Positions 1 through 64,000 of a stretch of DNA of 64,000 nucleotides are shown piece by piece; position 1 is the stretch's first letter, and each line of letters starts with the position of its first letter. The notes below the pieces were generated by a model. The model saw only the letters and a program-made list of their open reading frames with translations, was not told the DNA's origin and ran no database searches. The position numbers and the translations under genes were made by a program. Where the stretch lies: positions 12,276,001 through 12,340,000 of the forward strand of contig CM022668.1 of the NCBI GenBank assembly GCA_012295275.1, read 5' to 3'. This stretch comes from Chrysomallon squamiferum (taxonomy: Eukaryota; Animalia; Mollusca).

Positions 1-3000
1 GCCGTTATTCCGGTTGAAGTTGCTCCAACCGAAGCGGAGGAAACCACTGAGATTGAAAAAGTGGAAACCATTGAGGTTGAAAAACCAGTGGAGGAGATTC
101 CTGAAGAATCTGTACCATCTGAAGAAACTTTCAAAGAGGAAATAACCATAATGCCTCAACCGGAAGAGACAACTCAGTTCGAGGAAATTACGTTCAAAGT
201 TACGGAAAAGACCGTGAAAGAGGAAATGGAAATAACACCAGAGATTCCAGAAGAGACCTCTTTCAAAGAGGAAATAACCATCACTCCGAAGCCCAAAGAA
301 ATGGAGGAAATAACAGTCGATGTAACGACTGAAGAAACAAAAGTTGAGGAAGAAGTGACAACAGAAAAAGAACTTCAAGTAACTGAGGAATTAACCGTGG
401 AGACTCAGCCTGAGGTTGCTCCAACCGAGGCCGAAGAAACCACTGAGTTTGAAAAACCAGTGGAGGAGATTCCTGAAGAATCTGTACCATCTGAAGAAAC
501 TTTCAAAGAGGAAATAACCATAATGCCTCAACCGGAAGAGACAGCTCAATTCGAGGAAATTACGTTCAAAGTGACGGAAAAGACCGTGAAAGAGGAAATG
601 GAAATAACACCAGAGATTCCAGAAGAGACCTCTTTCAAAGAGGAAATAACCATCACTCCCAAGCCCAAAGAAATGGAGGAAATAACAGTCGATGTAACGA
701 CTGAAGAAACAAAAAAAGCTGAGGAAGAAGTGACAACAGAAAAAGAACTTCAAGTAACTGAGGAATTAACCGTGGAGACTCAGCCTGAGGTTGCTCCAAC
801 CGAGGCCGAAGAAACCACTGAGTTTGAAAAACCAGTGGAGGAGATTCCTGAAGAATCTGTACCATCTGAAGAAACTTTCAAAGAGGAAATAACCATAATG
901 CCTCAACCTGAAGAGACAACTCAGTTCGAGGAAATTACGTTCAAAGTTACGGAAAAGACCGAAAAAAAGAGGAAATGGAAATAACACCAGAGATTCCAGA
1001 AGAGACCTCTTTCAAAGAGGAAATAACCATCACTCCCAAGCCCAAAGAAATGGAGGAAATAACAGTCGATGTAACGACTGAAGAAACAAAAGTTGAGGAA
1101 GAAGTGACAACAGAAAAAGAACTTCAAGTAACTGAGGAATTAACCGTGGAAACTCAGCCTGAGGTTGCTCCAACCGAGGCCGAAGAAACCACTGAGTTTG
1201 AAAAACCAGTGGAGGAGATTCCTGAAGAATCTGTACCATCTGAAGAAACTTTCAAAGAGGAAATAACCATAATGCCTCAACCTGAAGAGACAGCTCAATT
1301 CGAGGAAATTACGTTCAAAGTTACGCAAAAGACCGTGAAAGAGGAAATGGAAATAACACCAGAGATTCCAGAAGAGACCTCTTTCAAAGAGGAAATAACC
1401 ATCACTCCACAGCCCAAAGAAATGGAGGAAATAACAGTCGACGTAACGAAAGAAGAAACACAAGTGGAGGAGGAAGTGACAACAGAAATAGAAATGGAGG
1501 AAACCGAGGTAAAGGAGGAAGCAGGTTTCAAGGAAGAAATTCATTTGGAACCTCAAGTCGTTCCTCAGGAAGTCGAAATCCCTGCACCAAGACACAACTG
1601 AGGTAGAATACAGGGAAACAGTGGAAGTCGCTCGTCCCGAGGTCACAGAACCTACCCCCGAAGAAGAAATAACAGAAGCAATTCAGCCACAAGAAAGCGA
1701 AACTGTGGCGCCAGTTGATATCACTGAGGTTGAAGTTAGAGACACGATTGTGGTAGAACACAAAGAAAGCCTCGTGGAAGAGGAAGAGCAGAAACCCACT
1801 GAAGTGACAACCGAAATTCCAAGCGAGAAACCCGAAGAGGTGGAGGGAGAAATTTCGGTCACCGAACAGGAGGTTCCAGTGAAAGAGGAAGTTGAAATAG
1901 AAATCGCTTTGGGAGAGGTTCCTCAAGTACCTTCAGAACAGGTCGAAGAGGAAATTGCCCTCGAGGAAAAAGAACTTCCAGTATCTGAGGAAGTAACCGT
2001 GGAGACTCAGCCTGAAGAAACGGAAGCCGTTATTCCGGTTGAAGTTGCTCCAACCGAAGCGGAGGAAACCACTGAGATTGAAAAAGTGGAAACCATTGAG
2101 GTTGAAAAACCAGTGGAGGAGATTCCTGAAGAATCTGTACCATCTGAAGAAACTTTCAAAGAGGAAATAACCATAATGCCTCAACCTGAAGAGACAACTC
2201 AGTTCGAGGAAATTACGTTCAAAGTTACGGAAAAGACCGTGAAAGAGGAAATGGAAATAACACCAGAGATTCCAGAAGAGACCTCTTTCAAAGAGGAAAT
2301 AACCATCACTCCCAAGCCCAAAGAAATGGAGGAAATAACAGTCGATGTAACGACTGAAGAAACAAAAGCTGAGGAAGAAGTGACAACAGAAAAAGAACTT
2401 CAAGTAACTGAGGAATTAACCGTGGAGACTCAGCCTGAGGTTCCAACCGAGGCCGAAGAAACCACTGAGTTTGAAAAACCAGTGGAGGAGATTCCTGAAG
2501 AATCTGTACCATCTGAAGAAACTTTCAAAGAGGAAATAACCATAATGCCTCAACCTGAAGAGACAACTCAGTTCGAGGAAATTACGTTCAAAGTTACGGA
2601 AAAGACCGTGAAAGAGGAAATGGAAATAACACCAGAGATTCCAGAAGAGACCTCTTTCAAAGAGGAAATAACCATCACTCCCAAGCCCAAAGAAATGGAG
2701 GAAATAACAGTCGATGTAACGACTGAAGAAACAAAAGTTGAGGAAGAAGTGACAACAGAAAAAGAACTTCAAGTAACTGAGGAATTAACCGTGGAAACTC
2801 AGCCTGAGGTTGCTCCAACCGAGGCCGAAGAAACCACTGAGTTTGAAAAACCAGTGGAGGAGATTCCTGAAGAATCTGTACCATCTGAAGAAACTTTCAA
2901 AGAGGAAATAACCATAATGCCTCAACCTGAAGAGACAGCTCAATTCGAGGAAATTACGTTCAAAGTTACGCAAAAGACCGTGAAAGAGGAAATGGAAATA

Positions 3001-6000
3001 ACACCAGAGATTCCAGAAGAGACCTCTTTCAAAGAGGAAATAACCATCACTCCACAGCCCAAAGAAATGGAGGAAATAACAGTCGACGTAACGAAAGAAG
3101 AAACACAAGTGGAGGAGGAAGTGACAACAGAAATAGAAATGGAGGAAACCGAGGTAAAGGAGGAAGCAGGTTTCAAGGAAGAAATTCATTTGGAACCTCA
3201 AGTCGTTCCTCAGGAAGTCGAAATCCCTGCACCCGAAGACACAACTGAGGTAGAATACAGGGAAACAGTGGAAGTCGCTCGTCCCGAGGTCACAGAACCT
3301 ACCCCCGAAGAAGAAATAACAGAAGCAATTCAGCCACAAGAAAGCGAAACTGTGGCGCCAGTTGATATCACTGAGGTTGAAGTTAGAGACACGATTGTGG
3401 TAGAACACAAAGAAAGCCTCGTGGAAGAGGAAGAGCAGAAACCCACTGAAGTGACAACCGAAATTCCAAGCGAGAAACCCGAAGAGGTGGAGGGAGAAAT
3501 TTCGGTCACCGAACAGGAGGTTCCAGTGAAAGAGGAAGTTGAAATAGAAATCGCTTTGGGAGAGGTTCCTCAAGTACCTTCAGAACAGGTCGAAGAGGAA
3601 ATTGCCCTCGAGGAAAAAGAACTTCCAGTATCTGAGGAAGTAACCGTGGAGACTCAGCCTGAAGAAACGGAAGCCGTTATTCCGGTTGAAGTTGCTCCAA
3701 CCGAAGCGGAGGAAACCACTGAGATTGAAAAAGTGGAAACCATTGAGGTTGAAAAACCAGTGGAGGAGATTCCTGAAGAATCTGTACCATCTGAAGAAAC
3801 TTTCAAAGAGGAAATAACCATAATGCCTCAACCCGAAGAGACAGCTCAATTCGAGGAAATTACGTTCAAAGTGACGGAAAAGACCGTGAAAGAGGAAATG
3901 GAAATAACACCAGAGATTCCAGAAGAGACCTCTTTCAAAGAGGAAATAACCATCACTCCCAAGCCCAAAGAAATGGAGGAAATAACAGTCGATGTAACGA
4001 CTGAAGAAACAAAAGTTGAGGAAGAAGTGACAACAGAAAAAAGAACTTCAAGTAACTGAGGAATTAACCGTGGAGACTCAGCCTGAGGTTGCTCCAAACC
4101 GAGGTCGAAGAAACCACTGAGTTTGAAAAACCAGTGGAGGAGATTCCTGAAGAATCTGTACCATCTGAAGAAAACTTTCAAAGAGGAAATAACCATAATG
4201 CCTCAACCTGAAGAGACAGCTCAATTCGAGGAAATTACGTTCAAAGTTACGGAAAAGACCGTGAAAGAGGAAATGGAAATAACACCAGAGATTCCAGAAG
4301 AGACCTCTTTCAAAGAGGAAATAACCATCACTCCACAGCCCAAAGAAATGGAGGAAATAACAGTCGACGTAACGAAAAGAAGAAACACAAGGGAGGAGGA
4401 AGTGACAACAATAGAAATAGAAATGGAGGAAACCGAGGTAAAGGAGGAAGCAGGTTTCAAGGAAGAAATTCATTTGGAACCTCAAAGTCGTTCCTCAGGA
4501 AGTCGAAATCCCTGCACCCGAAGACACAACTGAGGTAGAATACAGGGAAACAGTGGAAGTCGCCGTCCCGGTCACAGAACCTACCCCCAAGAAGAAATAA
4601 CAGAAGCAATTCAGCCACAAGAAAGCGAAACTGTGGCGCCAGTTGATATCACTGAGGTTGAAGTTAGAGACACGATTGTGGTAGAACACAAAGAAAGCCT
4701 CGTGGAAGAGGAAGAGCAGAAACCCACTGAAGTGACAACCGAAATTCCAAGCGAAAACCCAAGAGGTGGAGGGAGAAATTTCGGTCACCAACAGGAGGTT
4801 CCAGTGAAAGAGGAAGTTGAAATAGAAATCGCTTTGGGAGAGGTTCCTCAAGTACCTTCAGAACAGGTCGAAGAGGAAATTGCCCTCGAGGAAAAAGAAC
4901 TTCCAGTATCTGAGGAAGTAACCGTGGAGACTCAGCCTGAAGAAACGGAAGCCGTTATTCCGGTTGAAGTTGCTCCAACCGGCCGGAGGAAACCACTGAG
5001 ATTGAAAAAGTGGAAACCATTGAGGTTGAAAAACCAGTGGAGGAGATTCCTGAAGAATCTGTACCATCTGAAGAAAACTTTCAAAGAGGAAATAACCATA
5101 ATGCCTCAACCCGAAGAGACAGCTCAATTCGAGGAAATTACGTTCAAAGTGACGGAAAAGACCGTGAAAGAGGAAATGGAAATAACACCAGAGATTCCAG
5201 AAGAGACCTCTTTCAAAGAGGAAATAACCATCACTCCCAAGCCCAAAGAAATGGAGGAAATAACAGTCGATGTAACGACTGAAGAAACAAAAGTTGAGGA
5301 AGAAGTGACAACAGAAAAAGAACTTCAAGTAACTGAGGAATTAACCGTGGAGACTCAGCCTGAGGTTGCTCCAACCGAGGCCGAAGAAACCACTGAGTTT
5401 GAAAAACCAGTGGAGGAGATTCCTGAAGAATCTGTACCATCTGAAGAAACCATCTGAAGAAACTTTCAAGGAAAAAAGAAATAAAATGGATAATGCCTCA
5501 ACCTGAAGAGACAGCTCAGTTCGAGGAAATTACGTTCAAAGTTACGGAAAAGACCGTGAAAGAGGAAATGGAAATAGCACCAGAGATTCCAGAAGAGACC
5601 TCTTTCAAAGAGGAAATAACCATCACTCCACAGCCCAAAGAAATGGAGGAAATAACAGTCGACGTAACGAAAGAAGAAACACAAGTGGAGGAGGAAGTGA
5701 CAACAGAAATAGAAATGGAGGAAACCGAGGTAAAGGAGGAAGCAGGTTTCAAGGAAGAAATTCATTTGGAACCTCAAGTCGTTCCTCAGGAAGTGAAATC
5801 CCTGCACCCGAAGACACAACTGAGGTAGAATACAGGGAAACAGTGGAAGTCGCCGTCCCGAGGTCACAGAACCTACCCCCGAAGAAGAAATAACAGAAGC
5901 AATTCAGCCACAAGAAAGCGAAACTGTGGCGCCAGTTGATATCACTGAGGTTGAAGTTAGAGACACGATTGTGGTAGAACACAAAGAAAGCCTCGTGGAA

Positions 6001-9000
6001 GAGGAAGAGCAGAAACCCACTGAAGTGACAACCGAATTCCAAGCGAAAACCCGAAGAGGTGGAGGGAGAAATTTCGGTCACCGAACAGGAGGTTCCAGTG
6101 AAAGAGGAAGTTGAAATAGAAATCGCTTTGGGAGAGGTTCCTCAAGTACCTTCAGAACAGGTCGAAGAGGAAATTGCCCTCGAGGAAAAAGAACTTCCAG
6201 TATCTGAGGAAGTAACCGTGGAGACTCAGCCTGAAGAAACGGAAGCCGTTATTCCGGTTGAAGTTGCTCCAACCGGCGGAGGAAACCACTGAGATTGAAA
6301 AAGTGGAAACCATTGAGGTTGAAAAACCAGTGGAGGAGATTCCTGAAGAATCTGTACCATCTGAAGAAACTTTCAAAGAGGAAATAACCATAATGCCTCA
6401 ACCCGAAGAGACAGCTCAATTCGAGGAAATTACGTTCAAAGTGACGGAAAAGACCGTGAAAGAGGAAATGGAAATAACACCAGAGATTCCAGAAGAGACC
6501 TCTTTCAAAGAGGAAATAACCATCACTCCCAAGCCCAAAGAAATGGAGGAAATAACAGTCGATGTAACGACTGAAGAAACAAAAGTTGAGGAAGAAGTGA
6601 CAACAGAAAAGAACTTCAAGTAACTGAGGAATTAACCGTGGAGACTCAGCCTGAGGTTGCTCCAACCGAGGCCGAAGAAACCACTGAGTTTGAAAAACCA
6701 GTGGAGGAGATTCCTGAAGAATCTGTACCATCTGAAGAAACTTTCAAAGAGGAAATAACCATAATGCCTCAACCTGAAGAGACAGCTCAGTTCGAGGAAA
6801 TTACGTTCAAAGTTACGGAAAAAGACCGTGAAAGAGGAAATGGAAATAGCACCAGAGATTCCAGAAGAGACCTCTTTCAAAGAGGAAATAACCATCACTC
6901 CACAGCCCAAAGAAATGGAGGAAATAACAGTCGACGTAACGAAAGAAGAAACACAAGTGGAGGAGGAAGTGACAACAGAAATAGAAATGGAGGAAACCGA
7001 GGTAAAGGAGGAAGCAGGTTTCAAGGAAGAAATTCATTTGGAACCTCAAGTCGTTCCTCAGGAAGTCGAAATCCCTGCACCCGAAGACACAACTGAGGTA
7101 GAATACAGGGAAACAGTGGAAGTCGCTCGTCCCGAGGTCACAGAACCTACCCCCGAAGAAGAAATAACAGAAGCAATTCAGCCACAAGAAAGCGAAACTG
7201 TGGCGCCAGTTGATATCACTGAGGTTGAAGTTAGAGACACGATTGTGGTAGAACACAAAGAAAGCCTCGTGGAAGAGGAAGAGCAGAAACCCACTGAAGT
7301 GACAACCGAAATTCCAAGCGAGAAACCCGAAGAGGTGGAGGGAGAAATTTCGGTCACCGAACAGGAGGTTCCAGTGAAAGAGGAAGTTGAAATAGAAATC
7401 GCTTTGGGAGAGGTTCCTCAAGTACCTTCAGAACAGGTCGAAGAGGAAATTGCCCTCGAGGAAAAAGAACTTCCAGTATCTGAGGAAGTAACCGTGGAGA
7501 CTCAGCCTGAAGAAACGGAAGCCGTTATTCCGGTTGAAGTTGCTCCAACCGAAGCGGAGGAAACCACTGAGATTGAAAAAGTGGAAACCATTGAGGTTGA
7601 AAAACCAGTGGAGGAGATTCCTGAAGAATCTGTACCATCTGAAGAAACTTTCAAAGAGGAAATAACCATAATGCCTCAACCCGAAGAGACAGCTCAATTC
7701 GAGGAAATTACGTTCAAAGTGACGGAAAAGACCGTGAAAGAGGAAATGGAAATAACACCAGAGATTCCAGAAGAGACCTCTTTCAAAGAGGAAATAACCA
7801 TCACTCCGAAGCCCAAAGAAATGGAGGAAATAACAGTCGATGTAACGACTGAAGAAACAAAAGTTGAGGAAGAAGTGACAACAGAAAAAGAACTTCAAGT
7901 AACTGAGGAATTAACCGTGGAGACTCAGCCTGAGGTTGCTCCAACCGAGGCCGAAGAAACCACTGAGTTTGAAAAACCAGTGGAGGAGATTCCTGAAGAA
8001 TCTGTACCATCTGAAGAAACTTTCAAAGAGGAAATAACCATAATGCCTCAACCTGAAGAGACAGCTCAGTTCGAGGAAATTACGTTCAAAGTTACGGAAA
8101 AGACCGTGAAAGAGGAAATGGAAATAGCACCAGAGATTCCAGAAGAGACCTCTTTCAAAGAGGAAATAACCATCACTCCACAGCCCAAAGAAATGGAGGA
8201 AATAACAGTCGACGTAACGAAAGAAGAAACACAAGTGGAGGAGGAAGTGACAACAGAAATAGAAATGGAGGAAACCGAGGTAAAGGAGGAAGCAGGTTTC
8301 AAGGAAGAAATTCATTTGGAACCTCAAGTCGTTCCTCAGGAAGTCGAAATCCCTGCACCCGAAGACACAACTGAGGTAGAATACAGGGAAACAGTGGAAG
8401 TCGCTCGTCCCGAGGTCACAGAACCTACCCCCGAAGAAGAAATAACAGAAGCAATTCAGCCACAAGAAAGCGAAACTGTGGCGCCAGTTGATATCACTGA
8501 GGTTGAAGTTAGAGACACGATTGTGGTAGAACACAAAGAAAGCCTCGTGGAAGAGGAAGAGCAGAAACCCACTGAAGTGACAACCGAAATTCCAAGCGAA
8601 AAACCCAAGAGGTGGAGGGAGAAATTTCGGTCACCGAACAGGAGGTTCCAGTGAAAGAGGAAGTTGAAATAGAAATCGCTTTGGGAGAGGTTCCTCAAGT
8701 ACCTTCAGAACAGGTCGAAGAGGAAATTGCCCTCGAGGAAAAAGAACTTCCAGTATCTGAGGAAGTAACCGTGGAGACTCAGCCTGAAGAAACGGAAGCC
8801 GTTATTCCGGTTGAAGTTGCTCCAACCGGCGGAGGAAACCACTGAGATTGAAAAAGTGGAAACCATTGAGGTTGAAAAACCAGTGGAGGAGATTCCTGAA
8901 GAATCTGTACCATCTGAAGAAACTTTCAAAGAGGAAATAACCATAATGCCTCAACCGAAGAGACAGCTCAATTCGAGGAAATTACGCTTCAAAGTTACGG

Positions 9001-12000
9001 AAAAGACCGTGAAAGAGGAAATGGAAATAACACCAGAGATTCCAGAAGAGACCTCTTTCAAAGAGGAAATAAACAAAAGTCAGGAAGAAGTGACACAGCC
9101 CGAAGTAACTGAAATGGAGGAAATAACAGTCGATGTAGTTTGAAAAACGTGGAGGAGAGAAGAAACACAAGTTAAGGAAGAAGTGACAACAGAAATAGAA
9201 ATGGAGGAAACCGAGGTAAAAGTTACGGAAGCAGGTTTCAAAGAAGAAATTCATTTGGAACCTCAAGTCGAGGAAATTCCTCAGGAAGTCGAAATCCCCA
9301 ACTTCCAAAGAAACCTCTTTCAAAGAGGAAATAACGAAGAAGAAATGAAACTGGAGGAGGAAGTGACAACAGAAATACAATGGAAAACCGAGGTAAAGAA
9401 TTTCAGGGAAACAGTTGGAAGTCGCCGGAAGTCCCTGCGAAGGTCACAGAACCTAAACAGTGGAAGTCCCCCCGAAGAAGAAATAACAGAAGCAATTCAG
9501 CCACAAGAAAGCGAAACTGTGGCGCCAGTTGATATCACTGAGGTTGAAGTTAGAGACACGATTGTGGTAGAACACAAAGAAAGCCTCGTGGAAGAGGAAG
9601 AGCAGAAACCCACTGAAGTGACAACCGAAATTCCAAGCGAGAAACCCGAAGAGGTGGAGGGAGAAATTTCGGTCACCGAACAGGAGGTTCCAGTGAAAGA
9701 GGAAGTTGAAATAGAAATCGCTTTGGGAGAGGTTCCTCAAGTACCTTCAGAACAGGTCGAAGAGGAAATTGCCCTCGAGGAAAAAGAACTTCCAGTATCT
9801 GAGGAAGTAACCGTGGAGACTCAGCCAGAAGAAACTGAAGCCGTTATTCCGGTTGAAGTTGCTCCAACCGAAGCGGAGGAAACCACTGAGATTGAAAAAG
9901 TGGAAACCATTGAGGTTGAAAAACCAGTGGAGGAGATTCCTGAAGAATCTGTACCATCTGAAGAAACTTTCAAAGAGGAAATAACCATAATGCCTCAACC
10001 CGAAGAGACAGCTCAATTCGAGGAAATTACGTTCAAAGTGACGGAAAAGACCGTGAAAGAGGAAATGGAAATAACACCAGAGATTCCAGAAGAGACCTCT
10101 TTCAAAGAGGAAATAACCATCACTCCCAAGCCCAAAGAAATGGAGGAAATAACAGTCGATGTAACGACTGAAGAAACAAAAGTTGAGGAAGAAGTGACAA
10201 CAGAAAAAGAACTTCAAGTAACTGAGGAATTAACCGTGGAGACTCAGCCTGAGGTTGCTCCAACCGAGGCCGAAGAAACCACTGAGTTTGAAAAACCAGT
10301 GGAGGAGATTCCTGAAGAATCTGTACCATCTGAAGAAACTTTCAAAGAGGAAATAACCATAATGCCTCAACCTGAAGAGACAGCTCAGTTCGAGGAAATT
10401 ACGTTCAAAGTTACCGAAAAGACCGTGAAAGAGGAAATGGAAATAGCACCAGAGATTCCAGAAGAGACCTCTTTCAAAGAGGAAATAACCATCACTCCAC
10501 AGCCCGAGGAAATGGAGGAAATAACAGTTGACGTATCGGCAGAAGAAACACAAGTTAAGGAAGAAGTGACAACAGAAATAGAAATGGAGGAAACCGAGGT
10601 AAAGGAGGAAGCAGGTTTCAAGGAAGAAATTCATTTGGAACCTCAAGTCGTTCCTCAGGAAGTCGAAATCCCTGCACCCGAAGACACAACTGAGGTAGAA
10701 TACAGGGAAACAGTGGAAGTCGCTCGTCCCGAGGTCACAGAACCTACCCCCGAAGAAGAAATAACAGAAGCAATTCAGCCACAAGAAAGCGAAACTGTGG
10801 CGCCAGTTGATATCACTGAGGTTGAAGTTAGAGACACGATTGTGGTAGAACACAAAGAAAGCCTCGTGGAAGAGGAAGAGCAGAAACCCACTGAAGTGAC
10901 AACCGAAATTCCAAGCGAGAAACCCGAAGAGGTGGAGGGAGAAATTTCGGTCACCGAACAGGAGGTTCCAGTGAAAGAGGAAGTTGAAATAGAAATCGCT
11001 TTGGGAGAGGTTCCTCAAGTACCTTCAGAACAGGTCGAAGAGGAAATTGCCCTCGAGGAAAAAGAACTTCCAGTATCTGAGGAAGTAACCGTGGAGACTC
11101 AGCCAGAAGAAACTGAAGCCGTTATTCCGGTTGAAGTTGCTCCAACCGAAGCGGAGGAAACCACTGAGATTGAAAAAGTGGAAACCATTGAGGTTGAAAA
11201 ACCAGTGGAGGAGATTCCTGAAGAATCTGTACCATCTGAAGAAACTTTCAAAGAGGAAATAACCATAATGCCTCAACCTGAAGAGACAGCTCAGTTCGAG
11301 GAAATTACGTTCAAAGTTACGGAAAAGACCGTTGAAAGAGGAAATGGAAATAACACCAGAGATTCCAGAAGAGACCTCTTTCAAAGAGGAAATAACCATC
11401 ACTCCACAGCCCGAGGAAATGGAGGAAATAACAGTTGACGTATCGGCAGAAGAAACACAAGTTAAAGAAGAAGTGACAACAGAAATAGAAATGGAGGAAA
11501 CCGAGGTAAAGGAGGAAGCAGGTTTCAAGGAAGAAATTCATTTGGAACCTCAAGTCGTTCCTCAGGAAGTCGAAATCCCTGCACCCGAAGACACAACTGA
11601 GGTAGAATACAGGGAAACAGTGGAAGTCGCCGTCCCGGTCACAGAACCTACCCCCGAAGAAGAAATAACAGAAGCAATTCAGCCACAAGAAAGCGAAACT
11701 GTGGCGCCAGTTGATATCACTGAGGTTGAAGTTAGAGACACGATTGTGGTAGAACACAAAGAAAGCCTCGTGGAAGAGGAAGAGCAGAAACCCACTGAAG
11801 TCACAACCGAAATTCCAAGCGAGAAACCCGAAGAGGTGGAGGGAGAAATTTCGGTCACCGAACAGGAGGTTCCAGTGAAAGAGGAAGTTGAAATAGAAAT
11901 CGCTTTGGGAGACGTTCCTCAAGTACCTTCAGAAGAGGTTGAAGAGGAAATTGCCCTCGAGGAAAAAGAACTTCCAGTTTCTGAGGAAGTAACCGTGGAG

Positions 12001-12140
12001 ACTCAGCCTGAAGAAACGGAAGCCGTTATTCCGGTTGAAGTTGCTCCAACCGAAGCGGAGCAAACCACTGAGATTGAAAAAGTGGAAACCATTGAGGTTG
12101 AAAAACCAGTGGAGGAGATTCCTGAAGAATCTCTACCAAG
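1..12140 (+). repeat. Coding higher-order tandem repeat: module A 372 bp (124 aa) and module B 906 bp (302 aa)
   Basis: GAAAAACCAGTGGAGGAGATT recurs at 79 and 451. A B-specific marker (start of the antisense MRNLSQ ORF) lies at 1926, 3573, 4851, 6145, 7421, 8698, 9740, 11018, 11922; spacings 1647, 1278, 1294, 1276, 1277, 1042, 1278, 904. Confidence 0.92.
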
Positions 12141-12661
12141 TGAAGAAACATTCAAAGATGAAGTTTTGATAATATCTCAACCATCTGATGTTACTGAGTT
12201 CCCTGAAGTTGAGATGTCTGTCAAACCTGAAGGAATGGAAGAGATTGTTGAGGAGGAATCAATTGAAGAAGCAGAAATTCCTGTGACTGAGGATGAAATT
12301 TCTGAAGAGATTACTCTCGAGAGAGAAAAAGGTGGAGTTAGTGAAGATATTGAGTCTGTTATTTCTGTAAAACCTCAGGAGCTTGAAGAAGAAGTTAGTG
12401 CTGAGGAGGTTGTAAGTGATGTTTCTTTTGAGGAGAAGCCATCTGAAGGTATCGAATCAGAACTGTTGATCTCAGAAAAAGACAAAGTTGTCAGTGATAT
12501 TTCTGGTCTGCCTCTCTTGCATGCAATTACCAATGAAATCCCTTGCTCAGTAATTAATGAAATTCCAGATTTAGAAAGTTTTGTTGGAAATTTAAGCATA
12601 ATACAGGATATTTTAGTAGAGTCTTTGGAAGGAACACTTTGTGACTTGGACATGATTAGAG
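1..12661 (+). CDS. Exon 1 (5' end outside window): giant Glu/Val/Thr/Pro-rich repetitive exon, >4200 codons, interrupted by probable assembly frameshifts
   Basis: Overlapping ORFs 61-984, 975-1601, 1621-4059, 6828-8654, 9183-11438, 11332-12696 encode the same repeat peptides. Donor AGAG|GTATAT after 12661 is phase 1 and matches the next exon. An alternative phase-1 donor GAAG|GTATCG lies after 12448. Confidence 0.85.
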
Positions 12662-13321
12662 GTATATTTGTCTTGTCTCTGTTTATCAGTTGTTAAGGCT
12701 GATCATGTGTCTTCATGTGTAATATTCATGTTATGGCTTTTTGTGTTTGAAGCTTTATCTAATTTCATTAAGCACAGATTTATTTTTTTTAACATCTCAT
12801 TTTGCTGAAATTTAACTGTATTGAAAAGATCGGAAAAGGTAGCTGTTATTTGTTTGTTTTTCAGTATATTTTATGCTGTTTGTTTTTGTTTTTCGTTGAT
12901 TTTTACATTTATTATTATTGTTATTATTATTACTGTTATTATTTATTGAAGTTTGCTATGTTTTTCTTTATTCAAAATATGTTTTTCAGTGTTGTTGTTT
13001 TTTTGTTTTGACTTTTATAACTTTATTTTTATTATTATTATTATTATTATTTTATTGATTTTGTTTGGGTTATTTTCATTTTGTTTATATATATATATAT
13101 TAATCACTGTGTGAAGCAAAATTGAAAATCACTCAAAGTGTGGCATTATCATTTTATTATACATTAATCTGTGTAATATATTTTATATTATATAACCAGT
13201 CAGTTTTGGGTGATTTCATTTTGCTTATATTATTTGTTTTCATTTTTTTGTTTTTTGTTTGGTTTTTTGCTTTCATTTTCTTTGATTTTCTTTGATTTGT
13301 ATTTTTAGTTTACTTTGTAAA

Positions 13322-13376
<55 letters not shown>

Positions 13377-15181
13377 AGCATGTATATGTAGATAGAATAG
13401 TTATATATATATATATATATATATATTTAGTTTATTTGTTTAAATGAGTTTTATTTTTTTTTTTTTTTTTTTTTGTTTTGCATGGTTTCAGAACATTCAC
13501 AAAACTTTAATATTACTTGATAAAAATTTGTATTAGTTTTTCGAATCTTATATAAAAACATTCCAACATTAAAACATTCCTTTCATTGTAACATTCTTAC
13601 ACTTTCAAAATGTTATTAATAAAATTTTACATCAGTCTTATTTTTGTAAATATTTTAAACTTTTCTTTCTATTTCTCATTTTCTGATTACATTCCCTTTT
13701 TGAGAATATCAAATATTATTCTATTTGTGAATGTTTGAAATTTTTCTGTGGTTTTATTTAGTTTTTGTTTTGTCAAAACACTGTCTTAAATTCATTTAAA
13801 GCTTTTATCAGTACTGTTTTATTGTTATTGTATTGTCCTATTTGCAATGCAAACAGTTATATGTTTATATATGTTTGTATGTATGTATGTATGTATGTAT
13901 GTATGTATGTATACACACATATACATACTTATTTTTTTTTTAAATATTATCTTTTATGTATTTTTAAATTGATTCACACAGGTAATCTTATAGTGGTGTA
14001 ACATTAAATATATTTAATACAGATATTTTTAATTATATTTTTTCTTCTTTCGGAGATATAGTTAATAATCAAACTATTTTATTTCATTATTATCTATAAA
14101 TTACTCTATGTTGTTTTCCATATGTAAATTACTGACAGATAATTATTTGTTCTTAATACAACATAATTTTTATTGTTTATATACTGTATCTTTATAGTTA
14201 ATATTTATTATTAGAATTATTATTATTATTATTATCATTATTATTATTAATATAAACCATATGTAGTACAACTGTATCGTCTATAATTTATCATGTATAA
14301 CTACTTATATATATTATACATATATTATATTTATATTATTCAATGTTTGAAATGAACATTAAGACATAACAAGTCTGTTAATATTGTATCTACCTCTATC
14401 GTAATATGGAAGTTGCATTTGGTGATATAGAAAGCAATAACTATAGCTATGTGTTGTCCACTGGTCAAAGGTATGTTCGTTATTGATTTAATTTGCAGTC
14501 AGGTATAATTTTTATGTCTAACAATTCTGCCATAAAGTACAAGAAAATGTCTTATAATGTAGATTTGGGTATGTTTGTGTTAATGTATTTTAAAATGCAG
14601 TATGTGTGTTAATTTATATTAAAGTGTGTATTAATTTATGCTAGATTTGGGTATGTGTGTATTAATTTATATGTAGAATATAAATGTATATATATAATAT
14701 ATATATTGTGTGTGTGGCACATAGAGTATTTCCCCCTCATATTTTGCCTAATTAGTTTATTTGGTGAGCATTAAAATTTCTTTTAAATATACATTATTTT
14801 ATATTTTATGCTGGTTTGCATTATTATTGTTTTTATTATTATTATTATTATTATTGCTTTTCCATTTAACTTTTAAATTTTAATTTTATATATATACATT
14901 TTAATATTATAATTAATTTAAATATTATGGGGGTTTTGTTTGTTGTTTTTTCAATGTCTTTGTCAGTTTTGAAGCACTTTTAAAATCAAACCTCACCATT
15001 TAAACTTGTTTTAAAATATTTCCCTATTCAGAATTACCCTTCCTGGTTTTTATTCCATGATTCACTACCCCATATAATTAGGAAACAATAATTATTTCCA
15101 TTAAAATATTTTCTTTTCTTTCTTCTTCATTCTTTCTTCTTCTTTTTCTTCTTCTTCTTCATCTTCATCTTTTTCTTGTTG

Positions 15182-15238
<57 letters not shown>

Positions 15239-15384
15239 GATTATTATATTGAAATTATATGTATTAATTATTTCACTTTTCAGTGACAAATTGTTTGACA
15301 ATGTTTTAATTTATTAATTTAGTTTCAGTTACAATGTTATTATTAGTGTTACAATGTATTAATTGGATTAATTCAATTTGTTAG

Positions 15385-15444
15385 GTCCATCACCTGACAT
15401 CAGCAAAGAGGAAGAACTCTCTGAAAAGGAAAAACTTACTTCAG
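15385..15444 (+). CDS. Exon 2, 60-nt micro-exon (GPSPDISKEEELSEKEKLTS)
   Basis: TTAG|GTCC...TCAG|GTAACT, phase 1-1, open frame, E/K-rich; absent from the ORF track. Confidence 0.8.
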
Positions 15445-16331
15445 GTAACTTTTAAGATTTATTTTATTCTTATTTATGTTATTTTAATTTTATTATTTTA
15501 ATTTTATTTAATTTAATTTTTTTTTTTTTAAATCTTTATTTTATTTTTAAATTTAATTTAATTTTTTTTTATTTTTAATATACTATTTTTTTTTTAAATC
15601 TTTATTTTATTTTTAAATTTAATTTAATTTTGTTTTATTTTTAATATACTATTTTGTGTTAATTTATGTTATTTGATTTTTTTTATTTTAATTTTATCTC
15701 ATCTTATTTTGTTCCTTTGATTTTTAAATAAAAGAAAAATCTCAATGCCTTTCAATTTATTCCTAAATATTATTTTTAATTTTTATTTAAAAAATTCAGT
15801 ATCTTTTTTATTTGATTTTCTCTTTATTTTGTTTTGTTATATTCTTTAATATTTTATATGATATGAATGTCATAATCTTTAAAATATTAAATATACTTTT
15901 TAAACATTCTTTTTTATTTTTTTATTTATATTTTATACAACAAAATCAAATGTCTAATAATATTCTTAAGTTATACAGTTAAAATTCATTTATTTAAATC
16001 ATAAAAAAAAAAATAGGGTTTTAAATAAAAATATTTAATTATTATTTTTCATATTTTTCCTTATGTTAACTGCTGAGAAATTAAATATATATTTTTTAAT
16101 AAACCTTTACAAATTTATTTTTCATTTATATCTTTAATTTTTTTAATTTTTTTTTTTTTAATTTTTTTTTTTTTTAATTTTTTCAATGAAATATACATAT
16201 GTATATCAAATTGTTGGCAAATTAATAACATTTGTTCACATCTTTTTATAATCTTACCTTATATATATATTTATATATATATATATATAGATCTTAAATG
16301 TTACTGACAATTTTATAAAACTAATTTGTAG

Positions 16332-16379
16332 AAGAAGAAAAAGAAGTTGTTTTGGAAGAAACCGTGACCTTGCCCTCAG
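16332..16379 (+). CDS. Exon 3, 48-nt micro-exon (EEEKEVVLEETVTLPS)
   Basis: TTTGTAG|AAGA...TCAG|GTTTGT, phase 1-1, composition like the giant exons. Confidence 0.78.
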
Positions 16380-17290
16380 GTTTGTTGTGTGTTTTTTTCT
16401 AACTCAGTCTGTTGTGGTTTGTGCATTTTCTATCTGGAGTTATGGAATTTGACTGATTCTGCATTACTCATCCTGCTGAATACATTTCCAGTTCATGACA
16501 TGAAAACTGTATTAAAGAAATGTTTAAATTACAGATTTCTGAACAAAAGATAATTCCTAATAATAATAATAATAATAACAAGAGCAAAGTTCAGAACTAA
16601 TTTTTAAAGTTACCGAAAATATTCTAAGTAACAGAAATTCAAACCCATATTTTCTTTACAATATTTCAATAAACAGTTTTAATGTCATGAACTAAATACC
16701 ATGAATTTTTTTTTATTATTATTTTTTTTTTATCACAAAATATAATTAGAAATCACAAAAATTAATCTTTAAGAGTTTCAAATAATATTTATTTATTTAT
16801 TTTATTCTTTTTGGTTATGGGATATCACTGGACAAAAAACACCAACAAAGAACATATTTCACTTCCAGTGCACTAATTTATTTATAAACAGTTAATTCCC
16901 TTGGTATGGGTTTTATAGAATTAATAGCTGTCATCATGACTCTGGGATGCCTTTATAATCATTTCAAGAAGGCTTACAGAGGTTTGATTTATTGGCATAG
17001 AATGGTACCAGAGCTCACCAGAATGGTTTCTGGGATTGTAATAAATATAAATTAATTCTTCATATTTTTCTGTGTTAAAGCTCAACTGGAAATAAAAATA
17101 AAAAAATCAATAAAATAATAGCAAACCATATGATTGTAAGAACGTTTTTGACTTAAAAATTGAAATTTGTAACTGGGTTTTAAAAATAGGGTTTTAACTA
17201 TTCATTTCCTAAATTTGAGAGTACCTGAAAATTTTTCTTTTTTTTTCTTTATTATTTATTTTATTTAATTTTATTTTTATTTTTATTCCT

Positions 17291-17337
<47 letters not shown>

Positions 17338-17440
17338 TTTTACTATTATTATTATTATTATTACTCTTTTTTTTTTTATCTTTGGTAGATTCATTTAGCT
17401 GGGTTTTATATGTAGAATCTTTTTTTAATTTTATTTATTA

Positions 17441-17489
<49 letters not shown>

Positions 17490-17989
17490 GGAATTTGGAT
17501 TTATTTATTGCATGATTATTTTAACATCATTATCTGACATGAAGGAATTTATTTTTAATTCCTTATTATGATTTTTTATTTTTTATTTTCAATGGTTGTT
17601 ATAGGCATGTTGTTTAATTAACAAAATTTCAACATGGAAAACAAAGATTTGAATGTTTTTCTGTGTGTATGAAAAGAGCATTTTTGCATTTTAATTAAAA
17701 CTAAATTAATGCATGATTTTTTTGCTGAGAAAAGTTTTGCTATTTAGAAAAGTGTTGACACTTTTGATTGTATAGATTAACCATATAAATCTAGTTTAGA
17801 TATTATTTTAGACATACTATAGCTGATTAAAAAAAAAAAAAAAAAAAAAGCATGTAGTTTTATAGATAAAAAATTTCAGATATTTTTTTTTGCATTAATC
17901 ATCATTCACCATGGAAACCAGTTTTGTTTTATATGCATGTATTTTTTGTGTGTGAAAAAAACAACGAAAAACAAACAATTTTTCTTCAG

Positions 17990-18316
17990 ATGCTTTTGAT
18001 TCCCTTATAACCGAGGTCACTGAAGCTGCCAAAGATTTTAAACCCGAATTTACAGAGACTCTTGAAAATCTGATTGTTGTTGACGGTGGCGATGCTAGGC
18101 TGAGATGTTGCATCATCGGCCACCCCACACCTGAAGTTTTATGGTTCAAAGACACAGAAATTATTGAACCTTCCGAAGATTTTCAAATTACCCAAGAAGA
18201 CAATTTGTGTACGCTTTATATTCATGAGGTTTATCCTGAGGATGCTGGGAAATATGTTGTAGTTGCTAAAAATGAATGCGGAGTGGCTTCTGTGATGGCC
18301 AGTTTGATAGTTGAAG
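17990..18316 (+). CDS. Exon 4: Ig domain 1 (KPEFTETLENLIVVDGGDARLRCCIIGHPTPEVLWFKD...EDAGKYVVVAKNECG...LIVE)
   Basis: TTCTTCAG acceptor, GAAG|GTGATT donor, 327 nt phase 1-1, full I-set motif. Confidence 0.93.
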
Positions 18317-19638
18317 GTGATTTCTAGATAGTAGTATTTTGTCATTTATATTTTTGATAACGTTTACTAGAAAGTAATTATAGTTTTGTTTTAATTCTTA
18401 AGAATATATTATATTACAGAAAATATTTTTTTTTAATTCTAGATTTATGGATATTGATTTTTTTATTTTATTAATGTACTTTTTTGAAAGAAAAGGAATG
18501 AAAAGAAAATAAAAACATTTTACTTTTTGATCTAAAATATTAGCATTTAAAAATGGAATTATTTTTAAAAATTTATCATATATCATTATTGTTATTACTA
18601 TTTTTATTTTTATTGTAGTTATTAACTGAAGTATTTTATTCATTTATTTATTAAATTTATTTATTTATTTATTTAATATTATTATTATTATTGTTGTTGT
18701 TGTTATTATTATTATCATCAAATATTAAAAACAAAAATTTGTAGTAAGTTTTGCTTTTCACTTTATAACATATTTTAGACACTTTTTCTTTTGATGCATT
18801 ATTTGTTCAAAATTTCATTTGCTTGTGCATTTTTCAAAACCTTTGCATTAACGTTCTTGTTTTGCTTGTCTTTTGTGCATTTCATTGCTTTGATTGTGTG
18901 AATTGAAAAAAAAAATTAAATAATTTAATAAAATGAAAATAGTATAATAATTTTAAAAAGAAATATAGTGAATTATAAAAATCAAATAGACCAAATCAAT
19001 TATTGTTTTCTTTTGCAGTTATTATGTTTTAAATGTTTTTATTTATTTATTTAAAAGGCATTATAAAGATTTATTCTTGATATTTTTTAATAAAAAATAT
19101 TGTTTTTAATTTTCTCATTGGAAGTTACAAAATATCCTACATAAAATTATTATTTACAGATACTTAGTTGAGCTTATCATAAATTTAAAAAAAAAAAAAT
19201 AAATGAAACTAATTATAATTTTTGATTTGCATTTTAAATTTATATCAATATCTATAAATTGGCACAATTATTTATTTATATACATTTTTCAACATTTTTT
19301 TAAATTTTACTTCTTTTTTTTAAATTTTACTTAATTTTTTTCTTCTTTTTTTAAAAATATTACATGTATTAGTAAATTTTAACAAAGTAGAAACTTAATT
19401 TTTAACCTTGATATTGAATTTCTACTTTAAATTTACTAATTAACCTTTTAAAGAAATATACAGTATGGTAAACTATATATTTAAATTTTATTTATAAAAT
19501 ATTCAGACAATGAAATTAAAATACAAAAATCAAAATATTTTAAATTTTAAATAAACAATGTTATATAAATAAAATGTTTACTTACGTTACATTCACTTAC
19601 TTACTTCACTGTATCTGAAACTGTGACTTCACTTTCAG

Positions 19639-19772
19639 TAGCCCCAGAAGAGGTGAAAGAAGAAACTGAAGCAATTCCACCAACATTTGTGGAAAGACCT
19701 CACTTCCTTACTGTGAACGAGGGTGAAAATGTCCACTTTGAGGGACAGATCATTGCCCATCCTGAACCCGAT
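19639..19772 (+). CDS. Exon 5: N-half of Ig domain 2 (PPTFVERPHFLTVNEGENVHFEGQIIAHPEPD)
   Basis: TTTCAG acceptor, GAT|GTGAGA donor, phase 1-0. Confidence 0.9.
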
Positions 19773-20327
19773 GTGAGATATTTGTAATATCACACCCTTT
19801 AGTTATATACTATATTTTAGCTGTTTATTTATCTATTCAAATTTAAAAAAAAAAAAATTTAATGTTACTTGTTTACTTACATATCATTTTCATACCTGTT
19901 TAAATTTATTTATTTTATTTTATTTTATTTTATTTTATTAATTAACTTATTTACCTCCTTGTTTACTTACATATTTATTTATTTATTTATTTCATTTTAT
20001 TTTATTTACGCCTTTAATTTATTATTTATAAATACATTTATTTGTTTCATTTTTTAATTGCTTTGTCACATTTTTAAAATTATTTTTTTTTAATTTAATT
20101 TTGTTTATTTTTGTTAAATGATTATTTACTAATAATTATTTGCTATTCTTATTTTTATTATTACTATTACTATTATTACTGTTATTATTATTATTATTGC
20201 TATAATCAATTTTATTATTCTTATTATTATTATTATTGCTATTATTATTATTACTACTAGTATTATTATTATTATTATTGCTATTATTATTATTACTACT
20301 AGTATTATTATTATTATTATTGCTATG

Positions 20328-20383
<56 letters not shown>

Positions 20384-20481
20384 GATTATTATTATTATTA
20401 TTGCTATTATTATTATTATTGCTATTATTATTATTATTACTACTATTATTATTATTATTATTATTATAATTAATATTTCAG

Positions 20482-20675
20482 ATTATCTGGAGTCGCAATG
20501 GATTTGAAATTGAGGACTCAGAACGTTACCACATTTCTGTAACCAGAGATGTTGACACGTACCGAGTCACTCTCGACATCAACGTTGTCACACCCGATGA
20601 TGCTGGCAACTACCACATTTCAGCAGTAAATATGCATGGAGAGGAGATGGTGTCTGTTTCCTTTAATTGTCAACA
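20482..20675 (+). CDS. Exon 6: C-half of Ig domain 2 (IIWSRNG...DDAGNYHISAVNMHG...), with one extra T near 20662
   Basis: TTTCAG acceptor, CA|GTAAGT donor. Deleting one T gives VSVSLIVN and the phase 1 that exon 7 needs. Confidence 0.88.
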
Positions 20676-20911
20676 GTAAGTTTTTTAAAATTTTATAACT
20701 TAATATGCATGACTGTTACAACATCCCAGATCTATATTTTTATTCTAATTTTTTCTAAATAATTTTTTTTTTTTTTCAGTTTTTGTTTTTGATCAACTTT
20801 ATATTAAAATGTTACTTTTTAAGATAATGAAAATAAATAAATAAATAAATCAATAAATAATTATATAAATAATGTATGTTTATTATTTATAATTGAAAAT
20901 TCTGTTTCCAG

Positions 20912-21032
20912 AAATTGAAGAAGAGAAAACTGATTTCCGAGATCAACTTCAGAAAACCGAACTAGAAATCAGAACAGAACAGAAAGAAGAAGTGGAACAG
21001 ATTGATTTCCGAGAAACACTCAAAACTGAAGT
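20912..21032 (+). CDS. Exon 7: two DFRxxL motifs (KIEEEKTDFRDQLQKTELEIRTEQKEEVEQIDFRETLKTEV)
   Basis: TTTCCAG acceptor, GT|GTGAGT donor, phase 1-2, hand translated. Confidence 0.87.
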
Positions 21033-21376
21033 GTGAGTTCAGATTCTTGGAAATACTAATTTCTGAGAAAAACTGCATTTTGTTACAATTTTTTATTTAT
21101 TTGTTTTTTAGGAGAATGGTTTGTTGTCATTTTTTTCCTTTATATATTTTTTATTTTTATTTTTATCTATATTTTTATCACTTTGTTTGTTTGTTTGGGG
21201 GGGTTGTTGGGGGGTTTTTTTGGTATTTTTAATTTGATTTTCTGTATGTTATGTTAATTAATATATTTGTTTTATTCTTCTTTTTTTTCTTTTTTTTTTT
21301 TTTGTTGGTTTGTTTGGATGATTTTATTTCATATAATTTCCTTTATTTCTGTTTATTTATTTAGTTTGTTATTTAT

Positions 21377-21428
<52 letters not shown>

Positions 21429-21920
21429 TTTAATGACAGTTTTATCTTAACACAAAAACAGAATGTTTGAAAGGTTTAATGCAGAAAGCTGGTAAACTGG
21501 AAGTAAATTAAATATTAATTGTTATTAATTGAAACAAATTTTGAACATTAATTTTCTTCAGCTTTTTTGTACTGCTATAAGAATCCATAGTGCTTTTCAC
21601 AAAAACATTTCTTGAAGTTACTTATTTTGAACAAAATAACTAGTATAATATGACTGAGATAAAAAAAAAAAAAAAAATGAAATAAATAAATAAATACAAA
21701 TTTGAGATAAAAGATTTCCAATAGCAGCTTTCTGTTTTATTGTTTTTAACTGTTATGTTAATAGTAGAATAGTTTGTTTTGATTTTAATATTCATAAATG
21801 ATTTTTGGATGTTAAACTTGCTTGGTTTGCAGTGAATGTATTTTAATTTTATTTTTATTAGTTTTTATTTTATTTTCTTATTCAGTTTTTATATTTTATG
21901 TTTTATTTTTGTTTATATTT

Positions 21921-21951
<31 letters not shown>

Positions 21952-21989
21952 TTATTATTGAGATCATTATTATTATTATTATTATTATG

Positions 21990-22033
<44 letters not shown>

Positions 22034-22153
22034 ATACTCACTCTTATAAGCATGTACTGACAAGTTTTCTTATTTTAATGTTGTATTTAAATTGATATAA
22101 TTAGTGAAGATTTTAACATGCATGATTTGTTTGGATGTGTTAATTGTATTTAG

Positions 22154-22234
22154 GAAAACTAAGGCTGGGGTTGTGTTCGAAACACAGCAGCTTGACTTTA
22201 GACATCTTCTTAAAAAATCAGCTGTAGCTGCAAA
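22154..22234 (+). CDS. Exon 8: DFRxxL motif 3 (VKTKAGVVFETQQLDFRHLLKKSAVAAK), 81-nt symmetric exon
   Basis: TTTAG acceptor, AA|GTAAGT donor, phase 2-2. Confidence 0.87.
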
Positions 22235-23624
22235 GTAAGTTTACGGTATAAAACACGTACTGGGTCTTTGTGGACTTTTTGCGCTGACATTTTCTAAGCT
22301 TTTTCAGAATCTTTCACATTACAATACAAATTCACGCTTTAGGCTTTATATACTTTTTGTTCACGTTTGTATTTCTGTTCTAAAGCTTTCTACATATAAC
22401 AAACACATTTGCTGGTCTTTTTCTTTTTCCATTTCTTTTTTTTTGCTGAAACAGTAAAAACATTTTGATCTTATAGTTCAAAAGCTTTCTAAAGTTATAA
22501 ACCTATATTTAAAAAAATAATAATAATAAAAAACCATATGCTATTCCTGTTTAGAGTTTTTGCTGATGTACTTTCATTGAAATCTTTCTAATAGCTAGCA
22601 GCTTTTCTGGGTTTTATGGGTTATTTTTGCTTCTATTGACAAATGTTAGAAAGTTTTAAAATATTTATAATTTATAATTTATAGCGTGATCTTTTATAAA
22701 TGTATATATATAATTACTACAAATACTTCATAAAGTTTTACTCACAAGTTATTTCATCCTTTTGAAAAAATATTCTTCAATTTGTTTATTTGAATAAAGC
22801 AAAAAATAATTCATACTATCAAATATTTATTTTACTTAGGTGATATGAAATTGCTTTATTTTATGCTATAAATATTTTTCTTTTAGTAAAAATGTATTTT
22901 TTATTTTTTATTTTCATTTATAAAATTGTATTTGTTGTAATATTTTCTTTCAAAATCTCTTTGTTATTAAGAGTAAATTTATTATTTATAGAATGTAATA
23001 GTATCATCTGTAGTTTTGTGGTATAGTCCATAACAGCATTTGCATTCTTACCTGAAAATTAATTAATTTACCTCAATTTTACCTGTCTACATTTCACCTA
23101 CTTTTTCACATTCTTTGACATATATCAACTTCAGAAAATATTTTCTTCTTTGTTTTATTTAATTATTTATCTCTTTATAATATATAAAATGTTCTCATAT
23201 TTTTTGTAATTATTAAAATAATGTCCTTTTTCTTAGAATTAAATAATAATTGTTAAACAGGTGTTTATATTTTTCTTTGTCCTCATTGTTACTGTACAAC
23301 TTAATGTAGAAACAAAATTTTGTTATAATAAAAATGATCTTTGAACATACATTTGTTCAAATAATGAGAACACTTTTTTTGCTAAAAGATAATTTTTGTA
23401 TAATATATGATGATAACATGATTTTGTAACATAAATTATCAATAATTTTATAAAAATAAGACTAAAATAAATTTAAAAAATCATTTTTCTGTTATTGCTT
23501 CAAAAATAAATGTCATTCAAAAAGTAGCAGATTTTTAATAAAATATTTATATCTAAGTATGACAGAAAGTTTTTTTCTTTCTCTTTGAGTACATAAAAAA
23601 AATGAATTATTTGTTTTTAAACAG

Positions 23625-23730
23625 GAAATTTGAACAAGATGTGAAACCAGAGGAGATACCCACTGAAGAAATTCCTGAAGCAGAACAAGTAGATTTCAGA
23701 GACGTTTTGACAAAGAAAGTTTCAGTCGAG
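23625..23730 (+). CDS. Exon 9: DFRxxL motif 4 (KFEQDVKPEEIPTEEIPEAEQVDFRDVLTKKVSVE)
   Basis: AAACAG acceptor, GAG|GTTCGC donor, phase 2-0. Confidence 0.87.
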
Positions 23731-23777
23731 GTTCGCAGTGATTTTATTTTATTTTATAATATTTAATTTAACATATT

Positions 23778-23812
<35 letters not shown>

Positions 23813-23847
23813 TTTTATACATTAATTTTTTTGTATTATTATTTTTA

Positions 23848-23894
<47 letters not shown>

Positions 23895-23900
23895 GTTATT

Positions 23901-23960
<60 letters not shown>

Positions 23961-23966
23961 TATTTT

Positions 23967-23997
<31 letters not shown>

Positions 23998-24655
23998 GTT
24001 TTTTAATTTTTTAATTTTTATTAATTTTAATTTTTTATTTTTTTTTAATTTAGTTTAGTTCATTTTTATATTATTTAGTCACAGTTGTGTTATTAATTAT
24101 TTTTCTTTAAAAAAAAAGTTTACAATTCCTTTTCCTATTAATTTTATTATCCATTTAATTTTTTTTATTATTTTTATTTATTTTATTTATTAGAATTTTA
24201 TTTGTTTATTTTTTATTCTAGTTTAGTTTACTTTTTTCTTGGATTTTCTTCTTGTTTTTTTTTTTTTTCTCTGTCTTGTTTAGCATTATTTTATTTTATT
24301 TTCATTTTATTTATTTCATGAAATATTTATTTTTTGTTTACTTATCATTTTATTATTGAAAAGATTTTAATTTAACAGTTGCATCACAGGAATATAAAAT
24401 AATTTTTTCCTCATAGAAATAATAATAATTCTTATTTAATATTTATTTATCAATTTAAATTTTATAACTTTATTATTTTTACCAAAAAAAATAAAAATAA
24501 AATAATAGTAATTTAATAATTAATTCCACTAAGTATAAAAAAAATTAATACTGTCAGTAATGAAGTAATATTTAATATGTAATATTTAACAGTTAAAAAA
24601 GAAATACTGACATCTTATTAAATAAACAATAATTCAAATTTAAATTTTATTCCAG

Positions 24656-24956
24656 GTTGAAAAAGAGGAACTCATGGCACCAGAATTTGTCGTCCGAACA
24701 CAGGACGTAACAGTAAAAGAGGGGGAGAGTGCGAGATTCGACTGCAAGGTCAAAGGTCAGCCTGCACCAAGCATCATGTGGTATTTTGCAGGCAAGCCAA
24801 TCAAATCGGACGATGTGTACGAGATTATTCCAGGAGACGAAGGCGAAAGTTCGCTTGTTCTTTCAGACACTTTGCCGGAAGATTCTGGTGTCTACACAGT
24901 CAAAGCTTTCAACTCGGTCAGCGAAGTTGAATGCTCAGCTCTTCTCACTGTTGAAG
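24656..24956 (+). CDS. Exon 10: Ig domain 3 (APEFVVRTQDVTVKEGESARFDCKVKGQPAPSIMW...EDSGVYTVKAFN...LTVE)
   Basis: TTCCAG acceptor, GAAG|GTTTGT donor, phase 0-1; ORF 24674-24991. Confidence 0.94.
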
Positions 24957-25300
24957 GTTTGTTTCAGCCATTCAGGTTTCAGCTGTTTTGATTATAGGTT
25001 TGTTTCAACCATTCAGGTTTCAGCTCTTTTGATTATAGGTTTGTTTCAACCGTTCAGGTTTCAGCTATTTTGATTATTGGTTAGTTTCAGCTATTTTGAT
25101 TATAGGTTTGTTTCAACCATTCAGGTTTCAGCTGTTTTGATTATTGGTTAGTTTCAGCTATTTTGATTATAGGTTTGTTTCAACCATTCAGGTTTCAGCT
25201 CTTTTGATTATTGGTTTGTTTCAATGATTCAGGTTTCACCTTTTTTTTATTTTAGTTTTGTTTCAACCATTCACTTTTCACCTGTTTTGATTATAGTTTT
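24957..25300. repeat. 41-bp intronic minisatellite (GTTTGTTTCAACCATTCAGGTTTCAGCTGTTTTGATTATAG) with truncated variants, starting at the splice donor
   Basis: About 8 full or partial copies visible directly. Confidence 0.88.
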
Positions 25301-25658
25301 GTTTTCATTTAGTATTATTCATGTTACAAATTATTTTAATTATTTCCTACTTTAGACTGACAAAATTCCCTGGACTCTAACTCTAACTAAGTTGAGAAAT
25401 TGTTTTAATATGGTTATTCAGGTTCAAGAAAAAGTTATTTTGTCATTTTAAAATTATTCATCATAATTAAAGGAAATAAGACATCAGAATTGTGTTTTAT
25501 TGAAAGAAATTTTTTGTCAAAGTTATAGTTGGTTGATATATATATATATATCAACCGAGTACCAGTTATGTTGTTTTTTTTTGTTTTTTTTATTTGTACC
25601 ATTGTTGTTGTAGTAGTTGCAACTGACATTGTATCTTATTTTCTGATGATATTTGCAG

Positions 25659-25780
25659 AGCTTTCTTCAGAGACAAGTTCTATAAAATCTAAACATGATG
25701 AAGAGGAAGCTGAAAGTCTACAAGAAGAATCAGCTGACCAGGCTGCAATCAAAATACAGTCTGCCTTCCGAGGTTACAAG
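25659..25780 (+). CDS. Exon 11: acidic linker plus first part of IQ motif (ADQAAIKIQSAFRGYK)
   Basis: TTTGCAG acceptor, AAG|GTAAGT donor, phase 1-0. Confidence 0.9.
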
Positions 25781-26141
25781 GTAAGTTTGTGACTCAGTCT
25801 TTGTGGAATTTTTTTAGATGATATCTTTTTTAACTCTGTCACTTATAACGTTTTTACAGTCCTTATTTAGATAAAATGTTATTTTTTCTTCCTTTTCTTC
25901 TTCTTTTTTATTATAATAATTATTATTATTTTATATTTTTTTTTTTTTTATTTATTTTTTGGTTTATATATATATACACTACTAGTATTACTACTACTAC
26001 TACTACTAATAATAATAATAAAAGTAATTAGTAAACACCACTGTTTAGTTATTTTATTTTCATTTTGTTACATGAAATGTTTTAACTACATAATCTAACA
26101 CATTTATTTATTTATTTATTTTTGTGTATAACTATTACAAC

Positions 26142-26182
<41 letters not shown>

Positions 26183-26298
26183 AATTTTTCATTTACTAAT
26201 TATGAAAAATTATTTTAATTCATTAAAATTCATTTCACTGTACCAACAACTATAATAACAACAAAGTCGTTAACAAACTATTTTTAATTTACCTTTAG

Positions 26299-26430
26299 GC
26301 TCGTGAACAGGTGAAAATCATGAAACAGCAGGTAATACACACTGAAGTAACAACACCTGTTGAAGTAGCTTTAGAAGTAGTAGAGGTACCACAAGAAACT
26401 ACAGTGGAAGCAGAATTTGTTCTTGAAGAG
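26299..26430 (+). CDS. Exon 12: end of IQ motif (AREQV) plus E/V/T-rich linker
   Basis: CCTTTAG acceptor, GAG|GTAAGA donor, phase 0-0; completes IQxxxRGxxxR. Confidence 0.88.
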
Positions 26431-29400
26431 GTAAGATTATATTAAGATTAAATTTTCCATTCATGACTTTTAACCTTGACTTTTTTATTTTTTTATTTAA
26501 AAAAAAAATTAAGTTGAAAGTGCAGTTTCTGAGCAACAGTAAAAGAAAAATTTTATATATGTGAAAATAAGATACATTATTATTTTAAAATTATTTTTTT
26601 TTTTTTATTATTATTTTTTTTTTTTTTGTTTTTTTTTAAAAATTATATTTGTTTTCATTTTGTTTTTTAATTATTATTTGTTACTTTTACTACATTATTT
26701 TATATATATTTTACATATTTCATTTTATCTTTATTATTTATTTTATTACATATATCTGAATTTAATTACTTTTTTTTATTCTGTATGATTATTAATACTT
26801 AATTTTTGTTTTAAAAAAGAACGACAGAAGGTCTCTCTTTTACAAAATTTAAGAAATGAAAATACAATAATTAAAATGAAAACTCATTAAAATTTCAATT
26901 TATAATTTTTAAAGATTGGACTTTGATAATATTTTATTATTTCAAAAGATTCAGTAATTCTTAAGTTTGGAAACTGCATTTTTATCCTGATTTCTTAAAT
27001 AAATTTGACCAAGATATAGATTTCCATATTTTAACCTTTTTAACAGATTTTACCAATGAAAACAGATTAATTTTCCAAATCAACCAATAATTTGTGTACT
27101 TTCCAGTAGTTTTGATTTGAAAACCAGTTTTACCTTTTTCATGTTGTTTTTTAAACTTTTTTTCCAAATTTAAAAATAAATATGTTTAAAATAATATTTT
27201 TAAAATAATTTTTAAATGTAATTGTATATTACTGTCATGTATATTTGTTGTTTATAATATGATTGCCATCCTGATGCTTATTATAGAATTTATTTTCAAA
27301 ATATTTTCTATTAAAAATTTTACTTTCACACAGTAATAAAAAATTATATTAGAAATATTTATCCTTTATTTAATTTTAAATAATAAAGTTTAAGAACATT
27401 TTTAAAATAATAATAATAATTTTTTTCAAAAATTAAATTTATCTTCATGGGATTTTGTTTTTTAATTTACAAATTAAAATTTCATTTAACAAAAAATAAA
27501 ATAGGTAATATTTTCTAAACATTAATCTTGTTAATTTTAAAAAGTCCTCAAATGGCAAACATGTTATTGTTAATTAGTTTTATTCCAGGTTTAAACATGA
27601 CACATCAGAAATAAAATAATAAATAAAATAAATTTTAATATTTATTATGGATGTTTCTGTACAAAGAAACTCAATATTTTATAAACCTGTTTATTAAAAA
27701 GCTTAAAAATGAATAATAATAATGAAAACATTTAATTTTTTTTAAATTTATTTTATTTTATTATTATTTGTGATGTGTCATGTTATATTACATTGTTGTT
27801 GTCTAACATGAATGTTGTGTTAACTTGTTATAGTTGCTGTGTATGTTGTGAAATAGCTGTGATACTTTTTACAAAATCTGATATAATACAGTGAGATATA
27901 CAATATGTAAAATATTACCTATGCTGTACAATATGCCAATGAAATATAAAAAGTATTTAAAAGAGGAACAATAAAAAAGTATTGTCTCTGTTCTATGTTA
28001 ATAATATAAACAAATATTACAAAAACATACAACATAAATTATTATCTTGATATTTTGAGATATTAATTTATGATTTTGTCCAAAATGTTTCTTTTTTTTC
28101 TTTTTTTAGATGTTAGGTGGTAAAGTTCTCTGCATTATTTACTGGCCCATTATATATAAAGTATTCCTCTCATTGCATATTTAATAAAAAGGATATACTC
28201 TATATAAAATTTACATCATTTATTTTACTTGTTATCTTAATGAAAATATATTACCAAGAATCTTAAGAGAACAGTATATATTAAAACAATTATTATGAAA
28301 TGATTACATTTATTGTTAAAATATGACACTTTTTTACCCTGTAATGTTTGGTCAAATTGTATAAAAGATGTTGGTTAAATATTCATTGCTTCAGAATGAT
28401 GTAAGAAAAATATTGATTATTCTATTCTACTGTTCTATATCAGATTTTATAACACTGTCATAGTTATTTTGATATTTGTGGCATTTATATAATCTTACTG
28501 TTTACTGAAACTTTTGTTGTTTATCATAGTGTGTTTTTGTAAATTTATTTATTCTATCACTCTCTTATTTGTTTTGTATATCTAACAAGCTGTATTTTAT
28601 TTTATGTTTCAAATCTATGTTTTCTTTGACATACATATTGCTTGTTACTCTTACTATTTTTTTGTTTGAGTTTATATTTTTTGATTTTAACTTTTATTTT
28701 TATACGTTATTCTTTCTTACTTCTTTATTTAAGTTTTGTTCTATTATAGATTTCATGATTTTTAGTTATCATTATATTTTGAGTTTATTAATTTTATATT
28801 ATTTTATTTATCTGTTGTTGGTTACTAAAAACTACTATTTTTGCATATAACTTTATTTAGTTAACATTATACAAGTTGAAAATCTTTAATGTAGCATCTT
28901 TCAGTCCAGTTTGACTTTAAAATTCCTCTAGTTTCTCTGAGAAAATTTTTATAATTGTATGTTTTACCTTTAGACCATTGCCAGCTTTTTTATGTAAGTT
29001 AATCTTTGTCAAAAATGAAAAAATATCCCTAAAACATAAAATAATAAGTTATAAATATTGCTTTTAAAAAATTGTTTCATATATCTATATTGTAATGTTA
29101 AATATAAAGATTTTACTACATTTTCAAATTTAACTTCTACAACATATTTAATAAACAAGACTTTTGAGGTATTGCACCATAATTCTTATTTTTTATTGGC
29201 TAACAATAAACAACCAATCAGAGATTAAAAAACATGGCACTGACTGCTAAATTAAAGAATTTCAACTTGTTTTATGTTTATGTTATACTTCTGTTGTGTT
29301 CTTAATGGTTTTTTGTTCAGTATATGATTTTTCTTAATTTGATTGTTTTACATTGTAACTTGTATTACATTTTAATACTTGCTAATTTTGTTCTGTCTTG

Positions 29401-30922
29401 TTACACATTGTTTCTACTTGTGAATGATTTTTATTTTTATAATTTGTGTTACTTTCTACTTACCTGTTTCTACTTGTGTTACTAAGCTATCTGCTACTAC
29501 TAGTGCTCTACATTTTTACAGATGTCCATAGGTTCTGGGATCATCAGGAAAAATAAATCATTCATTCATGCAAAAACCTACAGATGTTCAGATTATTAAA
29601 ATAAATTTTTCAGAGAAATGGTCTGTAGAATCAACTCTCCCAAGATTAATCTTTAAAAATATATTCCATTCAAACCAATATCTGAAAATATTTCACATTC
29701 CAATCACTACCTCACAGATTATTTAACAAAGATTGTGTTTTTATTTTACAACCAATGGGTGGGTTATATTAATAGTTATCTCCTGCTAATCAGTTAGAAT
29801 AGAATTTCTTTTATGTAATGATTATGCAGAAAAGCCATATAATAATATTTAATTTTTTTTTTTAAATTTGACAAAATGAGATAAATTCTTTTTAAATTGA
29901 AATTAATTTATTTAATTTTTATATCTCTTGAGTATCCTAGCTAGAGTTATCTGTCCAGTACAATAACAGATCCACTGATTGATAAATTCTGTATTATTAT
30001 ATTAATTATTTTTTCCTATGATTCTAGACAAAATGGACATCTTATATTTTATACATCTGTATTATTTACTTTTTTGTGTTCATTTCTACTTCATTTTATT
30101 TCTTGTTTCATTTATTTTTTGTTGTTATTTATTTGTTCTAGTTTATCTTGTTCTATTATTTATTTCGTTCTCTTTTGTTCCTTATTTGATTCTGTTATTT
30201 TGTTCTTTTCTAGTAACTTTATGTGATCTTTTTTATCTGTTTTCCATTGCTATTATTTATTTGTATATCTTGTTCTATTATTTGTTGTTCTCTATTCTGT
30301 TTTTGTTCTTCATATCTGTTGTTAATTTGTTCCTTATTTATCTTGTTCTTTTATTTATTGTTCTCTGTTATATTTCTGTTATTTCATAAATTCTGTTGTA
30401 CTAAAAGTGTGCTTAGCTGAAGTGGACTAAAGGTTTCGAAACTAATTCTGTTGTTGTGTATGCATTACTTTCATACTGCAAATTTGTTACTAAATGTTTT
30501 GTTTAGTTTTCATTTTTCTTGTTGGCAGTTTAAAAATAGTTTTTATTAACCTGTCCTAACTCCATGTTGGAAACTAAACTTTTCATTTCATGTTTTAAAA
30601 AAATAAAATGTTCTGTTTTAAAATGCATCATTTTCTTCTAGGCAACTCAAATCAAAACTTGTTGATTTAAATGCATTACTTTTTGTAGGCAGTTTAAAAC
30701 TAAATCTGTTGTTTCGTCTTTATTGGCATAATTATATTTTAACATACTGTTAGCTTCTGTCTTCTGCATCAGCTCTTTTCATCAGCTATCTTGCATCCAA
30801 GGTTTGCATGGCAGCTGTAGAATGTATAACGAAAATGGCTGGTTGTTCCGTTTAGCTATTTTTGCATGTGCAAAAAAACTCTGAACAGCTTTCTTTACAT
30901 CCTTGAATTTGCTACATTCAAG

Positions 30923-33900
30923 GAACAAACACTTCCAATCACCGAGGAGACAGAGACTGCGGTTTCTGTAGAGGAAATCACTGAGGAATTTCCAGAAGAA
31001 ATAAAAGTGGAGATTGTAACCAAAGAACAGGAGCTTCCAGAAATTGAAGAAGTTGAAACTCAAATACCAGAGGAAGAGGTGCCGGAGGAACTGAAGGAGG
31101 AAATTACCATCAAAGAACAAGAACTTCCTGAAACAGAGGAAGTCGAAATAACATTTGAAAAAATACCCGAAACAGCCACTGAGGAAATAAAGGAGGAAAT
31201 TACATTCAAAGAACAAGAACTTCCTGTAACAGAGGAAGTAGAAGCAGAGTTAACTGTGGAAGAAATTCCAGAATCAGTTACTGATCAAACAAAGGAGGAA
31301 ATTACTGTCACAGAAGAAGAACTTCCTGTCTCAGAGGAAGTTAAAACAGAAATACCTGAAACACCCATTGAAACACTAAAACAGGAAATTACAATAGAGG
31401 AACAGGAAGTTACATCAGAACAGGAAATGATAGTTGAAACTAAGATTGAAGAATCTGAAACATTGTCTCCAGCTGAAGTTACCGAAGTTGAGTACAGGGA
31501 CACAATTGAAGTCCACCGTGAACAAACTCTAATTGAGCAAGAACAGGAAAAAACTGACGAAGAAGTCTCAGAGATCACTCCTGAGGAGAAACCTGAAGTT
31601 CTTAAGGAGGAGATTGTTGTTGAAGAAAAAGAGGCAGATGTTACTGAAGCCATTGAGGCCAAAGTGACTGAGGAAGAAGGTGTAGAATCCGAGATTCAGG
31701 ATGTACCTGAAACTGTACCAGAAGAACTGGAGGTGACTGTTGCTGGCGATGAGGTGACTGCAGCTGTAGCTGAAGCTGTTGAAACGAAAGTGACACCAGA
31801 AGAAGAAGAATTTGAAACAGAAATCTCATCTGAAGAAGTTCCTGAAACAGTTTCAGAACAGATCAAAGAAGAGATTACTGAGGAACAGAAAGATATTGAA
31901 ACTGCCGAAGCTACTGCTGCTGAAGTTACTGAAGAGATTTTGCCAGAAGTAGAAACAACTGTTGAAGAAGTTTCTGAAGCTCCAGTAGAAAAAGTCCAGG
32001 AGGAGATCACAACAGAGGAAAAAGAAACTGTCGATATTGAAGTCATTCAAACTAAAGTTTCTGAACTAGAAACACCTGAAGCTGAGGCTGCATTAGAAGT
32101 TCCAGAAGCCTCCACTGAACAGCTAGTTGAGGAGATCACTGAAGAAGAAAAGGAAATGGTATCAACTGAAATTGTTGAAACTAAAGCTCCTCTTGAAGAA
32201 GGGGAGGAAGAACAGGTTTCTGTTGAGGAAATTCCTGAGACTGTCTCAGAGCAAATAAAGGAAGAGATCACAGAGGAACAGAGAGATGTAACTGTTACAG
32301 AAACTGTTGAAACTAAAGTGAGTCTTGAAGAAGAGGTGGAGAAACCACAAATCTCCACTGAGGAATTTCCTGAAACTGTTACTGAGTCCCTCAAAGAGGA
32401 AACTGCTCTTGAGGAAAAGGAAATAGCCATCATTGAACAGGTTGAAACTGAAGTAAGCCTTGAAGAAGTCACTGAAGAGGAAATCCAGGCTCCAGTTGAA
32501 GAGGTGCCTGAATCTGTAACTGAAGAAGCTGAAGAGGAGATTGTAACAGAAATCAAAGAGAAACCAGAAGAGGTTGAAGCAGAAGTATCCATTGAAGAAA
32601 AACCAGAAGAGGTTGAAGCAGAAGTATCCATTGAAGAAAAACCAGAAGAGGTTGAAGCAGAAATATCCATTGAAGAAAAACCAGAAGAGGTTGAGGCAGA
32701 AGTATCCATTGAAGAAAAACCAGAAGATGTTGAGGCAGAAGTGTCCATTGAGGAAAAAGCAGAAGAGATTGAAATGGAAATTTCTGTTCAAGAGAAACCT
32801 GCCCATGAACAAACTGAGGAGGAATTTATCATCACAGAACAAACTTCCCTGATTGAAGAGGCAGAAAAAGAAAAACCACAAGATGTTGATGCTGATATTT
32901 CTATAAAGGAGAAACCAGCAACTGAACAAATTGAGGAGGAATTTACAATCAAAGAAGAAACTGCCCTCATTGAAGAGGAAGAAAGAGAAAGACCACAAGA
33001 TGTTGATGCAGATATTTCTATAAAGGAGAAACCAGCAACTGAACAAATTGAGGAGGAATTTACAATCAAAGAAGAAACTGCCCTCATTGAAGAGGAAGAA
33101 AGAGAAAAACCACAAGATCTTGATGCAGATATTTCTATAAAGGAAAAACCTGCAACTGAACAAATTGAGGAACAATTTACAATCAAAGAACAAACTGCCC
33201 TCATAGAAGAGGAAGAAAGAGAAAAACCACAAGATGTTGATGCAGATATTTCTATAAAGGAGAAAGTTGCCTCTGAACAAATTGAGGAGGAATTTACAAT
33301 AAAAGAACAAACTGCCCTCATAGAAGAGGAAGAAAGAGAAAAACCACAAGACGTTGATGCAGATATTTCTCTCAAGGAAAAACCTGCCTCTGAACAAGTT
33401 GAGGAGGAAGTTACAATCACAGAAGAAACTGCCCTCATTGAAGAGGCAGAAAGAGAAAAACCACAAGATGTTGAGGCAGAAATTTCTCTTGAGGAAAAAC
33501 CAGAGAAAGAACAAGTTGAGGAGGAAGTTACAATCACAGAAGAAACTGCCCTCATTGAAGAGGAAGAAAGAGAAAAACCACAAGATGTTGAGGCAGAAAT
33601 TTCTCTTGAGGAAAAACCAGAGAAAGAACAAGTTGAAGATGAAGTTACAATCACAGAAGAAACTGCCCTCATTGAAGAGGCAGAAAGAGAAAAACCACAA
33701 GATGTTGAGGCAGAGATTTCTCTGGAGGAGAAACCTGTAACTGAACAAGTTGAGGAGGAAGTTACAATCACAGAAGAAACTGCCCTCATTGAAGAGGAAG
33801 AAAGAGAAAAACCACAAGATGTTGAGGCAGAAATTTCTCTTGAGGAAAAACCAGAGAAAGAACAAGTTGAGGAGGAAATTACAATCACAGAAGAAACTGC

Positions 33901-36900
33901 CCTCATTGAAGAGGAAGAAAGAGAAAAACCACAAGATGTTGAGGCAGAAATTTCTCTTGAAGAAAAACCAGAGAAAGAACAAGTTGAGGAGGAAGTTACA
34001 ATCACAGAAGAAACTGCCCTTGTTGAAGAGGCAGAAAGAGAAAAACCACAAGATGTTGAGGCAGAAATTTCTCTTGAGGAAAAACCTGTAACTGAACAAG
34101 TTGAGGAGGAAGTTACAATCACAGAAGAAACTGCCCTCATTGAAGAGGAAGAAAGAGAAAAACCAGAAGACGTTGAGGCAGAAGTTTCTCTGGAGGAGAA
34201 ACCTTGAGGAGGAAGTTACAACTCATTGAAAGAAAGAGAAAAACCCACAAGATGTTGAGGAGGAAACCTGTTACAAACAAGTTGAAGAAACTGCACTGCA
34301 TCATCGAAGATGCAGAAAGAGAAAAACCACAAGATGTTGAGGCAGAAATTTCTCTTGAGGAAAAACCAGAGAAAGAACAAGTTGAGGAGGAAGTTACAAT
34401 CACAGAAGAAACTGCACTCATTGAAGAGGCAGAAACAGAAAAAACACAAGATGTTGAGGCAGAGATTTCTCTTGAGGAAAAAAACAGAGAAAAGAACAAG
34501 TTGAGGAGGAAGTTACAATCACAGAAGAAACTGCCCTCATTGAAGAGGAAGAAAGAGAAAAACCACAAGATGTTGAGGCAGAAATTTCTCTTGAGGAAAA
34601 ACCAGAGAAAGAACAAGTTGAAGAGGAAGTTACAATCACAGAAGAAACTGCCCTCGTTGAAGAGGCAGAAAGAGAAAAACCACAAGACGTTGAGGCAGAA
34701 ATTTCTCTTGAGGAAAAACCAGAGAAAGAACAAGTTGAGGAGGAAGTTACAATCACAGAAGAAACTGCCCTCATTGAAGAGGCAGAAAGAGAAAAACCAC
34801 AAGATGTTGAGGCAGAAATTTCTCTTGAGGAAAAACCAGAGAAAGAACAAGTTGAGGAGGAAGTTACAATCACAGAAGAAACTGCCCTCATTGAAGAGGA
34901 AGAAAGAGAAAAACCACAAGATGTTGAGGCAGAAATTTCTCTTGAGGAAAAACCAGAGATAGAACAAGTTGAGGAGGAAGTTACAATCACAGAAGAAACT
35001 GCACTCATTGAAGAGGCAGAAAGAGAAAAACCGCAAGATGTTGAGGCAGAGATTTCTCTTGAGGAGAAACCAGAAGAAGTTGAGGCAGAGGTTTCTCTTG
35101 AAGAAGAGAAAATATCTGAAGAAGTGAAAGAGGAGATTACTATTGAGGCAGCCAAGGAGGAGCATGAAGGTGTTACTGAAGAAGTCGAAGCTGAAGAATT
35201 ACCCAGTGTTGTCTCTGAAGACACAACTAAGGAATACACAGCTGACGAGCAAAAGTATGCTGTATCAGAAGAAGTTATCACAGAAATTACTTCTGAGATA
35301 AAAACTGAGACCACTGAGGAAGAAACTCCAATCGAACAGAAAGAAGCTTTAGTAACATCTGCTGTTGAGGCTGAAGTTGCTGAGGAAGAATCAGCAGAAG
35401 CTGATGTTGTCATTGAGGAAGTCCCTGAGGTGATCTCTGAGCAGGTAAAAGAGAAAGTTACTGAGGAAGAAAAAGAAATAGCTTCTACTGAACAGATTGA
35501 GAGCAAGGTTTTACTGGAGGAAACACCAGAACTTGATGCTTCTTCTGAAATAATGCCTGAAACAGTTACTGAAGAAGTCAAAGCAGATTTTGTTCCTGAG
35601 GAGAAAGAAGTACCCCTCACTGAGGAAGTTCAAACTGAAATTTCTTTAGAGGAAAAACCAGAAACACTTACAGAAGAGATTGCTGAAGAAAAAGAAGCAG
35701 CAGCAGTTGTTGAGGCTGTACAAACTAAAGTTTCTGAACAGGAAGCTGTAGAAGCAGACGTTTCCCTCGAGGAGGTTCCTGAAGCAATCTCTGAGCAAGT
35801 AGCAGAAGACATTACTCAGGAAGAAAAGGAAATGGCTGTTAGTGAAATTATTGAATCCAAAGTTGATTTGGAAGAAGAAGAAAAGATAATATCTGTGGAG
35901 GAAATACCTGAAACTGTTTCTGAACAAATGACAGAAGAAATTGCTGAACAAGTGGAAGAGAAAGTTGTAACAGAAACCACTGAGACTAAGGCAGATCTGG
36001 AAGAAGGGGAAGAACAAGTCTCTGTTGAAGAAATTCCTGAAACTGTTTCAGAACAAATAAGCGAGGAAATTACAGAGAAAGAAGTGGACAAAGCTATATC
36101 AGAAACTGTTGAAACTAAAGCTGCAGTGGGAGAAGAGGAGGAAGAGGAAGAGGTTTCAGTTGAGGAAATTCCTGAGACTGTTTCAGAACAAATAAAGGAA
36201 GAGATTACAGAGGAACAGAAAGATGTAACTGTTACAGAGACTGTTGAAACTAAAGTGAGTCTTGAAGAAGAGGAGAAAACAGAAATCACCACTGAAGAAT
36301 TTCCTGAAACTGTTACTGAGTCTCTGAAAGAGGAAACTGCTCTAGAGGAAAAAGAAACAGCTGTTGTTGAACAGGTGGAAATGAAAGTTAGTTCAGGATG
36401 TAGCAGAAAAACTGAAGTAGCAGCTGAAGAAGTACCGGAAACAGTTCGTGAGGAAGCTAAAGCAGAAATAACAGTAGAGGAGAAGGAATTGCCAATTTCA
36501 GAAGAGACGGGTGTTGATATTTCCATTGAAGAAGCTCCTGAAACAGTTGAAGAAGAGATTACAATTGAGGAAGAAGAAAAGGAAATAGCTGTAGTGGAGG
36601 AAGTTGATGCTGGACTTACAGTTGAGGAAACACCAGAAATAGAAACTGTTGAAGCTGAGGTATTGATAGAGGAAAAACCAGAAGCTGAAGAACATGTAAT
36701 TGAGGAAGCCATTATTAAAGAAGCTCCTGAAGATGTTGAAGCTGATGTAACAGTTGTGGAGACCCCTGAAACAGAAAAGGAAATTACCACAGAAGAAGAA
36801 CTTCCTGTTCCTAAAGATGTAGAGGCAGAAATTTCTCTTGAGGAAAAACCAGAGAAAGAACAAATTGAGGAGCAAGTTACAATCACAGAAGAAACTGCCC

Positions 36901-39900
36901 TCATTGAAGAGGCAGAAAGAGAAAAACCACAAGATGTTGAGGCAGAGATTTCTCTGGAGGAGAAACCTGTAACTGAACAAGTTGAGGAGGAAGTTACGAT
37001 CTCAGAAGAGACTGCCCTGATTGAAGAGGCAGAAAGAGAAAAACCACAAGATGTTGATGCAGATATTTCTATAAAGGAAAAACCTGCAACTGAACAAATT
37101 GAGGAGGAATTTAGAATAAAAGAACAAACTGCCCTCATAGAAGAGGAAGAAAGAGAAAAACCACAAGATGTTGATGCAGATATTTCTATAAAGGAAAAAC
37201 CTGCAACTGAACAAATTGAGGAGGAATTTACAATAAAAGAACAAACTGCCCTCATAGAAGAGGAAGAAAGAGAAAAACCACAAGATGTTGATGCAGATAT
37301 TTCTATAAAGGAGAAACTTGCCTCTGAACAAATTGAGGAGGAATTTACAATCAAAGAACAAACTGCCCTCATAGAAGAGGAAGAAAGAGAAAAACCACAA
37401 GACATCGATGCAGATATTTCTCTCAAGGAAACACCTGCCTCTGAACAAGTTGAGGAGGAAATTACAATCACAGAAGAAACTGCCCTCATTGAAGAGGCAG
37501 AAAGAGAAAAACCACAAGATGTTGAGGCAGAAATTTCTCTTGAGGAAAAACCAGAGAAAGAACAAGTTGAGGAGGAAGTTACAATCACAGAAGAAACTGC
37601 CCTCATTGAAGAAGAAGAAAGAGAAAAACCACAAGATGTTGAGGCAGAAGTTTCTCTGGAGGAGAAACCTGTAACTGAACAAGTTGAGGAGGAAGTTACA
37701 ATCACAGAAGAAACTGCTCTCATTGAAGAGGAAGAAAGAGAAAAACCACAAGATATTGAGGCAGAGATTTCTCTTGAGGAAAAACCTGTAACTGAACAAG
37801 TTGAAGAGGAAGTTACAATCACAGAAGAAACTGCACTCATTGAAGAGGCAGAAAAAGAAAAACCAGAAGATGTTGAGGCAGAAATTTCTCTGGAGGAGAA
37901 ACCTGTAACTGAACAAGTTGAAGAGGAAGTTACAATCACAGAAGAAACTGCACTCATTGAAGAGGCAGAAAGAGAAAAACCACAAGATGTTGAGGCAGAA
38001 ATTTCTCTTGAGGAAAAACCAGAGAAAGAACAAGTTGAGGAGGAAGTTACAATCACAGAAGAAACTGCCCTCATTGAAGAGGAAGAAAGAGAAAAACCAC
38101 AAGATGTTGAGGCAGAAATTTCTCTGGAAGAAAACCAAACCTGTAAAGAACAAGTTGAGGAGGAAGTTACAATCACAGAAGAAACTGCCCTCATTGAAGA
38201 GGCAGAAAGAGAAAAACCACAAGATGTTGAGGCAGAGATTTCTCTTGAGGAAAAACCAGAAAAAGAACAAGTTGAGGAGGAAGTTACAATCACAGAAGAA
38301 ACTGCACTCATTGAAGAGGCAGAAAAAGAAAAACCAGAAGATGTTGAGGCAGAAATTTCTCTGGAGGAGAAACCTGTAACTGAACAAGTTGAGGAGGAAG
38401 TTACAATCACAGAAGAAACTGCCCTCATTGAAGAGGCAGAAAGAGAAAAACCACAAGATGTTGAGGCAGAAATTTCTCTTGAGGAAAAACCAGAGAAAGA
38501 ACAAGTTGAGGAGGAAGTTACAATCACAGAAGAAACTGCACTCATTGAAGAGGCAGAAAAAGAAAAACCAGAAGATGTTGAGGCAGAAATTTCTCTTGAG
38601 GAGAAACCTGTAACTGAACAAGTTGAAGAGGAAGTTACAATCACAGAAGAAACTGCCCTCATTGAAGAGGAAGAAAGAGAAAAACCACAAGATGTTGAGG
38701 CAGAAATTTCTCTTGAGGAAAAACCAGAGAAAGAACAAGTTGAGGAGGAAGTTACAATCACAGAAGAAACTGCCCTCATTGAAGAGGCAGAAAGAGAAAA
38801 ACCACAAGATGTTGAGGCAGAAATTTCTCTTGAGGAAAAACCAGAGAAAGAACAAGTTGAGGAGGAAGTTACAATCACAGAAGAAACTGCACTCATTGAA
38901 GAGGCAGAAAGAGAAAAACCAGAAGATGTTGAGGCAGAAATTTCTCTGGAGGAGAAACCTGTAACTGAACAAGTTGAGGAGGAAGTTACAATCACAGAAG
39001 AAACTGCCCTCATTGAAGAGGCAGAAAGAGAAAAACCACAAGATGTTGAGGCAGAAATTTCTCTTGAGGAAAAACCAGAGAAAGAACAAGTTGAGGAGGA
39101 AGTTACAATCACAGAAGAAACTGCACTCATTGAAGAGGCAGAAAGAGAAAAACCAGAAGATGTTGAGGCAGAAATTTCTCTTGAGGAAAAACCAGAGAAA
39201 GAACAAGTTGAGGAGGAAGTTACAATCACAGAAGAAACTGCACTCATTGAAGAGGCAGAAAAAGAAAAACCAGAAGATGTTGAGGCAGAAATTTCTCTTG
39301 AGGAGAAACCTGTAACTGAACAAGAACAAGTTGAAGAGGAAGTTACAATCACAGAAGAAACTGCCCTCATTGAAGAGGAAGAAAGAGAAAAACCACAAGA
39401 TGTTGAGGCAGAAATTTCTCTTGAGGAAAAACCAGAGAAAGAACAAGTTGAGGAGGAAGTTACAATCACAGAAGAAACTGCCCTCATTGAAGAGGCAGAA
39501 AGAGAAAAACCACAAGATGTTGAGGCAGAAATTTCTCTTGAGGAAAAACCAGAGAAAGAACAAGTTGAGGAGGAAGTTACAATCACAGAAGAAACTGCCC
39601 TCATTGAAGAGGCAGAAAGAGAAAAACCAGAAGACGTTGAGGCAGAAATTTCTCTGGAGGAAAAACCTGTAACTGAACAAGTTGAGGAGGAAGTTACAAT
39701 CACAGAAGAAACTGCCCTCATTGAAGAGGAAGAAAGAGAAAAACCACAAGATGTTGAGGCAGAAATTTCTCTTGAGGAAAAACCAGAGAAAGAACAAGTT
39801 GAGGAGGAAGTTACAATCACAGAAGAAACTGCCCTCATTGAAGAGGCAGAAAGAGAAAAACCACAAGATGTTGAGGCAGAAATTTCTCTTGAGGAAAAAC

Positions 39901-40661
39901 CAGAGAAAGAACAAGTTGAGGAGGAAGTTACAATCACAGAAGAAACTGCCCTCATTGAAGAGGCAGAAAGAGAAAAACAGAAGATGTTGAGGCAGAAATT
40001 TCTCTGGAGGAAAACCTGAACTGAACAAGTTGAGGAGGAAGTTACAATCACAGAAGAAACTGCCCTCATTGAAGAGGCAGAAAGAGAAAAACCACAAGAT
40101 GTTGAGGCAGAAATTTCTCTTGAGGAAAAACCAGAGAAAGAACAAGTTGAGGAGGAAGTTACAATCACAGAAGAAACTGCCCTCATTGAAGAGGCAGAAA
40201 GAGAAAAACCAGAAGACGTTGAGGCAGAAATTTCTCTGGAGGAAAAACCTGTAACTGAACAAGTTGAGGAGGAAGTTACAATCACAGAAGAAACTGCCCT
40301 CATTGAAGAGGCAGAAAGAGAAAAACCACAAGATGTTGAGGCAGAAATTTCTCTTGAGGAAAAACCAGAGAAAGAACAAGTTGAGGAGGAAGTTACAATC
40401 ACAGAAGAAACTGCCCTCATTGAAGAGGCAGAAAGAGAAAAACCAGAAGATGTTGAGGCAGAAATTTCTCTGGAGGAGAAACAGGAAGATGTTGATGCAG
40501 AAATTTCTTTTGAAGAGAAACCAGAAACAGTTGAAATTAAAGAAGAAATTTCTGTTGAGGAAAAAGAGAAATCTGTCATAGATGAAGAAGTAACAAGTGA
40601 AATTTCTTTGGCTGAGAAGCCAGCAACTGAAGATGTATCAGAAAGCATTGTCTTGGGAGAG
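30923..40661 (+). CDS. Exon 13: second giant Glu-rich exon (~3240 codons) with 39-aa and 13-aa repeats; a few probable assembly frameshifts
   Basis: ORFs 30866-34207 and 35124-40019 plus continuing repeats. Inferred acceptor TTCAAG|GAA (phase 0, weaker AAG type, start less certain); donor GAG|GTTAGT (phase 0). Confidence 0.85.
32555..32790 (+). repeat. 39-bp (13-aa, EEKPEEVEAEVSI) coding tandem repeat, about 6 copies
   Basis: Directly visible GAAGAAAAACCAGAAGAGGTTGAAGCAGAAGTATCCATT repeats. Confidence 0.88.
32790..35100 (+). repeat. 117-bp (39-aa, EKPQDVEAEISLEEKPEKEQVEEEVTITEETALIEEAER) coding array 1, about 19-20 copies
   Basis: Directly visible; early copies are the DADISIKEKPATEQIEEEFTIKE variant. 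Confidence 0.92.
36810..40500 (+). repeat. 117-bp (39-aa) coding array 2, about 31 copies
   Basis: Directly visible near-identical tandem copies. Confidence 0.93.
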
Positions 40662-42192
40662 GTTAGTTATCGTGGTTATTGATTTGGTGTAAATTTAAGA
40701 AGCGAAATAAAATTGCAGATGAAATCAGAAAATATATGTGTGTATATATATATATATATATACATTTATGCCAAATAATTCTTTAAAAAATGTTATTGTT
40801 ATTATTATTATCAATCATGCATTTCTTTTCAGGAAGTAAATTCTATTTTAAATTGTTTTCGGTTTTTTCCTTTATTATCCCAATGTGTCATGTGACACCA
40901 TCCAAACCCTTTGATTGGTTACCTTCCACATAGTTTTATTTAATACTAGATTTGGTTTGCAGACCATTACAGTATTTGCTGCCCATACCAAACTGCAGAG
41001 TGCCTTCGCTCCCATAGGTCAATCATAGAACTGCAGCCTTTTGATTGGACAAGACCTAGATTCTTTAAAATATTATGGGAAATGCAGCCTTTTGATTGGA
41101 TGTTATCCCAAATTGAATATTTGTTGTTACATATTTTGTTACATATATTGTTTATATATTGTTTCTATATCATATTTATATATATATCCTTTGTGTGGGA
41201 GTATTTTTTGTTGTCTGTCATAAAGTCCACTTCGTTATTATCTGTTGTAAATCACAGTAGAATTGAATCTAGTCAGATCTAGGTGTGGTACAAAAATGTT
41301 GTTTTATTTCTTATCTGTAATACACTGTTTTATTGGTCCCTTCTGTATATTAGTACATGTTGTATCAATATAATTCTTGTTGTTAATATATTGTATATAT
41401 TGAATAACACTGTATTCTGTCTATATTTATTGCCTGAAATGTCTCTCTTTTTTCTATTATTATAATTATTATTACAAAAAAATTTTAAATTTATTTCTTT
41501 TACTAGTTGATGTCTATGTATTGTAAAATTATATTTTTTTTTTTAAATTGTCACTTTTTCTTTACACATTATATATTTTTCTAATTCATGGTAGTAATTT
41601 TTGTTATATTTTATTTACATGGTTAATTATTTGCATATAATTTACAGGTTAATATTTCGGTATGTATACATGTAATATATATGTGTGTGTATATGACCCT
41701 TTTTGCTAAAATTGGTTATATTGATACCGATCAAGAACTTTTACAATTTTTTATATCTAATTAGATGTATTCATTTGGAGTTCAAATGATGTCAAAAATG
41801 AAATACATCTACTCTGACATTTTACAGTTTCAGTTAGATAAGGCTGTTATAATAAAATTATGAATTTTGTGTATTTGGCCTACAAAGGTTTTCACTTTTG
41901 TATGCAGCAATAACTCCATAAACTTTTTGTGGTATTATTATTATTACTAATATTATTATAGAAAAACCAAATTTGTTATCTTTGTATCAGTGCAACTAAT
42001 TTTGGCAGATGGGGTCACATGTATAATTTTCATGAAAAGCCTAATATATTTTTAACATACTTTTTACTCCATCTTTTTTCTAAGTTTTTCACGCTTAATC
42101 TTAATTAGTTAATGTATAATAAGTAGGAATTTTCAAAGAAGATTATTATGAAAAAAAAAAAAAAATGACCTTTATTTAAATTGTAAAAATAG

Positions 42193-42335
42193 GCAAAACC
42201 AGGAGAAGATGTTGAAGTTGAGTTGACAATTTCTCCAAACTTCAACAAAGGACTGGATGACCAGGAAGTGACCGAGGGCACCACTGTGACCTTGACCGTC
42301 AAGGTCACTGGCACTCCCACACCTTCAGTTACATG
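42193..42335 (+). CDS. Exon 14: N-half of Ig domain 4 (SPNFNKGLDDQEVTEGTTVTLTVKVTGTPTPSVTW)
   Basis: AATAG acceptor, TG|GTTGGT donor, phase 0-2. Confidence 0.9.
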
Positions 42336-42349
42336 GTTGGTATATTTAA

Positions 42350-42710
42350 TATAAATATTATAATGACATGAATAGTAATATTATTTAATATATTACGTCA
42401 TTAGTAGTGTATTATATAATCAGTAGTAATATAATAGAAATGTAATGTAATAAAAATATTATAATGACATAAATAGTAATATTATTAAATATATTACATC
42501 ATTAGTTGTGTATTATATAATCAGTAGTAATATAATAGAAATGTAATATAATAAAGATATTATAATGACATGAATAGTAATATTATTAAATATGTTACGT
42601 CATTAGTAGTGTATTATATAATCAGTAGTAATATAATGGAAATGTAATATAATAATGAAATATATTATAATGACATAAATAGTAATATTGTTAAATATAT
42701 TACACAGTAG
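42350..42710. repeat. ~101-bp AT-rich intronic minisatellite, about 3.5 copies with degenerate tail
   Basis: TAATGACAT..ATAGTAATATT recurs near 42361, 42462, 42563, 42668. Confidence 0.82.
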
Positions 42711-43377
42711 TGTATTTAGTAATATAATAAACTTAATTGTAGGTAATATTAAAAATATGTTTTATAATCAGTATATTTAGTAATATAACAAACTGAATTG
42801 TAAGCAATATTAAATATATTACATAATTAATAGTATGTTTAGTAATGTAATAAACTGACAAGTAGATAATATTAAAAATATTGCATAATTAGTATATATA
42901 TATTAAGTAATATAATAATATCAGTAGAAGGTATTATTATAAATTATTACATAACTAGTGGTATATAATTTAGTAATATAATATACTGACTAGCAGATAA
43001 TATCGAAAATAATTACATAATTCGTTGAATTATATATTATATATTCAATAATAAAATATACTGATTGGTAAGTAACATTAAATATATTACATAATTAGTA
43101 GTATATTTCATAATATAATAAGTTGAATAGTTGTTAATGTAAAATAATTAGTAATGTAAATTGTATATTAGATAAAATTATTATATAAATACTGCATAAT
43201 TAGTAAGTATGTTAAATATATTACACAATGAATATGTTACATCTCTAATATATCTTACATATACAGAAGAAAGAAAGAAAAAAAAGAAGGCAGTTATTAA
43301 TTAACATGGACCTGTGTAATTATGAAAATTTATTATTAGCAAAGTTTGGGTTGAAAATGTTTAACTTTTTTTATTAG

Positions 43378-43559
43378 GTACAAAGATGGGGTGGAGATAA
43401 AACCAAACGACCACTTCATTACCAGGAAGGACGTTGACAACACCTACACCCTGACCATAGTGGACACAACACTGGACGATGATGCTGAGTATGTCTGTAC
43501 AGCAGCCAACACAGCAGGGTCAATCACAACATCTGCCGAGGTCTTCGTCAACCCTGCTG
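43378..43559 (+). CDS. Exon 15: C-half of Ig domain 4 (YKDGVEIKPNDHF...DDDAEYVCTAANTAG...VFVNPA)
   Basis: TTATTAG acceptor, CTG|GTGAGA donor, phase 2-1. Confidence 0.92.
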
Positions 43560-43652
43560 GTGAGAATAAATGTTTTACTTGAAAAACAAAATAGTCACTT
43601 TAAATGATTCAAATGTGAACATCTTGAGTAAATTAAAGCTTAGTCCAGGAGA

Positions 43653-43653
<1 letters not shown>

Positions 43654-43725
<72 letters not shown>

Positions 43726-43740
43726 TATAATAATAATATT
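43654..43740. repeat. (AAT)n microsatellite; similar (ATT)n tracts occur at 13325, 17435, 20160-20470, 21950, 23850, 45720, 46160, 47000, 48870, 53810, 54400, 55290, 55610
   Basis: Directly visible. Confidence 0.95.
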
Positions 43741-44241
43741 GCTGCTGTTGTTGTAATATAATAATCTTTCATAATTAGTAAATAAAAAAAAAAATAATAA
43801 TAACAATGATAATGATAATAATAACAACAACAACAATAGTAATGATAATAATAACAACAACAGCACTAATAACAGAACTAGATTAATAATAATAATAAGA
43901 TGTATGCAAATACATTCAGAAGTAAATAAAGTATTTTGATTAACACCTAATATAATTTTATTCTTCACTTCAAATTCATGATCACTGCTATAATTCACAC
44001 CTTAAAGATGACCTTCTCCAAACAGCTGACCTATTCTAAATCCTGATTTTTTACTTTAAAAAGATAATCTTGACAATGGCCTTAATAATAATCTTGAATT
44101 TGACCTTTTCTAAGTGCTTATTTTCACTTATAATAGCTAACTGTCACAGTGACTGAATGCGGATGATGAATTTCGCCTGTACCAAATCTGAAGGATGAAT
44201 GAATTTTTTATTATTTATTTGTTTTTTTTTTCTCTCTCTAG

Positions 44242-44389
44242 GCGAAGCTCCATCATTTATTACTACACTGGAAGACATTGAAGTCAATGTTGGCCAACCC
44301 ATCGTCCTTGAGTGCCAGGTCAAAGGTCAGCCAAAGCCAGAGGTCACCTGGTTGTGTGACAATGTTGAACTGACTGACAAGAGATACAA
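44242..44389 (+). CDS. Exon 16: N-part of Ig domain 5 (APSFITTLEDIEVNVGQPIVLECQVKGQPKPEVTW)
   Basis: CTCTAG acceptor, AA|GTAAGA donor, phase 1-2. Confidence 0.92.
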
Positions 44390-44729
44390 GTAAGATTTGT
44401 TTGTTCATTTTTCTGTTATTATTTTTATTTTTATTTTATTTTAATTTTTTTGTATATTTATTTATATAGTTTTTCAATCATTGTTTTATTTCATCTGTTA
44501 ATTATTTTTATTTGCAAATTTAATTTATTATTTAATTACATATTTTATATTTTATTTAAATATTTAAAATGTAATGTAGCAAACATTAGTTTTTTGTATT
44601 ATCATCATCATCATCATCATCATCATTATTAGTAGTAGTAGTACTACTATTAATTCTACTACTACTACTATTATTATTATTATTTTATTATTATTATTGC
44701 CATTGTCATTATTATTTTTATTACGAGTT

Positions 44730-44739
44730 CTACTACTAT

Positions 44740-44774
<35 letters not shown>

Positions 44775-45065
44775 GTACTACTACTACAACTATTATAATT
44801 ATTATTATTATTTTTGTTACTACTACTGCTACTACTACTACTACTACCACTACTACGACTACTACAACTACTACTACTACTACTACTACAACTACTACTA
44901 CAACTACTACAATTACTACTACTGCTACTACTACTAATACTACTACCACTACTACTTCTACTACTACTACTACAGCTACTACTACTACTACTACTATTAC
45001 AACTACTTCTACTACTACTACAACTACTACTACTACTACTACTACTACTACAACTACTACAACTG
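44730..45065. repeat. (CTA/ACT)n imperfect trinucleotide microsatellite
   Basis: Directly visible; ends ~15 nt before the exon 17 acceptor. Confidence 0.93.
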
Positions 45066-45080
45066 TTAAACTTATTACAG

Positions 45081-45496
45081 AATTGAACACACTGATGAGA
45101 CTGTACGTCTGACCATCGCCGAGTCGACCGCTGATGATGAAGGTGACTACACCGTCAAAGCCATCAACGAGAAAGGTGTTGCATCGTGCAGCTCCGAGGT
45201 CCTCGTCCACATCGAGGCTCCAGTCATCACCAAGCCTCTTTCTGACATCACCACGAAGGTCAAGGACACAGCTAGGCTTGAGTGTCGCATCAAGGGACTC
45301 CCATACCCGACAGTTTCGTGGTTCGTCGACCAGACGGAAATACAACAGGGTCCCAAATACACCATCGGCCACCATGAAGACGTCCACACCTTGGAGATTG
45401 GTGACGTTGTGCCTGCCGATGCTGACGTCACCTACACCTGCAAGGCGACCAACGTTGCAGGGGAGGCGTCCACGACAGCATCGCTTCTTGTTCAAG
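45081..45496 (+). CDS. Exon 17: C-part of Ig domain 5 plus complete Ig domain 6 (APVITKPLSDITTKVKDTARLECRIKGLPYPTVSW...YTCKATNVAG...LLVQ)
   Basis: TTACAG acceptor, AAG|GTCTGT donor, phase 2-1, hand translated. Confidence 0.92.
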
Positions 45497-45798
45497 GTCT
45501 GTTGAATGTGATGTTGTTTGCTGTGGTTGTTCATATATGCATGGAAAGTGTAGTAGGTTGTTTCACTCAGTCTGTTGTGGATGTTTTCTGCACGAGTGTA
45601 AAACAAGGCATGATCACTGCACAATCATACAGAAAACCAATATATGCATGATGTGTATGTAATATGTGAACCTGATATTTGTAGACTTTTAATGTGAGTC
45701 ATTATATTAACAAAAGATATTATTATTATTTTTATTATTATTATTATTATTATTATCATTATTATTATTATTAAAATTGTTATTATTATTTTTGTTTA

Positions 45799-45829
<31 letters not shown>

Positions 45830-45868
45830 TATGTTATTATTAATATTATTATTAATATTATTATGATG

Positions 45869-45904
<36 letters not shown>

Positions 45905-46163
45905 TGTTTCAAAATTTGATATTATTGCATTTGGTCTTACATCATATAATTATTTCATAAACTTGATCTTAAAAAGGATATTTTGCACCAAAAACATATT
46001 TTTTTTTTTTAACTTTTTTAAGAATAAATTCAAAAATTAAAAATGAACCGTTTTTAACTATTTTTAAAAGAATTAAGTGAAAATGTTATTTCAAATAATT
46101 ATTAAATAATATTTGATATTCTTCTGTATATTTTTTAATTATTTATTATTTATTTATTTATTT

Positions 46164-46224
<61 letters not shown>

Positions 46225-46992
46225 CACAAAATATTTTCAACTTCAGATGACACAAATTATAACATTTGTTTTGCATTCTTCATCTCTTCTTTAAAACACT
46301 GTAATAATTATATTCTTAGATCTATATTCTAACATAATATTACTTTTTATAACATTGTATTCTCTTGTGTTCTTGTAGTTTTTAACTGCATGTTTCAATA
46401 GATCTTTTTTTTTATGAAGCATGAATAATGTGTGTACATTTTGTGTTTAAACTTAGAATTAATTGTATATTTAGATAAATAAATATTTATAATTTTTATA
46501 TTTGTTTGCATGAATTTTGTATAATTGTTTTGTTGTTGGGTTAAAATATAATTACATGTTGTTTTGTTTGTTTATTTGTTTTTTTTATATTTTGTATTTT
46601 TAAATTTGTATTGAATATTTATGCTCAAAATAAGTAAGAAAATGATTTTGGTAAGTAATCATAATTATATCAATACATTACCAAATTGTAATTTACTTTT
46701 TGTGTTATTTGTATTATTATTATTATTAATATTATTATTATTATTATTTTATTTTGTTACATTGCTTGTGCAAACAATATATATTTCTTTTAATAAAGAA
46801 ACTAATATAATTTAAAATATATAAAATTTATTTTGTATTATAAAATACAAAAGAAATAATAATAATTAAACAAGTTACAATGTTTCTATAAAGGTTCATA
46901 GTAAAGAATTAAACAAAATATATTTTTTTTAAATTTATTTCAAGTTATTTCTAAAAAGATCAAGAAATACCAGTAAATAAATCTATTTTTAC

Positions 46993-47044
<52 letters not shown>

Positions 47045-48865
47045 ATCATGTTATTAATATTATTATTAATAATTAAAAATAAATAAAATTTCTTTTATCT
47101 GCTAAGCCAATTTCTTGCCTTATATTAGCTTCTATTCATTATTTGGTATCTAAAGTGCTGGATTTTTTAAATTAATGCTTTATCTTTTTTTGAATATCAG
47201 TAACCATGTTTTTCGTGGTGAAAGTCATTTTAGTAACAGAGAGAGGGAAGAAAGTAACATTTGCTTTCAAGCCAGTAGAATAATAATTAAAATAGTAGTT
47301 AAGGGATATTAGTTAAATTATTCTTAATAATTCTGGAATTATTATTAAAAAACTTTATTTTAATATTATTTTATTTTAGTTCTTGTAAGTTATACTTAGT
47401 CCTTGTTGTAAATATAACCATGAAATCTTGCCCAAATTAATTTACTTAATTTAAATTTAATTTTTTTTTTTTAATTATTTAGCACATACATTAAAAAAGA
47501 GAAGATTATTATATTTTATTTATTTATTTATTTATTTATAATTATTAAACTATAAAATATATAAAATTTAAAATATAATTTGTTTTCTTTCAATAATATC
47601 CTATATAGATAAAATAAATAAATGTTCTATAAAAAGAAACAGTTTGAATTTTTAAACAATAATGAAAAATACTGCATTTAAAGTGCATTGAAATGTGATT
47701 TTAAAAAAATTAAATATAAAAATTAATTAAAATGCAAATGTTATTAGTATGTTATGTTTATCAGGATATATTAATGTTATTAGTGCCATATTTTAGATAG
47801 CATTTTTTTATATATGTGGATTTATTTTTGTCTTGTTCACCTTTGTTATATGTAGTATATGTTACATTGAATATTAGTTTTTTGATATTTTTACCTTTCA
47901 TTATGATCTGACCAGACATAATTAAAATAAATTAATATTAAACACATTCATAGACACACACACACACATACACACATAAGACATTCACAGACATAAAATA
48001 TTTCCAAAACATAAATAAGTCTATATCAAAATACAGTGTATGACAAATGTTACATACTTTGTATTATATATCTAATATACTTTATTATTTAAAATATAAA
48101 ATGCTCTTATGCAGTATTTTAAAAAAAAAAACACATATATTATATGCAGTTAAGTGTACTGTTTTGTTTTAAACAGTAATGGTAGAATACAGGTTTTAAT
48201 GTAATTTTCTCAAAGTTGTCTCTTTACACAAGTAAATATGATTAATTGTTTTATGCATTTCAGTAGCTTTAATATAATATTACAGCTACTGTAATGTTTT
48301 AAACTGTGTGTTAACTTTTGTAATATATAACTGAACATCACTATTATTATTATTTTACACACATACACACACATTCATTTATATATATATTGATAATTGT
48401 TATGCAATGTTATATTTTCAAAAATCATAGACAACTAAATATATTGGTATGTTTTTAATATATCAGAACATTAGTGTGTATGTGTTTATGTATGTATGTG
48501 TGTGTGTATTTATATATATATATTTCAGTACTTTCATTATCAACAAAAGAACTTTAGTATATAGTATATATTTTTATATGAACATATAGGAACTTGTGTA
48601 CATAATTAAATACTGTTATCATCAACAAAGAAGTTTATATACATAAGAAATGAAACACAACTCTCTAATATGTCTGGTCATATCACTTACTCTCATATAT
48701 TACCAGCTAGTGTGAAATATGCTTGTTTATTAAACTGCTCAATCCGATATAACACTGTGTTCTGTTATTATCATGCTTCACCTTAAATGTATAATCTTTT
48801 CACCTTTTAATAAAGCTCCATAATGTACCTTTGCTGCATTTCTGTAGTCTTTTTTTTAAAAACAA

Positions 48866-48912
<47 letters not shown>

Positions 48913-49773
48913 GTGCTAATTACCCCAGTAATTAGAATAGTTTTCCCAGTGTAGAATAGATCACATACACCTGTTGTTAGGAGTGGTGAGTATCTGTGTT
49001 CTAATAGAATTTAGTTTTTAGTAAGAATTAACATATATATATATTATTATATATCCCAGAATTTATATCACTAGTAACACAACAGCATATACATCTCGAT
49101 ATAAACAATAAACATAAATTCCAATTTTTTTTTACACAATGGTATAGGGTTAATTTAATCTTCCAAAAGTGTATTTTAAAAAATGGTCCTTCCTGATAAT
49201 ATAAATGAAAATAATGAATTTAAATGAGAAATAAAATTGAGGCTAATATTTGACCCTCATAGAGAGAGAGAAATATGAAAATGGCTGGGTATTTCAAAAC
49301 ACAACCAGTTTTGGTTCTGTCATTTTTACTGTACCCAGATGAAACAGTGACTGTTTATGATGAAATCACCATTAAAAAAAAAGATATAATATAATAATAT
49401 TCCAAAGATTAAAAAAAAAGAAGAAGACAAAGCTTGAAATAATCCACAAAAATGATGAAAATTTGGTACATTTTCATGACAGTTGAATAATAATTTTAAA
49501 AATTTACTTATCTTATAAGTAAAGAAAATTATTTATATATATTTTTTATATTTTTCCAGTAAAAAAAAATTCTGCTCCTAACACTTACAAAGCTTTTGCT
49601 ATATTATTATTACCCACAATTCTGTCCGCTGTTCTACTCAGTCTTTGTAGTCAATTTTCAACAGTTAACTCAGATTTTTTTCTATATATATTATCAAAAA
49701 TATATCCCAAAAAATGAAAAACGACAAGCACTGCCATTGTGACCATTTCTTCTTTCTCTAAACCAAATTTCAG

Positions 49774-50052
49774 TTCCTGCACGAATTCTCACAGCTCCCG
49801 ACAAAGTAACTGTCAGTGAAGGGGAGACAATCCACATTTCGTGCAGTATCAGAGGAACTCCCGTACCAGCCATTAATTGGGCCGTTAACGATCAGCAGTT
49901 AGTAGTAGATGATCGCCACCAGGTGGCAGCAACACCTGAAACTGTTACCATGACAATTTCGTCTGCTGCCCTGAAAGATACGGCGATCTATACTCTAATG
50001 ATAAAGAATGATACTGGATATGATAGAGTACTGATAGGTGTTTTTGTAAAAC
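49774..50052 (+). CDS. Exon 18: Ig domain 7 (VPARILTAPDKVTVSEGETIHISCSIRGTPVPAINW...DTAIYTLMIKNDTGYDRVLIGVFVK)
   Basis: TTTCAG acceptor, AAC|GTAAGT donor, 279 nt phase 1-1; absent from the ORF track. Confidence 0.88.
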
Positions 50053-50253
50053 GTAAGTAAAAACAGATGCTGAGAGAAAGAGAGAGGTGGAGGGGAAAAT
50101 GGGGGATGGGGGAGATTTGGAGAGGTGGTGGGGGTATGGGGAAAATGTTCTAAGAGGTGGTGGTATAGCAAGCTGTGGGGGAGAAAAAGTAAATTTAATT
50201 TGGCAAAAAACAAAATAGATATAGTTTTTATTATTTATTTGCTAATATTTTTT

Positions 50254-50289
<36 letters not shown>

Positions 50290-51212
50290 GCTCAAAAATT
50301 AGTTACCAGATTTTATTTTTCATTTATTGTCATCCATTATATATGCTTGTGTAGTATTAAGTTTATTGCATGTTCGTAGAAGAATGTGAATTTTTTATTT
50401 TTATTTTTTATTTTTTTGTTTGTTCATTGTTGTTGGTTCTTTTTTTGCACAATTCCTAATAATGATTTCAGTTTTAATATAACTTTTTAAAATAATATCT
50501 GCATTAAAAATATAATTGTTGTAACTGTAATAATAAATCTGAATTATTTTTAATAAAAATAATCAACTGGATTATAATGAAATTAGCGGAATGTTAGAAA
50601 TAATAAGATGAATAGATATATACTGGATATGTAAATTTAATGATAAATTTAATATATATATATATATATATCATTTTTTTTCAAATGAAACCCCAAAATC
50701 CAGCATTTTAGGAATGTAAAATAAAAATCAAACACAATTTTATTATTTTTATATATTTATTTATTTATTTTGGGTTTTTTTGTTTTTTGTTTATTTATTT
50801 ATTTATTTATTTGAAAAACAAAGAAAATAATAATAATGACAACAGTCAGAACGATTTTAAGAAGGAAAGATATACTGCATTAATAAAATAAAGATATATA
50901 TATATATATAAACTATTTAAATCCAGTGAAAACTGGCTTCATATTATTTATTTTGATAATAATTATTATGACTATGACTATTATAAAATAAATAAATAAA
51001 TAAATCACATATTATATATGGATAATAACCTATTAAAAATAAGAAATTAAAAAAAAAAAAAAAACATTATAACAAAGTTAAAGATGTCTGCAATAAATGC
51101 AATAATAATAAAAACAACAATAACAAAAATAACAACAAGAACAATAATCAAATTATTAATAATAATAACAATAATAATAAAAACAGTAATAATCATAATA
51201 AATAACAACAAT

Positions 51213-51257
<45 letters not shown>

Positions 51258-51724
51258 TAACAACAACAACAATAATGATAACAACAGCAACAACAACTCA
51301 GTATAAAAGAACTCTAAACAGTAACAACTTTCCTTATGTTAAAACTGGCACAACCTGATTTTTACATGGGTAGTGAGATATCTTGTCATATCCACCCAGG
51401 CTATTTTAGATTCCAGGACAAACAGATGTATTGTAAATAAAGTCCAGATAAGCCCCCCCCACCCCATGTAGCTCATGACCTTCACACATTCCAGTGCAAT
51501 ACTTAACCTTGTGCTGTAAACATTCTACTTTGTTAACATACAGAATATTTAATAATAATATATAAAAAATAAAAATAGAACGTATCAAATTGATGATTTT
51601 AATTATGATTATTTTGTAATAGAAAAAGTTTAAAGACTTTCATTTGTTTGTAGATTAGTATAAATGTTCTGTAAGCACTGTAATTTTATACAAAATAATT
51701 TTTTTTTATTAATGCTTTTTTTTT

Positions 51725-51945
51725 TATCTAAATCATAACCTTATAAATAACTAAATCATATTTTTATTGGAGTGGAAATTTTGGAGGTTTTACAGTATTA
51801 TTTATAAATAACCCTATTTTCTTTTCTTTTTTTTTTTCTTTTTTTTTTATCTATATCATAACCTTATAAATAACTAAATCATATTTTTACTGGAGTGGAA
51901 ATTTTTTTAGGTTTTACAGTATTATTTATAAATAACCCTATTTTT
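51725..51945. repeat. Two-copy ~125-bp direct tandem duplication in intron
   Basis: ATCATAACCTTATAAATAACTAAATCATATTTTTA.TGGAGTGGAAATTTT...AATAACCCTATTTT occurs twice. Confidence 0.85.
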
Positions 51946-52154
51946 GATTTGCTCTGTGGGAACAGGCATTGTTTAGGAAGTAATTTCATGGGTCCTGATT
52001 ATTAATTCTCTCAATCGCAGATCTATCAAACAGGAGTCATAATTTGTGTCCAGTATAAATTAACTAGATTGTGTAAACATTTTTACAAAAATGTCAACAA
52101 AATTTTGCTTACGGATACAACAAAAGTTTGTTAAAGAAATCCTGAGTTGACAAA

Positions 52155-52540
52155 AATGCTGCAATCATTTAAAAGGATATATAGAGATTAATATTTATTC
52201 AAGTTTTTGTTTTTCTGTTTGGATTTATCATGTGTTATCAACAATTTCAATAAAATAATAAATAAACTGGACATTAACAATGAAGTTTGAATCATTTAAA
52301 TGGATATACACGAATTAATATTTGTTCAGGATTTCAAATTCAAGTTGGATTTATCATAGGTGTTATCTTTAATAATTAAAATGGATAAGAGTGGATGTTT
52401 AAATTTTTTACAACATTCTCAATAAATTAATAAATAAATTAGATATTAACAAGGATTTTTGAAATCATTTAATTGATATACACGGATTAATATTCATTCC
52501 AGGTTTCAAATTTGAATAGGATTTATCATGTGTAATCCAA
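52155..52540. repeat. Degenerate three-copy intronic repeat (AATCATTTAA..GATATA..GA.TTAATATT...GGATTTATCAT)
   Basis: Motif recurs near 52162, 52291, 52463. Confidence 0.65.
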
Positions 52541-53806
52541 GATTATTTATCTGTGTAAGATATTTTTAAGTCAGATTTCAGTTGAATATATCAGACTTTG
52601 TAGTCTGTAATGTAATAAACCCTTTGAAATTCTTCAACATTAAACATGATCAAGTGAAAATTTAAATTCTGCACAATAAACATTTTATCAAGTTTTATAT
52701 AACTGTTGGATATAACAATTTCTCTGTATATTTATTAATTAGGCCTGTGAATATTTACCATCAAACATCTTTTTGGATATATATAGTTCAGTTATAAAAC
52801 CTTAAGATTTGCAATCACAAACATGGCAGATTTCTTTCAATGTCCAATATGTTATGATCAGAGCTATTTTAGGAAAATGTTTTTGATATATGTAGACTTT
52901 TAATACCACAAATTATTAAAATGAATTGGGATAATCTATTATAATCTGTTAATTTAAAAATTCAAATAAGGAATGGATTTGTTGAGGATATTTATGGATG
53001 AGTTAATAATTAAAAGCAGTGAATTTTAATAATTCTAAAACACAATGGATGTACTCAACATCAGAAAGATAGGTCTATAATTATGAGAAGTAATTTGAAA
53101 ATTGTGAAAGTGAAAATAGATATACTAAGAACTACATGAATAATTAAATAATTAATATTCCAGTTTAGAATGAATATGTGAAAAAAAATTGAAAATAATA
53201 AATATAAAAAAATCATTTATATAAAAATATATTAAAAATTATATTTTAAAGCTGATATATAACAGATGCCTTAATAATTAACATATTTTATTTATTTATT
53301 TATTTTAAAAGCTTATTTGTGCAATAAAAAAAAAATTAAAAAATTAAAATAAAAAAATTATATATAAATTCAAACTAAAAATGGATATACCATGAGGAAA
53401 TATGACAAAATTCTATTTCAAGGAGATGAAAGGAAATAATTTTGATTCTTTTAAACAAAAGATTTATGTTACCATAGCAACTAATCTGAAGATACTGCAT
53501 CTTAGCCTTGCTTATGTGCGTAAAGCTGGTAAGAAAATTATTTCAAAATAAAACTTTTAAAATGTGAAGATGTTAAAAAAAATTATTCATATTTAATTGT
53601 TTTATGTAGCTACTATAAATAAATAAATAAATAAATAAAGAAAGAAAGAATTTTTAAATTTGATTTTTAAATAAAAAAGAAGGTATTAGACAAGGTACCA
53701 TTCGTCATATAATTTCATTTTAAATTTCTTAATTTTATTTTATGTTAATTTAAAAGTTTACTACATTAATAATAATTAATTATGTTAATGTTGTTGTCAT
53801 TGTTGC

Positions 53807-53855
<49 letters not shown>

Positions 53856-54396
53856 GTTATTATAAATAAAAATGAAAGCCAGATTCTAAAATTACTTATT
53901 ATTTTTTATAATTTTCATACAGAATAAATTAATTCTCATTTATATATATCTTAAACTCATAAATATATATATATTTCCTGATAACTTATTTAATACAGAT
54001 CTAGCTATACATCAATATTTCTTTTATGTATAACTAAACACAAAAAGTCAATACCTCTTTTTGTCTGGAATCAATTAACCTGTGATAAAAATAAATAAAG
54101 GAAGGTCAGTTTTTATCTCTGTGCAATTACTTTAATGTCAAATCCTTTGTAATACAGCATGTTCTACAATGTTATTGTGTGTTTTTTTTTTCTTCTTGGT
54201 ATTTTGCCAAACTATGTTTTACTTTGAAGAACATTGTAAACATTGAAGTATAGTGTTACTGTTGTAAATTGAAGCAGGAAATATTCTTCTATCTTTATTG
54301 ATATATTAATTTTAAATAATTCAGAAGCTGTTATAAAATAAATAAATAAGTAAATAATGTTCTTATTTATAATACATATACATTAATAATAATGAA

Positions 54397-54441
<45 letters not shown>

Positions 54442-55037
54442 TATTATTATTATTGTTATTGTTATTGTTATTATTATAGTTATTATTATTATTATTATTA
54501 TGTGAATAATATTAATAAATAAAATAAATTGATTCACAAAAATAAAATATAATATTATGTAGAGTTGTGACTTTAAAATTTTAAAAATAGATTTACAAAA
54601 TAAGAAAAAACAAAATTTTGATTATTAAAAGTTTAAAATTATTTAAAGTTTTATTTTTAAAAGTCATAATCAATAATTGACATTCATAAAGGTTTGTTTT
54701 ATTTTATTTATTTATATATTTATTTATTGTTTTATCATAGTACATTGATAAACTTCTTTATTCTTTTTCTAAATATAAACATTTTTATTAACTTTTTATA
54801 ATTTTGTTTTAAGCTGTTTTTTCAATGCTAATAGTAAAGTTGTGGTAGTTGTTAATAGTGATGTTGTAGTAGTTGTAATAATAATGCCATTGCAGTGGTT
54901 TATAACGAGGCTGTTTTTTTTAACAAGGTTATTTAATATCTTAATAATGATGTTGCAGCAATTAATATTGATGTTGTAGCAGCAGTTAACAGTGATGCTG
55001 TTGTAGTTGTTAATGATGAAACTGTTGGCATTTTCAG

Positions 55038-55105
55038 CTGTTGAGAAAGAGGAGAAACCCACTGGAGAAGCTCCTGAATTTAAACTGACAATCAAAACAC
55101 AAACA
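55038..55105 (+). CDS. Exon 19: linker plus start of Ig domain 8 (VEKEEKPTGEAPEFKLTIKTQT)
   Basis: TTTTCAG acceptor, ACA|GTAAGT donor, phase 1-0. Confidence 0.88.
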
Positions 55106-55284
55106 GTAAGTAGCCAGGACTGTCTGATAATTTTGTATTTAATGATGTCTCTAGGGGATGTGGATTTGTATTTAATTTGATAGAGACCAGACAACACATA
55201 CCACACTGTTTTACAAATAATAATGTACTAGTTTGTGGCCTTCTGATAATAACATTTTAATTTTTTTATAATTTTTGATTTTTA

Positions 55285-55321
<37 letters not shown>

Positions 55322-55323
55322 TA

Positions 55324-55354
<31 letters not shown>

Positions 55355-55377
55355 ATTTATTATTATTATTATTATTA

Positions 55378-55431
<54 letters not shown>

Positions 55432-55629
55432 GTTGTTTAGTAAATATCATTACATTTTGATTTCAGTTTCAATTCCAAAGAAAACATTTTATTATTTATT
55501 TGTCCTTTTTCATTATTTTATTATTTTTATGTTTTAATTACTTGTTTTTGAAAATTTATTTTAAATTACTTACGTTTTTGTTTTCTTTATATATGAAAGA
55601 GTAATTATTATTACTATTACTATTATTAC

Positions 55630-55668
<39 letters not shown>

Positions 55669-55757
55669 TATTTATTACCTTTTTATCAATTAAACACTTT
55701 AAAAACTAAACACTTTAAAAAACAAAATCTACATAATTAAAACATTTTTGTAATTAG

Positions 55758-55998
55758 GTCGAGGAAGGTGAAACTGCTGAGTTTACCTGTGAGGTCACAG
55801 GTCAACCTACGCCATCTTTGAAATGGTTCTGCAACGGCAAGTTACTGGAAGATGAAGGTCGTTACATGGTCTTTGAGGAAGATGGCATCCACCATCTTGA
55901 AATCTATGACATCATCCCTGATGACCAGGCTGAGTACGTTGCTAAGGCCGAAAATCCATTTGGTGACACATCATGTTCTGCTGAACTTGTGGTGAAAG
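55758..55998 (+). CDS. Exon 20: rest of Ig domain 8 (VEEGETAEFTCEVTGQPTPSLKW...DDQAEYVAKAENPFG...LVVK)
   Basis: ATTAG acceptor, AAG|GTAAAT donor, phase 0-1. Confidence 0.93.
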
Positions 55999-56463
55999 GT
56001 AAATTTTGAAAAATAATTAAATAATTTTGATTTTTTGTTTCAATTTATTTATTAATTTATTTTAAAATATTTTATTAAATATGATGATAATAAGAAGTGG
56101 TAAGTGTTAAATATGATTTTTTTAATTTTTTAAAAAATATTCTCTATCTTATTTTTTTTCGGTTAAATGATCGTGTACATATAATCTCAATGAACAAGTC
56201 ATATTTCTGCAGAAATGAGATTGACTAATATTCATATTTATAATAATAATTCATGATGATTTATGGAAAAAAAAAAAAAAAAAAATAAATAAATAAATAA
56301 ATAAATAAATAAATATAATAAAATTTAAAAATTAAAAAATCTCTTTGTTACCAACCACTTCAATAATGAAGCTAGAAAATAAAAATATAAATTATAAATT
56401 TTTCACTTTTGAGAATTCTACACCCCACCCACCTGAAAAATATAAAAAAAACTCACATTTCAG

Positions 56464-56796
56464 CCAAACCAGTCGAAGAGGCGCCCAAACTTGAAGCGCC
56501 GAAATTCATCGTCGCCATAGAAACCATCGAAGTCAATGAAGGCGAGACGGCCAGATTCACCGCCAGGGCGAAGGGCGTGCCCACCCCAGAGCTCCTCTGG
56601 TTCAAGAACGAGAAGCAGATTGGGGAAGGCGACAAGCAGTTTGTCATCGAGTACGGTGAGGAGGAGGAGGAGGGTGAGGAGAGCGCATCGTCACTGGTGA
56701 TTGTCAATGTCACGCCGGACCACGACGACACGTACGTCTGCGAGGCGCGCAACGTCGCAGGCAGCGTCACCTGCAAAGCCGAGCTGTTCGTGGAAG
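56464..56796 (+). CDS. Exon 21: Ig domain 9 (APKFIVAIETIEVNEGETARFTARAKGVPTPELLWFKN...YVCEARNVAG...LFVE)
   Basis: TTTCAG acceptor, GAAG|GTAAAA donor, 333 nt phase 1-1. Confidence 0.93.
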
Positions 56797-56859
56797 GTAA
56801 AACTGACGGTAATGCTGACTTACAAGGTATCAGCATGCAGGCTTTTTGTTGGTTTTTAG

Positions 56860-57420
56860 CTGGGATTAGTGTTTGGGATTAGTGGGGATTAGTGGATGGT
56901 TTTGTCTAGTTAAGAACTGCACGCGGGTTTTCGCTTAGTTGGGTTAGTGTGGATTAGTGTTGGGGATTAGTGGATTAGGGAAGGTGGATTAGTAAGAATT
57001 TTTAGTTTTTGTTAGAAGGTATCTGCCATCAATATTTTTTTTATTTTGTAGGTTAGTGGGGTAGTGTTAGTGATTAGTGGACAATGGATAACTATTAGTG
57101 ACTAAAAAAAGTATCTGCATGCATTTTTTTATTTTTTTTTATTTTCGTTAGTTTGTAGTGGATTAGTGTTAGCGATCAGTGGATATTTGGTAATGGACTA
57201 GTAAGAATGATTAGTGATTAGAAAGATATCTGCATGCACGTTTTCATTTTTCATGTAGTGCAGTTGTGGATTAGTATTAATGATTAATGGGTGACAGATT
57301 AACTTTGGTACTAGGATTAGCTGGTAATGGTTAGTGGACTAGTACGAATGACTAGTTTTCTTAGAGTGTTAATGAATTGATATTAGTGGTTAGTGGATTC
57401 GTACAGATTACTAGTTTCTT
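56860..57420. repeat. Degenerate GGATTAGTG/TTAGTGG-rich intronic repeat
   Basis: Many GGATTAGT, TTAGTGG and GGACTAGT words; ATCTGCATGCA recurs. Confidence 0.65.
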
Positions 57421-58437
57421 GAACAAATTTAATTATACTAGAAAAGTAACTGTATGATATCAAAAAAAAATGAACGAATTTAAAAAATGTTCAGGTTTTA
57501 AAAAGATTTTAGTAAAAGAAAAACAATAATAATCTTAATTAAATAAAATCTAATCTTAATTTTATAAAATCTAATTCCTAATTTGTTTGTTTTGTTGTTT
57601 TTTGGGGGTTTCATTTTAAGTGGTTGTGGCCCAGTTTTTAAAATACTTATTTCTCTTTTTGGATTTTCCCCTAATATTAAATATATATGTAATCTATATG
57701 TAAATAAATGGTTTAGGGTTCTTCACTATTGTAGCTTTAAAATTAATTTTCTTTTTAAGCATGTTTATGAATGGGCATGGTAGATGTTTTATTATTATTT
57801 TAGTTTACATAGAAATTTATTTAGTTTATAGATTTTTTTCAATATTTTTTAAAACTGGTGACAGCAAATAAATATAAATGATATCTTAATTGGCTGCTTG
57901 TTTATGTAAATAAATAAGTACAGTTTTATTTTTGAATTTATATAAAAATTTATATTATAATTTTTAATTGGTAACTGGTAATTAAAATAATTTGGTTTTA
58001 TTTAAAGAGTGTACAGATAATGTAGATAATTTAACAGCAATTAAATTTAATTATTGTACACATATATTTAATATTTAAATGAGATGAAACATATAAAGAC
58101 GTATTAGTAGCAAAATATACAGAATATTACTTTATTATTAGTTAAATGTTGAATATATATTTCTTTTAAAACTTTGTGTTATCAATCAATTATAGACAAA
58201 TAATCTTCTAATGAGTGAATTAAAAATATTGTTTAAAATCTCTTATTATTTAGATTTTTTAATAAATCTGATTTTCAGACTGAATTAAATGTTTTAAATA
58301 TTATCTGTTTAATTTTAGGAGTGATAATTATGCTTAAATAATTTTTTTGGTTTATTCAAGTCATGTCTGCAAAACTTGATAATAATATTAATTTAATATT
58401 TATATCAAAATGAAAACTGGAGACTAACAGTAATTTA

Positions 58438-58476
<39 letters not shown>

Positions 58477-58728
58477 AAATATATTATTCTTAAAATAAAA
58501 TTTTAAAAATTTGCAATTTAAAATAATTACATTCTTCAACAATAACAATACATTTATAATATAATCTATAAAAAATTTTTTTTTTTTTTTTTTTTTTTTT
58601 TCTGGTGATTTTAAAACGAGGAAATTTTTGTTTTATTCATTATATTTTTTAATCTAAAACTTTTTTTTTCTTTTTTTTCATTTTTAAATACAATAATTAA
58701 ACATTGCTATATTTTCTGGTTATTTTAG

Positions 58729-58848
58729 AAATTCCACAGGACAAACCTTTCCCTCCAGAATTCATCAAGTTCCCAGAAAACGTCACAGCTCGTGAACATG
58801 ACGAGGCTAAGTTCATTGTCAAGGTCATAGGTGTGCCTAAACCTACAG
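58729..58848 (+). CDS. Exon 22: N-half of Ig domain 10 (PPEFIKFPENVTAREHDEAKFIVKVIGVPKPT)
   Basis: TTTTAG acceptor, CAG|GTAAGT donor, phase 1-1. Confidence 0.91.
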
Positions 58849-59022
58849 GTAAGTAAAAAAAAAACCAGGTGTACATATAAGCAAACATGTATGCTTTCAA
58901 ATATACAGGTAAAAAACATCCATATTTTAACTTAAATTCACATTACCTGTATTCATATGTATATATATATATATATATATAATTATTTATTCAGACATAT
59001 AAACATATTAATATTTATATAT

Positions 59023-59059
<37 letters not shown>

Positions 59060-59304
59060 TACAAAATATAAATACATACATATATAAATATACATACAAA
59101 AACATACACATATACACATATAAATATTCATCCATCCATCCATATAAAATATATAGATGTTTAGCAAAAATATACACATACATTTACAAATATATAAAAT
59201 ATACATCCATCCATCCATACATACATACATCATATATTACATTACATCCATACATTACATACTTACATAGATACAAACACTCACACATATATAAATATAT
59301 ACTT

Positions 59305-59335
<31 letters not shown>

Positions 59336-59482
59336 TTATAACATGCACTATGAATTCTTCCATTCTGACACCCACACCCACACACACACTCACACACACT
59401 CACACACGCACACACAAAGACACATGTACATATATATCTTAGATAACGCAATACATTAATCTGTATCACCTATTTATCACAG

Positions 59483-59662
59483 TGACTTGGCACAGAGGCA
59501 GTGAAGTTCTGGAAGACCAGGAAATCTATCACTTTGACAAGTTTGAAGACACTTACTGTTTTGGTATCAAAGACACAGAACTGACAGATGCAGACAACTA
59601 CACGTGTACAGCACAGAACACAGAGGGACAGGCTTCTGTGGATATACCACTCATAGTCAATG
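59483..59662 (+). CDS. Exon 23: C-half of Ig domain 10 (VTWHRG...DADNYTCTAQNTEG...LIVN)
   Basis: TCACAG acceptor, ATG|GTAGGT donor, phase 1-1. Confidence 0.91.
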
Positions 59663-59772
59663 GTAGGTGATGTTTCGTAAAGTCGAATATTCATCAGACT
59701 GAGTGTGGGTTTTGTTTATAACTGTTATATTAGTGATTTGAAATAACAGAAGAATAAGAGAGAATGAGATAT

Positions 59773-59809
<37 letters not shown>

Positions 59810-60020
59810 GAATCAGACAGATTGAGAGAAAGAATAGGTAGGGATAGAGGGAGAGATAAAGAGATAGAAAAACATAAAAGAAAGCAAAGAAGAGAGAGAA
59901 AGTATGAATAGAAAGAGATAGACAAACAGTTAATGTGTTATGGATTGTGATATTAACAACTTGACATCTCATATCAGTTGTATTATATGTTGTAATAAGA
60001 TTATGTCTCTGTATGTTTAG

Positions 60021-60118
60021 AAATAAAGAGAGAGGAGAGATTATCTGAGTCACCTCTTGTCCTGAAAACTAAAGAAGAAACCAGAGCACCAGAGTTCATT
60101 GAGGTCATTCAGGACACT
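60021..60118 (+). CDS. Exon 24: linker plus start of Ig domain 11 (EIKREERLSESPLVLKTKEETRAPEFIEVIQDT)
   Basis: TTTAG acceptor, ACT|GTGAGT donor, phase 1-0. Confidence 0.85.
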
Positions 60119-60535
60119 GTGAGTTTTTTTTGTATTATAAACATTTCTTACAGATTTGTAAATATTTACATAGATGTTAAAATACTGAAGTATTATATAG
60201 TTGGATGTTATATACAGAAACTAAAACTTTTATTTTATACTATCAAACAAATAAATAATAAATTTTCTTTTATATTTAGAATATATAATTTTTATTATTT
60301 TTATTATTTTTGTATATGTAAAAATCCCAAACCATCATTTATGTAGACATCTCAGGAATATATTTAGTGAGTATATTTTCATTTGCTTAAAAAATTATTT
60401 ATTTGTGTGAATGTTGTTTTATTTTATTGGTGTTGTTGTTCCTCTATCTATTACTATTTCTTTAAATGAATTTGATTTTGATATTTTGTGTTTATATAAA
60501 TATTTATTTATTGTTGTTATTATTTTTAATTTCAG

Positions 60536-60612
60536 ACCATTATGGAAGAAAAGAGTTTGGTTCTAACAGCAAAGGTCATTGGCCTTCCAAGACCTGAAGT
60601 TACCTGGTTGAG
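60536..60612 (+). CDS. Exon 25: middle of Ig domain 11 (TIMEEKSLVLTAKVIGLPRPEVTWL)
   Basis: TTTCAG acceptor, AG|GTAAAA donor, phase 0-2. Confidence 0.89.
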
Positions 60613-60880
60613 GTAAAATATTTTATCTCAGAAAAATAATTTAAAATATTTAACAGTAATTCAAATTGGCTAAGATACAATTTAAATAATTGTATTTTAT
60701 CATCAAATTCCAAAATTTTAATATTTAAATGACTAATAACCCTTTTTCCATAATTATTTCTTACACATTAAATACTAACTGTTTAAATATTGATTCAGAT
60801 AACTTAAAATATGGTAGTAATAACTGTTAATAATAATTTCTGTTATAAATGTAATATGAGTTGTCTTGATCGCTGGTTAG

Positions 60881-61047
60881 GAATGGAAAAGATATAGTTG
60901 GGACTCCAAACACCAGACTTTCATACGATGATGAGCTTTGTACACTCAAAATGTTGAAGGTGAACATGAATCATGGAGGAGAGTACATCTGCAGGGCCAC
61001 TAACTCTGCTGGGACAGCAGAGTGCTCTGCCCATATCACAATAGAAG
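60881..61047 (+). CDS. Exon 26: end of Ig domain 11 (NGKDIVGTPNTRLSYDDELCTLKM...GGEYICRATNSAG...ITIE)
   Basis: GTTAG acceptor, GAAG|GTAGTT donor, phase 2-1. Confidence 0.9.
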
Positions 61048-61402
61048 GTAGTTAATTCCCTTACATCGATGTCATAATTTTTTTATTTTTTTATTTTTTT
61101 TTGGTTGTTATTTTTGTAGTTGTCGTTTTTATGTTTAAAAAAAGTTGAAATCTGTACAAAAAAAATTCACACATTATTTAAATCTAAATCATTCCATATA
61201 TTAATTTAATTTAAAAAAAACAAAACAATATAATATTAATTCATCACTCGTTAAATTAATTAATTAAAATTTAATAAATTAAAATTAATTTAAAATTTCT
61301 GAATGGTTAGCATAACTCCAGAATGAATAATAATTCTTAGCATTTCATGGTGTTTCAAATATTATTTTACCTGATTCACTCACCTGTGAAAAATAATTAC
61401 AG

Positions 61403-61517
61403 GTAAGACAGAAGCACCTGAGTTCACACGAGAACTTCAAGATCATGAATGTCGCGAAGGTCGACCTGTCAGATTTGACTGTGCTGTTGTTGGAATTCCA
61501 GAACCTGAAGTCAAATG
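61403..61517 (+). CDS. Exon 27: N-half of Ig domain 12 (APEFTRELQDHECREGRPVRFDCAVVGIPEPEVKW)
   Basis: TTACAG acceptor, TG|GTAAGT donor, phase 1-2. Confidence 0.91.
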
Positions 61518-61976
61518 GTAAGTACTGTCCTGCAGATATTTTTAAACAGTAATATTAATATCAGTAACTTTTATTATTTTTATTATTATTATTATTATTA
61601 CTATTATTACTATTTTTATTATCATTGAAAACAGCCAAAATCTAAAAATCAAATAATGAAATAATTTTTATTATAATCATTAAATATTAATGTTTTAAGA
61701 TTAATTTACAGTAATCATAGATTCATTTTAAATTACAAATTTAACAGATAATTTTAGTTAATTTGTATTTTAATACTAAAGGTAAAAAAAATTAAAATTC
61801 TAAAGCAGTTCTGTTATTACTGTTTATTTTTAAATTTTCTTTTTATTCTCTAAGTAGCTCATTAACAGAATTAAAAATCACTTTTAAAGTAATAAATAAA
61901 CATAATAATTTAAAAAAAATAAAAAACAGATAAGTATAAATTTGTTTATCATTTTATTTTTAACTCATTTTCTCAG

Positions 61977-62161
61977 GTATATCAATGATGAACCCATCGA
62001 AGCTGGACTTCGTTTCCATGTCGACAAACGACCATCTTACACTGATGTCACACACTCACTGAGCATTGAGCCTACAGAAATAGAGGATGCTGGGAAGATT
62101 TCAGCCATCGCATCCAATCAGGCAGGAGAAGTGATGTCGGAAGCCATACTTTCAATTGAAG
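61977..62161 (+). CDS. Exon 28: C-half of Ig domain 12 (YINDEPIEAGLRFHV...EDAGKISAIASNQAG...LSIE)
   Basis: TCTCAG acceptor, GAAG|GTAAAA donor, phase 2-1. Confidence 0.91.
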
Positions 62162-62620
62162 GTAAAAAAATATATATATAAAAAAAAATAAAACAGTTAA
62201 AGTAATATTTGTAATTTTAATTAAGTTTAACTGTTGGTAATTATGGTTATTTTATTAAATTCTTTACTTATTTTAAAGCCTGACATAAATTTAAAATATT
62301 TAAAAAATATGTAGTTACTTATATAATTCAGTCATCTTTTTTGAATTAATAATTATCTTTCATTCTGAATATTTGTTTAATTTTCATTTTCACTCTCTAA
62401 CTCATTCTCTCTCTCTCACTCACTGTTTTTATCTCTACCTCTGTAATATATCTATTTCTAAAGGTTCTGCAATTTCTCTCTCTCTGTCTCAGACATACAG
62501 ACTCACATTCTGACAATTCTTTCCCTTTAATTCTCTATCTATACAATATCCCCTATCTCACTTTCTTTGAATTTCTGTCTCTGTTTCTCTCTTGTTTTCT
62601 CTATTTCTATCTACCACATT

Positions 62621-62622
<2 letters not shown>

Positions 62623-62697
<75 letters not shown>
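62623..62697. repeat. (CT)n microsatellite
   Basis: Directly visible. Confidence 0.96.
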
Positions 62698-62701
<4 letters not shown>

Positions 62702-62766
62702 CACAATCTTCTATTCCTCTTTTTTTTCCATCTCTCTATTAATTATTTCTCTATTTAACTTAACAG

Positions 62767-62881
62767 AAAAGAAAGAAACACCCAAATTCATCAAGAAACT
62801 GGAGAATGTGGAGACACTGGAGAATGAAACTTGTAGACTGGAATGTACTGTGAGTGGAAAACCAAAACCAAAAGTCATTTG
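62767..62881 (+). CDS. Exon 29: N-half of Ig domain 13 (TPKFIKKLENVETLENETCRLECTVSGKPKPKVIW); remainder lies beyond the window
   Basis: TAACAG acceptor, TG|GTAAGT donor, phase 1-2. Confidence 0.91.
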
Positions 62882-62897
62882 GTAAGTTCACCTGCAC

Positions 62898-64000
62898 TAA
62901 CATGATTAGAAAAATAAAATACTTAAAACGAAAACATTAATACTTAATTAAAAAAATTAGATTTTTTTAATAAATTCAAATTCATTATTATGACTGAAAA
63001 AATAAAATAGTAAAAATGAAAACATTAATATTTAATAGTATAAATTTAGATTTTTGGAATATATTCAAATTCATTATAATAATTAGAAAAATAAAATACT
63101 GAAATTGAAAACATTAATACTTAATAATATAAATTTTAGATTTTTGGAATAAATTCAGATGCATTAATATGATTAGAAAAATAAAATAGTAAAAATTAAA
63201 ACATTAATATTTAATAATATAAATTTTACATTTTTGGATAAATTCAAATACATTAATATGATTAGAAAAATAAAATACTGAAAACGAAAACATTAATACT
63301 TAATTAAAAAAATTAGATTTTTGGAATAAATTCAAATAAATTATTATGATTAAAAAATAAAATAGTGAAAATGAAAACATTAATACTTAATAATAAAATT
63401 TTAGATTTTTGGAATAAATTCAAATAAATTATTATGATTAAAAAATAAAATAGTGAAAATGAAAACATTAATACTTAATAGTATAAATTTTAGATTTTTG
63501 GATAAATTCAAACACATTATAATAATTAGAAAAATAAAATAGTGAAAATGAAAACATTAATATTTAATAGTATAAATTTAGATTTTTGGATGAATTTAAA
63601 TACATTATAATAATTAGAAAAATAAAATACTGAAATTGAAAACATTAATACTTAATAATATAAATTTTAGATTTTTGGAATAAATTCAGATGCATTATTA
63701 TGATTAGAAAAATAAAATAGTAAAAATGAAAACATTAATATTTAATAATATAAATTTTAGATTTTTGGATGAATTCAAACACATTATAATAATTAGAAAA
63801 ATAAAATAGTGAAAATGAAAACATTAATATTTAATAATATAAATTTTAGATTTTTGGATGAATTCAAACACATTATAATAATTAGAAAAATAAAATAGTG
63901 AAAATGAAAACATTAATATTTAATAATATAAATTTTAGATTTTTGGATGAATTCAAACACATTATAATAATTAGAAATATAAAATAATGAAAATGAAAAC
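62898..64000. repeat. ~89-bp AT-rich intronic tandem repeat, at least 12 copies, running off the window end
   Basis: AATTAGAAAAATAAAATAGTGAAAATGAAAACATTAATA...CATTATAAT; copies at 63791 and 63880 are 89 bp apart. Confidence 0.93.

Follow-up and report, generated by a model that had tools for sequence, protein, structure and literature searches.

Four DFRxxL motifs, encoded on three small exons, form a tandem array within the elastic chain of a molluscan I-band titin from Chrysomallon squamiferum, and by analogy with myosin light-chain kinase (MLCK, MYLK) we consider it rather likely that they serve as a multivalent, probably weak thin-filament anchor in the middle of this chain. Both the motif and the gene are known, and what appears to be new, judging by the sequences compared, is a tandem, expandable array in a titin. 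No prior description of such an array was found in the literature searched, which covers few of the subscription journals that publish much of the biochemistry of molluscan muscle. The DFRXXL literature consisted of MLCK papers by title, and variant spellings added none on titins; no title in the twitchin and catch, invertebrate titin, Stretchin, lophotrochozoan or polychaete literature concerned an array, and DFR was not found in the text of PMC12040844, PMC12063666, PMC5167519, PMC5963113 or PMC7312179. Of these, PMC12063666 treats molluscan titins and annotates Ig, Fn3, PEVK, kinase and Z-repeats, with no mention of DFR in its main text.

Titin gripping actin in the I-band and retuning its spring is the subject of a long-running dispute, in which the vertebrate N2A results conflict, and according to one review twitchin may be too scarce to act as the sole catch linkage (PMC12040844). 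A 100-residue cassette built from a motif that has a known loss-of-function mutation, present in gastropods and bivalves at 3 to about 13 copies, would allow a cheap and direct test of the I-band grip and catch linkage questions.

The motif array and its gene context

The window, which is the whole 64 kb stretch of DNA analysed here, covers, on the plus strand, part of an animal gene that has many small exons and introns very rich in A and T. Its features are as follows.

1..12661, + strand: giant Glu-rich repeat exon, within which the window begins; at least about 4,200 codons, 25-32% Glu in the long frames
15385-15444 and 16332-16379, + strand: two small acidic exons, A and B, predicted from splice signals only; unmatched in the Elysia ortholog
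17990..18316, + strand: exon C, I-set Ig, second-last before the array (Pfam I-set E 4.4e-23; best match Lottia Ig1)
19639..20675, + strand: exons D (19639-19772) and E (20482-20675), I-set Ig directly preceding the array (Pfam)
20912..21032, + strand: exon F, with motif 1 DFRDQL (20932-20949) and motif 2 DFRETL (21004-21021); RNA contigs from 3 runs show both edges
22154..22234, + strand: exon G, with motif 3 DFRHLL (22194-22211); F-G junction seen in RNA run X1
23625..23730, + strand: exon H, with motif 4 DFRDVL (23692-23709); G-H junction predicted
24656..24956, + strand: exon I, I-set Ig after the array (Pfam I-set E 2.9e-24)
25659..26430, + strand: exons J (25659-25780) and K (26299-26430), whose junction is spanned by an IQ motif (Pfam IQ E 5.6e-05, above the cut-off)
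30923..40661, + strand: second giant exon rich in Glu (34-36%), of ~3,250 codons, beginning and ending in phase 0
42193..62881, + strand: further Ig exons in series, colinear with the titins of Elysia, Lottia and oyster; the gene runs beyond the window

A six-frame scan of the window returned four DFRxxL matches, all on the plus strand (20932, 21004, 22194 and 23692), against ~0.89 expected window-wide from residue composition, and shuffling the 106-residue linker (n=200,000) produced one motif in 251 cases and two or more in none. Exons F, G and H all have AG/GT ends, and exons F through K join into 287 stop-free codons. The four D-F-R-x-x-L cores therefore lie in one frame, where a MYLK-type array has at least three, with the E-F and F-G junctions read in RNA; the first-pass annotation had placed four motifs on three small exons spliced in frame, and the scan, the exon phases and the RNA agree with it. 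Motif-to-motif spacing is 24, 23 and 36 residues. The array occupies the interval between the second and third Ig of the window, in the block order Ig-Ig-(DFR x4)-Ig-IQ, and is enclosed, as originally described, by two giant acidic segments (the Glu-rich exons at 1-12661 and 30923-40661). The earlier statement that Lys follows the motifs needs correcting for motif 4, where DFRDVL is followed by T-K-K and not directly by Lys. Pfam matched no family on exons F, G and H. The IQ motif, split over J and K (25739-26310), lies one Ig domain past the array and is kept in Lottia, Elysia chlorotica and oyster titin.

Two further repeats were observed in the window. A tandem repeat with units of roughly 40-65 bases occupies 24957-25260, from the exon I donor site onward. 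The string EVEYR(E/D)T(V/I) recurs in the giant acidic exons, with eight copies in the first (1606, 3253, 4538, 5828, 7101, 8379, 10698 and 11605) and one in the second (31490); it looks like a degenerate motif 2, which may be a coincidence.

Conservation and copy number in molluscs

The ortholog of Elysia chlorotica holds all four motifs at a spacing of 23, 23 and 36 residues, and its motif cores are identical to those of Chrysomallon at 16/16 positions, compared with 44/90 at other linker positions. Exon H is 65-77% identical to the ortholog pieces P0164, P0064 and P0120. The Lottia model has three motifs, with motif 4 missing, and the Elysia marginata model lacks exon G; this variation among gastropod gene models may reflect annotation gaps or alternative splicing. 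By manual count, oyster titin has three motifs, an Ig, six more motifs (one of them DFRxxI), an Ig and an IQ, and the available part of scallop titin has 12 consecutive motifs (7 DFR, 4 DYR and 1 DHR) with a 13th past the next Ig. Motif number thus ranges from 3-4 in gastropod models to about 9-13 in two bivalves, one of them seen in part, and the bivalve tandem repeat unit of 23-24 residues resembles exon G. Comparing six EQx-type five-letter strings with the PMC12063666 supplement, where line breaks can hide matches, recovered arrays only in two bivalve titins. An isolated QIDFRNVLK is found in a low-complexity stretch of a scallop sequence in part 38 of the same supplement.

On these sequence comparisons molluscan titins generally carry the array, and bivalves have amplified it, which is broader than the first-pass annotation had stated. 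Its net charge is -7 over 99 residues in Chrysomallon, -10 and -14 in the two Elysia species, and -1 in Lottia.

In the AlphaFold model of the Elysia ortholog pLDDT is mostly 78-97 in the Ig domains and 39-57 in the linker, where short helices stand apart from one another at the motifs and no helical bundle is seen. The alignment behind this model is shallow (16 rows, some fragment rows misplaced), and the low linker values may reflect that. The linker between the Ig domains is accordingly predicted to be flexible, with a short helix at each motif.

Comparison with MYLK and other DFRxxL proteins

MLCK binds F-actin via DFRxxL repeats, of which the short form has three, with a Kd of 0.26 uM and one molecule per three actins, and this binding is weakened by mutation (PMC2196421, partial text). 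The molluscan array shares with MYLK its tandem DFRxxL motifs, the EQx prefix, the basic residues after the Leu, and its position after two Ig domains and before another Ig. The close resemblance to MYLK that had been noticed earlier holds up beyond the four core residues. The MYLK string quoted for it is present in profile matches P0065 and P0081, and a nearly identical one in Varanus MYLK. Motifs 2 and 4 agree with a Varanus MYLK motif at 10/16 and 11/16 positions, and motifs 1 and 3 agree with MYLK at 7-8 positions of 16, no better than non-animal arrays.

However, the array lies mid-chain in a titin of >10,000 residues, whereas that of MYLK lies near the N-terminus of a kinase. Its spacing of 24/23/36 also lacks the regularity of the 28-29 residues of MLCK (PMC2185581, partial text); other DFRxxL arrays among the profile matches are mostly spaced at 22-34. 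Moreover, the Chrysomallon array is net negative (-7), unlike that of Varanus MYLK (+6). MLCK-actin binding is partly electrostatic, being weaker with salt, and the 75 residues at the N-terminus of MLCK diffuse along actin (PMC4586593, partial text).

A profile of the four Chrysomallon motifs, searched against 1.84 billion representatives, gave 75 matches, of which 74 contain at least one D[FY]RxxL and 71 at least two, with Ig domains in only 13; judged from sequence, arrays of DFRxxL would thus seem to be distributed far more widely than MYLK. Among 30 matches looked up, four had informative names, namely Elysia marginata titin-like GFS00815.1, Lottia V4A753, Varanus MYLK and a Percolomonas cluster member. 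Three matches (P0058, P0062 and P0115) have C-terminal arrays of 5-6 DFRxxL and no Ig domains; a PH domain is present in two of them, and the remaining one falls in a cluster with a Percolomonas protein. Arrays of this type may therefore be older than animals or may have evolved more than once. In these C-terminal arrays many copies end in LKK(T/S), which we take to be reminiscent of the WH2 actin motif. In P0085 and P0118, two Ig domains precede a DFR array, and P0085 may be an invertebrate long MLCK, since the Ig domains ahead of its array have MYLK Ig5 and Ig6 as their top-scoring matches.

Single motifs are also found in other muscle proteins. The statement in the first-pass annotation that molluscan twitchin has a DFRxxL proved correct, with one copy at residue 1019 of Mytilus twitchin, a motif reportedly noted in print. 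Like the molluscan titin motifs, those of Mytilus and Biomphalaria twitchin and of insect and nematode projectin/twitchin, each a single D(F/Y)RxxL, lie right behind an Ig; they differ in being single copies in another gene, with Ig-Fn3 super-repeats and a kinase. In the partial sequences available (species assigned by part number), single post-Ig motifs are present in insect projectin, nematode twitchin, Sallimus and human titin. A single D(F/Y/W)RxxL directly behind the corresponding Ig was observed in vertebrate titin, insect Sallimus and oyster titin (P0157, P0200, P0160 and the supplement), and by its sequence would be a conserved single motif near the Z-disc end. Twitchin itself has been reported to bind thin filaments (PMC12040844, section 9).

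The nearest vertebrate counterparts by position are titin N2A (I80-UN2A-I81) and the MyBP-C M-domain, which are likewise internal non-Ig insertions with DFRxxL-like strings; N2A lies in the I-band and is a proposed actin anchor. In UN2A the DFRxxL match falls within the solved core (PDB 7NIP), which is related to the MyBP-C M-domain, and similar strings occur in MyBP-C. These are folded helical cores, whereas the molluscan motifs are spaced, and N2A actin binding is disputed: UN2A-I81 showed no F-actin co-sedimentation in one study (PMC8042602, partial text) and N2A-actin binding is argued for in another (PMC7312179, partial text). We found no compact helical core of the UN2A/MyBP-C type in the molluscan linker, either as a bundle in the Elysia model or as a PDB match to the motif profile; a search of the PDB with the four-motif profile gave one unrelated match (E 0.67) and no MyBP-C or UN2A structure. 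In oyster titin an N2A-like segment appears, by sequence, to lie separately and further downstream. The first-pass annotation had described an internal multivalent anchor between two acidic segments as an architecture not known from vertebrate titin. This stands for the tandem array, which is new, but not for the anchor as such, since an N2A anchor has been proposed, though disputed, and a single DFRxxL is present there. The motif alone proves nothing, since single matches are old in this family and a motif-bearing N2A fragment failed to bind actin.

Proposed function

By analogy with MLCK, where three motifs correspond to three actins, each molluscan motif would most likely dock on a successive actin subunit, and the spacers of 23-36 residues would be long enough to reach neighbouring subunits. 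Such a grip would hold mid-chain titin on the thin filament and split the spring into upstream and downstream acidic segments, so that only the downstream part would be freely extensible, which would raise stiffness or add viscous drag. The strongly acidic flanking segments should repel actin, and a local grip would consequently set the start of the free spring. Since the array is net acidic, the grip would probably be weaker than that of MYLK and might slide, acting as drag instead of a fixed pin. The IQ motif one Ig downstream may bind calmodulin or a light chain that tunes the grip, giving a possible calcium input.

A more far-reaching version, which we regard as speculative and improbable in its entirety, is that molluscan titin has a dedicated I-band thin-filament clamp tunable by copy number, with 9-13 copies in bivalves, and that together with the IQ motif it forms a second calcium-sensitive thick-to-thin tether aiding, alongside twitchin, catch or high passive stiffness.

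It is possible, but doubtful, that the motifs are instead conserved sites for another partner, such as myosin, tropomyosin or an ankyrin-repeat or kinase/chaperone adaptor, with little or no actin binding, as may be the case for the helices with DFRxxL-like strings in titin N2A and in the M-domain of MyBP-C. The presence of such strings in UN2A and MyBP-C is consistent with this, as are the net acidic charge of the molluscan array and the N2A-actin binding that one study did not reproduce (PMC8042602, partial text). However, the window motifs and MYLK have in common an EQx prefix and a downstream V-x-T-K pattern that are absent from UN2A, the Elysia model contains no helical bundle, the motif profile finds no MyBP-C or UN2A structure, and tandem amplification suits a repetitive filament partner.

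We consider it quite unlikely that the motifs bind actin only during myofibril assembly or in non-striated cells, as recruiting or bundling elements, with no load-bearing anchor in mature muscle. MLCK fragments do bundle actin and localise to stress fibres, according to partial sources, and similar arrays occur in non-muscle proteins, one of them clustered with a Percolomonas protein. Against this, striated and catch muscle of adult scallops are both rich in titin isoforms, which may or may not include the array (PMC5963113, partial text).

Identity of the gene

Judged by sequence, the gene is a molluscan I-band titin of the Sallimus/Titin type. As in titin-type proteins, I-set Ig domains are interspersed with long PEVK-like acidic segments. 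Apart from exons A, B and K, the window exon peptides (20 of 23) map in order onto Elysia chlorotica EGW08_001885 (P0164). For each of the first six window Ig domains the top score falls on its counterpart among the six Lottia Ig domains, in unchanged order, and Ig ortholog-pair scores, including those for Elysia, are 201-309 with one pair at 171. A search with the Lottia block gave 436 matches; among the 120 listed, giant Ig proteins that include EGW08_001885, the D[FY]RxxL count is zero in 101, one in 16 and two in two, and only P0164 has four.

The corresponding block is located at about residue 9,700 of 18,703 in oyster titin XP_034304301.1 (line count; PMC12063666 supplement) and is also present in scallop titin XP_021365920.1 (same supplement, partial text, assigned by part number), both of which are classed under Sallimus/Titin in table S1 of that paper. 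Compared by eye, the oyster sequence and the window share a colinear Ig-Ig-DFR-Ig-IQ block plus the downstream Ig run, and oyster titin has a Sallimus-like Ig region upstream of the block and Fn3 repeats downstream. Orthology to twitchin/projectin was not found, the orthologs being the titin and not the twitchin of oyster and scallop. Word-indexed searches with single exons were uninformative: the 46 proteins retrieved with exon I were generic Ig proteins (28-40% identity) that lack DFRxxL, and exon F had no match among 25 candidates and none in the PDB. The ESM Atlas gave no usable match.

A giant myosin light-chain kinase of the MYLK/Stretchin type, with the block homologous to Ig5-Ig6-DFR of long MLCK, is very unlikely. 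Scored as a pair, the two pre-array Ig domains do have their highest values with MYLK Ig5+Ig6 (z 1.4, first among 8 pairs) and with the two Ig domains ahead of the P0085 array (z 2.0, first among 10). A quick tree from an incomplete search (59 rows, 93 columns) also places the first Ig in a loose group with MYLK Ig5 (SH-aLRT 85, unstarred). However, a control kinase protein without motifs reaches z 1.3, the P0085 pair ranks only 7th of 225, and raw scores favour telokin. Overall, the scores by which the flanking Ig domains would correspond in position to MYLK Ig5, Ig6 and Ig7 are weak and near control level. The oyster ortholog, with Sallimus/titin Ig domains upstream and Fn3 downstream, is classed as a titin, the precomputed Pfam list of P0164 includes no kinase family, and the mapped window exons contain no MLCK-type kinase domain; Fn3 repeats form the end of the oyster model, which may be incomplete.

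Splicing, RNA evidence and assembly error

As assembled, the 194 nt of exon E (20482-20675) end in phase 2 and exon F requires phase 1, so motifs 1 and 2 would drop out of frame. Five runs include part of this region, of which the three RNA runs from one study (X1-X3) were used; X5, which spans only part of the stretch, was left aside. In each of X1-X3, one contig covers exactly 20912-21033 without an intron, and the loose end upstream of this segment corresponds to the 3' end of exon E. Near window position 20660 the X1 and X3 contigs are one base shorter than the window (the X2 loose end, only 13 bases, stops short of this site), which brings exon F into frame and indicates a one-base error in the window. 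This fits the many frame switches in the giant exons, of which there are 19 in the first, likely to be assembly errors, and 3 in the second (windowed counts); the donor of the first, after 12661, is in phase 1. In the RNA-corrected Chrysomallon frame, SLIVNK precedes motif 1, as it does in Lottia and both Elysia proteins. X1 and X3 also differ from each other at 20655-20665, and the extra base there probably represents two alleles merged by assembly. Two variants in exon F across the RNA runs are both synonymous.

The RNA check of splicing that had been proposed earlier thus reads the E-F junction in 3/3 runs and the F-G junction in X1 only. Because RNA mapping covered exon F only, the G-H and later junctions are inferred; G-H, read directly in no contig, draws support from exon phase, from the ortholog in Elysia chlorotica and from the length of the X1 contig, which extends 742 nt beyond F where the remaining G+H+I+J+K amount to 741 nt. 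Chance matches or a mis-spliced gene model, which the E-F phase mismatch and the many frameshifts of the assembled window might suggest, have next to no probability given the RNA junctions, the 0/200,000 shuffles with two motifs and the equivalent block in five other molluscs, and are already refuted by the RNA contigs and Elysia chlorotica colinearity.

The X1 contig seems to stop one base past exon K, where inclusion and skipping of the giant exon would diverge; both candidate exons after K start with G and differ at the second base. Since the second giant exon is in phase 0 at both ends, it could be skipped in frame, and the end of X1 may mark a splice branch at which this exon, ~3,250 codons of spring, would be included or skipped.
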